Source of the DNA: Escherichia coli
GTDB taxonomy: Bacteria; Pseudomonadota; Gammaproteobacteria; Enterobacterales; Enterobacteriaceae
Assembly (NCBI RefSeq): GCF_003334815.1
Contig: NZ_QOWO01000006.1
Direction: 5' to 3' (one strand)
Length of the DNA stretch: 64,000 bases
Shown here: positions 1 through 64,000 of the stretch, in pieces
How the letters are laid out: each line of letters begins with the position of its first letter
Position numbering within the stretch: position 1 is the stretch's first letter
Made by a program: the position numbers and the translations under genes
Notes under the pieces: model-generated
Databases searched by the model: none
Seen by the model: only the letters and a program-made list of their open reading frames with translations
What the model was told of the DNA's origin: nothing

Positions 1-236
1 CCGACAGCACCCGTTCGCAGGGCAACATGGCCGTAACTTATAAGCCGCTGTCTGACAGCGACTGGCAGGAACTGGGCGCGAGCGATCCAGGCCTGGCATC
101 CGGTGACTATAAACTGCAGGTTGGCGATTTAGATAACCGCAGCAGCCTACAGTTCATCGATCCGAAAGGTCATACTCTGACTCAGAGTCAGAACGACGCG
201 CTGGTAGCTGTCTTCCAGGCTGCGTTTAGCAAGTAA
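1..236 (+). CDS. bamC: Outer-membrane lipoprotein BamC (NlpB), C-terminal part; 5' end lies outside the window
   Basis: Open frame runs from the window edge to a TAA at 234-236; ORF track 27..236 is the in-frame tail; position immediately upstream of purC matches the dapA-bamC-purC arrangement. Confidence 0.75.
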
Positions 237-243
237 AAATACA

Positions 244-270
244 GGGCTGGAATCATCCGGCCCTTTTTTC
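244..270 (+). terminator. Rho-independent terminator downstream of bamC
   Basis: Stem GGGCTGG / CCGGCCC (one G-U wobble), loop AATCATC, followed by TTTTTT at 265-270. Confidence 0.6.
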
Positions 271-279
271 TGATATGAT

Positions 280-295
280 ACGCAAACGTGTGCGT
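280..295. promoter_or_regulatory. PurR operator-like palindrome in the purC upstream/leader region
   Basis: ACGCAAACGTGTGCGT is a near-perfect 16-bp palindrome resembling the PurR box; purC is a PurR regulon member. Confidence 0.55.
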
Positions 296-340
296 CTGCA
301 GGAAAACGCGATTTTAGCGGTAATTCGCACGAAATTTGTT

Positions 341-395
<55 letters not shown>

Positions 396-448
396 CACCA
401 GACAGCAAAAGATTTTAAAACGTTAATTCACACCCAGGAGTGATAAAG

Positions 449-1162
449 ATGCAAAAGCAAGCTGAGTTGTATCGTGGTAAAGCGAAAACCGTATACAGCA
501 CGGAAAACCCGGACCTGTTGGTGCTCGAATTCCGCAATGATACGTCAGCAGGGGATGGCGCGCGCATTGAGCAGTTTGATCGCAAAGGTATGGTGAACAA
601 CAAGTTCAACTACTTCATTATGAGCAAACTGGCTGAAGCGGGTATCCCGACTCAAATGGAGCGTCTGCTCTCCGATACCGAATGTCTGGTGAAAAAGCTG
701 GATATGGTGCCGGTTGAGTGTGTCGTGCGTAACCGTGCTGCTGGCTCTCTGGTGAAACGTCTTGGAATCGAAGAAGGTATTGAGCTGAACCCGCCGCTGT
801 TCGATCTGTTCCTGAAAAACGACGCCATGCACGATCCGATGGTCAACGAATCTTACTGCGAAACCTTTGGCTGGGTGAGCAAAGAGAACCTGGCGCGTAT
901 GAAAGAGCTGACCTACAAAGCGAACGACGTGCTGAAAAAACTGTTCGATGATGCTGGTCTGATTCTGGTCGACTTCAAGCTGGAATTTGGTCTGTACAAA
1001 GGCGAAGTGGTACTGGGTGATGAGTTCTCCCCGGACGGTAGCCGCCTGTGGGACAAAGAAACGCTGGAGAAAATGGACAAAGACCGTTTCCGCCAGAGCC
1101 TCGGTGGCCTGATCGAAGCCTATGAAGCCGTCGCCCGCCGCCTGGGTGTACAGCTGGACTGA
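449..1162 (+). CDS. purC: Phosphoribosylaminoimidazole-succinocarboxamide synthase (SAICAR synthetase)
   Basis: ORF track 440..1162; start trimmed to ATG 449 ([16 protein letters not shown]...) behind AGGAG; 237 aa as expected for PurC. Confidence 0.95.
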
Positions 1163-1178
1163 TTTTTCTGTTCATCAT

Positions 1179-1203
1179 CTTGCCGTGCAGCTGGCACGGC
1201 AAG
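1179..1203 (+). other. Stem-loop downstream of purC (10-bp perfect stem, 5-nt loop)
   Basis: CTTGCCGTGC-AGCTG-GCACGGCAAG; no U-tract follows, so a weak terminator or RNA stability element. Confidence 0.4.
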
Positions 1204-1329
1204 ACAACCGCTCTCGGAATATATGCATTGAACGCTCATTCCTCCGCCATTTCATCCCGCTTTCCTGTGGTAATCTTCCTCTGAACCACCTACGATCATT
1301 TCTATAATGAATATATTGTTGAGGTATCT

Positions 1330-2193
1330 ATGCGTTGGCAAGGGCGACGTGAAAGTGACAATGTTGAAGACAGGCGCAACAGCTCTGGTGGTCCATCTAT
1401 GGGCGGTCCCGGTTTTCGCCTGCCAAGCGGTAAAGGCGGGCTGATTTTACTGATAGTCGTGCTGGTTGCAGGCTACTATGGTGTTGATTTAACCGGGTTG
1501 ATGACCGGGCAGCCGGTTTCCCAACAACAATCAACGCGGTCAATTAGCCCAAATGAAGACGAAGCCGCAAAATTCACCTCGGTGATTCTGGCAACCACGG
1601 AAGACACCTGGGGACAACAGTTCGAGAAGATGGGTAAGACCTATCAGCAACCGAAGCTGGTCATGTACCGTGGAATGACGCGTACCGGCTGCGGGGCGGG
1701 CCAGTCCATAATGGGGCCGTTCTATTGCCCGGCGGATGGCACGGTTTATATCGATCTCTCCTTCTATGATGACATGAAAGACAAACTTGGCGCGGATGGC
1801 GATTTTGCCCAGGGGTACGTTATCGCCCATGAAGTCGGTCATCATGTGCAGAAACTGTTAGGCATCGAGCCGAAAGTTCGTCAACTGCAACAAAACGCGA
1901 CGCAGGCGGAAGTAAACCGCTTATCTGTGCGTATGGAACTCCAGGCCGACTGTTTTGCCGGTGTCTGGGGGCATAGTATGCAGCAGCAAGGCGTTCTGGA
2001 AACCGGCGATCTGGAAGAGGCGCTGAACGCGGCGCAGGCCATCGGCGATGACCGTTTACAACAGCAAAGTCAGGGGCGAGTAGTACCAGACAGTTTCACT
2101 CATGGCACTTCTCAGCAACGCTACAGCTGGTTTAAACGTGGTTTCGACAGCGGCGATCCGGCACAATGCAATACTTTTGGTAAAAGCATTTAA
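1330..2193 (+). CDS. ypfJ: Putative neutral zinc metallopeptidase YpfJ (N-terminal membrane anchor, HExxH motif)
   Basis: 287-aa ORF; hydrophobic segment [17 protein letters not shown]; HEVGHH zinc-binding motif. Confidence 0.9.
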
Positions 2194-2207
2194 CTTCCGG
2201 GGCAGGG

Positions 2208-4223
2208 ATGGCTGAACTGACTGCGCTTCACACATTAACAGCGCAAATGAAACGTGAAGGGATCCGCCGCTTGCTGGTGTTGAGCGGGGAAGAGGGTTGG
2301 TGTTTTGAGCATACTCTTAAGTTGCGTGATGCCTTACCTGGCGACTGGCTGTGGATTTCGCCGCGGCCAGATGCTGAAAACCACTGTTCTCCCTCGGCAC
2401 TACAAACTTTACTTGGGCGCGAGTTCCGGCATGCGGTATTCGACGCCCGCCACGGCTTTGATGCCGCTGCCTTTGCCGCACTTAGCGGAACGTTGAAAGC
2501 GGGAAGCTGGCTGGTTTTGTTACTCCCTGTATGGGAAGAGTGGGAAAACCAACCTGATGCCGACTCGCTGCGCTGGAGTGATTGCCCTGACCCTATTGCG
2601 ACGCCGCATTTTGTCCAGCATCTCAAACGCGTACTTACGGCGGATAACGAGGCTATCCTCTGGCGGCAAAACCAGCCATTCTCGTTGGCGCATTTTACTC
2701 CCCGTACTGACTGGTACCCCGCGACTGGCGCACCACAACCAGAACAACAGCAACTCTTAAAGCAGCTAATGACCATGCCGCCGGGCGTGGCAGCGGTAAC
2801 GGCTGCGCGTGGGCGCGGTAAGTCGGCGTTGGCAGGGCAACTCATTTCTCGTATTGCGGGCAGAGCGATTGTCACCGCGCCCGCAAAAGCGTCAACGGAT
2901 GTACTGGCACAATTTGCGGGCGAGAAGTTTCGCTTTATTGCGCCGGATGCCTTGTTAGCCAGCGATGAGCAAGCCGACTGGCTGGTGGTCGATGAAGCCG
3001 CAGCCATACCTGCGCCATTGTTGCATCAACTGGTATCGCGTTTTCCTCGAACGTTGTTAACCACTACGGTGCAGGGCTACGAAGGCACCGGACGTGGTTT
3101 TTTGCTGAAATTTTGCGCTCGCTTTCCGCATTTACACCGTTTTGAACTGCAACAGCCGATCCGCTGGGCGCAGGGATGCCCGCTGGAAAAAATGGTCAGC
3201 GAGGCACTGGTTTTTGACGATGAAAACTTCACCCATACACCACAAGGCAATATTGTCATTTCCGCATTTGAACAGACGTTATGGCAAAGCGATCCAGAAA
3301 CGCCGTTAAAGGTTTATCAGCTCTTGTCTGGTGCGCACTATCGGACTTCGCCGCTGGATTTACGCCGGATGATGGATGCACCAGGGCAACATTTTTTACA
3401 GGCGGCTGGCGAAAACGAGATTGCCGGGGCGCTGTGGCTGGTGGATGAGGGTGGATTATCTCAACAACTCAGTCAGGCGGTATGGGCAGGTTTTCGTCGC
3501 CCGCGGGGTAATCTGGTGGCCCAGTCGCTGGCGGCGCACGGCAACAATCCACTGGCGGCGACATTGCGTGGACGGCGGGTCAGCCGGATAGCAGTTCATC
3601 CGGCTCGTCAGCGGGAAGGCACAGGGCGGCAACTTATTGCTGGTGCTTTGCAATATACGCAAGACCTCGACTATCTTTCGGTGAGTTTTGGTTACACCGG
3701 GGAGTTATGGCGTTTCTGGCAACGCTGCGGTTTTGTGCTGGTGCGGATGGGTAATCATCGGGAAGCCAGCAGCGGTTGCTATACGGCGATGGCGCTGTTA
3801 CCGATGAGTGATGCGGGTAAACAGCTGGCTGAACGTGAGCATTACCGTTTACGTCGCGATGCGCAAGCTCTCGCGCAGTGGAATGGCGAAACGCTTCCTG
3901 TTGATCCACTAAACGATGCCGTCCTTTCTGACGACGACTGGCTTGAACTGGCCGGTTTTGCTTTCGCTCATCGTCCGCTATTAACGTCGTTAGGTTGCTT
4001 ATTGCGTCTGTTACAAACCAGTGAACTGGCATTACCGGCGCTGCGTGGGCGTTTACAGAAAAACGCCAGTGATGCGCAGTTATGTACCACACTTAAACTT
4101 TCAGGCCGCAAGATGTTACTGGTCCGTCAGCGGGAAGAGGCCGCGCAGGCGCTGTTCGCACTTAATGATGTTCGCACTGAGCGTCTGCGCGATCGCATAA
4201 CGCAATGGCAATTATTTCACTGA
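2208..4223 (+). CDS. tmcA: tRNA(Met) cytidine acetyltransferase (ac4C34 formation), helicase-like plus GNAT domains
   Basis: 671-aa ORF; Walker A-like GRGKSA; length and position match TmcA (YpfI). Confidence 0.9.
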   Translation: MAELTALHTLTAQMKREGIRRLLVLSGEEGWCFEHTLKLRDALPGDWLWISPRPDAENHCSPSALQTLLGREFRHAVFDARHGFDAAAFAALSGTLKAGSWLVLLLPVWEEWENQPDADSLRWSDCPDPIATPHFVQHLKRVLTADNEAILWRQNQPFSLAHFTPRTDWYPATGAPQPEQQQLLKQLMTMPPGVAAVTAARGRGKSALAGQLISRIAGRAIVTAPAKASTDVLAQFAGEKFRFIAPDALLASDEQADWLVVDEAAAIPAPLLHQLVSRFPRTLLTTTVQGYEGTGRGFLLKFCARFPHLHRFELQQPIRWAQGCPLEKMVSEALVFDDENFTHTPQGNIVISAFEQTLWQSDPETPLKVYQLLSGAHYRTSPLDLRRMMDAPGQHFLQAAGENEIAGALWLVDEGGLSQQLSQAVWAGFRRPRGNLVAQSLAAHGNNPLAATLRGRRVSRIAVHPARQREGTGRQLIAGALQYTQDLDYLSVSFGYTGELWRFWQRCGFVLVRMGNHREASSGCYTAMALLPMSDAGKQLAEREHYRLRRDAQALAQWNGETLPVDPLNDAVLSDDDWLELAGFAFAHRPLLTSLGCLLRLLQTSELALPALRGRLQKNASDAQLCTTLKLSGRKMLLVRQREEAAQALFALNDVRTERLRDRITQWQLFH

Positions 4224-4296
4224 CTCCTTCAATTTTATCTCATGGTCATTGTGAGTCAGCGGCGTAAAATTAATGACATCAGTTAAGGAGTTCGCC

Positions 4297-4995
4297 ATGA
4301 AACATGACCATTTTGTTGTTCAAAGCCCGGATAAACCTGCGCAACAGTTGTTACTGCTTTTCCACGGTGTCGGGGATAACCCGGTGGCAATGGGGGAAAT
4401 AGGCAACTGGTTTGCACCGCTGTTTCCTGATGCGCTGGTGGTGAGTGTCGGTGGCGCGGAGCCGAGCGGTAATCCGGCGGGGCGTCAGTGGTTTTCGGTG
4501 CAGGGTATTACGGAAGATAATCGCCAGGCGCGTGTGGATGCGATCATGCCGACGTTTATTGAAACGGTGCGCTACTGGCAGAAACAGAGCGGAGTAGGGG
4601 CTAACGCCACGGCGCTCATCGGTTTCTCTCAAGGCGCGATTATGGTGCTGGAGAGCATTAAAGCCGAACCGGGCCTTGCTTCACGCGTCATTGCTTTTAA
4701 CGGACGCTATGCGAGCCTGCCGGAAACTGCGTCTACAGCCACGACAATTCACCTGATTCATGGCGGTGAAGATCCGGTTATCGATCTGGCGCATGCGGTT
4801 GCGGCGCAGGAAGCGTTAATCAGTGCCGGTGGTGACGTGACGCTGGATATCGTGGAGGATTTAGGCCATGCGATCGACAATCGCAGTATGCAATTTGCCC
4901 TGGATCACTTGCGTTATACCATTCCGAAACATTATTTCGACGAAGCGCTAAGTGGCGGTAAGCCTGGCGATGATGATGTGATTGAAATGATGTAA
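4297..4995 (+). CDS. ypfH: Esterase YpfH (alpha/beta hydrolase, GFSQG nucleophile elbow)
   Basis: ORF track 4273..4995; start trimmed to ATG 4297 (MKHDHFVVQ...) behind AGGAG; 232 aa; GxSxG motif IGFSQGAIM. Confidence 0.85.
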   Translation: MKHDHFVVQSPDKPAQQLLLLFHGVGDNPVAMGEIGNWFAPLFPDALVVSVGGAEPSGNPAGRQWFSVQGITEDNRQARVDAIMPTFIETVRYWQKQSGVGANATALIGFSQGAIMVLESIKAEPGLASRVIAFNGRYASLPETASTATTIHLIHGGEDPVIDLAHAVAAQEALISAGGDVTLDIVEDLGHAIDNRSMQFALDHLRYTIPKHYFDEALSGGKPGDDDVIEMM

Positions 4996-5008
4996 AAGAC
5001 AGATTACC

Positions 5009-5090
5009 TGGCCTGATAAGACGCGTGAGCGTCGCATCAGGCATCGTTCACCATTGCCGGATGCGGCGTTAACGCCTTATCCGGCCTACG
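5009..5090. repeat. BIME: two REP elements in inverted orientation between the convergent genes ypfH and ypfN
   Basis: GCCTGATAAGACGCGTGAGCGTCGCATCAGGC and GCCGGATGCGGCGTTAACGCCTTATCCGGCCTAC. Confidence 0.85.
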
Positions 5091-5104
5091 GTTGAGCACT
5101 CAGC

Positions 5105-5305
5105 TTACTTCTTCGGTTGATCCTTTTTCGGCCAGTCGTCGTCATCGTCCCACTTATCGTTGAAATCACGATGCGGGGGAAGCTCCGGCTTGTTGGCGAG
5201 AAATTTCTTATGGTCGACGCGCTTGAGATCTTTAATCACGTTCAGCAGGACGCCTACCAAAAAGACAATCACCAGAATCCACCAATATTTAGCCAGCCAG
5301 TCCAT
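5105..5305 (-). CDS. ypfN: Small membrane protein YpfN (UPF0370)
   Basis: ORF track 5105..5329; start trimmed to [21 protein letters not shown]... (66 aa); single TM helix, acidic C-tail. Confidence 0.8.
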
Positions 5306-5332
5306 GCTTATTTCCTCTTGCAGAACCACTCA

Positions 5333-6460
5333 TCAGGCGACGAGCTGTTCCATGATACGTTGATACATACGGGCAAGTAGCTGCAGGTCGGCAGCGTTCA
5401 CACATTCATTAATTTTATGAATAGTGGCATTGACCGGCCCGAGTTCCACCACCTGCGCCCCCATGCGGGCAATAAAGCGCCCGTCGGACGTTCCGCCTGT
5501 GGTCAGTAGCTGCGGTTTAATTTCATTATAGTGCTCAACCGCGTTAACGACCGCATCCACCAGTTTACCGCGCGCGGTCAAAAATGGCTGCCCGGAAAGC
5601 CACCAATCCACCGTATAGCGCAGTTGATGTTTTTCAAGCAGGGCAAGCACCTGCGCTTTGATCATCTCATCAGTCAGTTCGGTGCTGAAGCGGAAGTTAA
5701 ACTGCACAAACAGTTCACCCGGAATAACGTTGTTACTGCCCGTTCCCGCCTGAATATTGGCAATCTGCATACTGGTCGCCGGGAAGAATTCATTGCCCTG
5801 ATCCCACTCAATAGCCACTAATTCATTAAGGAAAGGTGCTGCGCGATGTACCGGATTGTCAGCCAGATGTGGGTAGGCAACATGCCCCTGAACGCCATGA
5901 ATGGTAAGGTTGCAGGTTAATGATCCGCGACGACCATTTTTCACCACATCACCTACCACTTCGATACTCGACGGTTCGCCAACCAGGCAGTAATCGAGAC
6001 GCTCATTACGTGCCATTAACGCTTCGACGACTTTTACCGTACCGTTGTGGGCACTGGCTTCTTCATCAGAGGTGATCAGAAATGCCAGTCGCCCCGTATG
6101 GTTGGGATGTTGTGCGACAAAACGTTCTGCCGCCACCACCATCGCCGCCAGCGAGCCTTTCATATCTGCCGCACCGCGCCCGAATAACATGCCGTCACGA
6201 ATGGTGGGTTCAAACGGGGGATTGATCCAACGATCGGCGTCGCCAGGCGGCACCACGTCGGTATGCCCGGCAAAGGCTAACGTTTCACCCTGCCCACGCC
6301 ATGCCCAAAAATTCTGCGTATCGGCAAAGTCCATGCGTTCAACGGTAAAACCGATCGCCTGCAAACGTTCAATCAACAAAGCCTGGCATCCTGCATCATC
6401 AGGACTCAGGGAAGGGCGGCGAATAAGCTGTTGTGTCAGCTCAATAACCGGGCACGACAT
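5333..6460 (-). CDS. dapE: Succinyl-diaminopimelate desuccinylase
   Basis: 375-aa ORF, M20 peptidase family; sits between ypfN and yffB. Confidence 0.95.
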
Positions 6461-6463
6461 AGA

Positions 6464-6838
<375 letters not shown>

Positions 6839-7200
6839 TTATGAGAATAAATACTCATTTAAGGGTGAAAACATTTTGCCTGCAAATGATTATCAGGAAA
6901 TATAACATTATCGAAGTATTCAAATTAACAACTATTAAATAATATTAAACATTTTTAACGTAAACATTAAGAATATTCATCTTGTTATCTGTCTGTATTT
7001 TAACCAGAATTAAATCAGTATTAGATGCCGTATGAATATCTCGAAATGTTGCTGTGTATCACATACAAATCATCACCGCAGGACCATAGTATTTACATAA
7101 GATTTGTCCCCCGGAGGTAGTCATCGCAGCAATCGAGTAAATTAGCTTCACCACGGTATATTGTTTCCGTAGAATACCCATAATTATAAGAGAGGTTGTT

Positions 7201-7260
7201 ATGATTGAACGTGAACTGGGGAACTGGAAAGACTTTATCGAAGTTATGCTTCGTAAGTAA
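7201..7260 (+). CDS. ypfM: Small protein YpfM (19 aa)
   Basis: ATG at 7201 preceded by GAGAGG; encodes MIERELGNWKDFIEVMLRK, matching the small protein I recall as YpfM; too short for the ORF track. Confidence 0.6.
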   Translation: MIERELGNWKDFIEVMLRK

Positions 7261-7320
7261 TTCCTGAGACAAAGTACAAACAGCAAGAACCCGCTGAGCA
7301 GGTTCTTAATCGGAAAGTTG

Positions 7321-7353
7321 AAAAAGGCGACACATTGGCATGTCGCCTTTTTT
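7321..7353. terminator. Bidirectional rho-independent terminator between ypfM (+) and acrD (-)
   Basis: AAAAA-GGCGACA-loop-TGTCGCC-TTTTTT; A-tract on one side and T-tract on the other. Confidence 0.75.
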
Positions 7354-7358
7354 ATTGC

Positions 7359-10300
7359 TTATTCCGGGCGCGGCTTCAGCGGGAAGCGGCGGCGCACCAG
7401 CACAAAGAACAGCGGCACGAAGTAAATAGCCAGAATAGTGGCCGAAATCATCCCGCCCATTACGCCAGTACCCACCGCATGCTGACCACCGGAACCGGCA
7501 CCCGTGCTGGTTGCCATTGGCAATACGCCGAAGATAAATGCCAGCGAGGTCATCAGAATCGGGCGTAAACGCTGACGGCAGGCGTGGAGCGTCGCTTCAA
7601 ACAGGTCGTGGCCTTTTTGGTTCATCTCGTTAGCAAACTCGACGATCAGGATGGCGTTTTTCGCCGATAAACCAATGACCGTTAACAGGCCCACCTGGAA
7701 GTAAACGTCGTTTTCCAGCCCGCGCATCCAGGTTGCCAGCAGCGCGCCGATTACCCCCAGCGGCACGACCAGCATTACCGAGAACGGCACCGACCAGCTT
7801 TCATACAACGCAGCCAGACACAGGAATACCACCAGCAAGGAAATGGCGTACAGCGCCGGAGCCTGCGCGCCGGAAAGCCGCTCCTGATACGACATCGCCG
7901 TCCACTCCAGACCAAAGCCGTTTGGCAGCTGCTTCACTAACGATTCCATAATATCCATCGCCGTACCGGTACTGACCCCCGGTGCGGCTTCCCCAACAAT
8001 CTCAACCGCAGAATAACCGTTATAGCGTTCCAGACGCGGCGAGCCTGTTTCCCAGCGTGAGGTCGCGAAAGCAGAGAAGGGCACCATGCCGCCATCTTTA
8101 TTTCGGACATACCAGAGATTGATGTCATCTGGCAGCATGCGATACGGCGCAGCTGCCTGCACATAGACTTTCTTCACGCGACCGCGATCCATAAAGTCAT
8201 TCACATAGCTCGAACCCCAGGCGGTTTGCAGTGTGTCGTTAATATCGTCGATAGCAACGCCCAGCGCCTGAGCTTTACGCTGGTCGATATCAATCTGCAA
8301 CTGCGGACTGTCGTCGAGGCCGTTATGGCGCACACGGGTTAGCTCCGGGTTTTCCGCCGCCAGCGCCAGCAACTGATTACGTGCTGCCATCAGCGCATCG
8401 TGACCCGCTCCAGCGTGGTCCTGCAACTCCATATCAAAACCTGCAGAACTACCAAGACCGCTAATTGCTGGCGGGCTGCTGGCGATAACGCGAGCTTCTT
8501 TAATTTGGTTAAACGCCTTCGTTGCACGCTCGATAATGGCAAACGAGGTGCCGGTCTTACTGTCGCGTTCGCTCCAGTCTTTCAGGCGGATAAACATTCG
8601 CGCCACGTTTTGCCCGTTACCCCCAGGGCCAGAACCAACGGTGGCAAACACCGACATGATGTTGTCTTTTTCATGGGTGAAGTAGTATTTCTCGATTTGC
8701 TCAACGACTTTCAGGGTCTGTTGTTGCGTTGAACCGCTGGGCAACTGTACCGAGGTAGTAAACATGCCACGGTCTTCCAGCGGTAAGAACGACGTCGGCA
8801 AACGCAGGAACAGGAACACCATGCCGCCAAGCAGCAGGACATAAATCACAATCCAGCGCAGGCTACGGTGGAGAATTTTCGCCACCCCTTTTTCGTAGCG
8901 TTCGGCGTTGCGGTTAAACATCTGGTTAAACCAGGCAAAAAAGCCTTTTTGCCCATGATGCTCACCTTTTTTCAGTGGCTTAAGTAGTGTGGCACACAGA
9001 GCCGGAGTGAGGATCATCGCTACCAGTACTGACAGCACCATCGCCGCAACAATGGTAATAGAGAACTGGCGATAGATGGCACCGGTGGTGCCGCCGAAGA
9101 AGGCCATTGGTACAAATACCGCCGAAAGAACCATCGCAATCCCGACCAGTGCCCCCTGGATCTGCCCCATCGATTTACGTGTGGCTTCGCGAGGAGTGAG
9201 TCCTTCCTCACTCATAATACGTTCGACGTTTTCCACCACCACGATGGCGTCATCCACCAGCAGACCGATCGCCAGCACCATCGCGAACATGGTTAAGGTG
9301 TTGACGCTGTAACCGAAGGCGTAAAGTACGGAGAAGGTTCCCATCAACACCACCGGCACGGCGATAGTGGGTATCAGCGTGGCGCGGAAGTTTTGCAGGA
9401 ACAGATACATAACGAGGAAAACCAGAGCGATAGCTTCCAGCAGCGTTTTCACCACGTCTTCAATGGAGGCTTTAACAAACGAGGTGGTTTCATACGCCAC
9501 CTTGTATTCCAGTCCATGCGGGAAATACTGCGCCAGCTCGTCGAGACGATTGAGCACCAGCTCCGCTGTCGCCATTTCGTTAGCGCCGGAGGCCAGTTTT
9601 ACCCCCAGCCCGGAGGCTGGCTTACCATTGAAGCGGCTAAGATAATCGTATTTCTCCGCCCCCATTTCGACGGTGGCGACATCGCCCAGCCTTACCTCTG
9701 AGCCGTCCTGATTGACCCGCAAGGTGATATCGCGGAACTGTTCTGGTGTTTGCAGCAGTGACTGGGCGTTAATGGTGGCGTTGAGCGCCTGCTTATCGAC
9801 GGAAGGTGTACCACCAAGTTGCCCAACCGCAATCTGCGCGTTCTGTGACTCAATGGCATCAGTGACATCTTTAGCCGTCATCTGGAAACTGTTGAGTTTC
9901 GCCGGGTCCAGCCAGATACGCATGGAATATTGCGAACCATAGGCATCGATATCCCCGACGCCATTCACGCGGCTTAACGGGTCCTGAATATTACTGGCAA
10001 CATAATCAGCAATATCCTGTTTATCCATCGAACCATCGGTAGAGACGAAGGCAATGGTCAGAATGTTGGTATCGCCGGTTTTACGCACCGTCACGCCCTG
10101 ATTTTGCACCGCCTGCGGTAACTTTCGCATGGCTGATTGCAGCTGGTTTTGTACTTGCTGCACGGCTTCGTCCGGATCGGTGCCTGCTTTAAAACTTAAA
10201 GTGACAGATGCCTGACCGGTGCCACTGCTCTGAGATGACATATACATGAGATTATCGAGGCCGGTCATATTTTGCTCGATAACCTGGGTCACGGTGTTTT

Positions 10301-10472
10301 CCAGCGTCTGGGCCGATGCGCCGGGATAGTTAGCGGTCACTCGCACATTCGGTGGCGCGAGATCGGGGTATTGTTCAACGGGCAATGAAAAAATCGCCAG
10401 GGTACCTGTCAGACACAACAGGATTGCCAGCACCCAGGCAAAAATGGGGCGATCAATAAAGAAATTCGCCAT
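7359..10472 (-). CDS. acrD: RND-family aminoglycoside/multidrug efflux pump
   Basis: 1037-aa ORF with 12-TM RND architecture ([19 protein letters not shown]...). Confidence 0.95.
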
Positions 10473-10542
10473 TAAAAGAGGACCTCGTGTTTCTGCGTAT
10501 CGTTGTAGGCTTGACTTGCTTCACTGTAGCGGCAAGGTACGA

Positions 10543-10560
10543 GCCAATCGTGGAGAAAAA
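10543..10560 (-). promoter_or_regulatory. BaeR box-like site upstream of acrD
   Basis: Minus-strand sequence TTTTTCTCCACGATTGGC, about 70 bp upstream of the acrD start, resembles the BaeR consensus as I recall it (TTTTTCTCCATDATTGGC). Confidence 0.55.
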
Positions 10561-10635
10561 AAGGAGTTAATGTAAATTATCATGCCCTTTTATACTGAAC
10601 CTTAAGTGCAAGTATTCTTTGGTCAGTAGGAGGCA

Positions 10636-12336
10636 TTACATTAACTGACTTTCCTCACCCTCCGCAGAGCGAAAGCTAATACTCACTAACGTGCCGCCGC
10701 CGGAAGGTTGTGAAAAAGTCAGCGTCCCACCTAGCCGTTCCGCGCGTTCGCGCATGATATTCAGACCATAATGACCTTCGGGTTCTTTCGGTTCACCGAT
10801 ACCAATCCCGTTATCACGGATATAAACCGTGTGATTGCCGTCCGGCGCGGTGACGCAACTGACGGCGATTTCGCTGGCGTTGGCGTGCTTCATCGCATTC
10901 AGCACCGCTTCGCGAATAATTTGCAACAAATGCACCTGCATTTGCGCATCCAGTGCCAGGGTTGGCAGACGGCAGTCGAGGGTCAGTTTGGCGCTGGTTT
11001 GATTTTGTAACGTATCCAGCATTTCCCTCAATGCGGAGGGGAGATCCGCCTGCTGCAGCGTCAGGCGGAAAGTAGTCAACAGCTCGCGTAACTGCCGATA
11101 AGCATCATTCAACGCCTGGGAAAAATCGGCCATGATACTTTGTGCGGTGGCGTTATCTTCCGGTATCGAACGCTTCAGTAACGTCAACTGGATACGTAAG
11201 TAAGAAAGTACCTGAGCCAGCGAGTCGTGCAATTCGCGGGCGATGGTCGCACGTTCTTCCATCAACAATAATTGCTGAAAATGCTTCTGCGCCTGATTAA
11301 AGTACAAACCGCGTCCCAGCATCGACGAAACGCTGTTAAGCAGCGGTTCTGATGATGAAACGTGACTATTTTGCCAGTGCAGTTCGCCGTAAACCGTCTC
11401 TTGCATTGTCACCGGTAAAATCTGCATCGGCAATTCCGGGTTTGGTTGCCCTTCGCTAATCCGCCAGTTTTCACCGACATTTAACTCCAGATATTCAGCC
11501 GCTTCATTGTCGCGAACAATCTGCAAAATATGGCGGAAACAATGCACATCAATCTGGCTAGTGTTCAGCGCCTGCGAACACTGATACAACACCTCCAGAC
11601 GACGCTTGGCCTCGTGGAGATCGCGGGTCTTTTCTTCTACTGACGCTTCCAGCGAACGGTACAATTTATGCAGCTCGCTCGACATCTGGTTAAAGGTTTT
11701 TGCAAGCAGACCAAGCTCATTCGGCAGGTTGGTATCCAGCGGCGGCGAGTCGAACTGCCCGTGTTCAATACGCTGACTGGCGGTAACCAGCTGATTCAGC
11801 GGGGCAACCACCTGATGGCGTATGCGGCGCAAAGTAAAAAAGACCAGCGTGAAAATACCGATGCCGCCAGCCAGGGAAATCGCCACCACCAGCAGCATTT
11901 TGCGTTCAGCGTAGTGCTGTAAAGCCAGTACGAACAGGTCTATCTGATTAACATAATTATTAATATTGGCCTGATACCACGGCAAATCGCCCTTGCTGAG
12001 CCGATTATTCATCTCCAGCCAGTTGGCATTCAGATGCGCATAGCGAGTTTTTACTGCTTCTGGCACATACCAGACGTTGAGGTTGGTTAATACCGGTGAA
12101 TGCAGTGCCTGCTGAAATAACTGGCGATGTGCATTGAGTTGTGGACTGCCACTTTGCAAGTCGTAGCCCAGGCGGTAACTCTGCATACGCAGCGATCCGG
12201 CAATATTGATAGCCTCAGCGTCGCGCAAACTGCTCGCCAGAGTTAGCAGAGCGATACCCGTGGAAAGAATCGACAGCAGCACAATGTAAAAAAAGGCCCG
12301 GGCCAGACTGGCCGAGACGGGTCGTTTAACAATCAC
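10636..12336 (-). CDS. narQ: Nitrate/nitrite sensor histidine kinase
   Basis: ORF track 10636..12360 (574 aa); the 566-aa form I recall for NarQ would start at the GTG at 12336 (MIVKRPVSASLARAFF...); the upstream ATG at 12360 is an alternative. Confidence 0.85.
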   Translation of the reverse strand: MIVKRPVSASLARAFFYIVLLSILSTGIALLTLASSLRDAEAINIAGSLRMQSYRLGYDLQSGSPQLNAHRQLFQQALHSPVLTNLNVWYVPEAVKTRYAHLNANWLEMNNRLSKGDLPWYQANINNYVNQIDLFVLALQHYAERKMLLVVAISLAGGIGIFTLVFFTLRRIRHQVVAPLNQLVTASQRIEHGQFDSPPLDTNLPNELGLLAKTFNQMSSELHKLYRSLEASVEEKTRDLHEAKRRLEVLYQCSQALNTSQIDVHCFRHILQIVRDNEAAEYLELNVGENWRISEGQPNPELPMQILPVTMQETVYGELHWQNSHVSSSEPLLNSVSSMLGRGLYFNQAQKHFQQLLLMEERATIARELHDSLAQVLSYLRIQLTLLKRSIPEDNATAQSIMADFSQALNDAYRQLRELLTTFRLTLQQADLPSALREMLDTLQNQTSAKLTLDCRLPTLALDAQMQVHLLQIIREAVLNAMKHANASEIAVSCVTAPDGNHTVYIRDNGIGIGEPKEPEGHYGLNIMRERAERLGGTLTFSQPSGGGTLVSISFRSAEGEESQLM

Positions 12337-12540
12337 ACGCGTCTTCTCCACAAAAATCATTAATGTTCCAGTTCGCTGAAACGCAATTTAGTCAGTGATG
12401 GGATTATTTGATCTGCCACAGTTTATAGCGAAATAGTTACTTATTCTGGGCACATGAACATTGCCGATTCCCCTGTAAGTCGGGTAATAACAACACTCAT
12501 ATAAAGAATAAGGTTTTTACAACCAAAAAAGAAGGTCGTT

Positions 12541-14520
12541 ATGAATCGTTTTATTATGGCCAACAGTCAGCAATGTCTGGGTTGTCATGCTTGTGAAATC
12601 GCCTGTGTCATGGCTCACAATGATGAGCAACATGTCCTGAGCCAACACCATTTTCATCCCCGAATTACGGTTATCAAACATCAACAGCAACGTAGTGCAG
12701 TGACCTGTCACCATTGTGAAGATGCGCCCTGCGCCCGTAGCTGCCCTAATGGCGCAATCAGCCACGTTGATGACAGCATTCAGGTCAATCAGCAAAAGTG
12801 TATTGGCTGTAAATCCTGCGTGGTGGCCTGTCCTTTTGGTACGATGCAAATCGTCCTGACACCCGTCGCGGCAGGAAAAGTAAAAGCCACGGCGCATAAA
12901 TGCGACCTTTGTGCGGGGCGCGAAAACGGTCCTGCCTGTGTTGAGAATTGCCCGGCGGACGCGCTGCAACTGGTCACTGACGTCGCACTCTCCGGCATGG
13001 CGAAATCCCGCCGCTTGCGCACCGCGCGTCAGGAACATCAACCGTGGCATGCCAGTACCGCGGCGCAAGAAATGCCGGTAATGAGTAAAGTCGAACAAAT
13101 GCAGGCAACGCCCGCGCGTGGCGAGCCGGATAAACTGGCGATTGAAGCGCGCAAAACCGGTTTTGATGAAATTTATCTGCCATTTCGCGCCGACCAGGCA
13201 CAACGGGAAGCCTCGCGCTGCCTTAAGTGCGGCGAGCACAGCGTTTGTGAATGGACCTGCCCGCTGCATAACCATATACCGCAGTGGATTGAACTGGTGA
13301 AAGCCGGAAACATCGACGCCGCCGTCGAGCTTTCTCACCAGACCAACACCCTGCCGGAAATTACCGGACGCGTTTGTCCGCAAGACCGTTTGTGTGAAGG
13401 TGCCTGTACTATTCGCGATGAGCACGGCGCGGTAACTATCGGCAACATTGAACGCTACATTTCAGATCAGGCGTTGGCGAAAGGTTGGCGTCCTGACTTA
13501 AGCCATGTCACCAAAGTGGACAAGCGGGTGGCGATTATCGGTGCAGGTCCGGCAGGGCTGGCCTGTGCGGATGTTCTGACCCGCAATGGCGTGGGGGTGA
13601 CGGTGTACGATCGCCATCCAGAAATCGGTGGCTTGCTCACTTTCGGCATTCCTTCTTTCAAACTGGATAAATCCCTGCTGGCACGCCGTCGGGAAATCTT
13701 CAGCGCGATGGGGATTCACTTCGAACTCAATTGTGAAGTGGGTAAAGATGTCTCTTTGGATTCGCTTTTGGAACAATACGACGCGGTCTTCGTTGGCGTA
13801 GGCACTTACCGTTCCATGAAAGCGGGTTTACCCAATGAAGATGCGCCGGGCGTTTATGACGCGCTGCCGTTCCTCATTGCCAACACTAAACAGGTGATGG
13901 GGCTCGAAGAGCTACCGGAAGAGCCGTTTATCAATACCGCCGGACTTAACGTCGTGGTACTGGGCGGCGGCGACACCGCGATGGACTGTGTGCGTACCGC
14001 ACTGCGCCACGGCGCGAGTAACGTCACCTGCGCTTATCGTCGTGATGAAGCTAACATGCCAGGCTCGAAGAAAGAAGTGAAGAACGCCCGCGAAGAGGGG
14101 GCCAACTTCGAATTTAACGTCCAGCCGGTGGCGCTTGAGCTGAATGAACAAGGTCACGTCTGCGGGATTCGTTTCCTGCGCACGCGTCTTGGAGAGCCGG
14201 ATGCCCAGGGGCGTCGGCGTCCAGTGCCGGTGGAAGGCAGTGAATTTGTCATGCCAGCCGACGCGGTGATTATGGCGTTTGGCTTCAATCCGCACGGGAT
14301 GCCGTGGCTGGAGTCGCACGGTGTAACGGTAGACAAATGGGGCCGCATCATCGCGGATGTGGAAAGCCAGTACCGTTACCAGACCACCAATCCGAAAATC
14401 TTCGCTGGTGGTGACGCCGTGCGTGGTGCGGATCTGGTGGTTACCGCAATGGCAGAAGGACGTCATGCGGCACAGGGGATTATTGACTGGCTGGGGGTAA
14501 AATCAGTCAAATCTCACTGA
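12541..14520 (+). CDS. aegA: Anaerobically expressed Fe-S / FAD-NAD(P) oxidoreductase (4Fe-4S ferredoxin domains plus GltD-like domain)
   Basis: 659-aa ORF; cysteine clusters CxxCxxCxxxCP near the N-terminus; GAGPAG dinucleotide-binding motif; divergent from narQ. Confidence 0.9.
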   Translation: MNRFIMANSQQCLGCHACEIACVMAHNDEQHVLSQHHFHPRITVIKHQQQRSAVTCHHCEDAPCARSCPNGAISHVDDSIQVNQQKCIGCKSCVVACPFGTMQIVLTPVAAGKVKATAHKCDLCAGRENGPACVENCPADALQLVTDVALSGMAKSRRLRTARQEHQPWHASTAAQEMPVMSKVEQMQATPARGEPDKLAIEARKTGFDEIYLPFRADQAQREASRCLKCGEHSVCEWTCPLHNHIPQWIELVKAGNIDAAVELSHQTNTLPEITGRVCPQDRLCEGACTIRDEHGAVTIGNIERYISDQALAKGWRPDLSHVTKVDKRVAIIGAGPAGLACADVLTRNGVGVTVYDRHPEIGGLLTFGIPSFKLDKSLLARRREIFSAMGIHFELNCEVGKDVSLDSLLEQYDAVFVGVGTYRSMKAGLPNEDAPGVYDALPFLIANTKQVMGLEELPEEPFINTAGLNVVVLGGGDTAMDCVRTALRHGASNVTCAYRRDEANMPGSKKEVKNAREEGANFEFNVQPVALELNEQGHVCGIRFLRTRLGEPDAQGRRRPVPVEGSEFVMPADAVIMAFGFNPHGMPWLESHGVTVDKWGRIIADVESQYRYQTTNPKIFAGGDAVRGADLVVTAMAEGRHAAQGIIDWLGVKSVKSH

Positions 14521-14587
14521 TAGCCTGCGCAGACAAACCCGACTTCACAGCGTAAGATAATTGTTCATTTCGCGCTGTGGAGTCGGT

Positions 14588-15163
14588 ATGACGCAACAAA
14601 TCACCCTCATTAAAGACAAAATTCTCTCCGATAACTATTTCACCCTGCACAACATTACTTACGATCTCACGCGCAAAGACGGCGAAGTTATCCGCCATAA
14701 ACGTGAAGTGTACGATCGCGGCAATGGTGCGACGATCCTCCTGTACAACACGAAGAAAAAGACCGTGGTTCTGATTCGTCAGTTCCGTGTCGCTACCTGG
14801 GTTAATGGCAATGAAAGCGGGCAGCTGATTGAAAGCTGCGCCGGGCTGCTGGATAACGACGAACCGGAAGTGTGTATTCGCAAAGAAGCGATTGAAGAGA
14901 CGGGCTATGAAGTGGGTGAAGTGCGCAAATTATTTGAACTGTATATGTCGCCAGGCGGTGTGACTGAGCTAATCCACTTTTTTATCGCCGAATACAGTGA
15001 CAATCAGCGCGCTAACGCCGGTGGCGGTGTCGAAGATGAAGATATTGAAGTGCTCGAGCTGCCGTTCAGCCAGGCGCTGGAGATGATCAAAACCGGCGAG
15101 ATACGTGACGGTAAGACGGTGTTATTGCTTAACTATTTGCAAACGTCACATTTAATGGACTGA
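14588..15163 (+). CDS. nudK: GDP-mannose pyrophosphatase (Nudix hydrolase)
   Basis: ORF track 14561..15163; start trimmed to [11 protein letters not shown]... (191 aa); Nudix box [22 protein letters not shown]. Confidence 0.9.
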
Positions 15164-15195
15164 AAAATAACAATAATATTTCGTTGTTTATTATT

Positions 15196-15223
15196 GGCTC
15201 AATCCGACAAATCCGATTGAGCC
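15196..15223. other. Perfect 9-bp inverted repeat with 10-nt spacer between nudK and ypfG
   Basis: GGCTCAATC-CGACAAATCC-GATTGAGCC; no adjacent U-tract. Confidence 0.4.
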
Positions 15224-15288
15224 GCGCTACCTGCGCAACGAAGATACGACTTGTGCTGTTTGTTTGAACTTCTGGGGTCGTACCGTCC

Positions 15289-16332
15289 ATGCGCTATCGC
15301 ATTTTCCTTCTCTTTTTTTTCGCTTTGTTGCCGACGTCTTTGGTGTGGGCGGCACCAGCGCAACGGGCGTTTTCCGACTGGCAGGTCACCTGTAATAACC
15401 AAAATTTCTGCGTGGCGCGTAATACGGGCGATCATAATGGACTGGTGATGACCCTGAGCCGCAGCGCCGGGGCGCATACCGATGCCGTTTTACGTATTGA
15501 GCGCGGCGGATTGAAGTCGCCGGAGGCGTCAGAAGGGGAGATAGCGCCACGGCTGCTGTTAGATGGCGAGCCGTTGGCGTTAAGTGGTGACAAGTGGCGG
15601 ATTTCACCATGGTTATTAGTAACCGATGATACGGCAACCATCACCGCGTTTTTGCAGATGATTCAGGAAGGGAAGGCAATCACCTTACGCGATGGCGATC
15701 AGACCATTTCTCTGAGTGGCTTAAAAGCAGCGTTGTTGTTTATTGATGCTCAGCAAAAGCGCGTTGGCAGTGAAACCGCGTGGATCAAGAAAGGGGACGA
15801 ACCGCCGCTCAGCGTACCGCCCGCGCCTGCGCTGAAAGAGGTCGCGGTGGTTAACCCAACGCCGACGCCACTCTCACTCGAAGAACGCAACGATTTGCTG
15901 GATTATGGAAACTGGCGGATGAATGGTCTGCGCTGCTCGCTTGATCCATTGCGTCGTGAGGTGAATGTCACTGCGCTGACTGATGATAAAGCGCTGATGA
16001 TGATTAGCTGTGAGGCAGGGGCCTATAACACCATTGATTTGGCATGGATTGTGTCGCGTAAAAAGCCACTAGCTTCGCGCCCGGTTCGGTTGCGTTTGCC
16101 GTTCAACAACGGTCAGGAGACGAATGAACTGGAACTGATGAACGCAACATTTGATGAGAAATCGCGTGAACTGGTGACCTTAGCGAAAGGGCGCGGATTA
16201 AGCGATTGTGGCATTCAGGCGCGCTGGCGCTTTGACGGTCAGCGTTTTCGCCTGGTGCGTTACGCCGCAGAACCCACCTGCGATAACTGGCATGGGCCAG
16301 ACGCCTGGCCCACGTTGTGGATCACCCGTTAA
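15289..16332 (+). CDS. ypfG: Secreted protein of unknown function YpfG (DUF1176)
   Basis: 347-aa ORF with N-terminal signal peptide MRYRIFLLFFFALLPTSLVWA. Confidence 0.85.
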   Translation: MRYRIFLLFFFALLPTSLVWAAPAQRAFSDWQVTCNNQNFCVARNTGDHNGLVMTLSRSAGAHTDAVLRIERGGLKSPEASEGEIAPRLLLDGEPLALSGDKWRISPWLLVTDDTATITAFLQMIQEGKAITLRDGDQTISLSGLKAALLFIDAQQKRVGSETAWIKKGDEPPLSVPPAPALKEVAVVNPTPTPLSLEERNDLLDYGNWRMNGLRCSLDPLRREVNVTALTDDKALMMISCEAGAYNTIDLAWIVSRKKPLASRPVRLRLPFNNGQETNELELMNATFDEKSRELVTLAKGRGLSDCGIQARWRFDGQRFRLVRYAAEPTCDNWHGPDAWPTLWITR

Positions 16333-16347
16333 ACAAAATGGCGGGAC

Positions 16348-16423
16348 ATGTAGGCCGGATAAGACGCTGTAGGCCGGATAAGACGCGTCAGCGTCGCATC
16401 CGGCAATCAGCATCCGGCAATCA
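16348..16423. repeat. REP-like cluster between the convergent genes ypfG and tktB, with internal tandem duplications
   Basis: GTAGGCCGGATAAGACGC occurs twice in tandem, followed by two CATCCGGCAATCA copies. Confidence 0.8.
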
Positions 16424-16426
16424 CCA

Positions 16427-18430
16427 TCAGGCACCTTTCACTCCCAGCACCTTATGCGCTTTTGCCACAATATTCTCGGCGGTAAAGCCAAAGAACGGGA
16501 ACAGCTTATCCGCCGGAGCAGATTCCCCGTAACCCGTCATCCCGACAATTGCCCCTTTCAGACCAACATACTTGTACCAGTAATCGGCAATACCTGCTTC
16601 CACCGCCACGCGAGCCGCAACGTTAGAAGGCAACACCGACTCCCGATATTCCTCATCCTGGGCGTCGAAAATATCGGTCGAGGGCAGGGAAACTACGCGT
16701 ACATTGCGACCTTCTCCTGCTAATTTCTCTGCCGCTTGCAGGGTAATTTCCATCTCTGAACCGGTGGCAATCAGAATAATATCTGGCTTACCGCCGCTGT
16801 CTTTCAGCACATAACCGCCACGAGCAATCTCTTTAACCTGATCCGGCGTACGTTCCACCTGGGCCAGATTCTGCCTTGAGAGGATCAGTGCCGTCGGTCC
16901 GTTGTGGCGCTCAACCGCCAGCTTCCAGCCCACCGCCGCTTCCACCTGATCGCACGGTCGCCAGGTGCTGAAATTTGGCGTTAAGCGCAGGCTGGCCAGT
17001 TGCTCAACAGCCTGGTGCGTCGGACCATCTTCGCCCAGGCCAATTGAGTCGTGGGTATAAACCATAATCTGCCGCGCTTTCATCAGTGCCGCCATCCGCG
17101 CGGCGTTACGGGCGTATTCAACAAACATCAGGAACGTCGCGGTATACGGCACAAAGCCGCCGTGGTGCGCGATGCCGTTGGCGATAGCGGTCATGCCAAA
17201 TTCACGCACCCCGTAGTGAATGTAGTTGCCCGCTGGATCTTCCTTCAGCGAAACAGAACCTTTCCAGATGGTCAGGTTGCTGGGAGCCAGATCCGCCGAA
17301 CCGCCGAGCAACTCAGGCAGCATCGGCCCGTAAGCGTTAAGCGTATTTTGCGAAGCCTTACGGGTAGCGATTTTCGCCGGATTTGCCTGTAACTCATTGA
17401 TATATTTCTGAGTCGTTTTCTCCCAGTCCTTCGGTAAACCACCGCTCATCCGTCGGGTAAACTCTTCTGCCAGTTGCGGATGAGCCTTTTTATAGGCGGC
17501 AAACTTCTCATTCCAGCTCTGCTGCGCTTTTTCGCCTTTTTCACGGGCATCCCAGGCGTGATAAATCTCTTTAGGGATCTCAAATGGCGGATGGTGCCAG
17601 CCCAGTTTTTGCCGTGCCAGCGCCACTTCTTCTTCCCCCAGTGGTGCGCCGTGCGCCTCTTCCTTACCTGCTTTATTCGGCGAACCAAAGCCAATCACCG
17701 TACGGCAGATAATCAGCGACGGCTTATCTTTCACGCTTTGCGCTTCAAGGATCGCTTCCTTCACCGCCTGCGGATCGTGACCGTCGATTTCATGGATCAC
17801 ATGCCAGTGATAGGCTTCAAAACGTTTTGCCGTATCGTCGGTAAACCAGCCTTCTGTTTCACCGTCGATGGAAATACCGTTGTGATCGTAAAAACCAATC
17901 AGCTTGCCCAGTCCCAGCGTGCCTGCCAGCGAACAGACTTCGTGGGAAATACCTTCCATCAGGCAGCCGTCGCCCATAAACACATAGGTGAAGTGATCGA
18001 CGATCTCATGGTCTGGCTGGTTAAACTGCGCCGCCAGTGTACGCTCTGCTATCGCCAGCCCGACGGCGTTCGCCAAACCTTGTCCAAGCGGGCCGGTGGT
18101 GGTTTCAACGCCTGGCGTATAGCCAATCTCCGGGTGGCCTGGGGTTTTCGAATGCAACTGACGGAAGTTCTTCAGTTCTTCCAGCGGCAGGTCGTAACCG
18201 GTCAGATGTAGCAAACTGTAGAGCAGCATCGACGCGTGACCGTTGGAAAGAATAAAGCGGTCGCGATCATACCAGGTTGGGTCGGTAGGGTTATGTTTAA
18301 GAAAATCGTTCCACAGCACTTCGGCAATATCAGCCATGCCCATCGGCGCGCCGGGATGACCAGAGTTGGCTTTTTGTACCGCATCCATACTGAGTGCGCG
18401 AATCGCATTGGCAAGGTCTTTTCGGGACAT
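16427..18430 (-). CDS. tktB: Transketolase 2
   Basis: ORF track 16427..18493; start trimmed to [27 protein letters not shown]... (667 aa). Confidence 0.95.
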
Positions 18431-18449
18431 ATAACACTCCGTGGCTGGT

Positions 18450-19400
18450 TTATAGTTTGGCGGCAAGAAGATCTTCCAGTTTGCGTTGATCAACGGCGAA
18501 CAGACGAATGCCTTCAGACAGTTTTTCTACCGCCATCGCATCCTGATTGTGCTCCCAACGGAACTCCGCTTCGCTCATGGGAGCTGGGCGTGGGAACGTC
18601 TGAGAAGGTGGGATTAATTTACGTACCACTGGCGAAACTTTTTCCTGCAGCTCCTTCAGTAAATTCGGTGCGATAGTCAGTCGATCGCAGCCGGTTAAGG
18701 CGAGGATTTGTTCGGTGCGACGGAAGCTCGCGCCCATCACAATGGTTTCATAGTGGTGTTGCTTATAGTAGTCGTAGATATTGCGCACCGATTTAACGCC
18801 CGGATCTTCTTCCACCACATACGGGTCCATCGGCTTGCGTGCCTGATACCAGTCATAAATACGCCCGACAAACGGCGAAATCAGAAAAACGCCTGCTTCC
18901 GCACAGGCCCGTGCCTGTGCAAAAGAAAACAGCAGCGTCAGGTTGCAGTTAATACCTTCTTTTTCCAGCTCTTCTGCCGCGCGAATTCCTTCCCAGGTCG
19001 AAGCCAGCTTGATCAGAATGCGTGATTTCTCAACGCCTTGTTGCTGATACAAGTCCACCAGATGGCGCGCCTTCTCAATACTCTTTTCTTTATCAAAAGA
19101 GAGGCGTGCATCAACTTCTGTTGACACGCGACCGGGTACGATTTTGAGGATTTCAGCACCGAAATTGACCGCCAGTTTGTCACACGCTGCGACCACCTGT
19201 TGTTCCTGGGTCTTGCCATTTTTTTTACCCCAGGCGATAGCATCGTCTATTAAATGCTCATATTGTGATAATCCGGCAGCTTTGAGTAACAGCGAAGGAT
19301 TGGTGGTGGCATCCTGGGGATGATAATGGCGAATGGACTCAATATCGCCGCTGTCTGCCACGACAGTGGTGAACTGTTTGATGCCGTCTAACTCGTTCAT
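18450..19400 (-). CDS. talA: Transaldolase A
   Basis: 316-aa ORF; 19-bp gap to tktB, consistent with a talA-tktB operon. Confidence 0.95.
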
Positions 19401-19688
19401 AGGAAATACTCCTTGAAAAGTAAAGTGTTAGATGAGTGCGTTAATTCACACTTCTGAGAAATTTCGCTAAACGCATCAAAAAAGCATAGCAGACAGGCAT
19501 GGTATTGCTGGATTAAGCAGGTAACATCAGTGTTATAGGATTATTACCAAAACATTATATTAATGGTGAGAGTTTGGACTTGCTCAAAGTCTGTAGACTC
19601 CGGCAGGGTAATAATGTGCGCCACGTTGTGGGCAGGGGCTGTTGCCCACACACTTTATTTGTGAACGTTACGTGAAAGGAACAACCAA

Positions 19689-21968
19689 ATGGATGACCAG
19701 TTAAAACAAAGTGCACTTGATTTCCATGAATTTCCAGTTCCAGGGAAAATCCAGGTTTCTCCAACCAAGCCTCTGGCAACACAGCGCGATCTGGCGCTGG
19801 CCTACTCACCAGGCGTTGCCGCACCTTGTCTTGAAATCGAAAAAGACCCGTTAAAAGCCTACAAATATACCGCCCGCGGTAACCTGGTGGCGGTGATCTC
19901 TAACGGTACGGCGGTGCTGGGGTTAGGCAACATTGGCGCGCTGGCAGGCAAACCGGTGATGGAAGGCAAGGGCGTTCTGTTTAAGAAATTCGCCGGGATT
20001 GATGTATTTGACATTGAAGTTGACGAACTCGACCCGGACAAATTTATTGAAGTTGTCGCCGCGCTCGAACCAACCTTCGGCGGCATCAACCTCGAAGACA
20101 TTAAAGCGCCAGAATGTTTCTATATTGAACAGAAACTGCGCGAGCGGATGAATATTCCGGTATTCCACGACGATCAGCACGGCACGGCAATTATCAGCAC
20201 TGCCGCCATCCTCAACGGCTTGCGCGTGGTGGAGAAAAACATCTCCGACGTGCGGATGGTGGTTTCCGGCGCGGGTGCCGCAGCAATCGCCTGTATGAAC
20301 CTGCTGGTAGCGCTGGGTCTGCAAAAACATAACATCGTGGTTTGCGATTCAAAAGGCGTTATCTATCAGGGCCGTGAGCCAAACATGGCGGAAACCAAAG
20401 CCGCATATGCGGTGGTGGATGACGGCAAACGTACCCTCGATGATGTGATTGAAGGCGCGGATATTTTCCTGGGCTGTTCCGGCCCGAAAGTGCTGACCCA
20501 GGAAATGGTGAAGAAAATGGCTCGTGCGCCAATGATCCTGGCGCTGGCGAACCCGGAACCGGAAATTCTGCCGCCGCTGGCGAAAGAAGTGCGTCCGGAT
20601 GCCATCATTTGCACCGGTCGTTCTGACTATCCGAACCAGGTGAACAACGTCCTGTGCTTCCCGTTCATCTTCCGTGGCGCGCTGGACGTTGGCGCAACCG
20701 CCATCAACGAAGAGATGAAACTGGCGGCGGTACGTGCGATTGCAGAACTCGCCCATGCGGAACAGAGCGAAGTGGTGGCTTCAGCGTATGGCGATCAGGA
20801 TCTGAGCTTTGGTCCGGAATACATCATTCCAAAACCGTTTGATCCGCGCTTGATCGTTAAGATCGCTCCTGCGGTCGCTAAAGCCGCGATGGAGTCGGGC
20901 GTGGCGACTCGTCCGATTGCTGATTTCGACGTCTACATCGACAAGCTGACTGAGTTCGTTTACAAAACCAACCTGTTTATGAAGCCGATTTTCTCCCAGG
21001 CTCGCAAAGCGCCGAAGCGCGTTGTTCTGCCGGAAGGGGAAGAGGCGCGCGTTCTGCATGCCACTCAGGAACTGGTAACGCTGGGACTGGCGAAACCGAT
21101 CCTTATCGGTCGTCCGAACGTGATCGAAATGCGCATTCAGAAACTGGGCTTGCAGATCAAAGCGGGCGTTGATTTTGAGATCGTCAATAACGAATCCGAT
21201 CCGCGCTTTAAAGAGTACTGGACCGAATACTTCCAGATCATGAAGCGTCGCGGCGTCACTCAGGAACAGGCGCAGCGGGCGCTGATCAGTAACCCGACAG
21301 TGATCGGCGCGATCATGGTTCAGCGTGGGGAAGCCGATGCAATGATTTGCGGTACGGTGGGTGATTATCATGAACATTTTAGCGTGGTGAAAAATGTCTT
21401 TGGTTATCGCGATGGCGTTCACACCGCAGGTGCCATGAACGCGCTGCTGCTGCCGAGTGGTAACACCTTTATTGCCGATACATATGTTAATGATGAACCG
21501 GATGCAGAAGAGCTGGCGGAGATCACCTTGATGGCGGCAGAAACTGTCCGTCGTTTTGGTATTGAGCCGCGCGTTGCTTTGTTGTCGCACTCCAACTTTG
21601 GTTCTTCTGACTGCCCGTCGTCGAGCAAAATGCGTCAGGCGCTGGAACTGGTCAGGGAACGTGCACCAGAACTGATGATTGATGGTGAAATGCACGGCGA
21701 TGCAGCGCTGGTGGAAGCGATTCGCAACGACCGTATGCCGGACAGCTCTTTGAAAGGTTCCGCCAATATTCTGGTGATGCCGAACATGGAAGCTGCCCGC
21801 ATTAGTTACAACTTACTGCGTGTTTCCAGCTCGGAAGGTGTGACTGTCGGCCCGGTGCTGATGGGTGTGGCGAAACCGGTTCACGTGTTAACGCCGATCG
21901 CATCGGTGCGTCGTATCGTCAACATGGTGGCGCTGGCCGTGGTAGAAGCGCAAACCCAACCGCTGTAA
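19689..21968 (+). CDS. maeB: NADP-dependent malic enzyme (with C-terminal phosphotransacetylase-like domain)
   Basis: 759-aa [26 protein letters not shown]... Confidence 0.95.
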
Positions 21969-21986
21969 TTTTTTTTAACTCTCACG

Positions 21987-22010
21987 CTTACCCTGAATAT
22001 TCAGGGTAAG
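21987..22010. other. Perfect 24-bp palindrome immediately downstream of maeB
   Basis: CTTACCCTGAATATTCAGGGTAAG is its own reverse complement; preceded by a T8 run. Confidence 0.5.
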
Positions 22011-22260
22011 CAGTTTAGCTGCAATATATTAGTAAAGCTTATTACTGAGTTTGCGAATAATAAAAAAAAGCAGTCTATATAATATCTCGATATTATTTTA
22101 TTTATATTCATGCGTTGCATATGAAAGTTTATGCACCACAGCGAATATCTCTCCATTCTTAGTGATCTACCTCACCTTTTAAACGCGCTTGCCGAATTTT
22201 GTTATTTACTCTGACGAAAAATTGTCACGATACACGAAAGTTTTTCACAGGCGGCGACTC

Positions 22261-22596
22261 ATGGATAAAGAACGCATCATTCAGGAATTTGTGCCCGGCA
22301 AACAGGTCACACTGGCGCATCTCATCGCGCATCCCGGTGAGGAACTGGCGAAGAAAATCGGCGTTCCGGATGCGGGCGCAATTGGCATTATGACGCTAAC
22401 TCCCGGCGAAACGGCGATGATCGCCGGTGATTTAGCGCTGAAAGCCGCTGATGTGCATATCGGTTTTCTCGACCGATTCAGCGGTGCATTGGTGATTTAT
22501 GGCTCGGTGGGCGCAGTAGAAGAAGCGTTATCACAAACCGTCAGCGGTTTAGGTCGCTTATTAAATTATACGCTTTGTGAAATGACCAAAAGTTAA
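22261..22596 (+). CDS. eutS: Ethanolamine-utilisation microcompartment shell protein EutS
   Basis: ORF track 22189..22596; start trimmed to [18 protein letters not shown]... (111 aa); BMC domain. Confidence 0.9.
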
Positions 22597-22608
22597 TACG
22601 AGGCATTC

Positions 22609-23088
22609 ATGAAACGAATTGCGTTTGTGGGTAGCGTCGGGGCAGGAAAAACAACGTTATTTAATGCGTTGCAGGGGAATTATACCCTCGCCAGAAAAAC
22701 ACAGGCCGTGGAATTTAATGATAAGGGCGATATTGATACGCCGGGTGAATATTTTAACCATCCCCGCTGGTATCACGCCTTAATTACCACGCTACAGGAT
22801 GTAGACATGCTGATCTTTGTCCATGGCGCAAATGACCCGGAAAGTCGGTTGCCTGCCGGGTTGCTGGATATTGGCGTCAGCAAACGGCAAATCGCCGTCA
22901 TCAGTAAAACGGACATGCCAGATGCTGACGTCGCCGCAACGCGAAAGTTATTGCTTGAGACGGGCTTCGAAGAGCCGATTTTCGAGCTAAACAGCCACGA
23001 CCCGCAAAGCGTGCAGCAACTGGTGGATTATCTGGCATCTCTCACCAAACAGGAGGAAGCAGGTGAAAAAACTCATCACAGCGAATGA
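22609..23088 (+). CDS. eutP: EutP/PduV-family GTPase-like protein
   Basis: 159-aa ORF with P-loop GSVGAGKTTL. Confidence 0.9.
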   Translation: MKRIAFVGSVGAGKTTLFNALQGNYTLARKTQAVEFNDKGDIDTPGEYFNHPRWYHALITTLQDVDMLIFVHGANDPESRLPAGLLDIGVSKRQIAVISKTDMPDADVAATRKLLLETGFEEPIFELNSHDPQSVQQLVDYLASLTKQEEAGEKTHHSE

Positions 23089-23764
23089 TATTCGTGAAGC
23101 ACACGCGCGCGGCGAACAGGCAATGTCCGTGGTTCTGCGCGCCAGCATTATTACCCCGGAAGCCCGTGAAGTGGCGGATCTACTGGGTTTTACCATCACC
23201 GAATGTGATGAATCGATCCCGGTAACGGCGTCCGTGCCCGCCAGCGTGCCAGCCGACAAAACCGAAAGCCAGCGCATCCGCGAAACCATCATTGCCCAGC
23301 TGCCGGAAGGCCAGTTTACCGAAAGCCTGGTCGCACAGCTGATGGAAAAAGTGATGAAGGAAAAACAGTCGCTGGAGCAGGGCGCAATGCAGCCGAGCTT
23401 CAAATCGGTGACCGGCAAAGGCGGCATCAAAGTGATTGATGGCAGTAGCGTCAAGTTTGGTCGTTTCGACGGCGCAGAGCCGCATTGCGTGGGCTTGACT
23501 GATCTTGTGACCGGAGACGACGGCAGCAGCATGGCCGCCGGTTTTATGCAGTGGGAGAACGCATTCTTCCCGTGGACCCTGAACTACGACGAAATCGACA
23601 TGGTGCTGGAAGGGGAGCTGCATGTTCGCCACGAAGGCCAAACCATGATCGCCAAAGCAGGCGACGTGATGTTTATCCCGAAAGGCTCCAGCATCGAATT
23701 TGGTACGACATCCAGCGTGAAATTCCTGTATGTCGCCTGGCCGGCTAACTGGCAATCCCTATGA
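23063..23764 (+). CDS. eutQ: EutQ cupin-domain protein (acetate kinase activity reported)
   Basis: 233-aa ORF; 26-nt overlap with eutP. Confidence 0.9.
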   Translation: MKKLITANDIREAHARGEQAMSVVLRASIITPEAREVADLLGFTITECDESIPVTASVPASVPADKTESQRIRETIIAQLPEGQFTESLVAQLMEKVMKEKQSLEQGAMQPSFKSVTGKGGIKVIDGSSVKFGRFDGAEPHCVGLTDLVTGDDGSSMAAGFMQWENAFFPWTLNYDEIDMVLEGELHVRHEGQTMIAKAGDVMFIPKGSSIEFGTTSSVKFLYVAWPANWQSL

Positions 23765-24564
23765 AAGATTTCATCACCGAAGCATGGCTAAGAGCGAACC
23801 ATACGCTCAGCGAAGGCGCAGAGATCCATCTCCCTGCGGACAGTCGCCTGACGCCCTCTGCCCGGGAGTTGCTGGAAAGCCGCCATCTGCGCATCAAGTT
23901 TATTGACGAGCAGGGCCGCCTGTTTGTTGACGATGAACAGCAGCAGCCGCAGCCCGTTCATGGGCTGACCAGTAGCGATGAACATCCGCAGGCGTGCTGC
24001 GAACTGTGTCGCCAGCCGGTGGCAAAAAAGCCGGATACGCTGACTCACCTGTCGGCGGAAAAAATGGTCGCCAAAAGCGATCCGCGTCTGGGTTTTCGCG
24101 CGGTTCTCGACAGCACCATTGCGCTGGCAGTGTGGCTGCAAATTGAACTGGCGGAACCGTGGCAGCCGTGGCTGGCGGATATCCGTTCGCGTCTTGGCAA
24201 CATTATGCGCGCCGATGCGCTGGGGGAACCGCTGGGCTGCCAGGCGATTGTCGGGCTTTCTGACGAAGATCTGCATCGGCTTTCTCATCAGCCGCTGCGC
24301 TATCTCGACCACGATCATCTGGTGCCGGAAGCCAGCCACGGGCGCGATGCTGCGTTGCTCAATCTGCTACGCACCAAAGTGCGGGAAACCGAAACCGTAG
24401 CGGCGCAGGTCTTTATCACCCGCAGCTTTGAAGTATTACGCCCGGACATTTTGCAGGCGCTGAACCGCCTTTCGAGCACGGTCTACGTGATGATGATCCT
24501 GAGCGTAACGAAGCAGCCGCTAACGGTGAAGCAGATCCAACAACGACTGGGGGAAACGCAATGA
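23761..24564 (+). CDS. eutT: Ethanolamine-utilisation corrinoid adenosyltransferase
   Basis: 267-aa ORF; ATGA start/stop overlap with eutQ. Confidence 0.9.
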
Positions 24565-25577
24565 TTATTGAACGTTGTCGTGAACTGGCGTTGCGAGCGC
24601 CCGCCAGAGTGGTTTTTCCGGATGCGTTAGACCAACGTGTGCTGAAAGCCGCGCAATATTTACATCAACAAGGTCTGGCAACGCCCATTCTGGTCGCCAA
24701 TCCGTTTGAACTTCGTCAGTTTGCGCTCAGTCACGGCGTGGCGATGGACGGGCTACAGGTGATTGATCCGCATGGCAACCTCGCAATGCGGGAAGAATTT
24801 GCTCATCGCTGGCTGGCCCGCGCGGGCGAAAAAACGCCGCCGGATGCGCTGGAAAAACTTACCGACCCTCTGATGTTCGCCGCAGCAATGGTCAGCGCCG
24901 GTAAAGCGGATGTCTGTATCGCGGGCAACCTCTCTTCCACGGCAAATGTGCTGCGTGCCGGATTACGCATTATCGGCTTGCAGCCAGGCTGTAAAACGCT
25001 CTCTTCCATTTTCCTGATGTTGCCACAGTACAGCGGCCCGGCGTTGGGCTTTGCCGATTGCAGCGTGGTGCCACAGCCGACGGCGGCGCAGCTGGCGGAT
25101 ATCGCGCTTGCCAGTGCCGAAACCTGGCGCGCCATCACCGGAGAAGAGCCGCGCGTGGCGATGCTGTCGTTTTCCAGCAATGGTAGCGCCCGTCACCCCT
25201 GTGTTGCTAACGTCCAGCAGGCGACAGAAATCGTCCGTGAGCGCGCACCAAAGCTGGTGGTGGATGGCGAGTTACAGTTTGACGCCGCCTTCGTGCCGGA
25301 AGTGGCGGCGCAAAAAGCGCCTGCCAGCCCGCTACAGGGCAAGGCCAATGTGATGGTTTTTCCGTCGCTGGAAGCCGGAAATATTGGTTACAAAATCGCA
25401 CAACGACTCGGCGGATATCGTGCCGTCGGGCCACTGATACAAGGACTTGCCGCGCCGATGCACGATCTCTCTCGTGGTTGTAGCGTGCAGGAAATTATCG
25501 AGCTGGCGCTGGTGGCAGCTGTGCCGCGTCAGACAGAAGTGAACCGCGAAAGCAGTTTACAAACACTGGTTGAATGA
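24561..25577 (+). CDS. eutD: Phosphotransacetylase of the eut operon
   Basis: 338-aa ORF; ATGA overlap with eutT. Confidence 0.9.
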
Positions 25578-25615
25578 ACGGTCCCGTTCTGGACCCTGAT
25601 AAAGAGGAAAGCACA

Positions 25616-25909
25616 ATGGAAGCATTAGGAATGATCGAAACCCGGGGCCTGGTTGCACTGATTGAGGCTTCTGACGCGATGGTGAAAGCTGCGCGCGTCA
25701 AGCTGGTTGGTGTTAAGCAGATTGGCGGCGGCCTGTGTACTGCCATGGTTCGTGGTGATGTTGCAGCCTGTAAAGCCGCGACCGATGCAGGTGCCGCAGC
25801 GGCACAGCGTATCGGCGAGCTGGTATCTGTACACGTTATCCCGCGTCCGCACGGCGACCTGGAAGAAGTCTTCCCGATCGGCCTGAAAGGCGATAGCAGC
25901 AACCTGTAA
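25616..25909 (+). CDS. eutM: BMC-H shell protein EutM
   Basis: ORF track 25574..25909; start trimmed to [22 protein letters not shown]... (97 aa) behind AAAGAGGAAA. Confidence 0.9.
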
Positions 25910-25918
25910 TCACCCTGT

Positions 25919-25960
25919 GTGACGTCGATTCGGGCGTCACGCTCTCTCCTTTTTCATTTT
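25919..25960 (+). other. Stem-loop followed by a U-rich tract between eutM and eutN
   Basis: GTGACG-(10 nt)-CGTCAC, then CTCTCTCCTTTTTCATTTT. Confidence 0.4.
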
Positions 25961-26015
25961 ACCTTCTGCGGAGGGTAGGGGGAGCTTTTACCTGAAATAC
26001 GCCACGGAGGCGGGT

Positions 26016-26303
26016 ATGAAACTGGCAGTCGTCACTGGACAAATTGTTTGTACCGTACGCCATCACGGACTGGCGCATGACAAATTGCTGATGGTGGAAA
26101 TGATTGATCCACAAGGTAATCCTGACGGGCAATGCGCCGTCGCCATCGACAATATTGGCGCGGGAACCGGGGAGTGGGTGTTACTGGTGAGTGGCAGTTC
26201 CGCCCGCCAGGCGCATAAAAGCGAAACGTCACCGGTCGATCTGTGCGTGATTGGCATTGTCGATGAGGTGGTGTCTGGCGGTCAGGTAATTTTCCACAAA
26301 TAA
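26016..26303 (+). CDS. eutN: BMC vertex (pentamer) protein EutN
   Basis: 95-aa ORF MKLAVVTGQIVCTVRH... Confidence 0.9.
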   Translation: MKLAVVTGQIVCTVRHHGLAHDKLLMVEMIDPQGNPDGQCAVAIDNIGAGTGEWVLLVSGSSARQAHKSETSPVDLCVIGIVDEVVSGGQVIFHK

Positions 26304-26314
26304 GGCAGAACATC

Positions 26315-27718
26315 ATGAATCAACAGGATATTGAACAGGTGGTGAAAGCGGTACTGCTGAAAATGCAAAGCAGTGACACGCCGTCCGCCGCCGTTCATGA
26401 GATGGGCGTTTTCGCGTCCCTGGATGACGCCGTTGCGGCAGCCAAAGTCGCCCAGCAAGGGTTAAAAAGCGTGGCAATGCGCCAGTTAGCCATTGCTGCC
26501 ATTCGTGAAGCAGGCGAAAAACACGCCAGAGATTTAGCGGAACTTGCCGTCAGTGAAACCGGCATGGGGCGCGTTGAAGATAAATTTGCAAAAAACGTCG
26601 CTCAGGCGCGCGGCACACCAGGCGTTGAGTGCCTCTCTCCGCAAGTGCTGACTGGCGACAACGGCCTGACCCTAATTGAAAACGCACCCTGGGGCGTGGT
26701 GGCTTCGGTGACGCCTTCCACTAACCCGGCGGCAACCGTAATTAACAACGCCATCAGCCTGATTGCCGCGGGCAACAGCGTCATTTTTGCCCCGCATCCG
26801 GCGGCGAAAAAAGTCTCCCAGCGGGCGATTACGCTGCTCAACCAGGCGATTGTTGCCGCAGGTGGGCCGGAAAACTTACTGGTTACTGTGGCAAATCCGG
26901 ATATCGAAACCGCGCAACGCTTGTTCAAGTTTCCGGGTATCGGCCTGCTGGTGGTAACCGGCGGCGAAGCGGTAGTAGAAGCGGCGCGTAAACACACCAA
27001 TAAACGTCTGATTGCCGCAGGCGCTGGCAACCCGCCGGTAGTGGTGGATGAAACCGCCGACCTCGCCCGTGCCGCTCAGTCCATCGTCAAAGGCGCTTCT
27101 TTCGATAACAACATCATTTGTGCCGACGAAAAGGTACTGATTGTTGTTGATAGCGTAGCCGATGAACTGATGCGTCTGATGGAAGGCCAGCACGCGGTGA
27201 AACTGACCGCAGAACAGGCGCAGCAGCTGCAACCGGTGTTGCTGAAAAATATCGACGAGCGCGGAAAAGGCACCGTCAGCCGTGACTGGGTTGGTCGCGA
27301 CGCAGGCAAAATCGCGGCGGCAATCGGCCTTAAAGTTCCGCAAGAAACGCGCCTGCTGTTTGTGGAAACCACCGCAGAACATCCGTTTGCCGTGACTGAA
27401 CTGATGATGCCGGTGTTGCCCGTCGTGCGCGTCGCCAACGTGGCGGATGCCATTGCGCTAGCGGTGAAACTGGAAGGCGGTTGCCACCACACGGCGGCAA
27501 TGCACTCGCGCAACATCGAAAACATGAACCAGATGGCGAATGCTATTGATACCAGCATTTTCGTTAAGAACGGACCGTGCATTGCCGGGCTGGGGCTGGG
27601 CGGGGAAGGCTGGACCACCATGACCATCACCACGCCAACCGGTGAAGGGGTAACCAGCGCGCGTACGTTTGTCCGTCTGCGTCGCTGTGTATTAGTCGAT
27701 GCGTTTCGCATTGTTTAA
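26315..27718 (+). CDS. eutE: CoA-acylating acetaldehyde dehydrogenase
   Basis: 467-aa ORF, aldehyde dehydrogenase family. Confidence 0.92.
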   Translation: MNQQDIEQVVKAVLLKMQSSDTPSAAVHEMGVFASLDDAVAAAKVAQQGLKSVAMRQLAIAAIREAGEKHARDLAELAVSETGMGRVEDKFAKNVAQARGTPGVECLSPQVLTGDNGLTLIENAPWGVVASVTPSTNPAATVINNAISLIAAGNSVIFAPHPAAKKVSQRAITLLNQAIVAAGGPENLLVTVANPDIETAQRLFKFPGIGLLVVTGGEAVVEAARKHTNKRLIAAGAGNPPVVVDETADLARAAQSIVKGASFDNNIICADEKVLIVVDSVADELMRLMEGQHAVKLTAEQAQQLQPVLLKNIDERGKGTVSRDWVGRDAGKIAAAIGLKVPQETRLLFVETTAEHPFAVTELMMPVLPVVRVANVADAIALAVKLEGGCHHTAAMHSRNIENMNQMANAIDTSIFVKNGPCIAGLGLGGEGWTTMTITTPTGEGVTSARTFVRLRRCVLVDAFRIV

Positions 27719-27728
27719 GGAGTAACAG

Positions 27729-28565
27729 ATGGCGCACGACGAACAATGGCTCACCCCACGTCTGCAAACGGCGGCAACGCTGTGTAACCAGACGCCCGCC
27801 GCGACGGAATCTCCGCTGTGGCTGGGGGTGGATCTGGGCACCTGCGATGTGGTGTCGATGGTTGTCGACCGCGACGGTCAGCCAGTGGCGGTATGCCTCG
27901 ACTGGGCCGATGTGGTTCGCGACGGCATCGTCTGGGATTTCTTCGGCGCTGTCACCATTGTTCGTCGCCATCTCGACACGCTCGAGCAGCAATTCGGTCG
28001 TCGTTTTAGCCATGCGGCGACTTCATTTCCTCCAGGTACGGACCCGCGTATTTCCATCAACGTGCTGGAATCTGCCGGACTGGAAGTGAGCCATGTGCTG
28101 GATGAGCCAACCGCAGTTGCGGATCTGCTGCAACTGGACAACGCCGGTGTAGTGGATATCGGCGGCGGCACTACCGGCATTGCCATCGTGAAAAAGGGCA
28201 AGGTGACGTACTCGGCGGATGAAGCCACCGGCGGACATCACATCTCTCTGACTCTCGCCGGAAATCGCCGTATTTCGCTGGAAGAGGCGGAGCAGTACAA
28301 GCGCGGTCACGGTGAAGAGATTTGGCCTGCGGTGAAACCGGTGTACGAAAAAATGGCGGACATTGTCGCCCGGCATATTGAAGGGCAGGGCATTACTGAT
28401 TTATGGCTGGCGGGCGGCTCTTGTATGCAACCGGGCGTGGCGGAACTGTTTCGCAAACAATTCCCGGCGTTACAGGTGCATTTACCGCAGCACAGTTTGT
28501 TTATGACCCCGCTGGCGATCGCCAGTAGTGGGCGAGAGAAAGCGGAGGGGCTATATGCAAAATGA
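27729..28565 (+). CDS. eutJ: EutJ chaperone-like protein (actin/Hsp70 fold)
   Basis: 278-aa ORF. Confidence 0.9.
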   Translation: MAHDEQWLTPRLQTAATLCNQTPAATESPLWLGVDLGTCDVVSMVVDRDGQPVAVCLDWADVVRDGIVWDFFGAVTIVRRHLDTLEQQFGRRFSHAATSFPPGTDPRISINVLESAGLEVSHVLDEPTAVADLLQLDNAGVVDIGGGTTGIAIVKKGKVTYSADEATGGHHISLTLAGNRRISLEEAEQYKRGHGEEIWPAVKPVYEKMADIVARHIEGQGITDLWLAGGSCMQPGVAELFRKQFPALQVHLPQHSLFMTPLAIASSGREKAEGLYAK

Positions 28566-29742
28566 ATTGCAGACCGCGCTCTTTCAGGCGTTCGATACCC
28601 TGAATCTGCAACGGGTAAAAACATTTAGCGTTCCACCGGTGACGCTTTGCGGTCCGGGCTCGGTGAGCAGTTGCGGACAGCAAGCGCAAACGCGTGGGCT
28701 GAAACATCTGTTCGTGATGGCAGACAGCTTTTTGCATCAGGCAGGGATGACCGCCGGGCTGACGCGTAGCCTGACCGTTAAAGGTATCGCCATGACGCTC
28801 TGGCCATGTCCGGTGGGCGAACCGTGCATTACCGACGTGTGTGCAGCCGTGGCGCAGTTGCGTGAGTCAGGCTGTGATGGGGTGATCGCGTTTGGCGGCG
28901 GCTCGGTGCTGGATGCGGCGAAAGCCGTGACGTTGCTGGTGACGAACCCGGATAGCACGCTGGCAGAGATGTCAGAAACCAGCGTTCTGCAACCGCGCTT
29001 GCCGCTGATTGCCATTCCAACTACCGCAGGAACCGGCTCTGAAACCACCAATGTAACGGTGATTATCGACGCGGTGAGCGGGCGCAAGCAGGTGTTAGCC
29101 CATGCCTCGCTGATGCCGGATGTGGCGATCCTCGACGCCGCATTGACCGAAGGTGTGCCGTCGCATGTCACGGCGATGACCGGCATTGATGCGTTAACCC
29201 ATGCCATTGAAGCATACAGCGCCCTGAACGCTACACCGTTTACCGACAGTCTGGCGATTGGTGCCATTGCGATGATTGGCAAATCGCTGCCGAAAGCGGT
29301 GGGCTACGGTCACGACCTTGCCGCGCGCGAGAGCATGTTGCTGGCTTCATGTATGGCGGGAATGGCGTTTTCCAGTGCGGGTCTTGGGTTGTGCCACGCG
29401 ATGGCGCATCAGCCGGGCGCGGCGCTGCATATTCCGCACGGTCTCGCGAACGCCATGTTGCTGCCAACGGTGATGGAATTTAACCGGATGGTTTGTCGTG
29501 AACGCTTTAGTCAGATTGGTCGGGCACTGCGAACTAAAAAATCCGACGATCGTGACGCTATTAACGCGGTAAGTGAGCTGATTGCGGAAGTTGGGATTGG
29601 TAAACGACTGGGCGATGTTGGTGCGACATCTGCGCATTACGGCGCATGGGCGCAGGCCGCGCTGGAAGATATTTGTCTGCGCAGTAACCCGCGTACCGCC
29701 AGCCTGGAGCAGATTGTCGGCCTGTACGCAGCGGCGCAATAA
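28555..29742 (+). CDS. eutG: Iron-containing alcohol dehydrogenase EutG
   Basis: ORF track 28528..29742; start trimmed to MQNELQTALFQAFD... (395 aa); overlaps the eutJ stop by 11 nt. Confidence 0.9.
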   Translation: MQNELQTALFQAFDTLNLQRVKTFSVPPVTLCGPGSVSSCGQQAQTRGLKHLFVMADSFLHQAGMTAGLTRSLTVKGIAMTLWPCPVGEPCITDVCAAVAQLRESGCDGVIAFGGGSVLDAAKAVTLLVTNPDSTLAEMSETSVLQPRLPLIAIPTTAGTGSETTNVTVIIDAVSGRKQVLAHASLMPDVAILDAALTEGVPSHVTAMTGIDALTHAIEAYSALNATPFTDSLAIGAIAMIGKSLPKAVGYGHDLAARESMLLASCMAGMAFSSAGLGLCHAMAHQPGAALHIPHGLANAMLLPTVMEFNRMVCRERFSQIGRALRTKKSDDRDAINAVSELIAEVGIGKRLGDVGATSAHYGAWAQAALEDICLRSNPRTASLEQIVGLYAAAQ

Positions 29743-29744
29743 AT

Positions 29745-29930
<186 letters not shown>

Positions 29931-29958
29931 AAATAACAACTAACAGGGAGTAAAGGCG

Positions 29959-31185
29959 ATGGGAATTAACGAAATCATCATGTACATCATGATGTTCTTT
30001 ATGCTGATAGCTGCCGTAGACAGGATCCTGTCGCAGTTCGGCGGTTCTGCTCGTTTCCTCGGTAAGTTCGGTAAAAGTATCGAAGGATCAGGCGGTCAGT
30101 TCGAAGAAGGCTTTATGGCAATGGGCGCACTGGGCCTGGCGATGGTCGGTATGACCGCGCTGGCACCGGTACTGGCTCACGTTCTCGGGCCGGTAATTAT
30201 TCCGGTTTACGAAATGCTCGGCGCTAACCCATCGATGTTCGCCGGAACACTGCTGGCGTGCGATATGGGCGGCTTCTTCCTCGCCAAAGAGCTGGCGGGC
30301 GGCGACGTAGCCGCGTGGCTATACTCTGGGTTAATTCTCGGGTCGATGATGGGGCCAACGATTGTGTTTTCCATTCCGGTGGCGCTCGGCATTATCGAAC
30401 CTTCTGACCGTCGTTATCTGGCGCTCGGCGTGCTGGCGGGCATTGTGACCATTCCGATTGGTTGTATCGCTGGTGGTCTGGTTGCTATGTACTCCGGTGT
30501 GCAGATCAACGGCCAGCCGGTGGAATTCACTTTCGCCCTGATCCTGATGAACATGATCCCGGTGATCATTGTTGCGATTCTGGTGGCGCTGGGGCTGAAA
30601 TTCATCCCGGAAAAAATGATCAACGGCTTCCAGATCTTCGCCAAATTCCTCGTTGCATTGATCACCCTCGGTCTTGCCGCTGCGGTAGTGAAATTCCTGC
30701 TTGGCTGGGAACTGATCCCCGGTCTGGATCCTATCTTTATGGCCCCTGGCGATAAACCCGGTGAGGTGATGCGCGCCATTGAAGTTATCGGTTCTATCTC
30801 CTGCGTTCTGTTAGGGGCGTATCCGATGGTGCTGCTGCTGACTCGCTGGTTTGAAAAACCGCTGATGAGCGTCGGTAAAGTACTGAATATGAACAACATC
30901 GCGGCAGCCGGCATGGTGGCAACGCTTGCCAACAACATCCCGATGTTCGGCATGATGAAGCAGATGGATACCCGCGGCAAAGTCATCAACTGCGCCTTCG
31001 CCGTTTCCGCTGCTTTCGCCCTGGGCGACCACTTAGGCTTCGCCGCTGCCAACATGAACGCCATGATCTTCCCGATGATTGTCGGCAAGTTGATCGGCGG
31101 CGTAACGGCGATTGGCGTGGCGATGATGCTGGTGCCAAAAGAAGACGCGACCGCGACTAAAACCGAAGCGGAGGCACAATCGTGA
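29959..31185 (+). CDS. eutH: Ethanolamine permease EutH
   Basis: 408-aa polytopic membrane ORF. Confidence 0.92.
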   Translation: MGINEIIMYIMMFFMLIAAVDRILSQFGGSARFLGKFGKSIEGSGGQFEEGFMAMGALGLAMVGMTALAPVLAHVLGPVIIPVYEMLGANPSMFAGTLLACDMGGFFLAKELAGGDVAAWLYSGLILGSMMGPTIVFSIPVALGIIEPSDRRYLALGVLAGIVTIPIGCIAGGLVAMYSGVQINGQPVEFTFALILMNMIPVIIVAILVALGLKFIPEKMINGFQIFAKFLVALITLGLAAAVVKFLLGWELIPGLDPIFMAPGDKPGEVMRAIEVIGSISCVLLGAYPMVLLLTRWFEKPLMSVGKVLNMNNIAAAGMVATLANNIPMFGMMKQMDTRGKVINCAFAVSAAFALGDHLGFAAANMNAMIFPMIVGKLIGGVTAIGVAMMLVPKEDATATKTEAEAQS

Positions 31186-32585
31186 ACACTCGCCAGCTAT
31201 TGAGCGTCGGTATCGATATCGGCACCACCACCACCCAGGTGATTTTCTCCCGGCTGGAGCTGGTTAACCGTGCGGCGGTGTCGCAGGTGCCGCGCTACGA
31301 ATTCATTAAACGCGAAATTAGCTGGCAAAGTCCGGTGTTCTTTACCCCTGTCGATAAACAGGGCGGTTTAAAAGAAGCGGAACTGAAAACCTTAATACTC
31401 GAGCAATATCATGCTGCGGGTATTGAGCCGGAAAGCGTTGATTCTGGTGCCATCATCATCACCGGTGAAAGCGCGAAAACCCGCAATGCTCGCCCGGCGG
31501 TGATGGCGCTCTCTCAGTCGCTGGGCGATTTTGTCGTTGCCAGCGCCGGGCCGCACCTCGAATCCGTGATCGCCGGTCACGGAGCCGGGGCACAAACCCT
31601 TTCTGAACAACGGCTGTGTCGGGTACTGAATATCGACATCGGCGGTGGCACCGCGAACTACGCCCTGTTCGATGCCGGAAAAATCAGCGGCACTGCCTGC
31701 CTCAACGTCGGTGGTCGCCTGCTGGAAACCGACAGCCACGGGCGCGTGGTTTACGCTCATAAACCGGGGCAGATGATTGTGGATGAGTGCTTCGGTGCAG
31801 GCACCGACGCCCGTTCGCTGACCGGCGCGCAGCTGGTGCAGGTGACCCGGCGGATGGCAGAACTGATTGTCGAAGTGATTGACGGAACGCTCTCACCGCT
31901 CGCGCAGGCATTGATGCAAACCGGTTTGCTGCCCGCAGGTGTTACGCCCGAAATCATTACGCTTTCTGGCGGCGTGGGCGAATGTTATCGCCACCAGCCC
32001 GCCGACCCGTTCTGTTTTGCCGATATTGGCCCGCTGCTGGCAACTGCGCTGCATGACCATCCGCGCCTGCGTGAGATGAACGTACAGTTTCCGGCGCAAA
32101 CCGTGCGCGCCACGGTGATTGGCGCGGGCGCGCATACCCTTTCGCTCTCTGGCAGCACAATCTGGCTTGAGGGCGTACAACTGCCGCTGCGCAATTTGCC
32201 GGTGGCGATCCCGATTGATGAAACGGATCTGGTGGGGGCCTGGCAACAGGCGCTGATTCAGCTGGATCTTGATCCCAAAACTGACGCGTACGTGCTGGCG
32301 CTTCCCGCCTCGCTGCCTGTGCGTTACGCCGCGGTACTGACGGTCATCAACGCGTTGGTCGATTTCGTCGCGCGTTTTCCGAATCCGCATCCCCTGCTGG
32401 TGGTGGCCGGGCAGGACTTTGGTAAAGCTCTGGGCATGTTGTTGCGCCCACAGCTACAACAACTCCCGTTGGCAGTCATTGACGAAGTGATTGTCCGCGC
32501 GGGGGACTATATCGACATTGGTACGCCTCTTTTTGGCGGATCGGTTGTGCCGGTGACGGTGAAATCACTCGCATTTCCTTCCTGA
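31182..32585 (+). CDS. eutA: Ethanolamine ammonia-lyase reactivating factor
   Basis: 467-aa ORF; ATGA overlap with eutH. Confidence 0.92.
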   Translation: MNTRQLLSVGIDIGTTTTQVIFSRLELVNRAAVSQVPRYEFIKREISWQSPVFFTPVDKQGGLKEAELKTLILEQYHAAGIEPESVDSGAIIITGESAKTRNARPAVMALSQSLGDFVVASAGPHLESVIAGHGAGAQTLSEQRLCRVLNIDIGGGTANYALFDAGKISGTACLNVGGRLLETDSHGRVVYAHKPGQMIVDECFGAGTDARSLTGAQLVQVTRRMAELIVEVIDGTLSPLAQALMQTGLLPAGVTPEIITLSGGVGECYRHQPADPFCFADIGPLLATALHDHPRLREMNVQFPAQTVRATVIGAGAHTLSLSGSTIWLEGVQLPLRNLPVAIPIDETDLVGAWQQALIQLDLDPKTDAYVLALPASLPVRYAAVLTVINALVDFVARFPNPHPLLVVAGQDFGKALGMLLRPQLQQLPLAVIDEVIVRAGDYIDIGTPLFGGSVVPVTVKSLAFPS

Positions 32586-32596
32586 GGGAACGACTT

Positions 32597-33958
32597 ATGA
32601 AACTAAAGACCACATTGTTCGGCAATGTATATCAGTTTAAGGATGTAAAAGAGGTGCTGGCTAAAGCCAACGAACTGCGTTCGGGGGATGTGCTGGCGGG
32701 CGTCGCAGCGGCAAGCTCACAGGAGCGCGTGGCGGCAAAGCAGGTGTTGTCGGAAATGACCGTAGCGGACATCCGCAATAATCCGGTGATTGCCTATGAA
32801 GATGACTGCGTGACGCGGCTGATTCAGGACGATGTTAACGAAACGGCCTACAACCAGATTAAAAACTGGAGCATCAGCGAACTGCGTGAGTATGTGCTGA
32901 GCGATGAAACCAGCGTGGACGACATTGCCTTTACCCGCAAAGGGCTGACCTCGGAAGTGGTCGCGGCGGTAGCGAAGATTTGCTCCAACGCGGACCTGAT
33001 CTACGGCGCGAAGAAAATGCCGGTAATCAAAAAGGCCAATACCACCATCGGTATTCCGGGCACCTTTAGCGCCCGTTTGCAGCCAAATGACACCCGTGAC
33101 GACGTGCAAAGTATCGCCGCGCAAATCTACGAAGGGCTTTCCTTCGGGGTGGGCGATGCGGTGATCGGCGTTAACCCGGTGACTGACGACGTGGAAAACT
33201 TAAGCCGCGTGTTGGATACCATCTATGGCGTGATCGACAAATTCAACATCCCAACTCAGGGCTGTGTACTGGCGCACGTCACCACCCAGATCGAAGCGAT
33301 CCGTCGTGGCGCACCGGGCGGGCTGATTTTCCAGAGTATCTGTGGCAGCGAAAAAGGGCTGAAAGAGTTTGGCGTGGAGCTGGCGATGCTCGACGAAGCG
33401 CGCGCAGTGGGCGCGGAGTTCAACCGTATCGCCGGGGAAAACTGCCTCTACTTCGAAACCGGACAAGGCTCTGCGCTATCCGCTGGCGCTAACTTCGGCG
33501 CAGACCAGGTAACGATGGAAGCACGTAACTACGGGCTGGCGCGTCATTACGATCCGTTTATCGTCAACACCGTGGTCGGCTTTATTGGGCCGGAGTATCT
33601 CTACAACGACCGCCAGATTATCCGTGCTGGCTTAGAAGATCACTTTATGGGCAAGCTGAGCGGCATCTCTATGGGCTGTGACTGCTGTTATACCAACCAC
33701 GCTGACGCTGACCAGAACCTCAACGAAAACCTGATGATCCTGCTCGCCACCGCAGGCTGCAACTACATCATGGGGATGCCGCTGGGTGATGACATCATGC
33801 TCAACTACCAGACCACCGCATTCCACGATACCGCCACTGTGCGTCAGTTACTCAACCTGCGCCCGTCACCGGAGTTTGAACGCTGGCTGGAAAGCATGGG
33901 CATTATGGCAAACGGTCGCCTGACCAAACGGGCGGGCGATCCGTCACTGTTCTTCTGA
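32597..33958 (+). CDS. eutB: Ethanolamine ammonia-lyase large subunit
   Basis: 453-aa ORF; starts 11 bp after the eutA stop. Confidence 0.95.
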   Translation: MKLKTTLFGNVYQFKDVKEVLAKANELRSGDVLAGVAAASSQERVAAKQVLSEMTVADIRNNPVIAYEDDCVTRLIQDDVNETAYNQIKNWSISELREYVLSDETSVDDIAFTRKGLTSEVVAAVAKICSNADLIYGAKKMPVIKKANTTIGIPGTFSARLQPNDTRDDVQSIAAQIYEGLSFGVGDAVIGVNPVTDDVENLSRVLDTIYGVIDKFNIPTQGCVLAHVTTQIEAIRRGAPGGLIFQSICGSEKGLKEFGVELAMLDEARAVGAEFNRIAGENCLYFETGQGSALSAGANFGADQVTMEARNYGLARHYDPFIVNTVVGFIGPEYLYNDRQIIRAGLEDHFMGKLSGISMGCDCCYTNHADADQNLNENLMILLATAGCNYIMGMPLGDDIMLNYQTTAFHDTATVRQLLNLRPSPEFERWLESMGIMANGRLTKRAGDPSLFF

Positions 33959-33978
33959 TGACGCGGAGATAACATATC

Positions 33979-34866
33979 ATGGATCAAAAACAGATTGAAG
34001 AAATTGTACGCAGCGTGATGGCGTCAATGGGACAAGCGGCCCCCGCGCCGTCAGAAGCAAAGTGCGCCACCACCAACTGTGCGGCACCGGTGACCTCGGA
34101 AAGCTGTGCGCTGGATTTAGGTTCCGCTGAAGCAAAAGCGTGGATTGGTGTTGAAAATCCGCATCGCGCAGACGTATTAACAGAACTGCGCCGCAGCACC
34201 GTGGCCCGCGTTTGTACCGGTCGTGCCGGTCCGCGTCCACGTACGCAGGCGCTGCTGCGTTTCCTGGCCGATCACTCTCGTTCGAAAGATACCGTACTGA
34301 AAGAAGTGCCGGAAGAGTGGGTGAAAGCGCAGGGCTTGCTGGAAGTACGCTCTGAAATTAGCGACAAAAATCTCTACCTGACTCGCCCGGATATGGGCCG
34401 CCGCCTGTGTGCAGAAGCTGTTGAAGCGCTGAAAGCGCAGTGTGTTGCCAATCCGGACGTACAGGTCGTTATTTCTGATGGCCTGTCAACTGATGCGATC
34501 ACCGTGAACTACGAAGAGATCCTGCCACCGCTGATGGCGGGCCTGAAACAGGCCGGGCTGAAAGTCGGTACACCATTCTTTGTTCGTTATGGTCGCGTGA
34601 AGATTGAAGATCAGATCGGTGAGATCCTCGGCGCGAAAGTAGTGATCCTGCTGGTGGGCGAACGTCCGGGGTTGGGTCAGTCAGAAAGCCTCTCCTGCTA
34701 CGCCGTTTACTCGCCGCGTATGGCGACCACCGTTGAGGCCGATCGCACCTGTATCTCTAACATTCACCAGGGCGGCACGCCGCCGGTTGAAGCCGCAGCC
34801 GTCATTGTGGATTTGGCGAAACGTATGCTGGAGCAGAAAGCATCCGGCATCAACATGACCCGATAA
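33979..34866 (+). CDS. eutC: Ethanolamine ammonia-lyase small subunit
   Basis: 295-aa ORF. Confidence 0.95.
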
Positions 34867-34875
34867 GGAGGCATC

Positions 34876-35535
34876 ATGCCAGCTTTAGATTTGATTCGAC
34901 CGTCTGTCACCGCTATGCGGGTGATTGCCTCCGTTAACGCCGATTTTGCGCGTGAACTGAAATTGCCGCCGCATATTCGTAGCCTCGGTCTGATTTCTGC
35001 CGACTCCGATGACGTCACCTACATTGCCGCTGATGAAGCGACCAAGCAGGCGATGGTGGAAGTGGTGTATGGCCGCTCGCTATATGCGGGCGCTGCACAC
35101 GGCCCGTCACCGACTGCCGGTGAAGTGCTGATTATGCTTGGTGGGCCAAACCCGGCGGAAGTGCGTGCAGGTCTGGATGCGATGATTGCGCATATTGAAA
35201 ATGGCGCAGCTTTCCAGTGGGCTAATGACGCGCAAGATACGGCATTCCTGGCACATGTAGTTTCGCGTACCGGTTCTTATCTCTCATCAACCGCCGGGAT
35301 CACGCTTGGCGATCCGATGGCGTATCTGGTGGCACCGCCGCTGGAAGCGACCTATGGCATTGATGCAGCCCTGAAGTCTGCCGACGTACAGCTGGCGACC
35401 TATGTCCCGCCACCGTCTGAAACCAACTACTCGGCAGCATTTTTAACCGGTAGCCAGGCAGCGTGTAAAGCAGCCTGTAACGCCTTTACCGATGCAGTGC
35501 TGGAAATCGCGCGTAATCCAATCCAGCGTGCGTAA
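34876..35535 (+). CDS. eutL: BMC-T (tandem-domain) shell protein EutL
   Basis: 219-aa ORF. Confidence 0.92.
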
Positions 35536-35547
35536 CGGAGGTTGCCG

Positions 35548-36048
35548 ATGATCAATGCACTGGGATTGCTGGAAGTGGACGGCATGGTCGCCGCGATAGA
35601 TGCAGCGGATGCCATGCTCAAAGCAGCTAACGTTCGTCTGCTCAGTCACGAAGTGCTTGACCCTGGTCGCTTAACGCTGGTGGTGGAAGGCGATCTGGCG
35701 GCGTGTCGTGCGGCGCTGGACGCAGGTTGTGCTGCCGCGATGCGTACCGGGCGTGTCATCAGCCGCAAGGAGATCGGTCGGCCAGACGATGACACCCAGT
35801 GGCTGGTTACTGGCTTTAACCGCCAGCCGAAGCAACCCGTAAGGGAACCCGACGCGCCAGTTATCGTCGCGGAATCTGCTGACGAGTTGTTGGCGCTGTT
35901 AACATCAGTACGTCAGGGAATGACGGCAGGAGAAGTGGCTGCCCACTTTGGCTGGCCGCTGGAAAAAGCCAGAAATGCGCTCGAACAGCTCTTTTCTGCC
36001 GGGACGTTACGTAAACGCAGTAGTCGTTATCGTCTCAAGCCCCATTAA
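35548..36048 (+). CDS. eutK: BMC shell protein EutK (BMC domain plus C-terminal helix-turn-helix)
   Basis: ORF track 35542..36048 opens at a TTG; trimmed to ATG 35548 (MINALGLLEVDGMVAAIDA..., 166 aa). Confidence 0.88.
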   Translation: MINALGLLEVDGMVAAIDAADAMLKAANVRLLSHEVLDPGRLTLVVEGDLAACRAALDAGCAAAMRTGRVISRKEIGRPDDDTQWLVTGFNRQPKQPVREPDAPVIVAESADELLALLTSVRQGMTAGEVAAHFGWPLEKARNALEQLFSAGTLRKRSSRYRLKPH

Positions 36049-36060
36049 CCTGTCGGAGGT

Positions 36061-36084
36061 GCCGGGTGTCCTACAACACCCGGC
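36061..36084 (+). other. Stable stem-loop just upstream of the eutR ribosome-binding site
   Basis: GCCGGGTGT-CCTACA-ACACCCGGC (9-bp perfect stem); no U-tract. Confidence 0.4.
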
Positions 36085-36093
36085 ATTAACATC

Positions 36094-37146
36094 ATGAAAA
36101 AGACCCGTACAGCCAATTTGCACCATCTTTATCATGAACCCTTACCCGAAAACCTGAAGCTCACGCCGAAGGTCGAAGTGGATAATGTTCATCAACGACA
36201 GACAACGGATGTCTATGAACATGCTTTAACGATTACCGCCTGGCAGCAGATTTACGATCAGCTGCATCCGGGCAAGTTTCATGGTGAATTTACGGAAATT
36301 CTACTCGATGATATTCAGGTTTTTCGTGAATACACCGGTCTGGCGCTGCGTCAGTCGTGCCTGGTCTGGCCGAACTCGTTCTGGTTTGGCATTCCGGCGA
36401 CGCGCGGTGAGCAGGGATTTATCGGTTCGCAATGTCTGGGAAGCGCGGAAATCGCCACCCGCCCTGGTGGCACTGAATTTGAACTGAGCACGCCGGATGA
36501 TTACACGATCCTGGGCGTGGTGCTTTCTGAAGATGTCATCACCCGGCAGGCTAACTTTTTGCATAACCCGGATCGGGTATTACATATGTTGCGTAACCAG
36601 TCGGCGCTGGAAGTGAAAGAGCAGCATAAAGCCGCGCTGTGGGGCTTTGTCCAACAGGCGCTGGCGACGTTTTGCGAGAATCCGGAAAATCTCCATCAGC
36701 CTGCAGTGCGAAAAGTGCTGGGGGATAATTTGCTAATGGCGATGGGGGCCATGCTGGAAGAAGCGCAACCAATGGTGACGGCGGAAAGCATCAGTCATCA
36801 GAGTTACCGTCGATTGCTTTCCCGCGCCCGTGAATATGTGCTGGAAAACATGTCCGAACCGGTGACGGTGCTGGATTTGTGTAATCAACTGCATGTCAGC
36901 CGCCGCACGCTACAAAACGCGTTTCACGCTATTTTAGGCATTGGCCCGAACGCGTGGCTGAAACGCATTCGCCTGAACGCCGTACGCCGCGAACTGATAA
37001 GTCCGTGGTCGCAAAGTATGACGGTAAAAGACGCCGCCATGCAGTGGGGATTCTGGCATCTGGGGCAATTTGCCACGGATTACCAGCAGCTGTTTTCCGA
37101 GAAGCCGTCACTGACGCTGCATCAGCGGATGCGGGAGTGGGGGTGA
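36094..37146 (+). CDS. eutR: AraC-family transcriptional activator of the eut operon
   Basis: 350-aa ORF; last gene of the operon. Confidence 0.92.
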
Positions 37147-37151
37147 GGGAG

Positions 37152-38054
<903 letters not shown>

Positions 38055-38924
38055 TTATCGCTTTTTCGAATGTGCTTTCTGGTTGTCGAACCAGTGGAAA
38101 TAACTGATCACGCCTTCAGCAATCGCTGTGGCGATTTTCTGACGAAACGCCGCCGTGCCTAACAGCCGTTCTTCTTCCGGGTTGGTGATAAACGAGGTTT
38201 CCACCAGCACCGAAGGAACCGACGGTGATTTCAACACCACAAATGCCGCTTGTTCGGTGTTGCGGCTGTGCAGTTTATGCACCGGCTTAATCTTCTTCAG
38301 AATATGCGAGCCGAGCGTCAGACTATTTTTAATGGTATCTGTTTGCACCAGATCAAACAGCACTTGTTGCAATAGGTGATCCTTGTCAGTCGTCTTTTTA
38401 CCGGCAACTTCATCGGCGCGGTTTTCGCGTTCAGACAGGTATTTCGCCATTGCGCTACTTGCCCCACGGTTAGAGAGGGCAAATACCGAAGCACCGGCAG
38501 CTTTCGGGTTGGTAAAGCCATCGGCATGAATTGACATAAACAGATCTGCGCCATGTTTATGGGCGATTTCAACGCGATCGTAAAGTGGGATAAACGTATC
38601 GCCAGAACGCGTTAAACGCGCATCAATCCCATGATTACGCAAAATGGAACGGACGTTTTTAGCAATCGCCAGCACCACATGTTTTTCTTTCGAACCGTTG
38701 CGTCCGATCGCTCCGGTATCAATTCCGCCGTGACCTGGATCGAGAACAACGACACGTTTGCCGCCAGATTTTTTGGCTTTCGGCTTGCTGTGTCCGTTGC
38801 TGGTTTTTAAAAGTTCGTCTTTGGCGATGGCTTGCGACATTCCTGACAACGTCAGGGCAGCCAAACCGGCTTTCAGCACCTGGCGGCGCGAAGTGAGTGT
38901 TTTTAGTGGTTTAAAAGTGCTCAT
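38055..38924 (-). CDS. amiA: N-acetylmuramoyl-L-alanine amidase A (Tat-exported)
   Basis: 289-aa ORF; twin-arginine signal SRRQVLKAGLAALTLSG. Confidence 0.93.
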   Translation of the reverse strand: MSTFKPLKTLTSRRQVLKAGLAALTLSGMSQAIAKDELLKTSNGHSKPKAKKSGGKRVVVLDPGHGGIDTGAIGRNGSKEKHVVLAIAKNVRSILRNHGIDARLTRSGDTFIPLYDRVEIAHKHGADLFMSIHADGFTNPKAAGASVFALSNRGASSAMAKYLSERENRADEVAGKKTTDKDHLLQQVLFDLVQTDTIKNSLTLGSHILKKIKPVHKLHSRNTEQAAFVVLKSPSVPSVLVETSFITNPEEERLLGTAAFRQKIATAIAEGVISYFHWFDNQKAHSKKR

Positions 38925-39137
38925 ACGGCCTGAGTTGTAATAATAAAGTTCCAGATGTTATATCGTATCGCGTAATCCGTTACGACGGTTTGCTGTTGAG
39001 AATTGTTTTACTTTTCATTTCAATAGTTGACAACTCCCCATTATGCCACTTTTTCAACCGATTTTCGTCAGATATTGGCTAATTCGACCGTTCACGCCAT
39101 AATCAGCCTTTTAACCCGCAAAAAGGTAACGAATACC

Positions 39138-39563
39138 ATGGAGATACGCGTATTTCGCCAGGAAGATTTCGAAGAGGTCATCACCCTTTGGGAGCGTTGC
39201 GACTTGCTGCGTCCGTGGAACGATCCGGAAATGGACATCGAGCGTAAGATGAACCATGACGTCAGTTTGTTTTTGGTCGCTGAGGTAAACGGTGACGTGG
39301 TCGGAACGGTGATGGGCGGTTATGACGGGCATCGCGGGTCTGCTTATTATCTTGGCGTGCATCCAGAGTTTCGTGGGCGTGGGATTGCCAATGCGTTGCT
39401 TAATCGGCTGGAGAAAAAGCTGATTGCTCGTGGCTGCCCGAAAATTCAGATCAATGTGCCGGAAGATAACGACATGGTGCTCGGAATGTATGAACGCCTG
39501 GGATATGAACACGCCGACGTGCTGAGTCTGGGTAAGCGTTTGATTGAAGATGAAGAGTACTGA
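39138..39563 (+). CDS. ypeA: GNAT-family acetyltransferase YpeA
   Basis: ORF track 39027..39563; start trimmed to [14 protein letters not shown]... (141 aa). Confidence 0.88.
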
Positions 39564-39999
39564 GTTTCATCCTGTCCATTATGATGCGCACGGTCGCCTG
39601 CGTTTACCCTTGCTCTTCTGGCTTGTGCTATTGCTTCAGGCGCGAACCTGGGTGCTGTTTGTCATTGCCGGTGCGTCGCGCGAGCAGGGTACTGCGCTGC
39701 TAAATCTGTTTTATCCCGATCACGATAATTTCTGGCTGGGGCTGATTCCTGGCATTCCGGCGGTGCTGGCGTTTTTGTTGAGCGGTCGGCGGGCTACGTT
39801 TCCTCGCACCTGGCGTGTACTCTATTTTCTGTTGCTGTTGGCGCAGGTGGTTTTACTTTGCTGGCAACCGTGGCTGTGGCTGAACGGTGAATCCGTTAGC
39901 GGTATCGGTCTGGCGCTGGTAGTGGCGGATATTGTGGCGTTAATCTGGCTGCTGACCAATCGACGTTTACGCGCTTGTTTTAATGAAGTAAAAGAATAA
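39550..39999 (+). CDS. yfeZ: Inner-membrane protein YfeZ
   Basis: ORF track 39544..39999; start trimmed to [12 protein letters not shown]... (149 aa); overlaps the ypeA 3' end; multiple TM segments. Confidence 0.85.
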
Positions 40000-40059
40000 C
40001 GGCACTTTTTGGTGAATTTGCACTCCAAGCAACGTTATTGAATAACCAAAGGAAGTGAC

Positions 40060-40635
40060 ATGAAATCGCTGCGTTTAATGTTATGCGCTATGCCATTGAT
40101 GCTGACCGGCTGTTCCACGATGTCGTCAGTTAACTGGTCTGCCGCTAACCCGTGGAACTGGTTTGGGTCGTCCACCAAAGTGAGCGAGCAGGGCGTGGGT
40201 GAATTAACGGCGTCCACACCACTGCAAGAACAAGCTATTGCCGATGCGCTTGATGGCGATTATCGCCTGCGCAGCGGAATGAAAACCGCGAACGGCAACG
40301 TGGTGCGCTTTTTTGAAGTGATGAAGGGCGACAACGTGGCGATGGTGATTAACGGCGATCAAGGCACGATCAGTCGCATTGACGTGCTGGATAGCGATAT
40401 TCCTGCTGACACCGGTGTTAAAATCGGTACACCGTTTAGCGACCTTTACAGCAAAGCATTTGGCAATTGCCAAAAAGCTGATGGTGATGATAATCGTGCC
40501 GTCGAATGTAAAGCCGAAGGCAGTCAACATATTAGCTACCAGTTCAGCGGGGAATGGCGTGGTCCTGAAGGGTTAATGCCTTCGGACGATACCCTGAAAA
40601 ACTGGAAAGTCAGTAAAATTATCTGGCGGCGTTAA
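40060..40635 (+). CDS. yfeY: Lipoprotein YfeY
   Basis: 191-aa ORF with lipobox MLTGCS. Confidence 0.88.
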   Translation: MKSLRLMLCAMPLMLTGCSTMSSVNWSAANPWNWFGSSTKVSEQGVGELTASTPLQEQAIADALDGDYRLRSGMKTANGNVVRFFEVMKGDNVAMVINGDQGTISRIDVLDSDIPADTGVKIGTPFSDLYSKAFGNCQKADGDDNRAVECKAEGSQHISYQFSGEWRGPEGLMPSDDTLKNWKVSKIIWRR

Positions 40636-40646
40636 TTTGCGTCTGA

Positions 40647-41630
<984 letters not shown>

Positions 41631-41652
41631 GCGTTTCTGATTCATTGATTAA

Positions 41653-41684
41653 AGGCCAGGCAGTAACATTACTGACTGGCCTCA
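41653..41684. other. Hairpin copy 1 (left flank of the yfeX-yfeW BIME)
   Basis: GGCCAGGCAGTAACATTACTGACTGGCC; a near-identical copy lies at 41838..41868. Confidence 0.7.
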
Positions 41685-41712
41685 GATTGTTGACCAAGTG
41701 CGCGTTGTACAC

Positions 41713-41810
41713 GCCGGATGCGGCGTGAACGCCTTATCCGGCCTACGAAATCGTGCTAATTCAATATATTGTGGGCTCCACGTAGGCCTGATAAGCGTAG
41801 CGCATCAGGC
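41713..41810. repeat. BIME (two inverted REPs) between the convergent genes yfeX and yfeW
   Basis: GCCGGATGCGGCGTGAACGCCTTATCCGGCCTAC ... GTAGGCCTGATAAGCGTAGCGCATCAGGC. Confidence 0.88.
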
Positions 41811-41837
41811 AGTTTTGCGTTTGTCAGCACTCTCAGA

Positions 41838-41872
41838 CCAGCCAGTAACATTACTGACTGGCCTTTTTATTA
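41838..41872 (+). terminator. Hairpin copy 2 with T-tract, overlapping the yfeW stop codon
   Basis: CCAGCCAGTAACATTACTGACTGGCC followed by TTTTTATTA. Confidence 0.6.
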
Positions 41873-43174
41873 CTTCTGCTTTAACGCCGCATACACCTGA
41901 TCAACTACCCAACCATAAGTTGCAATCGGCAACTGACCGCTTTCGAACATATTGGGATTCTTTTGCGGATCGGCAACCGGCGAATGTGGCTTGTTGCTTA
42001 ACATCACAATCGTCATATGATTCACCGGATCGATAACGGTCACCGTTCCGGTCCAGCCAGTGTGACCGTAGGTTTGCGGGCTTGCCAGCGTGCCAAACGT
42101 CGGCGTCATGGTGGCATTACCATTCACGCGCCAGCCGAGGCCAAAAGTGGCATCTTCCTTAGAGCTGGTGGTGAACATCTTCACCGTTTCCGCATTGAAC
42201 AGCTGCACATCACCATAGCCCCCGCCGTTCAGCATCGTTTGCATTAACACCGCAATATCGCCGGTATTGGAAAACAAACCTGCGTGCCCGGAAACGCCGC
42301 CCATCGAATAAAAGGCTTTTTCATCGTGCACCTGACCCCAGAGAGTGGAGGTGCGGATATTCGGGAAATGGATCACGCCATCGCGGGTATTGCCGTTCAA
42401 TTCCGTGGCGGCAATTTGTTGCGGTTTAAAGCCTTTCAGCAGCGGGTTAAATACCGTATGTGTCAGGCCGAGCGGGCGATAAATCGACTCTTCAACATAG
42501 CGGTCAAGCGGCTGACCGGTAACCGACTCGACGATAAATCCAAGCAGCATATAATCGACATCGCTGTAGATATGTTTGCTGCCGGGCTGATATTCCAGCG
42601 GCGTGCGCTTGATCATCTCCAGCGTCTGGCCTTTATCCTGGGAATATAACGCGCCCGCGACCGCTTTATTCGGGTATTGCGGATCTGCCGGGAAACCGCC
42701 GCTGTGATGCAGCAGGTCAGAAATCCGCAGGGTGTTTTTGCCTTTAATGGTGTCATTTGGACTATCGGCAAACCCCGGAATATATTTCGCAATCCGATCG
42801 TCAGGATGCAGTTTGCCTTCGCTCATCAGCTTTTGCAGGGCGAAGTTCGTGGCGTACATTTTGGTGTTTGAGGCCAGGTCATACAGCGTCCCGGTGGTGG
42901 CTTTGACAGGCTGTTCCATCAACACGCTGCCATCGTACTTTTTCGCCGCTCCCCAGGCTTTGCGATACACAATCTGATTATCTTTAATGATCAGCAGGTT
43001 TACGCTGGGATAACCGACATCAACTTGCTGGCTAATCCAGCGATCCATCTGGTTAAGCCGTTCGACGTTAAACCCTGCTTTCTCTGGCGAGCTTTCTGTC
43101 AGAACAGGGTATTTTGCGGCGCTGACGCTACAACTAACAGCCAGCAGAGAAAGATAGAGCATTGTCCGTTTCAT
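41870..43174 (-). CDS. yfeW: Penicillin-binding protein 4B (class C beta-lactamase fold)
   Basis: ORF track 41870..43261; start trimmed to MKRTMLYLSLLAVSCSVSA... (434 aa); SNTK active-site motif. Confidence 0.9.
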   Translation of the reverse strand: MKRTMLYLSLLAVSCSVSAAKYPVLTESSPEKAGFNVERLNQMDRWISQQVDVGYPSVNLLIIKDNQIVYRKAWGAAKKYDGSVLMEQPVKATTGTLYDLASNTKMYATNFALQKLMSEGKLHPDDRIAKYIPGFADSPNDTIKGKNTLRISDLLHHSGGFPADPQYPNKAVAGALYSQDKGQTLEMIKRTPLEYQPGSKHIYSDVDYMLLGFIVESVTGQPLDRYVEESIYRPLGLTHTVFNPLLKGFKPQQIAATELNGNTRDGVIHFPNIRTSTLWGQVHDEKAFYSMGGVSGHAGLFSNTGDIAVLMQTMLNGGGYGDVQLFNAETVKMFTTSSKEDATFGLGWRVNGNATMTPTFGTLASPQTYGHTGWTGTVTVIDPVNHMTIVMLSNKPHSPVADPQKNPNMFESGQLPIATYGWVVDQVYAALKQK

Positions 43175-43178
43175 GATA

Positions 43179-44603
<1,425 letters not shown>

Positions 44604-44606
44604 GGG

Positions 44607-45503
44607 TTATTCCTTGTCTAAAACCTGACGAATAAAGCCGCCGTGTTGATCCAGGCGTTTTTTAGCTTCTGCGGCATCGAGATTTTTCAGCACCATCACA
44701 ATGGCCGTTTTACAGTTGCGCTCGCAAGCAATTAACGCCGCTTCCGCTTGCTCTGCGCTACATCCGGTGGCGTTTTTAACAATATTGACCTGTCGCACAT
44801 GCAGTTTTTCGTTGGTGGCGACCACATCGACCATCAGGTTGCCGAACACTTTGCCGGATTTAATCATCAGCCCGGTGGAAAGCATATTGAGCACCAGTTT
44901 CTGCGCTGTACCTGCTTTCATCCGCGAAGAACCGGTAACAACTTCGGCACCTACAATCGGTGTAATGGCAAACTCAGCGGTGGTTGAAACGGCGCTCCCC
45001 GGATTACAGGAAATTCCCACTGTGCGGCAGCCGAGCTGGCGTGCGTATTCCAGTCCGGCAATCACATACGGCGTGCGACCGCTGGCAGCAATGCCAACCA
45101 CCACATCCTGTGCCGTTAAATTAATATTTTTCAGATCATTAACACCGCCTTCCCGGCTATCTTCCGCGCCTTCCACCGCGTGCTGAATGGCATATTCGCC
45201 GCCAGCAATCAAACCAACCACCAGACCCGGTTTCACGCCGTAGGTGGGCGGACATTCGCTGGCATCCAGAATCCCCAGACGACCGGATGTTCCCGCACCG
45301 AGGTAAATCAGACGCCCGCCGCCGCTTACCTGGGCGTGGATAACATCGATCGCCGCGGCGATATCCGGCAGTACGCGCTCAACGGCAAGCGGTACGGTTT
45401 TATCTTCATCGTTGATAATCCGGCACATTTCCAGCGTCGATACGCGGTCAATTTCAGCCGAGGCGGTGTTCGAGCCTTCAGTAATCATCTTTTCAAATTG
45501 CAT
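44607..45503 (-). CDS. murQ: N-acetylmuramic acid 6-phosphate etherase
   Basis: 298-aa ORF, SIS domain; 3-bp gap to murP. Confidence 0.93.
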
Positions 45504-45606
45504 CGGTGGTGACCTTACTATTTACGATCAAATAATTGCAGATGTATGGAATCATATATCCCGAATTGACAGGCTTAAAGGAATCATTGAGTCTACACTC
45601 GCAGAG

Positions 45607-45622
45607 TGTGAAGAGCGTCATA
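45607..45622. promoter_or_regulatory. CRP-like site in the murQ-murR divergent promoter region
   Basis: TGTGA-AGAGCG-TCATA, one mismatch from TGTGA-N6-TCACA. Confidence 0.45.
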
Positions 45623-45666
45623 AGAACTTAAGCGGAATTTATGCTGCCAGCCCAGGAGAGTGGAAG

Positions 45667-46524
45667 ATGTTGTACCTGACGAAAATAAGCAATGCGGGGA
45701 GTGAATTCACCGAAAACGAGCAAAAAATCGCTGACTTTCTGCAGGCCAACGTGAGTGAGCTGCAATCCGTTTCTTCACGGCAGATGGCGAAACAGCTCGG
45801 CATTAGCCAGTCGAGCATAGTGAAATTTGCCCAAAAACTCGGCGCGCAAGGATTTACTGAATTGCGTATGGCGTTAATAGGCGAATACAGTGCCAGCCGG
45901 GAGAAAACGAATGCCACGGCACTGCACCTGCACAGTTCGATTACCAGTGATGATTCGCTGGAAGTGATCGCGCGCAAACTGAATCGCGAAAAAGAGCTGG
46001 CGCTGGAGCAAACCTGCGCGTTGCTCGATTACGCGCGGCTGCAAAAAATCATTGAGGTCATCAGTAAAGCACCGTTTATCCAGATAACGGGCCTGGGCGG
46101 ATCGGCGCTGGTGGGGCGCGATCTGTCGTTCAAACTGATGAAAATTGGCTATCGCGTGGCCTGCGAAGCCGACACGCACGTACAAGCCACCGTTTCCCAG
46201 GCGTTGAAAAAAGGCGATGTACAAATCGCTATCTCTTACAGCGGCAGTAAAAAAGAGATTGTCTTGTGCGCAGAAGCGGCACGAAAGCAGGGGGCAACGG
46301 TGATTGCCATTACTTCTCTGACTGACTCTCCGCTGCGGCGGCTGGCGCATTTCACCCTCGATACCGTTTCCGGAGAAACCGAATGGCGTAGCTCGTCGAT
46401 GTCTACCCGCACGGCGCAAAATTCTGTTACCGATTTACTGTTTGTTGGCCTTGTGCAACTCAATGATGTGGAGTCATTGAAAATGATTCAGCGCAGCAGT
46501 GAGCTAACACAACGCCTGAAATGA
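45667..46524 (+). CDS. murR: RpiR/SIS-family repressor of the murQP operon
   Basis: ORF track 45412..46524; start trimmed to [14 protein letters not shown]... (285 aa). Confidence 0.9.
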
Positions 46525-46652
46525 TGCATAAAGCAGCGACTGGATTGAGATTTTCCTGAATTAGTGAGCTGATCCGCAGCAATATTTTGTTTATCCTGTA
46601 TTTTCAGAGGGAATGGAGTGTAACGCTCTGTATTAACAAGGAGAGCATTAAA

Positions 46653-47444
46653 ATGGGTAAACTCACGGGCAAGACAGCACTGATTACGGGCGCATTGCAG
46701 GGAATTGGCGAAGGAATTGCCAGAACTTTTGCACGTCATGGCGCGAACCTAATCTTGCTGGATATCTCCCCTGAGATCGAAAAGCTGGCGGACGAACTGT
46801 GTGGTCGTGGTCATCGCTGTACGGCGGTTGTCGCCGATGTGCGTGACCCGGCGTCGGTAGCCGCAGCTATCAAACGCGCGAAGGAAAAAGAAGGGCGCAT
46901 TGATATCCTGGTGAATAACGCAGGCGTTTGTCGTCTGGGCAGTTTCCTCGATATGAGCGATGACGATCGCGATTTCCATATTGACATCAATATTAAAGGC
47001 GTATGGAACGTCACGAAGGCGGTGCTGCCGGAGATGATTGCCCGCAAAGATGGTCGCATTGTGATGATGTCTTCAGTCACTGGTGATATGGTGGCCGATC
47101 CTGGCGAAACGGCGTACGCCTTAACGAAAGCGGCGATTGTTGGCCTGACAAAATCGCTGGCGGTGGAGTACGCGCAGTCTGGTATTCGCGTTAACGCCAT
47201 TTGCCCGGGATACGTGCGCACACCAATGGCGGAAAGCATTGCCCGCCAGTCGAACCCGGAAGATCCAGAGTCGGTGCTGACTGAAATGGCGAAAGCAATC
47301 CCGATGCGTCGCCTCGCCGATCCGCTGGAAGTCGGCGAACTGGCGGCCTTCCTCGCATCGGATGAATCCAGCTATTTAACCGGTACACAGAATGTGATTG
47401 ATGGCGGCAGCACACTGCCGGAGACGGTTAGCGTCGGTATCTGA
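46653..47444 (+). CDS. ucpA: Short-chain dehydrogenase/reductase UcpA
   Basis: ORF track 46587..47444; start trimmed to MGKLTGKTALITGALQGIG... (263 aa); TGxxxGxG Rossmann motif. Confidence 0.9.
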   Translation: MGKLTGKTALITGALQGIGEGIARTFARHGANLILLDISPEIEKLADELCGRGHRCTAVVADVRDPASVAAAIKRAKEKEGRIDILVNNAGVCRLGSFLDMSDDDRDFHIDINIKGVWNVTKAVLPEMIARKDGRIVMMSSVTGDMVADPGETAYALTKAAIVGLTKSLAVEYAQSGIRVNAICPGYVRTPMAESIARQSNPEDPESVLTEMAKAIPMRRLADPLEVGELAAFLASDESSYLTGTQNVIDGGSTLPETVSVGI

Positions 47445-47747
47445 TTCACCTCTGTTTCCTCCCTGCATTTGTGGGGAGGATTTCGTCTTGAACTAAGTTC
47501 ACCAGGCTATTTTATTTGTCATTTTGGCCCCGGGCAGTGCTCGAAATCCTCACGTACTATGTGTACGCTCCGGTTTCTCCGCGCTGTTCGTGTCCAAACT
47601 GACTGCAACAATTACGCCTGTTGAACCAAGTTCTTATTCCCTTTTCAACTTCCAAATCACCAAACGGTATATAAAACCGTTACTCCTTTCACGTCCGTTA
47701 TAAATATGATGGCTATTAGAAAGTCATTAAATTTATAAGGGTGCGCA

Positions 47748-48764
47748 ATGGCCGTTAACTTACTGAAAAAGAACTCACTCGCGCTGGTCGCTTCTCTGCT
47801 GCTGGCGGGCCATGTACAGGCAACGGAACTGCTGAACAGTTCTTATGACGTCTCCCGCGAGCTGTTTGCCGCCCTGAATCCGCCGTTTGAGCAACAATGG
47901 GCAAAAGATAACGGCGGCGACAAACTGACGATAAAACAATCTCATGCCGGGTCATCAAAACAGGCGCTGGCGATTTTACAGGGCTTAAAAGCCGACGTTG
48001 TCACTTATAACCAGGTGACCGACGTACAAATCCTGCACGATAAAGGCAAGCTGATCCCGGCCGACTGGCAGTCGCGCCTGCCGAATAATAGCTCGCCGTT
48101 CTACTCCACCATGGGCTTCCTGGTGCGTAAGGGTAACCCGAAGAATATCCACGATTGGAACGACCTGGTGCGCTCCGACGTGAAGCTGATTTTCCCGAAC
48201 CCGAAAACGTCGGGTAACGCGCGTTATACCTATCTGGCGGCATGGGGCGCAGCGGATAAAGCTGACGGTGGTGACAAAGGCAAAACCGAACAGTTTATGA
48301 CCCAGTTCCTGAAAAACGTTGAAGTGTTCGATACTGGCGGTCGTGGCGCGACCACCACTTTTGCCGAGCGCGGCCTGGGCGATGTGCTGATTAGCTTCGA
48401 ATCGGAAGTGAACAACATCCGTAAACAGTATGAAGCGCAGGGCTTTGAAGTGGTGATTCCGAAAACCAACATTCTGGCGGAATTCCCGGTGGCGTGGGTT
48501 GATAAAAACGTGCAGGCCAACGGTACGGAAAAAGCCGCCAAAGCCTATCTGAACTGGCTCTATAGCCCGCAGGCGCAAACCATCATCACCGACTATTACT
48601 ACCGCGTGAATAACCCGGAGGTGATGGACAAACTGAAAGACAAATTCCCGCAGACCGAGCTGTTCCGCGTGGAAGACAAATTTGGCTCCTGGCCGGAAGT
48701 GATGAAAACCCACTTCACCAGCGGCGGCGAGTTAGACAAGCTGTTAGCGGCGGGGCGTAACTGA
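47748..48764 (+). CDS. cysP: Thiosulfate/sulfate periplasmic binding protein
   Basis: 338-aa ORF with signal peptide. Confidence 0.95.
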
Positions 48765-49597
48765 TGTTTGCTGTCTCCTCCAGACGCGTGCTGCCGGGCT
48801 TTACCTTAAGCCTCGGCACCAGTCTGCTGTTTGTGTGCCTGATTTTGCTGCTGCCGCTCTCCGCGCTGGTGATGCAACTGGCCCAGATGAGCTGGGCGCA
48901 GTACTGGGAGGTGATCACCAACCCGCAGGTGGTCGCGGCCTACAAAGTAACGCTGCTGTCGGCGTTTGTGGCATCGATTTTTAACGGCGTTTTCGGTCTG
49001 CTGATGGCGTGGATCCTAACCCGCTATCGCTTCCCAGGCCGCACGCTGCTTGATGCGCTGATGGATTTACCCTTTGCGCTGCCAACGGCTGTCGCCGGTT
49101 TAACGCTGGCCTCGCTCTTTTCCGTAAACGGTTTTTACGGTGAATGGCTGGCGAAGTTTGATATCAAAGTCACCTATACATGGCTGGGGATTGCGGTGGC
49201 TATGGCCTTTACCAGCATTCCGTTTGTGGTGCGTACCGTGCAGCCGGTGCTGGAAGAGTTAGGCCCGGAATATGAAGAAGCGGCGGAAACGCTTGGTGCA
49301 ACGCGCTGGCAGAGTTTCTGCAAAGTGGTGCTGCCGGAGCTTTCTCCGGCGCTGGTGGCGGGCGTGGCGCTGTCGTTTACCCGTAGTCTTGGTGAATTTG
49401 GCGCGGTGATTTTTATCGCCGGAAATATCGCGTGGAAGACGGAAGTGACGTCGCTGATGATTTTTGTGCGCTTACAGGAGTTTGATTACCCGGCAGCGAG
49501 CGCGATTGCTTCGGTGATCCTCGCGGCATCTCTGCTGCTGCTGTTCTCAATTAACACTCTGCAAAGTCGCTTTGGTCGGCGTGTGGTAGGTCATTAA
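48764..49597 (+). CDS. cysU: Sulfate/thiosulfate ABC transporter permease
   Basis: 277-aa ORF; 1-nt overlap with cysP. Confidence 0.95.
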   Translation: MFAVSSRRVLPGFTLSLGTSLLFVCLILLLPLSALVMQLAQMSWAQYWEVITNPQVVAAYKVTLLSAFVASIFNGVFGLLMAWILTRYRFPGRTLLDALMDLPFALPTAVAGLTLASLFSVNGFYGEWLAKFDIKVTYTWLGIAVAMAFTSIPFVVRTVQPVLEELGPEYEEAAETLGATRWQSFCKVVLPELSPALVAGVALSFTRSLGEFGAVIFIAGNIAWKTEVTSLMIFVRLQEFDYPAASAIASVILAASLLLLFSINTLQSRFGRRVVGH

Positions 49598-50472
49598 TGG
49601 CGGAAGTTACCCAATTGAAGCGTTATGACGCGCGCCCGATTAACTGGGGCAAATGGTTTCTGATTGGCATCGGGATGCTGGTTTCGGCGTTCATCCTGCT
49701 GGTGCCGATGATTTACATCTTCGTGCAGGCATTCAGCAAGGGGCTGATGCCGGTTTTACAGAATCTGGCCGATCCGGACATGCTGCACGCCATCTGGCTG
49801 ACGGTGATGATCGCGCTGATTGCCGTACCGGTAAACCTGGTGTTCGGCATTCTGCTGGCCTGGCTGGTGACGCGCTTTAACTTCCCTGGACGCCAGTTAC
49901 TGCTGACGCTACTGGACATTCCGTTTGCCGTATCGCCGGTGGTTGCCGGTCTGGTGTATTTGCTGTTCTACGGCTCTAACGGCCCGCTCGGCGGTTGGCT
50001 CGACGAGCATAACCTGCAAATTATGTTCTCCTGGCCGGGAATGGTGCTGGTCACCATCTTCGTGACGTGTCCGTTTGTGGTGCGCGAACTGGTGCCGGTG
50101 ATGTTAAGCCAAGGCAGCCAGGAAGACGAAGCGGCGATTTTGCTTGGCGCGTCCGGCTGGCAGATGTTCCGTCGCGTCACATTACCGAACATCCGCTGGG
50201 CGCTGCTTTATGGCGTGGTGTTGACCAACGCCCGCGCAATTGGCGAGTTTGGCGCGGTGTCGGTGGTTTCCGGCTCGATTCGCGGCGAAACCCTGTCGCT
50301 GCCGTTACAGATTGAATTGCTGGAGCAGGACTACAACACCGTCGGCTCCTTTACCGCTGCGGCGCTGTTAACGCTGATGGCGATTATCACCCTGTTTTTA
50401 AAAAGTATGTTGCAGTGGCGCCTGGAGAATCAGGAAAAACGCGCACAGCAGGAGGAACATCATGAGCATTGA
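49597..50472 (+). CDS. cysW: Sulfate/thiosulfate ABC transporter permease
   Basis: 291-aa ORF; 1-nt overlap with cysU. Confidence 0.95.
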
Positions 50473-51559
50473 GATTGCCAATATTAAGAAGTCGTTTGGT
50501 CGCACCCAGGTGCTGAACGATATCTCACTGGATATTCCTTCAGGTCAGATGGTCGCGTTGCTGGGGCCGTCCGGTTCCGGGAAAACCACGCTGCTGCGCA
50601 TTATCGCCGGGCTGGAGCATCAAACCAGCGGGCATATTCGCTTCCACGGCACCGACGTGAGCCGCCTGCACGCACGTGATCGTAAAGTCGGTTTCGTGTT
50701 CCAGCATTACGCGCTGTTCCGCCATATGACGGTGTTCGACAATATCGCTTTTGGCCTGACGGTGCTGCCGCGTCGCGAGCGCCCGAATGCCGCAGCCATC
50801 AAAGCGAAAGTGACAAAATTGCTGGAAATGGTCCAGCTTGCCCATCTGGCGGATCGTTATCCGGCGCAGCTTTCCGGCGGCCAGAAACAGCGCGTGGCGC
50901 TGGCGCGCGCGCTGGCTGTGGAACCGCAAATTCTGCTGCTTGATGAACCGTTTGGCGCGCTGGATGCGCAGGTGCGTAAAGAGCTGCGTCGCTGGCTGCG
51001 TCAACTCCATGAAGAACTAAAATTCACCAGCGTTTTTGTGACCCACGATCAGGAAGAAGCGACCGAAGTAGCTGATCGTGTAGTTGTGATGAGCCAGGGC
51101 AATATTGAACAGGCTGACGCGCCGGATCAGGTATGGCGCGAACCGGCGACCCGTTTTGTGCTCGAATTTATGGGCGAAGTGAACCGCCTGCAGGGAACCA
51201 TTCGCGGCGGGCAGTTCCATGTTGGCGCGCATCGCTGGCCGCTGGGCTACACACCTGCGTATCAGGGGCCGGTGGATCTCTTCCTGCGCCCTTGGGAAGT
51301 GGATATCAGCCGCCGTACCAGCCTCGATTCGCCGCTGCCGGTACAGGTACTGGAAGCCAGCCCGAAAGGTCACTACACCCAATTAGTGGTGCAGCCGCTG
51401 GGGTGGTACAACGAACCGCTGACGGTCGTGATGCATGGCGACGATGCCCCGCAGCGTGGCGAGCGTTTATTCGTTGGTCTGCAACATGCGCGGCTGTATA
51501 ACGGCGACGAGCGTATCGAAACCCGCGATGAGGAACTTGCTCTCGCACAAAGCGCCTGA
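50462..51559 (+). CDS. cysA: Sulfate/thiosulfate ABC transporter ATP-binding protein
   Basis: 365-aa ORF; Walker [10 protein letters not shown] and LSGGQ signature; 11-nt overlap with cysW. Confidence 0.95.
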
Positions 51560-51580
51560 TAGGTTGAGTGAATGTTAAAC

Positions 51581-51613
51581 GCCCGGAGGCGCTTCCCGCG
51601 ATCCGGGCTTTTT
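51581..51613 (+). terminator. Terminator-like hairpin with T-tract between cysA and cysM
   Basis: GCCCGGA...TCCGGGC followed by TTTTT. Confidence 0.5.
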
Positions 51614-51633
51614 AATGGCAAGGTTTGTAACCT

Positions 51634-51669
51634 GTAGACCTGATAAGACGCGCAAGCGTCGCATCAGGC
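51634..51669. repeat. Single REP element between cysA and cysM
   Basis: GTAGACCTGATAAGACGCGCAAGCGTCGCATCAGGC. Confidence 0.8.
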
Positions 51670-51692
51670 AACACCACGTATGGATAGAGATC

Positions 51693-52604
51693 GTGAGTAC
51701 ATTAGAACAAACAATAGGCAATACGCCTCTGGTGAAGTTGCAGCGAATGGGGCCGGATAACGGCAGTGAAGTGTGGTTAAAACTGGAAGGCAATAACCCG
51801 GCAGGTTCGGTGAAAGATCGTGCGGCACTTTCGATGATCGTCGAGGCGGAAAAGCGCGGGGAAATTAAACCGGGTGATGTCTTAATCGAAGCCACCAGTG
51901 GTAACACCGGCATTGCGCTGGCAATGATTGCCGCGCTGAAAGGCTATCGCATGAAATTGCTGATGCCCGACAACATGAGCCAGGAACGCCGTGCGGCGAT
52001 GCGTGCTTATGGTGCGGAACTGATTCTTGTCACCAAAGAGCAGGGCATGGAAGGTGCGCGCGATCTGGCGCTGGAGATGGCGAATCGTGGCGAAGGAAAG
52101 CTGCTCGATCAGTTCAATAATCCCGATAACCCTTATGCGCATTACACCACCACTGGGCCGGAAATCTGGCAGCAAACCGGCGGGCGCATCACTCATTTTG
52201 TCTCCAGCATGGGGACGACCGGCACTATCACCGGCGTCTCACGCTTTATGCGCGAACAATCCAAACCGGTGACCATTGTCGGCCTGCAACCGGAAGAGGG
52301 CAGCAGCATTCCCGGCATTCGCCGCTGGCCTACGGAATATCTGCCGGGGATTTTCAACGCTTCTATGGTGGATGAGGTGCTGGATATTCATCAGCGCGAT
52401 GCGGAAAACACCATGCGCGAACTGGCGGTGCGGGAAGGAATATTCTGTGGCGTCAGCTCCGGCGGCGCGGTTGCCGGAGCACTGCGGGTGGCAAAAGCTA
52501 ACCCTGACGCGGTGGTGGTGGCGATCATCTGCGATCGTGGCGATCGCTACCTTTCTACCGGGGTGTTTGGGGAAGAGCATTTTAGCCAGGGGGCGGGGAT
52601 TTAA
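51693..52604 (+). CDS. cysM: Cysteine synthase B (O-acetylserine sulfhydrylase B)
   Basis: ORF track 51615..52604 begins inside the REP; trimmed to the GTG at 51693 giving (M)STLEQTIGNTPLVKL..., 303 aa. Confidence 0.9.
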   Translation: MSTLEQTIGNTPLVKLQRMGPDNGSEVWLKLEGNNPAGSVKDRAALSMIVEAEKRGEIKPGDVLIEATSGNTGIALAMIAALKGYRMKLLMPDNMSQERRAAMRAYGAELILVTKEQGMEGARDLALEMANRGEGKLLDQFNNPDNPYAHYTTTGPEIWQQTGGRITHFVSSMGTTGTITGVSRFMREQSKPVTIVGLQPEEGSSIPGIRRWPTEYLPGIFNASMVDEVLDIHQRDAENTMRELAVREGIFCGVSSGGAVAGALRVAKANPDAVVVAIICDRGDRYLSTGVFGEEHFSQGAGI

Positions 52605-52643
52605 GGATTAATAGCATCGGAGACTGATGACAAACGCAAAACT

Positions 52644-52741
<98 letters not shown>

Positions 52742-52792
52742 ATAAACAAAGCGCACTTTTTTAACAGTTGTTGCTGCCGACAAATGCAGTAT

Positions 52793-53527
52793 TTAATTTT
52801 CGTGAGGAAACGCCGTAAGGTCATCAATCATTTTTTGAAGTATTGGTGAGTCCTGACCGTCACCCCATTGAAGAATTTTTGCGGTAAGCTGATGACGCGC
52901 TAGTGCATTGAGTCCCATCTTTTTAAGTTTATGGGAGATTTTACCCATGACTTTAATCTGACCGAATGCAGTTGCGTAGGTAATCATATTGCTCTGGATA
53001 GTGCTCATTTCATCGACTAGTAATTGCGCACGAACATCCTCTTCAAGAATACTGTCCATAGCGATGTATTTCATACCCCACATAGTTTCAATTAACATTT
53101 GAGGGAAATCAGCACAGTCCAGATCCGGCTCTTTACGGAGGCTATTTTCAAGAACGTTTAGAGCATCAGCACCTTCATCGCTGCCAAAAGGAGATTCTTC
53201 ATCCCAGCAACACATATAAAGTGGATCAGTAAAATGGCACTGGAAGTTTGGGTGTGACGTTTTAACATGTAACCCAATTTCTTCATCATCAAAATAGTAG
53301 CGATCCATGAAGTTAAACTTTGGATCTTCTTGATAGCCTTTCTTCATTTTTGCGGCAATCAATTTACTGGCTTCTTTCAGACACTGTTCTTCATTATCGA
53401 ACTCTTTTGTCTGGAATTTACCAATACTACCTACCTTGCCATAGTTGACAGCTAAACTATCCCCTTCGTAATCTATCCACCAAAATTTATTCGATTTTTC
53501 ATCGTGATAAATAAAGCGTTTTTTCAT
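52793..53527 (-). CDS. yfeS: WGR-domain protein of unknown function YfeS
   Basis: 244-aa ORF; N-terminal ~75 aa resemble a WGR domain (NKFWWIDYEG...VNYGKVGSIGKFQTKEF...KMKKGY). Confidence 0.85.
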   Translation of the reverse strand: MKKRFIYHDEKSNKFWWIDYEGDSLAVNYGKVGSIGKFQTKEFDNEEQCLKEASKLIAAKMKKGYQEDPKFNFMDRYYFDDEEIGLHVKTSHPNFQCHFTDPLYMCCWDEESPFGSDEGADALNVLENSLRKEPDLDCADFPQMLIETMWGMKYIAMDSILEEDVRAQLLVDEMSTIQSNMITYATAFGQIKVMGKISHKLKKMGLNALARHQLTAKILQWGDGQDSPILQKMIDDLTAFPHEN

Positions 53528-53559
53528 GTTACCTCCTGTAAATGCCTTCCCAAAGCGGA

Positions 53560-53934
53560 TTAATTTCCTTCCGCAGGCACCGTTTTATCCGTCTGCGCAA
53601 TTAACGCATGTAAAAAAGGCTGTGCGTTCTCATCGCTCTTACCGGGGATCTTCACAATATACGGCTTCCCAGTAATCGATGACGACGAAGCAACCTTATC
53701 AATAAACTGCTCGGCAGTGTCAATGCGGTTACGGGTATTGCCGAGCTTCAGACGCAGATGAGAAACCGCTTCATAGCAGGTATGTTCATCACCGTTGCGC
53801 ACAAATATCAAATCCTTTTTCTGTGCTAATCCCTCCAGCATGGCGTTGATGCGGGCTTCTTCATGGGCAGTTAACTTCGCGTAAACGGGGAGTGTCATTA
53901 GTAGTGTAATGACCAGACAAATGATTTTCTTCAT
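53560..53934 (-). CDS. yfeK: Exported protein of unknown function YfeK
   Basis: 124-aa ORF with signal peptide [19 protein letters not shown]; 32 bp upstream of yfeS. Confidence 0.85.
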
Positions 53935-53959
53935 TGAATTACCTTATCCTTGTTTTGTG

Positions 53960-54002
<43 letters not shown>

Positions 54003-54038
54003 TTACGATGAGGATCATCGGCAAGGAGAAAAAATTAA

Positions 54039-54890
54039 ATGAGTAGTTTGTTGTTGTTTAACGATAAGAGTAGGGCACTGCAGGCGGATATCGTCGCCGT
54101 GCAGTCGCAGGTGGTTTACGGCAGCGTGGGCAACAGCATTGCCGTGCCTGCTATCAAACAGAACGGCCTGAATGTCTTTGCCGTGCCGACGGTATTGCTG
54201 AGCAATACGCCGCATTATGACACTTTCTACGGTGGTGCGATTCCGGACGAATGGTTTAGCGGCTATTTGCGTGCGCTTCAGGAGCGTGATGCGCTGCGCC
54301 AACTTCGTGCTGTAACCACGGGCTATATGGGAACGGCATCGCAAATCAAAATCCTTGCCGAGTGGCTGACTGCGCTACGCAAAGACCATCCTGACCTATT
54401 GATCATGGTCGATCCGGTGATTGGCGATATTGATAGCGGAATTTATGTCAAACCTGACCTTCCCGAAGCGTATCGACAATATTTACTGCCGCTGGCGCAG
54501 GGAATTACCCCCAATATCTTTGAGTTGGAAATCCTGACCGGTAAAAATTGCCGCGATCTCGACAGTGCCATTGCTGCCGCAAAAAGTCTGCTTTCAGACA
54601 CATTAAAATGGGTGGTGGTTACCAGCGCCTCCGGTAATGAAGAAAATCAGGAGATGCAGGTTGTGGTGGTCACTGCCGACAGCGTGAATGTCATTTCCCA
54701 TTCACGGGTAAAAACCGACCTGAAAGGGACTGGCGACCTGTTTTGTGCTCAGCTCATCAGTGGCTTGCTGAAAGGGAAGGCGTTAACCGATGCAGTGCAC
54801 CGAGCGGGGTTGCGCGTACTGGAAGTGATGCGCTACACCCAGCAGCATGAGAGCGATGAATTGATTTTGCCGCCGCTGGCGGAAGCATAA
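54039..54890 (+). CDS. pdxK: Pyridoxal/pyridoxine/pyridoxamine kinase
   Basis: 283-aa ORF, ribokinase-like fold. Confidence 0.93.
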
Positions 54891-54918
54891 AAAAATGGCG
54901 CCGATGGGCGCCATTTTT
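54889..54918. terminator. Bidirectional rho-independent terminator shared by pdxK (+) and crr (-)
   Basis: AAAAAAA-TGGCGCC-GATG-GGCGCCA-TTTTT. Confidence 0.85.
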
Positions 54919-54932
54919 CACTGCGGCAAGAA

Positions 54933-55442
54933 TTACTTCTTGATGCGGATAACCGGGGTTTCACCCACGGTTACGCTACCGGACAGTTTGATCAGTTCTT
55001 TGATTTCGTCCATGTTGGAGATAACAACCGGAGTCAGGGTAGACTTGGCTTTCTCTTCCAGCAGCGGCAGATCAAATTCAATGACAGTATCGCCAACTTT
55101 CACGCGCTGACCTTCTTCAGCAATACGCTTGAAGCCTTCGCCTTTCAGTTCAACGGTGTCGATACCGAAGTGGACGAACAGTTCAACGCCGCTATCAGAT
55201 TCGATAGAGAATGCGTGGTTGGTTTCAAAGATTTTACCAATGGTGCCGTCTACTGGCGCGACCATTTTGTTACCCGTTGGTTTGATAGCAATACCATCAC
55301 CAACGATTTTTTCCGCAAAAACGACATCCGGCACGTCTTCGATATTGACGATCTCGCCAGAGAGCGGAGCAATGATCTCAATAGTTCCGGTATCCTTCTT
55401 GTCGTCGGAAACCAGAGATTTCAGTTTATCGAACAAACCCAT
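54933..55442 (-). CDS. crr: PTS glucose-specific EIIA component
   Basis: 169-aa [39 protein letters not shown]... Confidence 0.97.
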
Positions 55443-55482
55443 GATCTTCTCCTAAGCAGTAAATTGGGCCGCATCTCGTGGA

Positions 55483-57210
55483 TTAGCAGATTGTTTTTTC
55501 TTCAATGAACTTGTTAACCAGCGTCATTAACTCGTCCGTTGTCGGTTGAGCAAGAGCCTGCTCTGCTAACACCTTCGCATCTTCGAAGTTCGTGTTACGG
55601 ATAATCTTCTTAATGCGCGGGATAGAAATGGCGCTCATAGAGAATTCGTCCAGACCCATCCCCAGCAACAGAAGTGTAGCACGTTCATCGCCAGCAAGCT
55701 CACCACACATGCCAGTCCATTTGCCTTCAGCATGAGAAGCATCAATAACTTGCTTGATCAAGTTCAGCACGGACGGTGACATTGGCTGGTAAAGGTGTGA
55801 AATCATATCATTACCACGGTCAACTGCCAGAGTGTACTGCGTTAAATCATTGGTGCCGATACTAAAGAAATCAACTTCTTTGGCTAAATGACGTGCAATT
55901 GTTGCGGCAGCCGGTGTTTCCACCATTACGCCGATTTCAATTGACTCGTCAAACGCTTTACCTTCGTCGCGCAGTTCCTGTTTGTAGATTTCGATCTCTT
56001 TGCGCAGTGCACGCACTTCTTCAACAGAGATGATCATCGGGAACATAATGCGCAATTTACCGAAAGCCGAGGCACGCAGGATAGCGCGGAGCTGATCGCG
56101 CAGGATCTCTCTACGATCCATCGCGATACGGATAGCGCGCCAGCCGAGGAACGGGTTCTCTTCTTTCGGGAAGTTCATGTATGGCAGCTCTTTGTCGCCG
56201 CCGATGTCCATGGTACGAACGATAACCGCTTGCGAGCCACACGCTTCAGCCACTGCTTTGTAAGCAGCAAACTGTTCTTCTTCAGTGGGCAGTGCGTCGC
56301 GGTCCATGAACAGGAACTCAGTACGATACAGACCAACGCCTTCAGCGCCGTTACGCTCTGCACCTTCAACGTCACGAACCGTACCAATGTTAGCGCATAC
56401 TTCTACCTGGTGACCGTCCAGCGTAATAGCTGGCAGATCTTTCAGTTTAGCAAGCTCTGCTTTTTCAGAAGCCACTTGCTCCTGAACAGCGCGCATTTTA
56501 TCAATAACTTCGTTGGTTGGATTGACGTAAACCTGATTATTTACGGCATCCAGAATCAGATAGTCGTCATTTTTCACCTGAGAGGTGACGCTACCGGTAC
56601 CCACGATAGCAGGTAGTTCCAGAGAACGCGCCATGATAGAGGTGTGGGAAGTACGGCCACCCGCGTCGGTGATGAAACCCAGCACCTTCTTCAGGTTCAG
56701 CTGTGCGGTTTCGGACGGCGTCAGGTCAGCGGCAACCAGAATGACTTCATCCTGAATGGCGCTCAGGTCGATAATCTTCAGGCCCAGGATGTTGCGCAGC
56801 AGGCGCTTACCGATATCACGTACGTCAGCCGCACGTTCTTTCAGGTATTCATCATCCAGCTCTTCCAGGGCAGAAGCCTGACCTTCGATAACTTCATGAG
56901 CAGCTGCGTCAGCTGTCATGTGCTTATCTTTAATCAGGGCTATGATTTCCTGCTCCAGCTCCTCATCTTCGAGCAGCATAATATGCCCTTCAAAGATGGC
57001 TTCTTTTTCTTCACCGAACGTTTCACCAGCTTTCGTTTTGATCGTTTCCAGCTGGGCTGATGCCTTGGCACGACCGCTCAGAAAACGTTCAACTTCCTGA
57101 TCAACCTGGTCGGCAGAAATTTTTTTCCGGTCAATGACAATTTCGTCTTCTTTCAGAAGCAGAGCTTTACCGAAAGCGATACCCGGGGATGCTAAAATGC
57201 CTGAAATCAT
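55483..57210 (-). CDS. ptsI: PTS enzyme I (phosphoenolpyruvate-protein phosphotransferase)
   Basis: 575-aa ORF. Confidence 0.97.
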
Positions 57211-57254
57211 AACCCTACCTTACTTGTGACTGATTTTTAAAAGAACCCGGGAAA

Positions 57255-57512
57255 TTACTCGAGTTCCGCCATCAGTTTAACCAGATGTTCAACCGCTTTC
57301 TGCTCGTCTTCGCCTTCTGCGGAGATAGTCACAACGGTACCTTGAGTCAGGCCCAGAGTCTGCAGTTTAAACAGGCTTTTCGCGCTGGCGCTTTTGCCGT
57401 TGGAAGTCACAGTAATTTCAGAAGTGAAGCCCTTAGCTTCTTTTACAAACTGGGCAGCAGGGCGGGTGTGCAGACCGTTCGGAGCGGTAATGGTAACTTC
57501 TTGCTGGAACAT
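57255..57512 (-). CDS. ptsH: PTS phosphocarrier protein HPr
   Basis: 85-aa [30 protein letters not shown]... Confidence 0.97.
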
Positions 57513-57844
57513 TGTATTTCCCCAACTTATAGGTTTAGTGTTGTGGAACTAAAGTCTAGCCTGGCGGTTCGACTTTAGCCTGTATTGTTAGCGCCAGTTT
57601 TTAACAGACGCGACGCACGAAGAGCGCAATACAGTCCATTGCTGGCGGGTGTTGACCGCTGACGTTTCGTACGTCATTAAACATTATGCCGCTAAAGGAA
57701 GAATTGAACCAAATCATAAAATCGATTCAGCTTTGGCTTTTCCTGTAACGATTAATTTCGCGCATCAAAATAATTAGTCTGGTTAAATACCAGTTCCGAC
57801 AGGCTGAATCAATGCCAGGAGGGGCGAAAGTTTGAAGCAGGCCA

Positions 57845-57873
57845 CAAAAAAGCACCTAAAAAGGTGCTTTTTT
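57845..57873. terminator. Rho-independent terminator downstream of cysK
   Basis: AAAAAA-AGCACC-TAAAAA-GGTGCT-TTTTT, 20 bp beyond the cysK stop. Confidence 0.8.
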
Positions 57874-57895
57874 ACGCATTTTTAACAAGCTGGCA

Positions 57896-58867
57896 TTACT
57901 GTTGCAATTCTTTCTCAGTGAAGAGATCGGCAAACAATGCGGTGCTTAAATAACGCTCACCCGATGATGGTAGAATAACCACAATATTCTTGTTGGTAAA
58001 GCTTTCATCTTCTTGTAGTTTCAACGCCGCGGCAACAGCTGCTCCAGAAGAGATACCTGCAAGAATACCTTCTTCTTCCATCAGACGACGCGCGGTAGAA
58101 ATCGCTTCTTCATTGGTGATGCCAATGACTTTATCGACCAGCTTGAGATCGAGGTTAGCCGGGATAAAACCAGCGCCAATACCCTGAATTTTATGCGGGC
58201 CAGGTTTAATCTCTTCACCTGCCAGCGCCTGGGCGATAACTGGAGAATCGGTTGGCTCAACGGCGACAGAGATAAGATCGGTCTTGCCTTTGGTGCCTTT
58301 AATGTAGCGGCTGACGCCAGTCAGCGTACCGCCAGTCCCAACGCCAGCAATAAATACATCAACCTGACCGTCGGTATCTTCCCATATCTCCGGACCGGTG
58401 GTCTTTTCGTGAATTTCAGGGTTTGCCGGATTGCTGAATTGTTGCAGCAGCAGGTATTTCTCTGGATTGCTGGCGACAATTTCTTCTGCTTTTTGGATTG
58501 CGCCTTTCATGCCTTTAGCACCTTCCGTCAGCACCAGGTTTGCACCTAACGCTTTCAGCAGCTTGCGGCGTTCAATACTCATGGTTTCTGGCATGGTCAG
58601 GGTGAGTTTGTAACCGCGAGCGGCAGCTACATAGGCCAGTGCAATCCCGGTATTACCGCTGGTCGGTTCAACCAGTTCAACGCCTGGTTTCAGCACGCCG
58701 CGCTTTTCGGCATCCCAAATCATGTTGGCACCGATACGGCACTTAACGCTGAAGCTGGGGTTACGAGATTCCACCTTCGCCAGAATGCGTCCGTTACCGA
58801 TGCGATTCAGGCGAACCAGCGGCGTGTGACCGATAGTCAGCGAGTTATCTTCAAAAATCTTACTCAT
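57896..58867 (-). CDS. cysK: Cysteine synthase A (O-acetylserine sulfhydrylase A)
   Basis: 323-aa ORF. Confidence 0.97.
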
Positions 58868-59051
58868 GGCCTGTCCTTAACTGTATGAAATTGGGATACA
58901 ACAGGTAGCATACCCGCTCAGAGAATATGCGGAAGTAAGGATTTAGCATATCTATATACAGAAGGGAAATAATGACATGCAAGATGGAATAAGGGGCGGC
59001 ATAAGCCACCCCTGTTTCACACAAACGGTTTACAAAATAACCGGTAGATTG

Positions 59052-59813
59052 TTACCGCCACATCGCGTGTTTATCGCGATAGCAATCGACCCACATCGCC
59101 GTCGCGCCACAAACGGCAACGGGCATGATGAACAGATTAAGCAGCGGGATCATCGTAAACAGGCTGGTTAAAGCACCAAACTGCATATTGGTGATTTTGC
59201 GTGTGCGCAGGGCGGTGCGCATCTCTTTAAACGGCACTTTGTGGTTATCGAAGGGGTAATCGCAATACTGGATGGCTAACATCCAGGCGCTAAACAGGAA
59301 CCACAGTACCGGCGCGACGGTTTGCCCAATACCAGGGATGAAGTAAAGAATTAGTAATACAATTGCGCGCGGCAGATACCAGGCAAATTTTTGCCATTCG
59401 CGTTTCATGATTCGCGGCACATCTTTCATGATACCGAAAATCCCGGTATCTGGCGGTGTAGCGCCAGTCAATCGTGCTTCCAGTTGTTCAGCCAATAAAC
59501 CGTTAAACGGAGCGGCAATCCAGTTAGCAATCGTGGAGAAGAAATAGCCAAACACTAACAGCACAGAGATGACAGCCAGAGGCCACAACAGATAACTCAG
59601 CCATTGTAGCCAGTCCGGAACGTAACTCATGAGAGTCGGGATCCAGACATCGAGCTGTGTAAAGAGCCACCAGAATGCGCCCCCCATCAACAAAATATTG
59701 ACCAGCAGCGGTAAAATAACGAAACGCCGAATCCCAGGTTGCGAGACGAGCTTCCAGCCTTGCGCAAAATAGTAAAAACCGCTGCGTGGGGCAGATGTGA
59801 ATGATGAAACCAT
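59052..59813 (-). CDS. cysZ: Sulfate transporter CysZ
   Basis: 253-aa membrane ORF. Confidence 0.93.
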
Positions 59814-60042
59814 AATCAGGATGAGCTCCTTTTGACCAATCCCAGGAAAATTCTGCGTATTTTACCGGGTAATTGCGCAATGGACAGTTAGGATATGTTC
59901 GAAAAAACAGCAAAAAGCACGATTTCATCTATCTTTGTGCTGTGAAAGTTAATAGTGCACTTGCACTTGAGGTAATCGGCAAATACTCTTAGTGAGTAAA
60001 TGTTTGCCGTGGTGGCAAGGTGTTAGAACAACAGAGAATATA

Positions 60043-61029
60043 ATGATGCAGGATTTGCGTCTGATATTAATCATTGTTGGCGCGATCGCCATAATCGCTT
60101 TACTGGTACATGGTTTCTGGACCAGCCGTAAAGAACGATCTTCTATGTTCCGCGATCGGCCATTAAAACGAATGAAGTCAAAACGTGACGACGATTCTTA
60201 TGACGAGGATGTCGAAGATGATGAGGGCGTTGGTGAGGTTCGTGTTCACCGCGTGAATCATGCCCCGGCTAACGCTCAGGAGCATGAGGCTGCTCGTCCG
60301 TCGCCGCAACACCAGTACCAACCGCCTTATGCGTCTGCGCAGCCGCGTCAACCGGTCCAGCAGCCGCCTGAAGCGCAGGTACCGCCGCAACATGCTCCGC
60401 ATCCAGCGCAGCCGGTGCAGCAGCCTGCCTATCAGCCGCAGCCTGAACAGCCGTTGCAGCAGCCAGTTTCGCCACAGGTCGCGCCAGCGCCGCAGCCTGT
60501 GCATTCAGCACCGCAACCGGCACAACAGGCTTTCCAGCCTGCAGAACCCGTAGCGGCACCACAGCCTGAGCCTGTAGCGGAACCTGCTCCAGTTATGGAT
60601 AAACCGAAGCGCAAAGAAGCGGTGATTATCATGAACGTCGCGGCGCATCACGGTAGCGAGCTAAACGGTGAACTGCTTCTTAACAGCATTCAACAAGCGG
60701 GCTTCATTTTTGGCGATATGAATATTTACCATCGTCATCTTAGCCCGGATGGCAGCGGCCCGGCGTTATTCAGCCTGGCGAATATGGTGAAACCGGGAAC
60801 CTTTGATCCTGAAATGAAGGATTTCACTACTCCGGGTGTCACTATCTTTATGCAGGTACCGTCTTACGGTGACGAGCTGCAGAACTTCAAGCTGATGCTG
60901 CAATCTGCGCAGCATATTGCCGATGAAGTGGGCGGTGTCGTGCTTGACGATCAGCGCCGTATGATGACTCCGCAGAAATTGCGCGAGTACCAGGACATCA
61001 TCCGCGAAGTCAAAGACGCCAACGCCTGA
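60043..61029 (+). CDS. zipA: Cell division protein ZipA (N-terminal TM anchor, P/Q-rich linker, FtsZ-binding domain)
   Basis: ORF track 59992..61029; start trimmed to [24 protein letters not shown]... (328 aa). Confidence 0.93.
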
Positions 61030-61060
61030 TACACTTAAGGCAAATTAACTCCTCTTCGAA

Positions 61061-61082
61061 CCCCCGCTTGTCGGGGGTTTTT
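61061..61082 (+). terminator. Rho-independent terminator-like hairpin between zipA and ligA
   Basis: CCCCCG-CTTGT-CGGGGG-TTTTT. Confidence 0.7.
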
Positions 61083-61090
61083 AGCATTGA

Positions 61091-63115
<2,025 letters not shown>

Positions 63116-63116
63116 G

Positions 63117-63335
63117 ATGGAAAAAGAGCAGCTGATTGAAATAGCCAATACGATAATGCCGTTTGGCAAATACAAAGGGCGTCGCTTAATCGACCTGCCG
63201 GAGGAGTATCTGCTGTGGTTTGCCCGCAAAGATGAGTTCCCGGCAGGGAAGCTCGGTGAGCTAATGCAAATCACGCTGCTGATTAAAACCGAGGGGCTGA
63301 CGCAACTGGTCCAGCCCCTGAAGCGTCCGCTTTAA
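63117..63335 (+). CDS. ypeB: Small protein YpeB (DUF3820)
   Basis: ORF track 63024..63335; start trimmed to ATG 63117 (MEKEQLIEIANTIMPFGKYKGRRL..., 72 aa), 1 nt after the ligA stop. Confidence 0.8.
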   Translation: MEKEQLIEIANTIMPFGKYKGRRLIDLPEEYLLWFARKDEFPAGKLGELMQITLLIKTEGLTQLVQPLKRPL

Positions 63336-64000
63336 GCTTTATCGGCGCTGCTTTCCTGCTGCGCCTGTAACTGTTCGGTCTGGCGTTTGTATCGACGCGC
63401 CAGCACCGCACAGACCATCAATTGGATCTGATGGAAAATCATCAGGGGCAGCACCATCATACCGATCACCGATGTGGGGAACAGAATGTTTGCCATCGGG
63501 ATGCCATTTGCCAGACTCTTTTTCGAACCACAAAAGACGATAGTAATTTCATCTGCCTTATTGAAGCTCAGTCGGCGTGCCATAAAGACGTTAACTACAA
63601 TCACGATAGCCAGAAGAACGCAGCTGACCACCACGATAAACAGCAATGATCCCCAGCCAACTTTATGCCAGATACCATTAACGACGGCTTCGCTGAACGC
63701 TGTATAAACCACCAACAGAATGGACGTCTGGTCAGTTTTCGCAATCCATTTTTTATTGCGCGACACCCAGTCACCAATCCACGGCCGGGAAAGATGCCCC
63801 AACACAAACGGCAGCAGCAGTTGCAGCATAATTTTACCGACCTGCTCAAGGCTGCCCCCTGCACCGTGAACATTCATCACCAGACCAACCAGCAATGGTG
63901 AAAGGAAAATCCCCAGCAGGCTGGATGCCGACGCAGAACAAACCGCTGCCGCGACGTTACCGCCCGCCATTGACGTGAAGGCGATTGCAGACTGCACGGT
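63332..64000 (-). CDS. yfeH: Bile acid:sodium symporter-family transporter YfeH, C-terminal part; 5' end lies beyond the window
   Basis: ORF track 63332..63997 is open to the window edge; polytopic membrane protein; its stop codon overlaps the ypeB stop. Confidence 0.8.
   Translation of the reverse strand, partial: TVQSAIAFTSMAGGNVAAAVCSASASSLLGIFLSPLLVGLVMNVHGAGGSLEQVGKIMLQLLLPFVLGHLSRPWIGDWVSRNKKWIAKTDQTSILLVVYTAFSEAVVNGIWHKVGWGSLLFIVVVSCVLLAIVIVVNVFMARRLSFNKADEITIVFCGSKKSLANGIPMANILFPTSVIGMMVLPLMIFHQIQLMVCAVLARRYKRQTEQLQAQQESSADKA

Follow-up and report, generated by a model that had tools for sequence, protein, structure and literature searches.

The gene acrD encodes an efflux permease that exports aminoglycosides and other drugs. 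The question raised by this locus is whether an 18-nucleotide motif upstream of acrD on the minus strand is an operator of the regulator BaeR and, if it is, what an intact operator says about induction of the pump by envelope stress. We followed up the motif in a window of 64,000 nucleotides from Escherichia coli (the whole stretch of DNA analysed; contig NZ_QOWO01000006.1), by comparison with other E. coli genomes, with acrD promoters across the Enterobacterales and with the published work on BaeR. The motif is the published BaeR site of acrD, already known and ordinary for E. coli. What the comparison adds is a modest refinement of the footprint: the conserved operator is TCTCC-N6-TCTCCACGWTT, 20 nt from the predicted -10 element, and not the K-12 18-mer.

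The acrD–narQ locus and its 18-nucleotide box

The acrD coding sequence occupies 7359..10472 on the minus strand and encodes a full-length RND efflux permease of 1037 amino acids; the annotation in every matching E. coli genome is acrD. Its Shine-Dalgarno sequence, GAGG (10483..10486, minus strand), lies 10 nt before the ATG, and ACGAGGTC is kept in the Enterobacteriaceae loci. The gene upstream, narQ, is on the same strand (10636..12336, minus). A terminator scan of 10400..10720 found no terminator-like site between the two genes; with no terminator-like hairpin in the gap from the narQ stop to acrD (10473..10635), read-through from narQ could add basal acrD transcription. An Rfam scan of 10300..10800, at E-values up to 1, returned no RNA family.

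The narQ–acrD intergenic region is 100% identical to that of E. coli K-12 MG1655 and is therefore the reference acrD promoter, which bears out the earlier note's description of the site as intact. About 43 kb of the window (its first part) aligns to MG1655 at 99.9–99.98% identity, descending from 2,598,066. The cryptic prophage CPZ-55 (6.8 kb), which splits the K-12 eut operon between eutB and eutA, is absent from the window; at the junction (~32563..32585) two MG1655 alignment blocks overlap by 23 bases.

The 18-mer ‘BaeR box’, TTTTTCTCCACGATTGGC, was found exactly as the earlier note had read it, on the minus strand at 10543..10560, and 70 nt separate its 3' end (10543) from the acrD ATG (10472), in agreement with the distance of about 70 bp first given. 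The BaeR consensus given in the earlier note proved to be the published one, TTTTTCTCCATDATTGGC. Three later papers give it in identical form, and two of these, PMC3915751 and PMC3799227, credit it to Nishino et al. 2005 or to the published E. coli motif. The box agrees with this consensus at 17/18 positions, the sole mismatch being a C for the consensus T at position 11. With one mismatch allowed at most, the window holds no match other than the acrD box, and 100 dinucleotide-preserving shuffles of its 64 kb yielded none at all; at three mismatches or fewer, 0.20 matches would be expected per window.

The claimed match to the consensus thus holds at a level that shuffled sequence did not reach, with the qualifications that it is not perfect and that it is partly circular, because the acrD box itself seems to underlie the consensus. 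We located the K-12 mdtA box (TTTTTCTCCCTTATTGGC) and the K-12 spy box (TTTTTCTCCATAATTGGC, 1825764-1825781) in MG1655. The mdtA, spy and acrD boxes share 15/18 positions in all three, and majority rule over them yields exactly TTTTTCTCCATDATTGGC, down to the D at position 12. From this reconstruction, the acrD box of K-12 therefore appears to be one of three founding sequences of the consensus. Where the consensus has T and D, the acrD box has CG, which explains its one mismatch. Given the partial circularity, evidence independent of the consensus was sought in a cross-species comparison.

Conservation and anatomy of the acrD promoter module

For the comparison, one genome per species was scanned with the first 300 amino acids of AcrD, giving 80 loci in which each match runs from residue 1. 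The loci span Escherichia, Citrobacter, Salmonella, Klebsiella and Enterobacter through to Erwinia, Pantoea, Yersinia and Serratia. They share a common module, comprising GATAATTTACA, the direct repeat TCTCC-N6-TCTCCACGWTT, a gap of exactly 20 nt and a -10-like TAnAGT; its consensus is gaTaATTTACA.TaTCTcCTt..TTTCTCCACG.TTg, followed by a variable stretch and gcTA.AGTga. All 80 loci carry a core within two mismatches of TCTCCACG, and in 72 of them TCTCCA[CT][GTA] is exact; the base after the CG of the core is A or T in near-equal numbers in the other species. The five distal bases (-11..-7) read TCTCC in 61 loci and TCTTC in 16 (77/80 together).

In 80/80 loci the interval from TCTCCACG to a downstream TA...T hexamer is exactly 20 nt, the hexamer being TACAGT (35 loci), TAAAGT (22), TAGAGT (15), TACATT (7) or TAACAT (1). 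This spacing is fixed although the distance to the ATG is not. Counted from the first base of TCTCCACG, the ATG is 81–88 nt away in the 62 short-leader loci, which are essentially Enterobacteriaceae, and 106–300 nt away in the remaining 18, for the most part from Erwiniaceae, Yersinia and Serratia, so that a range of 81–300 nt downstream accompanies a constant interval between core and hexamer.

Over the 80 loci, the mean information is 1.84 bits for the TCTCCACG core, 1.77 bits for the TCTCC 11 bp upstream of it, 1.65 bits for the -10-like hexamer and 1.57 bits for the GATAATTTACA block. The spacer from repeat to -10 carries 0.55 bits, the final GGC of the 18-mer, which is not conserved, 0.37 bits, and the far upstream flank 0.16 bits. 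In the 16 Erwiniaceae, Yersinia and Serratia loci, identity to the window is 96% in the core and 25–35% in the flanks. Conservation of this kind shows the box core to be under strong selection. For other species, the direct repeat is the motif to scan with; the last three bases of the 18-mer vary freely.

The earlier note had suggested a scan with a BaeR position weight matrix as a check. We trained matrices on the non-Escherichia loci only, and with these the acrD site has the highest score of the window, at 32.2 against 9.0 for the runner-up with the two-repeat matrix and at 54.7 against -3.4 with the full-module matrix; the margin over the runner-up is wide once the matrix takes in the distal repeat. 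A second box-like match, TTCTTCTCCACGATTGCT (59526..59543, minus strand), agrees with the acrD box at 15/18 positions. It sits within a 253-amino-acid open reading frame (59052..59813), which we take to be CysZ from its sequence and the K-12 gene order. We rejected it as a BaeR site, since it lies inside a reading frame, has neither a distal repeat nor the upstream block, and reaches 9.0 with the two-repeat matrix against 32.2 at acrD; it looks like a chance match.

Within E. coli, the 301-bp acrD promoter region was found in 5,425/5,426 complete genomes, and six strains sampled over the 97.7–100% identity range were aligned. The box and its immediate surroundings are invariant in the window, MG1655 and the six sampled strains. 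With one exception, substitutions in the six strains are confined to the end of narQ and the initial part of the spacer. The exception, carried by one strain ~30 nt downstream of the box, is the only substitution in the module between TTTACA and the ATG. An intact acrD promoter module is what would be expected for E. coli. In E. coli DETEC-E480 (NZ_CP116181.1), foreign DNA with a thermonuclease-family pseudogene replaces the narQ-side intergenic DNA (~155..400 of the locus); it stops ~22 bp upstream of the 18-mer, and the module from TTTACA onward is retained.

In the window, the operator reads as the direct repeat ACTCC-N6-TCTCC with an 11-bp period, which fits the spacing expected of a dimer of the OmpR/PhoB family. 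The proximal half-site, TCTCCACGATT, is the conserved core (10546..10556, minus strand) and would lie at about -40 to -30 from the predicted transcription start, while the distal half-site, ACTCC (10563..10567, minus strand; TCTCC in most species), begins 11 bp before the proximal one on the upstream side, outside the 18-mer. The 18-mer is therefore best described as a composite, made up of the T-rich stretch between the repeats, the proximal repeat itself and the -35 region in its E. coli form. Functionally, the unit is longer than the 18-mer and shifted relative to it: the distal repeat upstream belongs to it, and the GGC at the 3' end of the 18-mer shows no conservation. We also considered TTTACA as a third BaeR repeat and did not adopt it: its distance from the distal repeat is 9 bp in place of 11 bp, and in phase it matches TCTCCAC at 3/7 positions.

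At position 10567, where the distal repeat begins, the window, MG1655 and the six sampled E. coli strains all carry A, hence ACTCC; 79/80 species-representative loci, that of E. albertii included, carry T. The T-to-A change at 10567 looks like a derived operator change specific to E. coli, judging from this distribution, and is one of the points that count against the BaeR reading.

The predicted -10 hexamer, TACAGT (10523..10528, minus strand), is identified by its conservation 20 nt after TCTCCACG. A recognisable -35 hexamer is absent; if TACAGT is the -10, the -35 position would read ACGATT. A simple sigma-70 scan of 10400..10720 found no promoter, which is what a promoter in need of an activator would be expected to give. 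A literature search (acrD, transcription start site, BaeR) found no experimental acrD start site, so the -10, the start and a class II geometry are predictions drawn from conservation. With TACAGT as the -10, transcription would start at ~10516 ± 2, giving a 5' UTR of ~44 nt, and the repeats would extend from about -51 to -30, with their centre near -41. The best reading of this arrangement is that the acrD promoter is activator-dependent.

Probable direct control of acrD by BaeR, and alternative explanations

The earlier note's statement that acrD is induced through the BaeSR system agrees with both expression and reporter data. In MG1655 under 5% ethanol, baeR knockout lowers acrD by a log2 of -2.91 (p = 2e-39) in RNA-seq, and without stress the change is -0.20 and not significant (PMC7657598 Data Set S5). 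An acrD promoter-lux fusion responded to indole only when BaeS and BaeR were supplied (PMC4780735). The box thus stands in the promoter region of a gene that is BaeR-dependent in MG1655, where the promoter is identical. According to Bury-Moné et al. (PMC2731931), the binding sites of BaeR reported for E. coli number only four, upstream of spy, mdt-bae, acrD and ycaC. In E. amylovora, a gel shift with purified BaeR was performed on an acrD upstream fragment bearing the orthologous TCTTCACGATT / TTCTTCACGATTACTGGC (PMC3915751).

A ChIP-exo study of MG1655 in 5% ethanol stands apart from these results, as no BaeR peak was called upstream of acrD and the authors describe the regulation as indirect (PMC7657598). 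We give this negative limited weight because the two spy peaks of the same study (1825677-1825711 and 1825823-1825843) flank the spy box (1825764-1825781) and do not cover it, and because acrD was BaeR-dependent in the same experiment. The missing peak is nevertheless the main reason why our confidence is not higher. With this reservation, the motif is very probably the operator already known for BaeR at the acrD promoter.

One alternative is that the module is genuinely regulatory and BaeR acts on acrD only indirectly, the repeats being occupied in vivo by another factor such as CpxR or a different OmpR-family regulator with a BaeR-dependent level. Besides the absence of a peak despite BaeR-dependent expression, the drop of acrD in a cpxR knockout under stress (log2 -1.87; PMC7657598 Data Set S5) and the only partial reduction of the acrD promoter response by BaeS H250A (PMC4780735) would fit it. 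The TCTCC repeat and a near-identical 18-mer, however, occur at mdtA and spy, both BaeR-dependent under stress like acrD, where the ChIP-exo study did call BaeR peaks (PMC7657598). The repeats themselves are unlike the GTAAA-N5-GTAAA of CpxR, the effect of CpxR on acrD is strictly BaeR-dependent, and acrD is among the reported BaeR binding sites (PMC2731931). We therefore consider indirect action unlikely.

A smaller share still falls to the view that the 18-mer is mainly core promoter, an UP-like T-tract and a -35-like TTGGCT, conserved as promoter sequence and not as a regulator site. TTGGCT agrees with TTGACA at 4/6 positions and the spacing of the module to the -10-like hexamer is rigid, yet TTGGC is precisely the part that is not conserved (0.37 bits over GGC), and conservation falls on TCTCCACGWTT and on another TCTCC located 11 bp further upstream. 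The gap between TTGGCT and TACAGT, at 13 nt, is too short for a -35 role, and acrD expression needs both stress and BaeR, which together make this explanation very improbable. That the motif is a functionless chance match has almost nothing left in its favour. Partial matches do arise by chance, as the 15/18 match in coding sequence at 59526..59543 shows, but shuffles produced no match at one mismatch or fewer, and the core recurs in 80/80 orthologous promoters at a fixed spacing to the -10. We regard the chance reading as already refuted by these comparative data.

Under the preferred reading, that BaeR acts directly at this operator, envelope stress (indole, copper, zinc, tungstate or ethanol) would activate the kinase BaeS and lead to phosphorylation of BaeR. 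A dimer of this OmpR/PhoB-family protein would then bind head-to-tail on the two repeats, replacing the missing -35 element and recruiting RNA polymerase, and transcription would begin ~44 nt upstream of the acrD ATG. CpxR, acting just upstream, would boost the effect of BaeR and could not substitute for it. For the window, this means that the cis-acting half of the envelope-stress induction of acrD is intact. The earlier note had gone further, concluding that the pump remains stress-inducible in this strain; the cis site alone is insufficient for that conclusion, because baeSR is also needed. By K-12 coordinates (mdtA at 2,154,016), baeSR is expected ~420–430 kb from acrD, outside the window.

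In the literature, BaeR is the primary regulator of acrD and CpxR an enhancer whose effect is strictly BaeR-dependent (PMC2731931 among the sources). The CpxR site listed for acrD in Table S1 of PMC9600279, GTATAAAAGGGCATG, is present in the window (10581..10595, minus strand). Read from 10595 to 10581, it is a weak match to GTAAA-N5-GTAAA and is poorly conserved, at 0.46 bits over the 80 loci. Directly upstream of the BaeR repeats lies the conserved block GATAATTTACA (10571..10581, minus strand), which adjoins the published CpxR site with one base in common. The block is conserved nearly as strongly as the repeats (the 16 loci from Erwiniaceae, Yersinia and Serratia share 82% identity with the window there), and its plus strand reads GTAAA, one perfect CpxR half-site. 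It is conceivable, though on balance we doubt it, that two things hold jointly: that GATAATTTACA is a real co-activator site, used by CpxR through the GTAAA or by an undescribed third factor, with the listed CpxR site secondary, and that A10567 weakens BaeR occupancy, which would explain the absent ChIP-exo peak.

Comparison with related operators

A second BaeR consensus, that of Yamamoto et al. 2008, is quoted as TCTNCANAA in PMC3799227, and the acrD sequence TCTCCACGA agrees with it at 8/9 positions. The difference is at the ninth-position pair, which is GA in acrD and AA in the Yamamoto consensus. The Yamamoto consensus corresponds to the proximal repeat and hence to the conserved core of the 80-locus footprint.

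The predicted geometry at acrD resembles that of other operators of the same regulator family. OmpR/PhoB-family regulators typically bind head-to-tail beside or over the -35 element, and the Pho box and other OmpR-family class II promoters have 11-bp direct repeats, no usable -35 and a fixed distance to the -10, an arrangement also predicted for acrD. With starts predicted at about -51 and about -40, the acrD repeats would be displaced upstream by one repeat relative to pho boxes, and the half-site TCTCCA is unrelated to the pho box CTGTCAT. Two efflux-pump regulators of other organisms, which have been likened to BaeR in the literature, use sites of a similar kind: the DzrR footprint is CGGTTCTCCATCATATCTCCATATT (PMC10052836), and the AdeR repeat is AAGTGTGGAG-A-AAGTGTGGAG, with CTCCACACTT as its reading on the opposite strand (PMC10253819). 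As at acrD, CTCCA(C/T) recurs in direct orientation with an 11-bp period in front of RND pump genes. The two copies fit well in the AdeR and DzrR operators; at acrD the distal one is shorter, with TCTCC and then a T-tract.

The mdtA and spy promoters of K-12 are built in the same manner as that of acrD, with a TCTCC-type proximal repeat, an extra CTCC repeat upstream and a -10-like hexamer 18–20 nt downstream. The hexamer is TATCAT, 18 nt after the repeat, at mdtA and TACACT, 20 nt after the repeat, at spy, the latter matching the acrD spacing. The distance to the upstream repeat differs among the three, being 11 bp at acrD, 10 bp at mdtA and 22 bp at spy. At the MG1655 spy promoter (745..782 of locus L003), a start set by TACACT would fall ~110 nt upstream of the spy ATG.

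Follow-up and report, generated by a model that had tools for sequence, protein, structure and literature searches.

The hairpin described here sits in the divergent spacer between talA and maeB of Escherichia coli, a spacer of about 290 bp within the 64,000-nucleotide stretch of DNA that was analysed and is called the window below. Window positions 19380-19720 are 100% identical to the reverse strand of K-12 MG1655 (NC_000913.3), and coordinates were converted as window position = 2598066 minus MG1655 coordinate. The stretch spanning the hairpin is present in a single copy in 5425 of 5426 complete E. coli genomes. The genes, the hairpin with its tail, and the end of the maeB transcript are placed as follows:

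19400, minus strand: start of talA, divergent from maeB.
19627..19650, plus strand: RNA stem-loop, stem 19627-19634 with 19643-19650 plus a G19635-U19642 wobble, loop GGGCUG.
19651..19661, plus strand: tail CACUUUAUUUG, a U-rich linker whose homologue in other Enterobacteriaceae is the (CAC/CCC)UUUUUGA block.
19689..21968, plus strand: maeB coding sequence, 759 aa, ATG at 19689.
21986..22011, plus strand: maeB 3' terminator hairpin with an 11-bp stem; mapped transcript end at 22016/22017 (SMRT-Cappable-seq TTS 2576049/50).

On the maeB strand the hairpin reads TGTGGGCA (19627-19634), GGGGCTGT and TGCCCACA (19643-19650), followed by CACTTTATTTG at 19651-19661. An earlier sequence-only reading had put an inverted repeat with this tail at 19627-19660, about 40 nt ahead of maeB. 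The sequence bears out both positions and strand, and the distance from the end of the stem to the ATG at 19689 is 38 nt. The G19635-U19642 wobble can give a ninth pair and thereby a 6-nt loop, and five of the nine pairs are G-C. The isolated hairpin has a predicted folding energy of -15.0 kcal/mol (z = -2.06), which 7 of 200 shuffled sequences equalled. In each of the two leaders described below, short and long, its core pairs form with a probability of 0.99; over the whole stem-loop, pair probabilities are 0.75-0.99. In contexts of 56 to 133 nt, total folding energy was no better than that of shuffles (z of -0.3 to -0.5).

Perfect hairpins of this kind (at least 8 bp, loop of 3-10 nt) number 34 in the 64-kb window if nested ones are counted, or about 20 distinct ones, compared with 11 +/- 4 per 64 kb (nested) in first-order Markov sequences. 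From these counts, one such hairpin would be found by chance in about 5% of 290-bp spacers. The hairpin is thus real, yet as a sequence feature only marginally above chance. A dispersed extragenic palindrome of the REP/BIME type was rejected, as the hairpin-spanning 43-mer lies at one site per genome in 5425 genomes (blastn, word size 11). An Rfam 15 covariance-model scan of 19000-20200 at a permissive E-value returned two chance-level matches (E = 8.9), neither of which overlaps the hairpin. The MAEB motif (Weinberg 2007) reportedly belongs to Burkholderia and has no connection with the maeB gene.

The position of the hairpin relative to the maeB promoters could be established from two independent published data sets. 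SMRT-Cappable-seq, in which triphosphate 5' ends are captured on full-length molecules, places the starts of maeB (b2463) in MG1655 at 2578443, 2578498, 2578517, 2578531 and 2578917 and its ends at 2576049/50 (Yan et al. 2018, PMC6131387). In window coordinates these starts correspond to 19623, 19568, 19549, 19535 and 19149, and the end to 22016/7. Modified 5' RACE yielded a single maeB start at 2576520 in v2 coordinates, supported by 611 reads and giving a UTR of 121 nt (Kim et al. 2012, PMC3415461). This is window position 19568, and the promoter sequence printed in that study matches the window exactly. The four starts inside the spacer (19623, 19568, 19549 and 19535) are all purines in the window sequence. 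Since all mapped maeB starts lie upstream of the hairpin, it is located within the maeB leader and on the maeB strand, as the sequence-only reading had held. The elements of the two promoters are:

19556..19568, plus strand: distal promoter, -10 TATATT at 19556-19561, TSS G19568 (MG1655 v3 2578498), giving a 121-nt leader that includes the hairpin.
19569..19593, plus strand: conserved upstream promoter block AGAGTTTGG-N5-CTCAAAGTCTG, identified from the alignment, a motif table and 120 metagenome loci.
19610..19615, plus strand: proximal -10 hexamer AATAAT, its spacing to 19623 read from the sequence, followed by the GC-rich discriminator GTGCGCC.
19623, plus strand: proximal maeB TSS (A), MG1655 2578443, 4 nt 5' of the stem, giving a 66-nt leader.

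The stem-loop consequently occupies +5..+28 on mRNA from the proximal promoter and +60..+83 on mRNA from the distal promoter. In the SMRT-Cappable-seq data, 62 reads begin at 19623, 37 of them ending at the maeB terminator, and 52 begin at 19568 (PMC6131387). Start choice varies with data set and medium, with 19568 seen in Kim et al. and in one SMRT condition, and 19623 and 19535 in the other. The Cappable-seq supplement of 2016 holds no coordinates matching the maeB starts, and the accessible part of the Kim et al. supplement lists no maeB TSS for K. pneumoniae. A sigma-70 consensus scan of 19300-19800 found no promoter; the -35 elements of the mapped promoters are weak.

To compare the promoters across the family, we used 14 enterobacterial genome loci, 120 pattern-recovered metagenome loci, Salmonella, K. 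pneumoniae, and contigs of Kluyvera/Phytobacter. They share one layout, consisting of AGAGTTTGG-N5-YTCAAAGTYTR, a gap of 16 nt, a -10 element (G/A/C)ATA(A/C)T, a GC-rich discriminator and a purine at the equivalent of 19623. The E. coli hexamer AATAAT aligns with GATAAT, GATACT or CATACT in 13 other enterobacterial loci, and Salmonella carries the upstream block in a slightly diverged form. Judged from these alignments, the proximal promoter is the one conserved across the Enterobacteriaceae, with the same spacing. The upstream block contains a palindrome, TTTGG-N6-TCAAA, centred at -42.5.

Further observations concern the same block. It is strongly conserved from Escherichia to Klebsiella, Enterobacter, Leclercia and Citrobacter, and the geometry of its palindrome resembles that of a putative class II site for an activator of the CRP/FNR family. 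On distal transcripts, where the block is itself transcribed, positions 19570-19601 fold into a second hairpin, GAGUUUGGACUU...AAGUCUGUAGACUC, in the centroid structure.

Read as DNA, the inverted repeat is a perfect palindrome of the form 8-N8-8 at +5..+28, just 3' of the start site, and a dimeric repressor bound to it would block the proximal promoter. Transcriptional regulation of maeB, for example its repression by ArcA, would suit such an operator. We nevertheless consider it extremely unlikely: no other genus shares the palindrome, although the promoter is conserved there, 10% of E. coli genomes carry a mutation in one of its half-sites, and inspection against the consensus sequences revealed no match to CRP, FNR, ArcA or sigma-54. 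Two specific candidates were rejected on the same basis, namely a CRP site, for which TGTG-N16-CACA has the wrong spacing, and a sigma-54 promoter, for which TGGGCA-N5-TTGCC has a GG-to-GC spacing one base too long.

The sequence-only reading had raised the possibility that a short transcript ends at the hairpin, or that the hairpin attenuates transcription within the leader. A weak intrinsic terminator or pause at this position would attenuate the distal transcripts (19535-19568) or free a proximal leader RNA of about 40 nt. The stem-loop itself is of a suitable kind, being stable and GC-rich with nine pairs, a 6-nt loop and -15.0 kcal/mol, and a U-rich stretch follows 3 nt on. It is flagged by a lenient terminator scan, which returned 2 sites per 500 bp versus 0.5 +/- 0.7 in shuffles. 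The tail speaks against termination. It reads CAC-UUU-A-UUU-G, so that the U-run begins 3 nt past the stem, outside the 0-2 nt expected of a terminator, and is broken by an A; the tract had rightly been called interrupted from the sequence. Its T-weight is 0.79, compared with 3.69 for an Enterobacter-like orthologue and 5.93 for an ideal tail. The decaying formula of this score reportedly goes back to d'Aubenton-Carafa in 1990.

Two other terminator-like elements lie nearby. The second match of the scan is found at 19345-19372 on the plus strand, antisense within the talA coding sequence, with an 11-pair stem followed by ACTGTTTGAT. The maeB terminator combines a perfect 11-bp hairpin with a poor U-tail, AGUUUAGC, and its mapped end is 5-6 nt past the stem.

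Transcript data document read-through. Full-length capped molecules that started at 19535 and 19568 and ended at the maeB terminator number 21 and 11, respectively (PMC6131387); these molecules cross the hairpin and end 2.4 kb downstream. The upstream-initiated long reads that reach the maeB terminator are only 21 of 62 and 11 of 52, which leaves room for some termination. In the list of Term-seq ends from three growth conditions (LB at OD 0.4 and 2.0, M63 glucose), maeB/talA has neither a 3' end nor a Rho region anywhere in MG1655 2576xxx-2578xxx (Adams et al. 2021, PMC7815308). This list also misses the genuine maeB 3' end and is thus insensitive here, so its silence at the hairpin is weak evidence, and the long-read libraries are blind to products of about 40-95 nt. 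Given this gap and this blindness, partial termination at the hairpin is best regarded as unlikely. The sequence-only reading had named two findings that would speak against it, a lack of transcript 3' ends near the tail and a maeB start downstream of the hairpin; the former agrees with the available list, while no start of the latter kind has been mapped.

Attenuation would further call for a switch in the leader. Folds of the 66-nt and 121-nt leaders contain no antiterminator pairing, the hairpin forming with a probability of about 0.99 without a competitor. The sole upstream ORF, at 19614-19664, is present only on distal transcripts, truncated in Citrobacter and frameshifted in a sister Escherichia lineage, and this lack of conservation argues against a regulatory leader peptide. 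The ORF has 16 codons (ATG 19614, TGA 19664; MCATLWAGAVAHTLYL) with a possible AGGG Shine-Dalgarno, and it spans the hairpin. Known 5'-UTR terminators and attenuators, such as those with premature 3' ends in Adams et al. (2021, PMC7815308), resemble the maeB leader in having a GC-rich stem-loop with U-rich sequence between promoter and start codon. They differ from it in that the maeB U-tract is non-contiguous and interrupted, no 3' end is listed, read-through is documented, and neither an antiterminator nor a conserved leader peptide accompanies the stem-loop.

Comparison with other genera adds to both sides of this question. Leaders of Enterobacter, Leclercia and Kluyvera-like genomes carry a GGGUG...CACCC pairing that directly abuts UUUUU (the tail weight of 3.69 given above), as a terminator would. 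However, these orthologous stems enclose loops of 14-20 nt, atypical of terminators, and the E. coli hairpin itself is missing in the nearest genera. Termination or pausing at the hairpin is accordingly an improbable function. With a weak tail, documented read-through, no listed 3' end and no conservation outside Escherichia, the proposed transcript end or attenuator is not supported; the stem-loop is an ordinary one close to the 5' terminus of the maeB mRNA, with no sign of a transcription stop.

Across the family, the maeB leader falls into two parts. Upstream of the U-rich block, the stretch that follows the start and houses the hairpin in E. coli varies in sequence and length. The 3' part, (CAC/CCC)UUUUUGA-CGAUACGUGAAAGGAA, is conserved throughout. 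Alignments and the Salmonella sequence show the (CAC/CCC)UUUUUGA block in other Enterobacteriaceae even where there is no hairpin, and in folds of the Salmonella, Citrobacter, Enterobacter and Klebsiella leaders its partner is the Shine-Dalgarno AAAGG. In E. coli, the U-rich stretch behind the hairpin belongs to this conserved downstream module and is not the tail of a terminator.

The variable part is missing in some lineages (L113, L166, L008, L011). In two of these, the Enterobacter-like metagenome loci L113 and L166, the whole module is deleted, leaving a leader of about 23 nt that consists of the CGAUACGUAAAAGGAA block only. Where the module is present, many leaders of Klebsiella, Enterobacter, Leclercia and Kluyvera-like genomes form the GGGUG...CACCC pairing at the equivalent place. 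Covariation of this stem amounts to one compensatory change, and 29 of 500 shuffles are as good. The E. coli stem could not be aligned by position outside Escherichia, and RNAalifold on 39 unique leaders gave no consensus structure. The leader 5' segments of other genera are no better than shuffles (median z -0.32), and the K-12-type segment alone in the family clearly exceeds them (z -2.1 to -2.5). Neither the covariation nor the excess stability across relatives that would mark a conserved structured RNA motif was observed.

The orthologous stem-loops expose an unpaired (A/U)CAGGA(U/A) at their apex (K. pneumoniae L209 630-660; metagenome loci L087, L099 and L155, and others). In K. pneumoniae the motif reads GACAGGAUGGUC, which we take to be close to the CsrA SELEX core. 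Together with the Shine-Dalgarno GGA, the orthologous CAGGA may constitute two CsrA-type sites, of which E. coli K-12 appears to have lost the upstream GGA.

The conserved 3' part of the leader carries two putative regulatory sites:

19667..19676, plus strand: predicted Spot 42 pairing site GUUACGUGAA, complementary to Spot 42 nt 44-53 through 9 Watson-Crick pairs and 1 G-U.
19675..19681, plus strand: Shine-Dalgarno AAAGGAA, containing the sole GGA of the short leader and a predicted CsrA site at -13.

Spot 42 nt 44-53 read UUCACGUAAU. The complementary GUUACGUGAA lies inside a near-invariant block, ACGTGAAAGGAA / ACGUGAAAGGAA, just 5' of the Shine-Dalgarno, and the complementarity to Spot 42 is a possible reason for the conservation of ACGUGAAAGGAA. 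A physical interaction of Spot 42 with maeB, and down-regulation of maeB on Spot 42 overexpression, have been reported (cited in PMC8534726), and GUUACGUGAA is a plausible candidate for the pairing site. The pairing statistics are weak, as 62% of shuffles reach 10 contiguous pairs when G-U is allowed, so the site rests on its location, its conservation and the published interaction. An unconstrained RNAduplex calculation of Spot 42 against the leader was discarded, since it gave a meaningless full-length duplex no better than shuffles. The maeB leader resembles the Spot 42 (spf) targets maeA, galK and gltA in its 10-nt complementarity to an unstructured part of Spot 42 just 5' of the Shine-Dalgarno. 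It differs in that the pairing segment lies 17 nt downstream of the hairpin and is not the hairpin itself, and in the weakness of the statistics.

Regulation of maeB by CsrA is documented by a -100..+100 maeB-GFP fusion that CsrA represses, for which sites are predicted at the GGA of the Shine-Dalgarno and around the start codon (Leistra et al. 2018), and by the stabilisation and higher abundance of maeB mRNA in a csrA51 mutant (Esquerre et al. 2016). Papers on SdhX, RpoS-SELEX, EHEC-CRP, glycerol and EttA mention maeB in passing only. The stem-loop and its U-rich linker might be thought of as a platform for a protein: a CsrA hairpin that has decayed, or a site at which Hfq aids Spot 42 pairing. 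In a MAFFT alignment, the E. coli apex GCAGGGGC lies opposite the conserved (A/U)CAGGA that is unpaired in the orthologous stem-loops, the leader is CsrA-repressed, the Spot 42 site follows 17 nt downstream, and the B2 allele G19632A creates a GGA. However, the K-12 loop GGGGCUGU exposes no GGA of the kind seen in CsrA-binding hairpins, the published CsrA model places the sites at the Shine-Dalgarno and start codon, away from the hairpin, and a role of Hfq would be pure inference. Such a platform is an unlikely explanation. Leaders of the glgC type, likewise CsrA-repressed with a GGA at the Shine-Dalgarno, are matched by maeB in these respects and by the apical CAGGA of its orthologues; the GGA-free K-12 loop sets maeB apart from them, and contact of CsrA with the hairpin is only hypothetical.

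A related and very unlikely interpretation is that the hairpin is what remains in Escherichia of an ancestral enterobacterial attenuator, now decayed, that CsrA controlled. If this were true, CsrA binding at the exposed CAGGA could decide whether the terminator-like stem (GGGUG...CACCC followed by U5) forms. Elongation into maeB would then be coupled to Csr, and in E. coli the distal transcripts could be subject to promoter-specific attenuation.

Variation within the species was assessed with the 43-mer 19620-19662 in the 5426 complete E. coli genomes. The main alleles are:

K-12 type, 43-mer 19620-19662: 4256 genomes (78% keep the perfect stem).
G19632A, an A-C mismatch in the stem: 558 of 5426 genomes (about 10%), including Nissle 1917 and the type strain ATCC 11775.
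C19653A, in the tail: 561 genomes.

G19632A about halves the stability of the hairpin, from -15.0 to -8.2 kcal/mol, and two rare natural stem variants, C19646T and C19633T, retain pairing as G-U. A sister Escherichia lineage with 91% nucleotide identity in maeB has the repeat with the same A-C mismatch (-7.0 kcal/mol). In Salmonella and Citrobacter, the nearest genera sampled, no comparable hairpin was found past the homologous start, and whole-leader energies were -5.3 to -6.9 kcal/mol. The hairpin is thus Escherichia-specific, single-copy and polymorphic within E. coli. Given the allele survey and the mismatch shared with the sister lineage, the perfect K-12-type stem looks derived and probably arose within E. 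coli from a mismatched ancestral version.

This distribution bears on a neutral origin, in which the inverted repeat would be a chance product of the fast-evolving part of the leader that folds and has no measurable effect on maeB. It is a realistic possibility, although we hold it below even odds. The restriction to Escherichia, a stem-breaking and probably ancestral allele at about 10%, a chance expectation of about 0.05 per spacer, the unremarkable 5' segments of other genera (median z -0.32) and the deletion of the module in some lineages are all in line with neutrality. It is less readily reconciled with the z of -2.1 to -2.5 for the K-12-type segment, with the perfect stem kept in 78% of genomes and two rare variants that save pairing through wobble, and with the position of the stem only 4 nt from the primary 5' end. 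Structure close to the primary 5' end usually matters for mRNA decay.

By analogy with ompA hp1, we tentatively favour, at a probability of roughly 0.4, a lineage-specific 5'-proximal mRNA stem-loop that acts as a mild stabiliser or insulator. The polymerase starts at 19623, or in other conditions at 19568, 19549 and 19535, and transcribes through the repeat. In the predicted fold, the first 28 nt of the short-leader mRNA consist of four unpaired nucleotides (ACGU, which stay 85% unpaired) and the 9-bp hairpin, and the remainder carries the conserved parts of the leader, that is, the U-rich linker, the Spot 42-complementary site and the Shine-Dalgarno GGA predicted for CsrA. With the hairpin in place, the transcript of the proximal promoter would be less exposed to 5'-end-dependent attack by RppH and RNase E, and its G-rich 5' segment would be unavailable for pairing with the single-stranded regulatory region. 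Such an effect, acquired within Escherichia, would tune mRNA stability modestly and would not be essential.

Several observations are consistent with a stabilising stem-loop. The stem starts 4 nt from the primary capped 5' end at 19623, which does not apply to 19568, 19549 and 19535; it forms with a probability of about 0.99 in both leaders, in a 5' segment with a z of -2.1 to -2.5; C19646T and C19633T keep the pairing, and the proximal promoter is conserved. Published work adds the regulated stability of maeB mRNA (csrA51), the repression by CsrA and the interaction with Spot 42 (PMC8534726 for Spot 42). Other observations weigh against a stabiliser, namely G19632A in 558 of 5426 genomes with the same mismatch in the sister lineage, the lack of the hairpin in Salmonella and Citrobacter, the deletion of the module in Enterobacter-like lineages and the chance expectation of about 5%. 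In addition, work of the Belasco laboratory is reported to have found that protection tolerates at most four unpaired 5' nucleotides, a number already sufficient for RppH, which counts against protection here.

The model for this comparison, hp1 of the ompA 5' UTR, is a 5'-terminal stabilising stem-loop reportedly described by Emory, Bouvet and Belasco in 1992. The maeB leader resembles it in having a stable hairpin a few nucleotides from the primary 5' end, followed by A/U-rich single strand and the ribosome-binding site, and in belonging to an mRNA of regulated stability that an Hfq-dependent sRNA targets. It differs in its four unpaired 5' nucleotides, in being internal on distal transcripts, and in being confined to Escherichia and polymorphic within E. 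coli.

As a whole, the maeB stem-loop is an ordinary one, one more 5'-UTR stem-loop in a well-studied genome. The hairpin alone matters little, and its reading as a terminator can be dropped. The anatomy of the maeB leader is now fixed, with two promoter classes, a 66-nt leader from the conserved promoter, a variable 5' module that carries the hairpin in E. coli, and, downstream of the hairpin, a conserved 3' module made up of the Spot 42 and the CsrA/Shine-Dalgarno sites. This anatomy is useful for maeB reporters and for engineering of the malic-enzyme node. It also reveals that published -100..+100 maeB 'UTR' constructs contain promoter DNA.

Follow-up and report, generated by a model that had tools for sequence, protein, structure and literature searches.

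The stem-loop between eutM and eutN in the eut operon of Escherichia coli is interpreted here, with a probability of roughly 45%, as the first of two stem-loops (hairpins 1 and 2) in a conserved, single-copy intercistronic insulator acting at the RNA level between the two genes; an invariant linker and a partly sequestered eutN ribosome-binding site complete the proposed module. Among the shell genes, eutM is expressed most heavily and eutN least, and the structure in the spacer that separates them is real, stable and under selection. A role of these hairpins in stability or insulation is putative and plausible, and the evidence from folding, comparative genomics and published expression data is set out below together with the alternative explanations on which it bears.

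The spacer lies in a 64-kb window, the whole stretch of DNA that was analysed, and its surroundings are the eut operon of E. coli. Over the 721 nt compared (25600-26320), the window matches E. coli K-12 and many other strains at 100% identity, and the names eutM, eutN and eutE are those of the RefSeq annotation of the identical K-12 stretch. Both flanking genes are on the plus strand: eutM (25616..25909; RefSeq annotation and translation), with its TAA stop at 25907-25909, encodes the major hexameric shell protein, and eutN (26016..26303; RefSeq annotation) encodes the pentameric vertex protein, which is needed in low amounts. The gap between them measures 106 nt, whereas the preceding junctions measure, in order, 12, -26, -4, -4 and 38 nt, and the preliminary description was therefore right to call it the only sizeable gap among the upstream eut genes. 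That statement is limited to the upstream part of the operon, as the eutG-eutH gap, at 216 nt, is the largest in the operon and exceeds the eutM-eutN gap; apart from it, the nine other non-overlapping junctions span 9-45 nt. No small open reading frame is credible in the eutM-eutN gap, which contains no ATG; a GTG-initiated frame of 19 codons is broken in Citrobacter, where the differences in loop length are not multiples of three, and no coding potential survives.

Hairpin 1 occupies 25917..25942 on the plus strand and begins 8 nt past the eutM stop codon. Its 10-bp stem pairs 25917-25926 with 25933-25942 (GUGUGACGUC/GGCGUCACGC), includes 6 GC pairs and closes a 6-nt loop, GAUUCG. The GTGACG (25919-25924) and CGTCAC (25935-25940) arms on which the preliminary description was built are both present and do pair with each other, and in a 31-nt context the folding energy is -17.4 kcal/mol (z = -4.5 against dinucleotide shuffles, of which 1/200 is as stable). 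The accompanying caveat that the stem is short does not hold, since the helix extends to 10 bp and is the longest among the 20 terminator-like sites found in a 16-kb scan, all others having at most 7 pairs; the number of such sites itself shows no excess over shuffled sequence (18.1 +/- 5.1). Across 13 distinct variants from 6 genera, the conserved 8-bp core (25919-25926 paired with 25933-25940) is paired in every case, with one core position appearing as UG, CG or UA and another as GC or AU. The UGACG/CGUCA segment within the core shows no variation, and the length of the loop varies widely between genera.

Immediately downstream lies a pyrimidine-rich run (25943..25959, plus strand), (U)CUCUCCU UUUUCAUUU in the MFE, centroid and RNAalifold consensus structures, which had been described as a U-rich tail. 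A T-rich run is indeed present after the hairpin, reading UCUCUCCUUUUUCAUUUU over 25943-25960, but it is interrupted by C residues and mostly held in a second hairpin rather than forming a free tail. Hairpin 2 (25944-25984, about -17 kcal/mol), which is absent from the preliminary description, takes its 5' outer arm from this run (25944-25950, or 25941-25948 in a slipped register) together with an asymmetric internal loop that lies wholly on the 5' side (25951-25959). Its outer stem joins CUCUCCU to AGGGGGAG (25978-84); CUCUCC is invariant in 15 aligned sequences, and the 3' outer arm with which it pairs, GGGGGAG(C), spans 25978..25985 on the plus strand. The inner stem-loop, UACCUUC-UGCG-GAGGGUA, spans 25960..25977 on the same strand. 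As hairpins 1 and 2 adjoin with a linker of 0-1 nt, they could stack end to end into a continuous long helix interrupted by an asymmetric internal loop; the 81-nt two-hairpin module folds with -34.7 kcal/mol (z = -4.5).

Downstream of hairpin 2 the transcript continues as C-UUUU-ACCUGAAAUAC and then enters a small hairpin that contains the eutN Shine-Dalgarno sequence. The UUUU and the invariant single-stranded linker (UUUUACCUGAAAUAC, 25986..26000, plus strand), delimited from the alignment, the intergenic sequences and covariance-model alignments, are a candidate endonuclease, standby or weak-termination site; an ACCUGAA motif at about -25 from the eutN start is kept even in Buttiauxella and Entomohabitans and is absent in Yokenella. 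The translation initiation region of eutN (26001..26018, plus strand) folds into the hairpin GCC-ACGGA-GGC, with the Shine-Dalgarno GGAGG at 26006-26010 and the ATG at 26016. Several further candidates within the gap were rejected. A long-range helix between bases after the eutM stop and the eutN start (ACCC/GGGU in E. coli) appears in the MFE structure and is not claimed, because its register and sequence differ in Citrobacter; a third helix proposed by alifold, UACC/GGUA, is invariant, has two breaks and shows zero covariation. A CRP-like site (TGTGA...TCAC), which has a spacing of 15 in place of 6, and a GGTAG resembling the RfaH ops element were both dismissed by eye.

Selection on the spacer is most evident in its 3' part. 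From CUCUCC to the eutN start, E. coli shares 65-67 of 71 nt (92-94%) with the Citrobacter freundii group, compared with about 60% of the four-fold sites of eutM and eutN in the same comparison (Fisher p = 2e-6). From 15 sequences, RNAalifold recovers both hairpins, and standard pairs occupy 98.5% of pair cells, as against 50-65% when the partners are slid. Compensatory double changes occur at three pairs, namely the closing pair of hairpin 2 (GC, CG or UG) and two pairs of its inner stem, where AU to GC and CG to UA changes are found in Citrobacter sp. R56, Citrobacter sp. NCU1 and Klebsiella spallanzanii. These changes come from three or four lineages and represent few independent events, and the core of hairpin 1, being invariant, is uninformative on covariation; because the events are few and UGACG/CGUCA never varies, the covariation is regarded as supportive of the predicted structure rather than conclusive.

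Within E. coli, four divergent strains carry six SNPs at five distinct positions, with 25967 T>C shared by two strains, and all but one of them are unpaired or preserve a pair: those at 25915, 25957 and 25967 (the last in the loop of hairpin 2) are unpaired, and 25981 G>A turns a U.G pair of hairpin 2 into U-A. The remaining change, 25949 C>A, loses a pair in just one of the two slipped registers. A more drastic event is seen in E. coli strain 90-1, in which IS911 is inserted in the spacer at 25987/25988.

The element is nearly universal in the species and occurs once per genome. By blastn (word size 11, E at most 0.01), it was present in 5408 of 5426 complete E. coli genomes, at a single place in each; among 5409 matching E. 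coli records, all except about a dozen have a spacer with 95% or more identity to the window. The same type of element is found in Escherichia species, the C. freundii group, K. spallanzanii and Citrobacter sp. R56, NCU1 and Awk 4, and diverged forms exist in Buttiauxella, Entomohabitans and Yokenella, all three of which keep hairpin 1; hairpin 2 is absent from Buttiauxella in the covariance-model alignment. A covariance model built from the alignment has one match in the 64-kb window, the spacer itself, and detects the Buttiauxella and Entomohabitans versions with E values of 5e-6 to 4e-4. Rfam 15 gave zero matches in 25900-26020 even at E up to 10, and no earlier description of the spacer was found in the searchable literature on eutM/eutN intergenic regions, terminators or stem-loops.

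Beyond these relatives, the content of the gap changes and its structured character persists. A genome scan based on EutN yielded 48 loci, 43 of which have eutM directly before eutN, and the gap measures 52-211 nt in all 43. Hairpins form in each of the 40 distinct gap sequences (median z -2.3), and in 33 of the 40 a first hairpin of -8 kcal/mol or stronger begins within 15 nt of the eutM stop (median +9.5), usually 6-10 nt after it. A stable hairpin lies 3' of the eutM stop in every genus examined. REP/BIME palindromes (GCCGGATAAG.../...CATCCGGC) occupy the gap of Salmonella, C. koseri, C. amalonaticus, C. sedlakii, K. oxytoca, K. michiganensis, K. grimontii, K. pneumoniae, Pseudocitrobacter and Pluralibacter, and unrelated GC-rich hairpins that of Intestinirhabdus, Pseudomonas and Rhodocyclaceae.

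Such turnover raises the question of whether the spacer is a functionless, tolerated gap that collects palindromes, with only its last ~20 nt, the eutN ribosome-binding site, being of consequence. The wholesale exchange of gap content between sister genera points in this direction, as do the retention of the final CACGGAGGCGGGUAUG in most Enterobacteriaceae loci, whether or not they carry the element, the abundance of REPs in eutG-eutH, the other large gap of the same operon, and the IS911 insertion present in one E. coli strain. A neutral gap is nevertheless difficult to reconcile with an identity in the 71 nt so far above that of neutral sites, with the maintenance of hairpin 2 by compensatory changes, or with the persistence of hairpin 1 as far as Buttiauxella, where four-fold sites are only about 45-55% identical. 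Every eutM-eutN junction, moreover, has a gap of 52 nt or more, against the much shorter spacing of the nine other non-overlapping junctions outside eutG-eutH. This explanation is accordingly considered quite unlikely.

Published expression data allow the role of the conserved structure to be narrowed. In E. coli K-12 W3110 grown on ethanolamine plus B12, quantitative proteomics gave relative abundances of 100 for EutQ, 10 for EutD, 96 for EutM, 1 for EutN, 27 for EutE, 37 for EutB, 24 for EutC and 39 for EutL (PMC11334477), which places EutM about 100-fold above EutN and EutE at 27 where EutM is 96. At the RNA level, gene-level RNA-seq of a different strain, LF82, at low expression gave basal/bile-salt-induced RPKM values of 108/357 for eutD, 55/177 for eutM, 5/62 for eutN, 14/149 for eutE, 13/147 for eutJ, 35/168 for eutG, 106/514 for eutH and 61/358 for eutB (PMC6379400). 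In that dataset, eutM mRNA exceeds eutN mRNA 3- to 11-fold, and the profile shows a local dip at eutN with recovery downstream, the basal step after eutM being 4- to 11-fold. The Term-seq survey of Adams et al. (2021), carried out in LB and M63 glucose with the eut operon uninduced, lists zero sense-strand ends in the gap (PMC7815308).

These data bear directly on the suggestion that a leaky Rho-independent terminator after hairpin 1 or hairpin 2 keeps the transcription of eutN and all downstream genes below that of eutS-eutM. Hairpin 1 has a terminator-like form, its stem (10 bp, 6 GC pairs) and 6-nt loop falling within the range expected of Rho-independent terminators (a GC-rich stem of ~5-14 bp and a loop of 3-8 nt), and it is the longest stem in the 16-kb scan; the GC-rich outer stem of hairpin 2 runs directly into UUUU, and certain Buttiauxella hairpin-1 tails are good (UUUCUUU, d = +21). 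In uninduced LF82, eutD and eutM (108 and 55 RPKM) also exceed eutN, eutE and eutJ (5, 14 and 13), eutM by 4- to 11-fold. Against this, the E. coli tail of hairpin 1, UCUCUCCUUUUU, passes a lenient scan threshold (5 T in 8) and has just 3 U in its first 7 nt; its d'Aubenton-Carafa-type score is about 0.6, compared with 32-43 for strong control terminators, all of these values being approximate. By the same formula, hairpin 2 scores between -21 and -0.6. The scores are borderline because the U-rich tail is interrupted by C and unconserved: at the orthologous position the hairpin is kept across genera and the tail is not, with d ranging from -31 (Citrobacter, -31 to -10) to +21 (one Buttiauxella) and the U-tract absent in Yokenella and in all REP-bearing gaps. 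The conserved feature is therefore a stable hairpin near the stop codon, without a U-tract, and the T-rich run is in any case engaged in hairpin 2.

Expression downstream of the spacer points the same way. Upon induction, eutE, eutJ, eutG, eutH, eutA and eutB mRNAs reach 147-514 RPKM, close to or above the 177 of eutM, and an efficient terminator after eutM is hard to reconcile with such levels; the level of EutE at 27% of EutM and the recovery of mRNA past eutN both argue against efficient termination as well, and the proteins EutE, EutB, EutC and EutL stand at 24-39 where EutM is 96. A leaky terminator that lowers eutN and everything downstream thus appears unlikely, although a weak terminator, or one that matters only for basal transcripts, is compatible with the data. 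The earlier proposal of a terminator or stability element that raises eutM is consequently upheld in part: the structure is stable and selected and EutM far exceeds EutN, whereas its partial-terminator option finds no support as a significant terminator, given the C-interrupted, unconserved tail and EutE, EutB and EutL at 27, 37 and 39 against 96 for EutM.

Translation offers a better explanation of the large EutM:EutN ratio, because the eutN start requires about 13 kcal/mol to be opened and the starts of eutM and eutE only 6-7. Computed over -18 to +13 around each eut start codon, the opening energy is 13.3 kcal/mol for eutN, among the highest of the operon, as against 6.4 for eutM and 7.0 for eutE. 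In 34 of 34 scorable loci, which are phylogenetically non-independent, eutN is harder to open than both eutM and eutE, with medians of 6.7 (eutM), 11.4 (eutN) and 6.7 kcal/mol (eutE), whatever fills the gap. The eutN Shine-Dalgarno sequence itself is strong (GGAGG, 5-nt spacing), and across 12 Eut proteins opening energy and abundance are correlated at rho = -0.47, which is not significant (p = 0.13). Overall, the data suggest that translation rather than transcript dosage sets most of the Eut abundance pattern. As EutD, encoded upstream, is 10-fold less abundant than EutM, the level of EutM would likewise be mainly translational and is unexplained by 3' protection; a 5' hairpin in the eutD-eutM spacer, which could have formed a second boundary of a stable eutM segment, was not found, the sequence there being unstructured (z +1.3).

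Taken as an insulator, the spacer would work through several steps, all of which we infer. After termination, 70S ribosomes can scan along the message, and structure blocks such scanning. A strong hairpin 6-10 nt past the eutM stop, together with hairpin 2, would block terminating ribosomes from sliding to, or re-initiating at, eutN; with carry-over blocked, eutN must, under the proposed mechanism, start on its own. Initiation would then occur independently from a structured, poorly accessible start, yielding the vertex protein at a level about 100-fold below EutM. A poorly translated eutN segment may in turn be more open to endonucleases, and the mRNA dip at eutN would fit decay of such a segment. 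Following cleavage, both hairpins could shield the upstream ...eutD-eutM segment from 3' exonucleases, in the way that REP palindromes act elsewhere. Any intrinsic termination, whether at hairpin 1 with its tail UCUCUCCUUUUU or at hairpin 2 with UUUU, would be weak at most.

Comparison with characterised systems places this proposal within well-known mechanisms. REP/BIME elements, such as that of malE-malF in E. coli, resemble the spacer in being stable extragenic hairpins just past the stop codon of a higher-expressed upstream cistron, and they also occupy the eutG-eutH gap of the same window; the position of hairpin 1, stable, conserved in place and directly 3' of the more abundant eutM, is that of an intercistronic stabilising hairpin. 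The roles reviewed for REPs include stabilisation of the upstream mRNA and, when they lie at most 15 nt from the stop codon, effects on translation (PMC12306157). The same paper cites reports in which a hairpin this close to the stop codon reduced the expression of the preceding gene, which cuts against a hairpin that simply raises EutM. Unlike REP/BIME elements, the spacer has no match to the REP consensus (GCCGGATG... / ...CATCCGGC) within 25910-26015, exists in one copy per genome, is vertically conserved, and carries an additional second hairpin and an invariant linker; because it is single-copy, its identification as a REP or other dispersed repeat was rejected, and the RepRanger supplements contain zero eut entries. 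The occurrence of REPs in the gaps of sister genera is weak evidence of shared function, since REPs may pile up in any tolerated gap, eutG-eutH being an example.

Intrinsic terminators and intra-operon attenuators share with the spacer a GC-rich 10-bp stem, a 6-nt loop and a pyrimidine- or U-rich stretch, and they differ from it in that here the tail is paired in hairpin 2 and downstream mRNA and protein are not durably reduced. Translational uncoupling and structured start sites are known to set subunit stoichiometry within operons, and such systems have in common with eutM-eutN the ~100-fold difference in output and a conserved, sequestered downstream start; the strong Shine-Dalgarno sequence of eutN sets the present case apart. 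In the RNase III signals of phage T7, an asymmetric internal loop interrupts the hairpin, and processing leaves a 3' hairpin with a protective role; hairpin 2 recalls them in its intercistronic position and its succession of lower stem, asymmetric internal loop and upper stem, but its internal loop lies wholly on the 5' side and its helices are short. A riboswitch or other ligand-sensing leader was rejected, since sister genera that retain eutM-eutN carry REPs or unrelated hairpins instead of the element and Buttiauxella lacks hairpin 2.

The likeness to ribonuclease sites leads to a different reading, in which the sequence itself is recognised: the UGACG/CGUCA stem, the CUCUCC/GGGGAG helix and the UUUUACCUGAA linker would be bound by a protein, ribonuclease or small RNA that tunes eutN and the downstream genes, with RNase III acting on stacked helices and RNase E at GC|UUUU as candidate ribonucleases. 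Primary sequence that is invariant over long evolutionary distances beyond what pairing demands, hairpins close enough (0-1 nt) to stack into one long helix, and a GGA in the loop of the ribosome-binding-site hairpin are in keeping with this possibility. It is weakened by the lack of an Rfam family for the element, by its dispensability in Salmonella and Klebsiella, which have REPs in the gap instead, and by the fact that the likeness to RNase III, RNase E and CsrA sites was judged by eye, and it is rated improbable. A bolder version regards the whole 106-nt spacer as a cis-regulatory RNA motif dedicated to eut, whose two stacked hairpins and UUUUACCUGAA linker would be recognised by a specific ribonuclease, protein or small RNA to set EutM:EutN, with REP/BIME elements as recruited functional substitutes in sister genera; it is considered unlikely.

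The conserved sequence might instead serve the minus strand, as a promoter or as the 5' part of an antisense RNA overlapping the end of eutM. A TAAAAT hexamer on that strand (the complement of 25956-25961) would suit such a role, and LB Term-seq of MG1655 (PMC7815308, supplementary file 1) lists a weak minus-strand 3' end, antisense to eutM, near 25849 (946 reads). The signal of this 3' end is, however, near the detection floor, weak antisense transcription is common in E. coli, the minus strand offers no acceptable -35 element, the hexamer is unconserved (TAATGT in Citrobacter), and a promoter scan returned nothing on the minus strand at the spacer. A minus-strand function is therefore regarded as very improbable.

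Interpreted as an insulator, the spacer adds one more case of a familiar device, the hairpin inside an operon by which adjacent cistrons are tuned, and is not a new kind of element; as this class of mechanism is well known, the conceptual gain is modest. Its relevance lies in the shell, whose hexamer-rich, pentamer-poor stoichiometry is critical for microcompartment assembly and for engineered Eut compartments. The exchange of the element for REPs at the eutM-eutN junction offers a comparison made by nature for deciding if REPs within operons have a function or are simply tolerated. If the spacer does set EutM:EutN, it would be a compact natural part for achieving a ~100-fold difference between neighbouring genes in one operon and, if true, would explain the mis-assembly of constructs that lack the native intergenic regions.

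At the eutM–eutN junction, the start of the upstream shell-protein gene allows two readings. The RefSeq start at 25616 is preceded by an AGAGGA Shine-Dalgarno sequence and gives a protein of 97 aa, while an alternative in-frame ATG at 25574, upstream of the annotated gene (25574-25615), would give a 111-aa EutM whose reading frame overlaps the eutD stop codon. The eutM length of 335 bp in the gene-level RNA-seq table for E. coli strain LF82 corresponds to the longer ORF (PMC6379400).

Within eutM itself, Term-seq of MG1655 grown in LB to OD 0.4 recorded a weak 3′ end of 946 reads antisense to the gene (PMC7815308, supplementary file 1). This end, at 2572217(+) of the MG1655 genome, maps to about 25849 on the minus strand of the window and implies some antisense transcription originating in the spacer or on the eutN side.

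In one E. coli strain, 90-1, the spacer between the two genes is interrupted by a mobile element. This is a copy of IS911 (1584-2863 of locus L055), and its insertion point corresponds to window position 25987/25988, directly 3′ of hairpin 2 (25944-25984) and within CUUUU, so that eutM and both hairpins are split from the ribosome-binding site of eutN. Outside E. coli, in the Salmonella and Klebsiella loci whose gap carries REP palindromes (L027, L029-L031 and L035), eutM and eutN are separated by 111 or 114 nt, in each case a multiple of three, and in S. arizonae by 112 nt; the eutM stop codon in these REP-bearing loci is TGA. For Salmonella Typhi, an annotation survey lists a single fused eutM–eutN ORF of 690 bp (PMC3548604).

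Further downstream, the 216-nt eutG–eutH gap (29743-29958) is occupied by a BIME, in which a unit of about 100 nt occurs twice in tandem. The copies share 96.6% identity across 88 nt, and each holds two REP-type palindromes (GCCGGATGCGACGC... and GTAGGGCGGATAAGGCG...). The folding energy of this gap is -93.5 kcal/mol, with a z-score of -4.1.

The operon is unbroken in the window, where the last base of eutA is 32585 and the first of eutB is 32597. In the K-12 reference, the same junction harbours the 6.8-kb CPZ-55 prophage (intZ, yffL-yffS), and the strain of the window is therefore non-K-12-like at this site, with an identity to K-12 of about 99.96% elsewhere. At the far end (window ~37146-37152), eutR and hemF are convergent in the K-12 annotation, and the 5 nt that separate their stop codons there would leave no space for a terminator hairpin between the genes.

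Across the operon (22261-37146), basal transcript levels in LF82 are uneven, with RPKM values rising from 13 to 108 at eutD, dropping from 55 to 5 at eutN, and rising again at eutH (35 to 106) and eutR (37 to 142) (PMC6379400). This uneven basal profile may reflect promoters inside the eut operon or mRNA stability that differs from segment to segment.

Follow-up and report, generated by a model that had tools for sequence, protein, structure and literature searches.

An uninterrupted eutA-eutB junction with an unoccupied CPZ-55 attachment core in an Escherichia coli strain close to K-12

Results

The window, by which we mean the whole 64-kb stretch of Escherichia coli DNA that we analysed, carries the eut operon at positions 22261..37146 on the plus strand, with 17 genes in the order eutSPQTDMNEJGHABCLKR. 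Gene names were taken from the RefSeq annotation of the collinear MG1655 and 52F4 records, and the shell proteins (eutS/M/N/L/K) and EutR were assigned through their identity to annotated K-12 proteins rather than by a separate profile search. All 17 genes lie in uninterrupted order on one strand, each with a start codon, a terminal stop and no internal stop, and the spacers between them range from -26 to +216 bp; the 17 contiguous, full-length genes of the original prediction are thus present, with every reading frame intact. In a gene-by-gene comparison, 15 of the 17 Eut proteins were identical to those of MG1655; EutP differed only by Y70F and M124I, and eutG carried one synonymous SNP.

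This is the arrangement of the EUT1 locus of Salmonella enterica LT2 and most E. coli (Nissle 1917, UPEC, O157:H7), which has 17 genes in the same order with eutR last and in which the genes for the signature enzyme EutBC adjoin the gene for the EutA reactivase; the published eut organization of Salmonella and Nissle likewise matches the window (PMC7617246; PMC11334477). We found no difference of substance between the window and the EUT1 locus, the two EutP substitutions relative to K-12 being conservative.

At the center of the operon, eutA (31182..32585, plus strand; GTG start, 467 amino acids) was identified from the open reading frame (ORF) list and NCBIfam model NF007991 as the gene for the reactivating factor of ethanolamine ammonia-lyase, with a full-length match of 1068.7 bits against a cut-off of 799. 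According to the ORF list, its start overlaps the stop of eutH by 4 nt; the transporter-like EutH scored 873.6 bits against its NCBIfam equivalog model (cut-off, 574). On the other side, eutB (32597..33958, plus strand; ATG start, 453 amino acids) encodes the large (alpha) subunit of ethanolamine ammonia-lyase, as judged from the ORF list and NF011649 (664.7 bits; cut-off, 554), and the adjacent eutC (33979..34866, plus strand; 295 amino acids) encodes the small (beta) subunit (NF003971, 339.6 bits; cut-off, 230). Both subunits are identical to the K-12 proteins, and the eutA and eutB DNA is 100% identical to that of K-12. The genes for EutH and EutA thus stand directly upstream of eutB.

Only 11 bp, GGGAACGACTT, separate eutA from eutB (32586..32596, plus strand, read from the sequence). 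The Shine-Dalgarno core of eutB, GAGG at 32584-32587, shares bases with the TGA stop of eutA, and 9 nt separate its end from the eutB ATG; such overlap of a stop codon with a ribosome-binding site (RBS) is characteristic of genes that are closely linked and perhaps coupled in translation. The ORF list and the sequence therefore confirmed the predicted end of eutA at 32585, start of eutB at 32597 and 11-bp spacer bearing the eutB RBS. No terminator-like hairpin was found on the plus strand in or adjoining the spacer, and consensus scans for promoters and terminators across the operon gave counts close to chance (20 terminator-like sites versus 16.7 expected), with nothing at the junction, and are uninformative. 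The junction itself is structural rather than statistical evidence, and a test against chance has no bearing on it. The sole RNA matches in an Rfam scan were the REP-derived naRNA4 and ES036, which are unrelated to the junction.

In MG1655 and in the K-12-like record JME64, by comparison, alignment showed a block of ~6.8 kb (intZ, yffL to yffS) between eutA and eutB, which bears out the prediction that the K-12 operon is split at this point by CPZ-55. The flanking DNA of K-12 strains MG1655 and BW25113 is near-identical to the window, eutA and eutB are identical, and the same 8-bp core is present, but K-12 has two copies of the core around the ~6.8-kb insert where the window has one copy and no insert. 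The cargo of K-12 CPZ-55 comprises intZ and yffL to yffS, including the small-terminase-like yffO, all transcribed in the direction opposite to eut. IntZ matched phage integrase families (phrog_1, E = 1.2e-67), and a PHROGs scan of the CPZ-55 proteins recognized only this integrase and the small-terminase-like YffO, so that CPZ-55 may be either a phage remnant or a satellite.

The breakpoints of homology with K-12 define the core. When the window was aligned with K-12, the left-hand homology ended at window position 32585 and the right-hand homology started at 32578, so the 8 bp CTTCCTGA flank the K-12 insert on both sides. In the window this unoccupied attachment core (32578..32585, plus strand) is present as a single copy that contains the eutA TGA stop. 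Its reverse complement, 5'-TCAGGAAG-3', is the 8-bp duplication reported in the literature, where the insertion is placed immediately behind the eutA stop codon (PMC6379469). The 8-bp sequence is not rare, with 2 occurrences per strand in the 64 kb versus ~1 expected per strand; the 27-bp site around it, GCATTTCCTTCCTGAGGGAACGACTTA, occurs once in the window. A tRNA scan found no tRNA, showing that the eutA-eutB site is not an attachment site of the tRNA type. Searches of the whole 64-kb window with CPZ-55 DNA (blastn) and for an IntZ-like protein (tblastn) gave no matches, and the junction, which has the same sequence as in natural isolates, shows neither an FRT scar nor any other mark of engineering. 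As had been claimed, the CPZ-55 site is empty: the core is present in one scar-free copy, and the 64 kb contain neither CPZ-55 nor IntZ sequence.

We then examined the state of the site across the species with a 300-bp junction probe. The junction was uninterrupted in 4,962 of 5,426 complete E. coli genomes (~91%), at 96-100% identity and including O157:H7, O127:H6, O111 and W strains; in 4,681 records the best match to the probe reached at least 99% identity. Full-length CPZ-55 was found in 213 genomes, and all the carriers sampled were laboratory K-12 derivatives or had K-12-sized genomes. From the E. coli-wide frequency and the published structure of the Salmonella operon, we concluded that the uninterrupted arrangement, which is the majority state, is almost certainly ancestral, in agreement with the original prediction, and its caution that the operon is not a novel system was equally sound. 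One record, EA2, gave a 336-bp match to the 300-bp probe, which we considered as a possible excision footprint and rejected, the extra length being a tandem duplication of 36 bp that lies in frame within eutB, off the attachment site.

The empty site had also been taken as the sign of a non-K-12 lineage. Here the conclusion survived but the reasoning did not. Three records, C600 (CP167195), "K-12 MG1655" CP010441 and TUM22765, have a scarless empty junction identical to that of the window while carrying the K-12 alleles at all 12 test SNPs, so that alignment with some K-12 records shows no insertion at all, an outcome that the original prediction had itself named as refuting. AG100 also lacks the CPZ-55 prophage and has an odd 90-bp tandem duplication at the eutA-eutB junction. 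Published accounts describe K-12 RV308 (PMC4239343) and a laboratory stock of W3110 (PMC11334477) as prophage free. What separates the window from K-12 is its sequence: against MG1655, the 64 kb show 12 SNPs and an indel of 1 bp, the latter at a position outside the sequence compared for C600, CP010441 and TUM22765. The 12 SNPs are the same against four K-12-genotype records (MG1655, C600, CP010441 and TUM22765). The best-matching record, the wild calf isolate 52F4, is collinear with the window over the 64 kb without gaps, has an empty site and differs at 6 of 64,000 positions; it shares 8 of the 12 non-K-12 SNP alleles of the window as well as its indel state. Thus, the 12 SNPs and one indel relative to K-12, most of them common to a wild calf isolate, place the window outside K-12. 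Of two features of the K-12 lineage, sequence identity to the K-12 references and the presence of CPZ-55, the window has neither. The second is not truly defining for K-12, several substrains of which lack the prophage.

These data bear directly on the possibility that the window belongs to a K-12 derivative from which CPZ-55 has been lost, whether through spontaneous precise excision or through scarless engineering, which would make the empty site derived rather than ancestral. Such an origin would explain why eutA and eutB match K-12 perfectly, and it has precedents in the K-12-genotype records with exactly this scarless junction, in RV308 and the W3110 stock, and in the excision of CPZ-55, which is detectable but rare at <1 per 100,000 cells (PMC3105296). 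However, C600, CP010441 and TUM22765 agree with MG1655 at every one of the SNPs that set the window apart, and there is no FRT or other scar of engineering. The alleles and indel state shared with the independent wild isolate 52F4 are therefore genuine polymorphisms of the lineage, as opposed to sequencing noise or mutations acquired in the laboratory. On the strength of the SNPs against four K-12-genotype records, the indel and the alleles in common with 52F4, we rejected a K-12 derivative minus its prophage, an origin that we regard as very improbable.

The same comparisons weigh against an assembly artefact, in which the prophage would really be present but have been collapsed out of the assembly. 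Nothing specific suggests this, although the tandem duplication in AG100 shows that some records may be imperfect at this position. The junction is base for base that of thousands of independent complete genomes (the 4,681 records described above), the 64 kb are gaplessly collinear with an independent assembly (52F4), and CPZ-55 is unique sequence that offers no repeat for assemblers to collapse. We give this explanation virtually no credence.

CPZ-55 is not the only element found at the site. The two wild strains that we examined, 20AR0300 and 3359, have elements of 11.2 kb and 10.3 kb, respectively, flanked by the core CTTCCTGA. Both are IntZ-type elements with ends homologous to those of CPZ-55 and with other cargo: one encodes an HNH endonuclease together with HTH proteins, and the other carries IS1 plus genes resembling gadC and murI. 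None of this cargo is present in the window. In these strains and in UPEC U71, IntZ-type elements occupy the eutA/eutB core that stands empty in the window. The eutA-eutB site is an insertion hot spot, and has been drawn as a "prophage insertion hot spot" (PMC6652756). Because three independent elements share the same junctions and homologous ends, and because low-frequency excision of CPZ-55 has been published, the core at the end of eutA is probably recombined by the IntZ recombinase.

The existence of such elements in wild strains raises the question of whether the window's own non-K-12 lineage once had an IntZ-type element here and lost it by precise excision, leaving the site secondarily empty. 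An element sits on the core in both wild strains examined, excision by tyrosine recombinases is scarless, and the K-12 stocks show that such loss occurs. On the other hand, parsimony favors a site that was empty throughout, since ~91% of genomes are empty, including the closest relatives found (52F4 and other wild top matches). We therefore consider secondary loss improbable, and the site appears never to have been occupied rather than to have been vacated by precise excision. The scarless junction is compatible with either history, and neither would leave a sequence trace in the window.

Discussion

Taken together, these results make us confident that the window holds an ordinary uninterrupted eutA-eutB junction within a 17-gene eut operon, in a wild-type, phylogroup-A-like E. 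coli that is very close to K-12 but not K-12 and in which the core used by IntZ elements is unoccupied. None of the data contradicted this explanation. We call the host phylogroup-A-like from its near-identity to K-12. We propose that CTTCCTGA at the end of eutA serves as a chromosomal attachment core for small integrative elements with an IntZ-type tyrosine recombinase and that CPZ-55 of K-12 is one member of this family.

Since nothing lies between eutA and eutB, the entire operon could be read as one transcript from a promoter upstream of eutS. In published work on other strains, ethanolamine use needs an uninterrupted operon and insertion stops eutB induction, and results on induction, microcompartments and growth are available for strains whose operon is uninterrupted like that of the window (PMC11334477, PMC7617246). 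In BW25113, ethanolamine induces eutS and eutR but not eutB, and microcompartments are absent (PMC7617246); K-12 in the prophage state does not grow on ethanolamine, and scarless removal of the prophage reverses the published defects (PMC7617246, PMC11334477). For the K-12 background, the literature in effect already contains the suggested growth test on ethanolamine (PMC11334477). The source strain of the window is likely to grow on ethanolamine with B12; unlike MG1655 or BW25113, it should be capable of full eut expression and of ethanolamine use with B12.

The value of the junction as a strain marker is weaker than was claimed, and in both directions, given the prophage-free K-12 strains on one side and the IntZ-type elements in 2 of 2 wild strains examined on the other. 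K-12 substrains that lack CPZ-55 (C600, CP010441 and TUM22765) resemble the window at the junction and differ from it at 12 SNPs. Because K-12 substrains are polymorphic and other lineages have related elements at the same site, the presence or absence of CPZ-55 alone is unfit for distinguishing K-12 from non-K-12 strains.

Earlier publications cover the site, its duplication and the effect on function, so the observation is already known and carries little weight beyond annotation. Ethanolamine use has been tied to E. coli fitness in the gut and urinary tract (PMC6652756). One speculative extension gives the core at the eutA stop and eutB leader a role beyond that of a landing pad: IntZ-type elements could switch ethanolamine catabolism reversibly on and off, as in "active lysogeny," with the window representing the "on" state. 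Insertion would spare both coding sequences and the eutB RBS but block read-through transcription, scarless excision would restore the operon, and switching would have left its traces in the scarless losses that arose repeatedly and independently among K-12 stocks. We think this unlikely: regulated or selected switching is speculation, although insertion and scarless loss do both occur.

Structure of the eutA-eutB junction

The empty eutA-eutB site of the window is a correct, ordinary and already known feature. Gene-by-gene comparison with annotated MG1655 placed all 17 eut genes (eutSPQTDMNEJGHABCLKR) at 22261..37146, with every reading frame intact and with spacers that are short or overlapping. 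In the ORF list, eutA (31182..32585, plus strand, GTG start, 467 aa) and eutB (32597..33958, plus strand, ATG start, 453 aa) are separated by the 11-mer GGGAACGACTT, and the eutB Shine-Dalgarno core GAGG (32584-32587) overlaps the eutA TGA stop codon and leaves a gap of 9 nt to the eutB ATG. Such an overlap of stop codon and Shine-Dalgarno sequence (here 32583-32587) is the usual layout of tightly linked operon genes. EutH, EutA, EutB and EutC scored far over the curated cut-offs of their NCBIfam models. The ORF list, the NCBIfam scores and the comparison with MG1655 confirmed the junction and the complete 17-gene operon as originally predicted. Fifteen of the 17 eut proteins are identical in the window and K-12; EutP differs by Y70F and M124I, and eutG carries one synonymous change.

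With no insert, RNA polymerase arriving from upstream of eutS would be able to cross the whole operon, and the sequence suggests that the operon is functional in the window strain. When BW25113 was supplied with ethanolamine and B12, eutS and eutR were induced, eutB was not, and microcompartments were absent (PMC7617246); with ethanolamine as the nitrogen source, BW25113 behaved like a Δeut strain.

CPZ-55 is inserted at an 8-bp core

MG1655 (CP032667) and JME64, whose record matches K-12 in gene content and size, carry a ~6.8-kb block between eutA and eutB that contains intZ, yffL, yffM, yffN, yffO, yffP, yffQ, yffR and yffS, with every gene on the opposite strand. Base by base, the left arm of K-12/window homology ends at 32585 and the right arm reaches back to 32578. 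The arms overlap at 32578-32585, and thus the 8-bp core CTTCCTGA lies on both sides of the insert in K-12 and in a single copy at the window junction. Ramisetty and Sudhakari (2019) placed the insertion directly after the eutA stop, with the 8-bp duplication 5'-TCAGGAAG-3' (PMC6379469); this is the reverse complement of our core, and the insertion sites agree. The core contains the eutA stop codon, which is kept at the left junction after insertion, and the complete eutB leader and ribosome-binding site are kept at the right junction. CPZ-55 insertion interrupts transcriptional continuity and no coding sequence.

IntZ matches phage integrase families, and YffO (14358-14774, minus strand, of the K-12 CPZ-55 locus) matches the phage small-terminase family phrog_1482 (E = 5.5e-13); of the nine proteins of CPZ-55, seven had no PHROG family match. 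An integrase and a putative small terminase within 6.8 kb recall a phage satellite more than a complete prophage in decay.

The uninterrupted junction is the normal state

Of 5,426 complete E. coli genomes, 4,965 match at least 80% of the 2,777-bp query at a single location. A 300-bp probe with the junction at its centre shows 4,962 to be uninterrupted (96 to 100% identity), including O157:H7, O111, O127:H6, O78 and strain W. In 213 genomes CPZ-55 is present at full length (coverage of at least 80%), and the carriers sampled were all laboratory K-12 derivatives or K-12-sized genomes. By this up-to-date census, itself a small addition, the site is empty in about 91.4% of genomes, 3.9% carry CPZ-55, and another intZ-like integrase is matched in roughly 4%. 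We concluded from these frequencies that the uninterrupted junction is the normal and, by parsimony, the ancestral state. Secondary loss of an element in the window's own lineage, whose excision would leave no trace, is the unparsimonious reading, and an assembly artefact is very unlikely, since the junction is a base-perfect match to thousands of independent genomes.

The empty site does not identify a non-K-12 strain

The original prediction took the empty site as a sign of a non-K-12 lineage. That argument fails on its own, because C600 (locus L007, CP167195), CP010441 (L008; a 4.607-Mb record named K-12 MG1655) and TUM22765 (L009; labelled “laboratory developed”) have the scarless junction exactly as in the window (locus 20143-20161 in each), and all three carry the K-12 allele at all 12 SNPs between the window and MG1655. 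K-12 stocks are therefore polymorphic for CPZ-55, and the explicit demonstration that the empty site does not separate K-12 from non-K-12 is a second small addition. CPZ-55 is also missing from RV308 according to published work (PMC4239343), the eut operon is intact in the W3110 stock that Jallet et al. used (PMC11334477), and Wang et al. detected CPZ-55 excision in <1 per 100,000 cells (PMC3105296).

The K-12 substrain AG100 (NZ_LN832404.1) also lacks CPZ-55 and has the K-12 allele at the sole test SNP in range. It carries a perfect 90-bp tandem duplication (locus 4330-4505; window 32511-32596) that covers the 3'-terminal 75 nt of eutA together with the stop codon and the eutB leader and is annotated by RefSeq as a 24-aa “EutA” fragment; this could be a footprint of imprecise excision or repair, or an assembly artefact. 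EA2 (NZ_CP069710.1) has an in-frame 36-bp tandem duplication near the eutB 5' end (locus 519-554; window 32654-32689), which adds 12 residues and bears no relation to the attachment site.

The non-K-12 conclusion was nevertheless right, on different grounds. Across the 64 kb, 12 SNPs and one 1-bp indel separate the window from MG1655, and on the SNP evidence we reject a K-12 derivative that has lost the prophage. The wild calf isolate 52F4 has an empty site and is perfectly collinear with the window; the two differ at only six positions, and 52F4 shares eight of the 12 non-K-12 SNP alleles as well as the indel state. Furthermore, for both 25-kb flanks many wild isolates score higher than K-12. 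Taken together, these sequence comparisons show that the window belongs to a natural strain that falls in one narrow cluster with K-12 without being K-12 itself.

Other IntZ-type elements use the same site

A further ~200 genomes have an intZ-like integrase at 80 to 90% identity, the remaining DNA being different. Position was checked in two of these strains, 20AR0300 and 3359, and in both the element lies between eutA and eutB (11.2 kb, locus 5496-16755, and 10.3 kb, locus 7082-17395, respectively). In at least one other of the ~200, H153, the integrase match is annotated beside eutR, and an O157 match may sit away from the eutA/eutB site. The 20AR0300 and 3359 elements have the core CTTCCTGA in common with CPZ-55, and their ends are homologous to those of CPZ-55, a third small addition. 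The shared core, the homologous ends and the phage-integrase matches of IntZ indicate that IntZ-type elements form a family that integrates site-specifically here, and that CPZ-55 in K-12 is no isolated case. In the work of Dadswell et al. (2019), who found a novel prophage at this position in a UPEC isolate, the site is already marked as a “prophage insertion hot spot” (PMC6652756). Earlier work has described every element: the operon and how it is interrupted in K-12, the 8-bp duplication, the hot spot, and the phenotype together with its reversal. We consider it improbable that IntZ-type elements serve to switch ethanolamine catabolism reversibly.

The cargo of both elements is unusual: an HNH endonuclease, HTH proteins and hypothetical proteins, including one of 726 aa, in 20AR0300, and an IS1 element, a gadC-like antiporter gene, a murI-like (glutamate racemase) gene and a decarboxylase pseudogene in 3359. 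The 20AR0300 genome has eutR annotated as frameshifted.

Minor features of the window

Three of the 12 SNPs relative to K-12 fall within 164 bp of eutP (22817, 22965 and 22980), two of them non-synonymous (Y70F and M124I), a small patch of raised divergence that may be a recombination tract. The 216-bp eutG-eutH spacer, inside the operon, contains an Rfam match to the REP-element-derived RNA naRNA4 (29797-29878, plus strand, 71.8 bits), which resembles a REP/BIME element lying in the eut transcript; a second, stronger copy lies at 5010-5086 (92.7 bits). The strongest terminator-like hairpin of the operon (25917-25942, plus strand; 10-bp stem with six G-C pairs and a T-rich tail) lies in the 106-bp eutM-eutN spacer, right after the major shell gene eutM, and could serve as an internal attenuator, or could stabilise the mRNA and so set the stoichiometry of the shell proteins. 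An Rfam match to the ES036 (CssrF) sRNA at 52665-52707 (minus strand) scored 40.9 bits, slightly over the gathering score of 37.6.

Follow-up and report, generated by a model that had tools for sequence, protein, structure and literature searches.

A duplicated terminator hairpin flanks a BIME-1 element between yfeX and pbp4b of Escherichia coli and has counterparts at other BIME-1 sites

Why does the same hairpin stand on both sides of a BIME in the short spacer between yfeX and pbp4b (yfeW)? The window, by which we mean the whole 64,000-nucleotide stretch of E. coli DNA that was analyzed, is 100% identical to E. coli K-12 MG1655. In it, yfeX, encoding porphyrinogen peroxidase (plus strand, 40731-41630, with the stop codon ending at 41630; RefSeq MG1655 2549646-2550545, 100% identity to K-12), converges on pbp4b/yfeW, encoding penicillin-binding protein 4B (minus strand, 41870-43174, stop codon 41870-41872; RefSeq MG1655 2548102-2549406), across a spacer of 239 bp. 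The initial annotation had described a near-palindrome duplicated around a two-REP BIME in this spacer, with a T-tract behind the distal copy only and that copy overlapping the yfeW stop, and had named a large difference between the copies as evidence against kinship. The duplication is real. The repeat finder delimited a direct repeat of 30 nt, 41653-41682 (AGGCCAGGCAGTAACATTACTGACTGGCCT, hereafter copy 1) and 41835-41864 (AGACCAGCCAGTAACATTACTGACTGGCCT, copy 2), with starts 182 nt apart and 28 of 30 positions identical, so that the two are clearly related. The 21-mer CAGTAACATTACTGACTGGCC, at 41661-41681 and 41843-41863, has no third place in the 64 kb, and the number expected from shuffled sequences is 0. 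The T-tract was also confirmed, on the plus strand at 41864-41868 and after copy 2 only; the overlap with the stop codon was not, as copy 2 ends 5 nt short of it.

Both hairpin copies are 28-nt stem-loops. Because the hairpin unit is palindromic, the copies can also pair with one another, and the entire spacer folds into one long stem: 41651-41866 is a long near-perfect palindrome in which 47-nt arms, including the arms of the element between the copies, are 81% complementary, and the single-stem fold has z-scores of -5.6 and -7.4. The relative orientation of the copies was read from their asymmetric positions. Aligned directly they matched at 28/30 positions and aligned as inverted copies at 27/32, and the loop sequence CA, which is asymmetric, runs the same way in each; the loop and a stem mismatch together identify the copies as direct, not inverted. 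As plus-strand RNA, copy 1 folds with -18.6 kcal/mol and copy 2 with -11.3 kcal/mol, and as minus-strand RNA the values are -19.7 and -20.8 kcal/mol. Copy 1, which had been taken for the weaker hairpin, is therefore the stronger one on the plus strand; what it lacks is a U-tract in the yfeX direction. Two substitutions set copy 2 apart from copy 1, G to A at 41837, which is private to K-12, and C at 41842, which is common to other lineages. On the yfeX strand they produce A.C and C.A mismatches that weaken the hairpin, while on the pbp4b strand they become G.U pairs within a perfect 13-bp stem; this strand asymmetry may reflect selection on the pbp4b transcript. A simple terminator scan of 41300-42200 called no terminator. 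We think that the rules of the scan do not tolerate an internal stem mismatch, since folding gives strong hairpins.

Between the copies, and flush with both of them, lies a complete dispersed element of 152 nt (41683-41834). Among genomes without a BIME at this locus its best paralogue is the one in the fepA-entD spacer, with ~90% identity over all 152 nt. Homology to the paralogues starts at CAGATTG and stops at ...CTC, exactly at the inner edges of the hairpin copies. Read along the plus strand, the element comprises a left arm opening with CAGATTGTTGACCAAG (41683-41712), conserved on the left side of many BIME-1 sites; a Y-type REP, or palindromic unit, ending in CTAC (41713-41746, placed by alignment to paralogues); an L linker (41747-41781); a Z1-type REP beginning with GTAG and paired with Y in inverted orientation (41782-41810); and a right arm ending in GCGTTTGTCAGCACTCTC (41811-41834), inverted with respect to the left one. 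One Y and one Z1 unit in inverted arrangement, aligning with the paralogues in fepA-entD and at 52620-52771 of the window, mark the element as a BIME-1. The arms provide terminal inverted repeats: as read from the alignments, CAGATTGTTGACAAA matches the reverse complement of the right-arm sequence GAGACTGATGACAAA at 12 of 15 positions. The linker has a putative IHF-type core, AATTCAATATATTG (41758-41771), which is present in the K-12 unit and conserved in the aligned paralogues, and which was itself included in the exact-match probe used to find the other sites described below. IHF is stated to bind the L linker of BIME-1, and the five parts together correspond to the RIP/RIB architecture (PMC3333891). 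This copy has been annotated as REP176 (window 41712-41809; supplement of bioRxiv 10.64898/2026.03.23.713779), with bounds near the start of Y and the end of Z1. Rfam returned sub-threshold, REP-derived matches only (naRNA4 and ES036), and the MG1655 RefSeq record lists no repeat features for this stretch. A second full-length BIME-1 is found in the window at 52620-52771 on the minus strand, between convergent ORFs, with neither a flanking hairpin nor a duplication.

In the initial annotation, arrival of the REP cluster was suggested to have duplicated a terminator hairpin, in the manner of a target-site duplication. If so, genomes that lack the BIME should carry one hairpin, and BIME-free genomes with two hairpins would speak against it. 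We surveyed 5,426 complete E. coli genomes with two probes, one for the single hairpin and one for the hairpin-to-BIME junction. The hairpin was present in 5,426/5,426 genomes at 6,837 places, that is, in 5,427 records plus 1,410 extra matches, and the junction was found in 1,410 genomes, once in each. Since 6,837 is the sum of 5,427 and 1,410, two hairpins occur only where the BIME is present, and the hairpin is specific to this locus; that it might be a dispersed repeat was thereby ruled out across the 5,426 genomes. In the remaining E. coli (~4,000 genomes) the BIME is absent and exactly one hairpin copy is followed by the T-tract, and none of the 5,426 genomes has two hairpins without a BIME. 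One of the 6,837 matches falls on a record classed as a plasmid, and may represent plasmid-borne chromosomal DNA or an artefact of assembly.

Alleles without the BIME fall short of the filled ones by exactly 182 bp. Their sequence is AAAGGCCAGGCAGTAACATTACTGACTGGCCTTTTTATTAC, an A-tract followed by the stem-loop and the T-tract, running AAAGGCC...GGCCTTTTT. One strand folds with -20.8 kcal/mol and continues with UUUUUAUUAC; the other folds with -20.7 kcal/mol and continues with UUUAAUCAAU. A U-tract on either strand, behind stems of this stability, is as expected of a bidirectional intrinsic terminator. In K-12 the two tracts are divided between the copies. Copy 1 has the A-tract (41651-41653), which reads UUUAAU past the hairpin on the minus strand and so provides pbp4b RNA with its U-tract. 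Copy 2 has the T-tract, the U-tract for yfeX RNA, in a context, GGCCTTTTTATTAC, that is identical in the single-copy alleles.

Loci in relatives were found via YfeX. Two Citrobacter species (Citrobacter sp. R56 and Awk4) also have exactly one homologous hairpin each, a perfect palindrome with a T-tract, and no BIME, which indicates that the hairpin predates the element. Within Escherichia, E. whittamii has hairpin-BIME-hairpin, with one unit. Of two cryptic-clade genomes, Escherichia sp. E1V33 has three hairpins and two BIMEs, and MOD1-EC7003 has eight hairpins and seven BIMEs, for which Tandem Repeats Finder reports a period of 182, 7.2 copies and 96% matches. The number of 182-bp units, each a hairpin with a BIME, thus ranges from 0 (most E. 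coli) through 1 (K-12, E. whittamii) to 2 and 7, head to tail, in the cryptic clades, and the unit behaves as a VNTR among related genomes. A BIME-1 is described as single and never tandem; this holds for the 1,410 E. coli genomes and fails for E1V33 (2) and MOD1-EC7003 (7.2). In the arrays, the first hairpin retains the A-tract and the last retains the T-tract, abutting the pbp4b stop, and the internal hairpins are set between ...CTC and TCAGATTG. E. albertii has hairpin-BIME and then a deletion that took the second hairpin and ~650 nt of pbp4b. This deletion begins exactly at the right end of the BIME and leaves pbp4b truncated. Just past the yfeX stop, Citrobacter amalonaticus has a tandem REP array whose unit includes AATGTTTGTTCCTGTCAC(T/C)CCACC, a stretch beginning at that stop codon; here too, flanking host DNA has been amplified along with REPs.

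The BIMEs at the yfeX locus (K-12, R32, E. whittamii, E1V33, MOD1-EC7003 and E. albertii) cluster together by common diagnostic characters. They differ from the K-12 unit by 4-11 mismatches, as against 14-22 for dispersed paralogues, and their divergence is about that of the flanks. The simplest reading of these alignments, with polarity assigned by parsimony, would be one ancient insertion at this locus in the ancestor of the genus Escherichia; the presence of an orthologous BIME in other Escherichia lineages is what makes the insertion old. By the same token, orthologues in E. albertii, E. whittamii and two cryptic clades mean that the empty-site comparison within E. coli is not decisive by itself. 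K-12 (1 unit) and EC93 (0 units) differ at 0/300 positions of the flank on the yfeX side and 3/300 on the pbp4b side, and most of the 'empty' E. coli alleles are probably recent precise deletions between the 30-nt copies, not the pre-insertion state. In E. coli MLI108K3 and R32_14_1F, the yfeX-pbp4b alleles are only 92-95% identical to K-12 and their left and right flanks are mosaic, which suggests recombination with, or introgression from, other Escherichia lineages.

The strongest support for duplication on arrival came from other sites. Public metagenome contigs were scanned for the BIME-1 linker pattern (with AATTCAATATATTG in the probe), which gave 120 loci, and BLAST with three BIME-1 units yielded 108 full elements with usable flanks, falling into 26 clusters (~25 distinct sites). 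This sample stems from one exact-match probe and may favor young, well-conserved copies. At 11 of the ~25 sites (10 of ~24 besides yfeX), the element is flanked on both sides by flush direct copies of a hairpin that is specific to the site: the left copy reaches the first base of the element, and the right copy begins past the last. The duplicated hairpins measure 16-30 nt (16-27 nt outside yfeX; p<=0.01 each against shuffles), and direct alignment beat inverted alignment at 10 of the 11 sites, with 1 tie. Sequence before the left copies is A-rich (3.5 of 8 positions) and that after the right copies T-rich (3.9 of 8), with opposite-polarity controls at 1.6 and 2.2, and convergent ORFs flank at least 8 of the 11 sites. 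Another ~10 sites have the hairpin at the right end only, half of them with a truncated left arm, and 4 have no hairpin, including fepA-entD and window 52620-52771. The footprint is accordingly common among BIME-1 sites, not universal, and the duplication is either not obligatory or often erased.

Single-hairpin alleles extended the empty-site evidence beyond yfeX, and the flush direct repeats occur singly in unoccupied alleles at yfeX, tsx-yajD and metE-ysgA alike. In the tsx-yajD spacer, again a convergent pair, AR_0013 has a single hairpin with a T-tract and EC42405 has hairpin-BIME-1-hairpin. K-12 has a decayed version, in which a 41-nt deletion truncated the right arm and took the second hairpin with it; this shows, for tsx-yajD only, that one-sided sites can be products of decay. 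At metE-ysgA, the sampled E. coli alleles carry one hairpin, GAGAAAAGACCGGGTGGTATTACCACCCGGTTTGG, and a related contig has hairpin-BIME-1-hairpin; no E. coli genome covered at least 80% of a query with this filled allele. K-12 has the full two-copy arrangement at katE-chbG, where the sampled alleles include no clear single-hairpin version. At site20, whose flanks are not from E. coli, the duplication is perfect (23/23). E. coli O121 RM8352 has a different BIME-1 beside metE, with a hairpin, ATGGCTTCCGGTGATGGAAGCCAT, abutting its left end only and with ysgA replaced by other genes.

We consider it about 75% probable that the hairpin copies in the yfeX-pbp4b spacer are a target duplication of the terminator common to the two genes, made by insertion of the BIME-1. 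The idea put forward in the initial annotation is supported in this form, and chiefly by the 10 other BIME-1 sites. Four other explanations were weighed against it. The element might have inserted beside the hairpin without duplicating it, the second copy arising later by quasi-palindrome correction, in which template switching across the BIME stem copies the flank and extends the palindrome. The near-perfect palindrome of 41651-41866 and its one-stem fold (z-scores above) would suit such a process, and the ~10 sites with a hairpin at one end offer a possible starting state; its product, however, would be an inverted copy, and the direct alignment prevails at yfeX as it does at 10 of the 11 sites. 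Inverted duplication by palindrome extension was ruled out by this comparison, and we regard the explanation as very improbable. We attach no more weight to the proposal that two tandem hairpins existed beforehand, that the BIME landed between them, and that all single-copy alleles are deletions. Direct repeats of 30 nt readily give rise to deletions, and this is probably how most of the single-copy alleles in E. coli arose. Against the proposal stand the count of 0/5,426 E. coli genomes with two hairpins and no BIME, the single hairpin of Citrobacter, and metE-ysgA, with a single hairpin in all E. coli sampled and hairpin-BIME-hairpin in a relative. It would further need the same coincidence at 10 further sites with unrelated hairpins.

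The remaining two explanations concern what moved and when. Hairpin and BIME could form a composite 182-bp mobile unit that moves or amplifies whole, perhaps by RAYT rolling-circle activity at GGCC|T, so that K-12 would hold a 1.16-copy array. The arrays of 2 and 7 units with a period of 182 are as this would have it, and the GGCC|T boundaries match both the C|T preference and the amplification model of PMC3333891. Yet the yfeX hairpin is found nowhere else in the 5,426 E. coli genomes, and other BIME-1 sites have different hairpins, from which it follows that the hairpin derives from the target. A composite unit would also explain growth from one to several units, but not the first duplication, and we consider it unlikely. 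Alternatively, K-12 and other Escherichia might have gained the BIME recently and independently at a hairpin hotspot, the single-copy alleles of E. coli being truly ancestral. The near identity of the K-12 and EC93 flanks does indicate a recent change, and a hairpin-directed mechanism would permit recurrent insertions. The diagnostic characters of the BIMEs at the yfeX locus are, however, absent from every E. coli paralogue found elsewhere (best ~90%), so that the donor would have to exist at the yfeX locus only; this makes recent gains distinctly improbable.

Under target duplication, then, the ancestral spacer would have contained one bidirectional intrinsic terminator, consisting of an A-tract, a 28-nt GC-rich stem-loop and a T-tract. 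A 152-nt BIME-1 would have integrated at the foot of this hairpin in the ancestor of Escherichia, leaving a full hairpin copy on either side, each of which would keep one tract. Breaks or strand joins placed symmetrically at the two hairpin feet, on the two strands, followed by fill-in, could produce this geometry. A duplication of 30 nt at yfeX and 16-27 nt elsewhere, tracking the size of the target hairpin, is not of fixed length and points away from a cut at fixed distance. The geometry of the copies, their locus specificity, the variation in copy number, the orthology across species and the recurrence at other sites are direct observations; from them we infer that duplication and insertion coincided, that the breaks were staggered, and which way the locus changed within E. 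coli. Once in place, the 30-nt direct repeats within a ~215-nt near-palindrome would drive unequal recombination or slippage, with precise loss of 182 bp in most E. coli or tandem gain to 2 and 7 units in the cryptic clades. Such changes need only the direct repeats, and the rolling-circle model of PMC3333891 would also fit a 182-nt unit bounded by GGCC|T.

The obvious candidate enzyme would be RAYT (TnpA_REP), which cleaves C|T near REP hairpins, over hundreds of nucleotides, and for which the amplification model was proposed (PMC3333891). At yfeX, a reading of the element as T...A puts GGCC|T at the junction on either strand. Those at tsx-yajD (CATT|T) and site20 (CGTT|G) depart from C|T. 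Staggered RAYT cuts at C|T were accordingly rejected as a general mechanism, and with junction dinucleotides so inconsistent among sites, the involvement of RAYT is unsupported. More generally, we propose, with somewhat less than even confidence in its being both correct and not previously described, that BIME-1 elements (REP doublets equivalent to REPINs) may integrate in a structure-directed manner, opening both strands at the feet of terminator hairpins and duplicating the whole 16-30 nt hairpin.

What such an insertion does to transcription can be read in part from published 3' ends. An in vivo list of 306 bidirectional terminators is reproduced in supplement file 2 of bioRxiv 10.64898/2026.03.23.713779. 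As given there, an overlap region of convergent 3' ends, entered for murP:yfeW:yfeX:murQ:yfeY in log and stationary phase, spans MG1655 2549591-2549628, which is window 41648-41685 and so copy 1; its pbp4b-side edge maps to ~41648, by the A-tract. On the evidence of that entry, yfeX RNA would end ~3 nt beyond copy 1, by termination or processing, despite the lack of a U-tract there, and pbp4b RNA would cross copy 2 and the BIME, placing both in its 3' UTR, and end after copy 1. Of the earlier suggestion that the yfeX transcript either ends at a weaker first copy or reads through to the second, the entry favors the first copy, though not as the weaker hairpin. Read-through could be stopped by an in vitro, NusG-dependent Rho-binding region at 41852-41966 on the yfeX strand, antisense to the 3' end of pbp4b (M_N10_2680, MG1655 2549310-2549424 minus strand; supplement file 2 of the same preprint). 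The SMRT-Cappable-seq supplement contained nothing for this locus. Insertion of the BIME would re-wire the termination of two convergent genes without destroying it, and it is plausibly tolerated because each A- or T-tract keeps a hairpin.

In several respects the locus resembles known systems. With described BIME-1 elements (RIP/RIB) it shares the inverted Y and Z1 units, the long L linker with a putative IHF-type site, the extragenic position at convergent 3' ends and, going by the summary accounts in PMC3333891 and in PMC1187871 (the latter summarizing Bachellier 1997), presence/absence polymorphism among strains. Those elements are described as single copies without target duplication, whereas here a 30-nt duplicated host hairpin flanks the element, and two Escherichia lineages have tandem arrays of 2 and 7 units in which the spacer is a complete host terminator. 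The arrays recall BIME-2 and atypical BIMEs in being head to tail, variable in copy number among strains and homogeneous within the locus (96%), but those consist of Y and Z2 units with short S linkers and s/l/r motifs, in place of Y, Z1 and an L linker, and what separates the units here is a terminator hairpin specific to the locus. As a bidirectional intrinsic terminator, the single-copy allele is a textbook example; the K-12 version differs from the usual kind in being split, each tract having its own hairpin copy and 152 nt of BIME lying between.

Among mobile elements, the Correia/CREE repeats of Neisseria and the ERIC/IRU repeats of enterobacteria are similar MITEs. They are palindromes of ~100-150 nt that have an IHF-type site between terminal inverted repeats, are transcribed as part of 3' UTRs and have target sequence repeated directly on either side. 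Correia/CREE and ERIC/IRU duplicate the fixed dinucleotide TA; the duplication described here is 16-30 nt, varies between sites and comprises the whole target stem-loop. Hairpin-centered recognition and the GGCC|T junctions at yfeX are reminiscent of 'peel and paste' transposition by IS200/IS605 elements and of RAYT. Enzymes of the IS200/IS605 type make no target duplication and insert 3' of a short specific sequence (PMC3333891), in contrast to the long duplications that flank the element at 11 sites, and C|T, as noted above, does not fit the junctions at two of the sites.

REP and BIME sequences are the most abundant repeats of E. coli, and a recurrent footprint constrains how they insert. 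The K-12 BIME itself, and polymorphism of BIME-1 for presence or absence, were already known (PMC1187871). The insertion mechanism has been given as unknown (PMC8266576, 2021; bioRxiv 10.64898/2026.03.23.713779, 2026), the 2026 preprint speaking of 'semi-random insertion' by a mechanism 'not fully established', and according to a review, REPs 'do not display MITE signatures' (PMC3184786). Duplication of the hairpin is not described in the REP/RAYT/REPIN literature that we covered (PMC3333891, PMC2817692, PMC3116915, PMC3733652, PMC8266576 and the 2021 and 2024 Bertels preprints); the primary literature of the 1990s lies outside this scope and may hold an earlier description. If our reading is correct, it would provide the first footprint of REP/BIME insertion at the sequence level and would contradict a pure IS200/IS605-like mode without duplication, since a direct, flush duplication of hairpin length is incompatible with simple single-strand 'peel and paste'. 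It would also explain why BIME-1 elements are located at the 3' ends of convergent genes, and would supply a built-in route to precise excision, seen as presence/absence polymorphism, and to occasional tandem growth. Finally, it would define a target, the intrinsic terminator hairpin, which, carried on a plasmid, can serve to trap new insertions.

Several further alleles were encountered at the locus. In E. coli PEC1021 (L006, about 488-1195), a copy of IS200C directly follows GGCCTTTTT of the single-copy terminator, between the T-tract and the pbp4b stop, so that a second hairpin-seeking element is found at the same terminator. BL21-type strains (Nico21(DE3)) and JJ1887 have lost pbp4b and retain the single hairpin, with murP next. 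In E. coli SCPM-O-B-8794, yfeX and murP have a degenerate BIME-1-like element directly between them, and both pbp4b and the hairpin copies are absent, an allele type not met in the other genomes examined. Elsewhere in the window, further REP clusters are located at 349-382, 5056-5089 and 29794-29927, the last being a tandem pair with a period of ~100 nt that resembles a BIME-2-type array.

What the first reader, a model, noticed from the sequence alone, without database searches (positions are those of the whole stretch)
51581..51695. Terminator-like hairpin plus REP inside the cysPUWAM operon, and a GTG start for cysM
The cysP to cysA genes are tightly coupled (1-nt and 11-nt overlaps), but cysA and cysM are separated by 133 bp holding a GC-rich hairpin with a T5 run and a single REP. 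cysM itself appears to start at a GTG (51693). Together these suggest cysM is expressed at a lower or separately set level than the transporter genes.
Basis: partly seen in the sequence, partly recalled or inferred. Interest (0 to 1): 0.25.

Follow-up and report, generated by a model that had tools for sequence, protein, structure and literature searches.

The report
Leaky terminator before GTG-started cysM
The gap between cysA and cysM in this E. coli window holds a real terminator hairpin, one REP repeat and a GTG start for cysM, an ordinary and largely documented way of giving the last gene of an operon its own, probably lower, expression level.

Summary
The window is E. coli cysPUWAM. The genes overlap by 1, 1 and 11 nt. 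A 133-nt cysA-cysM spacer follows. It holds a 7-bp GC-rich hairpin (51581-51608, -17.7 kcal/mol) with a T5 run (51609-51613). It also holds one Z2-type REP (51634-51670) and a GTG at 51693, which is the RefSeq start of cysM.

- **Terminator.** A published SEnd-seq-based table ends a cysP-cysU-cysW-cysA transcription unit at MG1655 2539662. That is window 51614, one base after the T5 run. A hairpin plus T-run occurs in 51 of 58 orthologous Enterobacterales spacers, against 5% of shuffles, with about ten visibly different stem sequences.
- **Start codon.** The orthologous start is GTG in 65 and TTG in 3 of 68 loci, never ATG. The longer ORF from ATG 51615 is frame-shifted in other E. coli lineages.
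- **REP.** Among the relatives sampled it sits at this position only in E. coli, E. albertii and one near-identical Pseudocitrobacter record. It separates the terminator from the cysM ribosome-binding site, which lie 17-19 nt apart in other Enterobacteriaceae.

Best reading: a partial intra-operon terminator plus a weak start set cysM apart from the transporter genes, and the REP is accessory. The read-through fraction was not measured. This is ordinary and mostly already annotated.

The parts
47718..47718 (+). 5' boundary of the published cysPUWA transcription unit (cysP promoter start site)
   Evidence: MG1655 2543558 in Table S7 of PMC10667835, mapped with window = 2591276 - MG1655 coordinate. 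It lies 30 nt upstream of the cysP ATG.
47748..50472 (+). cysP, cysU (cysT) and cysW, joined by 1-nt stop/start overlaps
   Evidence: ORF list and RefSeq annotation of an identical strain.
50462..51559 (+). cysA, overlapping cysW by 11 nt; it ends TGA and is followed immediately by TAG
   Evidence: NCBIfam CysA equivalog NF008105 scores 755 bits against a cut-off of 502. TGATAG or TGATA after cysA is shared by most relatives.
51581..51608 (+). GC-rich stem-loop of the intra-operon terminator: a 7-bp outer stem, a 3-bp inner stem and a 5-nt loop
   Evidence: Folds at -17.7 kcal/mol, z = -2.8. Single-copy and present in all 5426 E. coli genomes. Orthologous to the Citrobacter hairpin.
51609..51614 (+). 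T5 run (U-tract) and the mapped transcript 3' end at 51614
   Evidence: Sequence. The published transcription-unit boundary is MG1655 2539662.
51615..51617 (+). In-frame upstream ATG, judged not to be used
   Evidence: No Shine-Dalgarno motif precedes it; it directly follows the T-run. The extension reads through the REP. It is out of frame in E. coli lineages that carry a 1-nt insertion and absent in other genera. Homology to solved CysM structures starts only at residue 28 of the long ORF.
51634..51670 (+). Single REP (Z2-type by recall): GTAG followed by an imperfect palindrome
   Evidence: Folds at -18.2 kcal/mol, 0 of 200 shuffles as good. Partial naRNA4 hit, second copy in the window, repeated in every genome. 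Absent from most relatives.
51682..51689 (+). Short Shine-Dalgarno-like motifs (GGA 51682-51684, GAG 51687-51689) before the cysM start
   Evidence: Sequence. Comparable 3-4 nt GGA, AGG or GAG motifs sit at the same distance in relatives. Their function is inferred, not tested.
51693..52604 (+). cysM (cysteine synthase B, 303 aa), starting at GTG
   Evidence: RefSeq start. TIGR01138 cysM equivalog scores 566 bits against a cut-off of 394. GTG in 65 and TTG in 3 of 68 orthologous loci.

Best explanation
The hairpin plus U-tract 22-55 nt after the cysA stop is an intrinsic (Rho-independent) terminator that sits inside the cysPUWAM gene cluster and works partially.

- Most transcripts from the cysP promoter end there, giving a cysPUWA mRNA.
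- A fraction reads through and carries cysM.
- cysM is then translated on its own, not coupled to cysA, from a GTG codon behind a short Shine-Dalgarno motif.

Together these would set CysM synthesis apart from, and probably below, the four translationally coupled transporter genes. The REP is a later insertion between the terminator and the cysM ribosome-binding site, found here in the Escherichia lineage. It is accessory: neutral, or a minor modifier of RNA stability or read-through.

Shown: the sequence anatomy, the mapped transcript end, the conservation and the start codon. Inferred: partial efficiency, a lower CysM level and the REP being dispensable.
For: 1. Anatomy of an intrinsic terminator: a GC-rich 7-bp stem, -17.7 kcal/mol, followed directly by U5. 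The stem starts 22 nt after the stop codon.
2. Table S7 of PMC10667835 uses transcription units from the SEnd-seq study it cites. It lists operon 310 as cysA, cysP, cysU, cysW at 2539662-2543558 (-), with one termination site. 2539662 is window 51614, the base after the U5 run.
3. Of 58 Enterobacterales loci with cysA directly upstream of cysM, 51 have a hairpin of -12 kcal/mol or better followed by a T-run, against 30 of 580 dinucleotide shuffles.
4. By eye there are about ten different stem sequences (GCCCGG.., GCGGCC.., GGGCGGG.., GGCAACCC.., TGCTCATCTC.. and others). So the structure and the T-run are kept while the sequence changes.
5. In Citrobacter, Enterobacter and allied genera the hairpin ends only 16-19 nt before the GTG. 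There is no room for a promoter after it, so cysM there must be transcribed through the hairpin. That implies leakiness.
6. No sigma-70-like promoter was found in 47300-53000.
7. The orthologous start is GTG in 65 and TTG in 3 of 68 loci, never ATG. In 41 of the 68 no alternative in-frame upstream start exists.
8. In an APEC lsrR mutant cysU, cysW and cysA rise 3.4-, 6.9- and 9.9-fold, while cysM is not among the changed genes.
Against: - A Term-seq study (PMC7815308) lists no 3' end between MG1655 2538600 and 2539799 in the supplementary text held. Expression of the operon may have been too low in those conditions, or the file may be incomplete.
- Papers generally treat cysPUWAM as a single operon (for example). 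That fits a leaky terminator but not a strong one.
- The U-tract has only five U, and the stem encloses a 14-nt apical region, so efficiency may be modest.
- The mapped 3' end could come from exonuclease trimming back to the hairpin rather than from termination.
- No cysA:cysM RNA or protein ratio was obtained.
- In the APEC table cysP is also missing, so absence from that list is weak evidence.
Confidence: 0.65

Rival explanations
1. The hairpin is mainly an RNA-stability element. Full-length cysPUWAM transcripts are cut in the spacer and 3'-to-5' exonucleases trim back to the hairpin (and the REP). This leaves a stable cysPUWA mRNA and a less stable cysM segment. On this reading the mapped 3' end is a processing product, not a termination site.
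For: The SEnd-seq-derived boundary cannot separate termination from processing. REPs and stable hairpins are established exonuclease barriers, as in the malE-malF case (from my own knowledge). The same paper maps RNase-dependent ends in cysM, at 2539319 and 2538651.
Against: An exonuclease barrier needs no U-tract, yet a T-run follows the hairpin in 51 of 58 lineages with visibly different stems. Table S7 records no RNase E, PNPase or RNase II site in operon 310, only one RNase R start. The REP is missing from most relatives.
Confidence: 0.15
2. The terminator is efficient and cysM is a separate transcription unit with its own promoter. That promoter would lie either in the E. coli spacer or inside the 3' part of cysA.
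For: cysM is not part of the polycistronic unit in Table S7. That table counts two log-phase start sites within operon 310. cysM is absent from the list of changed genes when cysUWA rise.
Against: No sigma-70-like promoter was found anywhere in 47300-53000. In most Enterobacteriaceae only 16-19 nt separate the hairpin from the GTG, so any promoter would lie upstream of the terminator and still need read-through. From my own recollection of the cysteine-regulon literature, cysM belongs to the CysB-controlled regulon, and no separate cysM promoter turned up in the papers I could search.
Confidence: 0.12
3. The hairpin, the REP and the GTG are incidental features with no effect on expression.
For: REPs insert in many permissive intergenic sites. 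About one E. coli gene in seven starts with GTG (from my own knowledge).
Against: The hairpin plus T-run is conserved across Enterobacterales against 5% of shuffles. GTG or TTG is found at all 68 orthologous starts. A transcript end maps at the T-run.
Confidence: 0.05

Closest known systems
Partial intra-operon terminators (attenuators), such as the one between rplL and rpoB in the rplKAJL-rpoBC cluster and T1 before dnaG in rpsU-dnaG-rpoD (from my own knowledge)
   Same: A hairpin plus U-tract between two cistrons of one gene cluster. It ends most transcripts and lets a fraction through, so the distal genes are made at a lower level from the same promoter.
   Different: Efficiency and read-through have not been measured for the cysA-cysM site. 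The distal gene here is a single enzyme with a conserved non-ATG start.
REP-dependent differential expression in the malEFG operon, where an intercistronic REP stabilises the upstream mRNA (from my own knowledge)
   Same: A REP lies in the spacer of an ABC-transporter operon, downstream of the more highly needed genes.
   Different: Here the REP is preceded by a separate single-copy terminator hairpin. It is lineage-specific and no stabilising effect has been shown.
REP-mediated translational down-regulation via ribosome stalling and tmRNA (Liang, Rudd and Deutscher 2015; from my own knowledge)
   Same: A REP lies downstream of a coding region.
   Different: As I recall it, that mechanism needs the REP within about 15 nt of the stop codon. 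Here the REP begins 75 nt after the cysA stop, so the condition is not met.
Conserved weak start codons that set low expression, such as GTG of lacI (from my own knowledge)
   Same: A non-ATG initiator kept over long evolutionary distance: 65 GTG and 3 TTG of 68 loci.
   Different: The quantitative effect on CysM has not been measured.

Membership tests
Intrinsic (Rho-independent) terminator | GC-rich stem-loop | tested here: met
   A 7-bp stem with 6 G-C pairs plus a 3-bp inner stem, -17.7 kcal/mol; 2 of 200 shuffles fold as well.
Intrinsic (Rho-independent) terminator | U-rich tract immediately 3' of the stem | tested here: met
   TTTTT at 51609-51613 directly after the stem, then AAT. A T-run follows the hairpin in 51 of 58 orthologous spacers.
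Intrinsic (Rho-independent) terminator | RNA 3' ends map in or just after the U-tract in vivo | tested here: met
   This is a look-up of published data, not a new experiment. The transcription-unit boundary 2539662 is window 51614. A second data set (Term-seq) lists no end here.
Intrinsic (Rho-independent) terminator | Termination by RNA polymerase alone in vitro, independent of Rho | not testable with these tools
   Needs in vitro transcription.
REP (repetitive extragenic palindrome) | GTAG tetranucleotide followed by an imperfect palindrome of about 30 nt | tested here: met
   GTAG at 51634-51637 and the palindrome at 51639-51668, -18.2 kcal/mol, 0 of 200 shuffles as good.
REP (repetitive extragenic palindrome) | Many dispersed extragenic copies per genome | tested here: met
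   The 351-bp query that contains it matches a median of 5 places per genome by megablast, 33507 places in all. The hairpin segment alone matches once per genome. There is a second copy at 5012-5041 and a partial naRNA4 hit.
REP (repetitive extragenic palindrome) | Recognition by a RAYT (TnpA-REP) transposase | not testable with these tools
   Biochemical property.
REP-dependent translational down-regulation (stop-codon-proximal REP) | REP within about 15 nt of the upstream stop codon | tested here: not met
   The REP starts at 51634 and the cysA stop ends at 51559, a distance of 75 nt.
CysM, cysteine synthase B (TIGR01138 / NF008735) | Score above the curated equivalog cut-off | tested here: met
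   566.4 bits against a cut-off of 394.2, and 560.7 against 413. The closest solved structure, 2bhs, matches over residues 2-303 with one substitution.
GTG-initiated protein | Start codon supported by conservation and by exclusion of upstream starts | tested here: met
   GTG in 65 and TTG in 3 of 68 loci. In 41 of the 68 there is no alternative in-frame upstream start. The ATG at 51615 is out of frame in other E. coli lineages.
GTG-initiated protein | N-terminal peptide of the native protein | not tested
   No N-terminal proteomics data were reached. The deposited structures begin MSTLEQ, but that follows the annotation.

The most novel reading that the evidence does not exclude
The conserved leaky terminator could be a regulated attenuator. 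Read-through into cysM would be tuned by a factor or condition, for example anaerobiosis or thiosulfate versus sulfate supply. The ratio of thiosulfate-using enzyme to transporter would then be adjustable rather than fixed. A second, smaller possibility is that the terminator is a domesticated REP. The E. coli hairpin is orthologous to a Citrobacter hairpin. That hairpin equals the Enterobacter REP-like unit with its CTACA end replaced by a T-run.
Probability: 0.08. Interest if true: 0.4.

Novelty: already known. Interest (0 to 1): 0.12.

Why it matters
It matters little beyond careful annotation. It shows that the textbook 'cysPUWAM operon' is better described as a cysPUWA unit plus read-through into cysM. 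That affects how cysM expression data and operon models are read, and how cysteine-production strains are engineered. The breadth of conservation of the hairpin plus T-run and of the GTG start is a tidy example of expression tuning kept while sequence turns over. The mechanism itself is standard.

Tried and rejected
- **Generic terminator and promoter scan.** It missed the hairpin because its loop limit is 8 nt, and it found no promoter.
- **Term-seq supplement of PMC7815308.** It lists no 3' end in the cysA-cysM region. I first searched with wrong remembered MG1655 coordinates and corrected them from the MG1655 annotation.
- **Papers not held or without held supplements.** These were Dar and Sorek 2018, Grünberger 2022 and Conway 2014 (no supplementary text held); Ju 2019 (SEnd-seq), Thomason 2015 (dRNA-seq), Sirko 1990, Li 2014, Schmidt 2016 and Lalanne 2018 (not held). 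As a result I found no direct cysA:cysM RNA or protein ratio and no start-site list.
- **Literature searches on cysA, cysM with 'terminator', 'intergenic' or 'read-through'.** No paper discusses this junction.
- **An 'unbiased' test.** It took the strongest hairpin per spacer and then counted T in its tail. It was uninformative because the best fold often absorbs the T-run by pairing it with an upstream A-run, or picks a REP pair instead.
- **Small hairpin pairing the GTG with upstream CACG (fourth fold).** It is not better than shuffles (z = -0.9) and was dropped.
- **Search for the Enterobacter-type REP motif in the fetched loci.** It hit only the spacer itself, so genome-wide repetition of that unit could not be shown with the DNA held.
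- **The longer ORF from ATG 51615.** Rejected as the real start.

Full report
**What is there.** The window around 47.7-52.6 kb is the E. coli cysP-cysU-cysW-cysA-cysM cluster on the + strand.
- The 351-bp junction segment is 100% identical to K-12-like strains and is found in all 5426 complete E. coli genomes.
They are cysP 47748-48764, cysU 48764-49597, cysW 49597-50472, cysA 50462-51559 and cysM 51693-52604.
- The overlaps are 1, 1 and 11 nt, and the cysA-cysM spacer is 133 nt.
- NCBIfam confirms CysA and CysM as equivalogs.
- Window and MG1655 coordinates are related by MG1655 = 2591276 - window.

**The hairpin.**
- GCCCGGA (51581-51587) pairs with TCCGGGC (51602-51608) around an inner 3-bp stem and a 5-nt loop.
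- It folds at -17.7 kcal/mol against -10.9 for shuffles; 2 of 200 shuffles fold as well.
- TTTTT follows at 51609-51613.
- The simple terminator scan missed it only because of its 8-nt loop limit.
- Unlike the REP, this segment is single-copy and present in every E. coli genome at 95% identity or more.
- E. albertii keeps the pairing through a G-C to G-U change that also lengthens the T-run.

**Published transcript mapping.**
- Table S7 of Liu et al. 2023 (PMC10667835) builds operons from the transcription units of the SEnd-seq study it cites.
- It lists operon 310 as 'cysA cysP cysU cysW', 2539662-2543558 on the minus strand, with one termination site.
- 2539662 is window 51614, the base right after the T5 run. 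2543558 is window 47718, 30 nt before the cysP ATG.
- So the mapped polycistronic RNA is cysPUWA, ending at this hairpin, and cysM is not in it.
- A Term-seq data set (PMC7815308) lists no 3' end in this region in the supplementary text held. That is neutral to mildly negative.
- An RNA-seq table from an APEC lsrR mutant shows cysU, cysW and cysA up 3.4-, 6.9- and 9.9-fold, with cysM absent from the list. cysP is absent too, so this is weak evidence.

**Comparative evidence.** A scan of one genome per species returned 80 loci encoding CysM relatives.
- In 58 of them cysA lies directly upstream with a spacer of 400 nt or less.
- A hairpin of -12 kcal/mol or better followed by a T-run is present in 51 of the 58 spacers. 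The same test is passed by 30 of 580 dinucleotide-preserving shuffles.
- By eye the stems fall into about ten different sequences. They are GCCCGG in Escherichia, Citrobacter and Enterobacter, GCGGCC in Cedecea, Siccibacter and Shimwellia, and GGGCGGG in Pantoea. They are GGCAACCC in Serratia and TGCTCATCTC in Photorhabdus, with others in Yersinia, Tatumella, Providencia and Proteus.
- Keeping both the structure and the T-run while the sequence turns over argues for a terminator rather than a mere exonuclease barrier.
- In Citrobacter, Enterobacter and allied genera the hairpin ends only 16-19 nt before the start codon. No promoter fits after it, so cysM must be transcribed through it. The terminator must therefore be leaky.
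- No sigma-70-like promoter was found in the E. coli region either.

**The start codon.**
- At the position orthologous to 51693 the codon is GTG in 65 loci and TTG in 3 of 68, and never ATG.
- In 41 of the 68 an in-frame stop precedes any alternative start.
- The upstream ATG at 51615 follows the T-run directly, has no Shine-Dalgarno motif, and would add 26 residues read through the REP.
- In other E. coli lineages (FDAARGOS_1300, SCPM-O-B-8794) a 1-nt insertion, GGTTTTG, puts that ATG out of frame.
- Solved CysM structures and the family profile align only from residue 2-3 of the 303-residue protein.
- The GTG start is therefore sound and is already the standard annotation.
- Only short GGA or GAG motifs precede it.

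**The REP.**
- GTAG (51634-51637) plus the palindrome at 51639-51668 is a canonical REP, which I recognise from memory as the Z2 type.
- It folds at -18.2 kcal/mol with 0 of 200 shuffles as good. It is repeated in the window and in every genome and partly matches the REP-derived Rfam family naRNA4.
- Among the relatives sampled it lies at this position only in E. coli, E. albertii and a near-identical Pseudocitrobacter faecalis record, which has two REPs.
- It accounts for the difference between the 66-71-nt spacers of single-hairpin relatives and the 133 nt here.
- It starts 75 nt after the cysA stop. As I recall that mechanism, this is too far for stop-proximal REP translation control.
- I regard it as accessory. 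No effect on cysM was shown.

**Origin of the hairpin.**
- The E. coli hairpin aligns with the Citrobacter hairpin over 34 nt; 0 of 500 shuffles score as well.
- Its left arm equals that of the first REP-like unit in Enterobacter spacers (1 of 500 shuffles). It also resembles the Y-type REP at 52706-52744 (3 of 500).
- In Enterobacter-type genomes the spacer holds two inverted REP-like units, and the second one plus a T-run serves as the terminator.
- The terminator may therefore be REP-derived. This is suggestive only. I could not show genome-wide repetition of that unit with the DNA held.

**Mechanism and rivals.**
- Best explanation (confidence about 0.65): a partial intrinsic terminator after cysA, together with uncoupled initiation at GTG behind a weak Shine-Dalgarno motif. 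These set cysM apart from, and probably below, the translationally coupled transporter genes.
- Rival 1, about 0.15: processing and stabilisation rather than termination. The conserved T-run counts against it.
- Rival 2, about 0.12: an efficient terminator with a separate cysM promoter. The 16-19-nt spacing in relatives and the lack of a promoter match count against it.
- Rival 3, about 0.05: no function.
- The read-through fraction and any cysA:cysM ratio were not obtained.

**Comparison with what is known, and verdict.** This is the standard logic of intra-operon attenuators such as rplL-rpoB, and of weak start codons. The REP-in-spacer arrangement recalls malE-malF. The GTG start, the REP class and the transcript end are all in existing annotation or published tables. 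Only the breadth of conservation is an incremental addition. The finding is real, correctly described and ordinary.

Noticed in passing
window 52645-52742: Between the convergent cysM and yfeS lie two inverted REPs, a BIME-like pair: GCCTGATGCGCTACGCTTATCAGGCCTACA and TGTAGGCCGGATAAGGCGTTTACGCCGCATCCGGCA. There is an Rfam ES036 hit at 52665-52707 (-) above gathering score and a naRNA4 partial hit. I saw no obvious hairpin plus T-run right after the cysM stop. A published RNase-related 3' end lies at MG1655 2538651, which is window 52625, 21 nt after the cysM stop.
   Followed up: partly
window 5010-5086 and 29797-29878: Full-length Rfam naRNA4 (REP325-type, nucleoid-associated RNA) matches above gathering score: 92.7 bits at 5010-5086 and 71.8 bits at 29797-29878. 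These are REP clusters elsewhere in the window. The copy at 5012-5041 is the closest relative in the window of the cysA-cysM REP.
   Followed up: no
L012, L016, L017, L018, L049 (about 2382-2500); L008, L009, L014 (about 2433-2500): Enterobacter-type spacers hold two inverted REP-like units, and the second plus a T-run acts as the terminator. Citrobacter has a single unit in which the CTACA end is replaced by a T-run. The E. coli hairpin is orthologous to that unit. This hints that the cysA-cysM terminator is a domesticated REP.
   Followed up: partly
window 51613-51632 versus 51679-51698: The segment just before the REP (TAATGGCAAGGTTTGTAACC) loosely resembles the ribosome-binding and start region just after it (TATGGATAGAGATCGTGAGT). 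Both resemble the single ATTGGA...CGTG region of relatives without the REP. This could be a relic duplication made when the REP inserted. The similarity is weak, about 11 of 19 positions by eye, and was not tested statistically.
   Followed up: no
window 51557-51562 and the orthologous position in L003-L077: cysA ends with tandem stops TGA TAG. TGATAG or TGATA is shared by most Enterobacterales loci examined.
   Followed up: no
window 52365-52367 (CysM residue 225): CysM in the window has Met where the deposited E. coli structure 2bhs has Leu (FNASMVDE against FNASLVDE). This is a single conservative difference.
   Followed up: no
L005 (Pseudocitrobacter faecalis DSM 27453), 1401-1573: This record has a cysA-cysM junction nearly identical to that of E. 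coli (CysM 97% identical, same hairpin), but with two REPs instead of one. That is surprisingly close for another genus. Horizontal transfer or a taxonomic or assembly issue are both possible.
   Followed up: no
Literature: Table S3 of PMC13393413: In the APEC lsrR mutant the fold-change rises along the operon (cysU 3.4, cysW 6.9, cysA 9.9), while the first gene cysP and the last gene cysM are both absent from the list. This is odd for a single transcript and is not explained.
   Followed up: no
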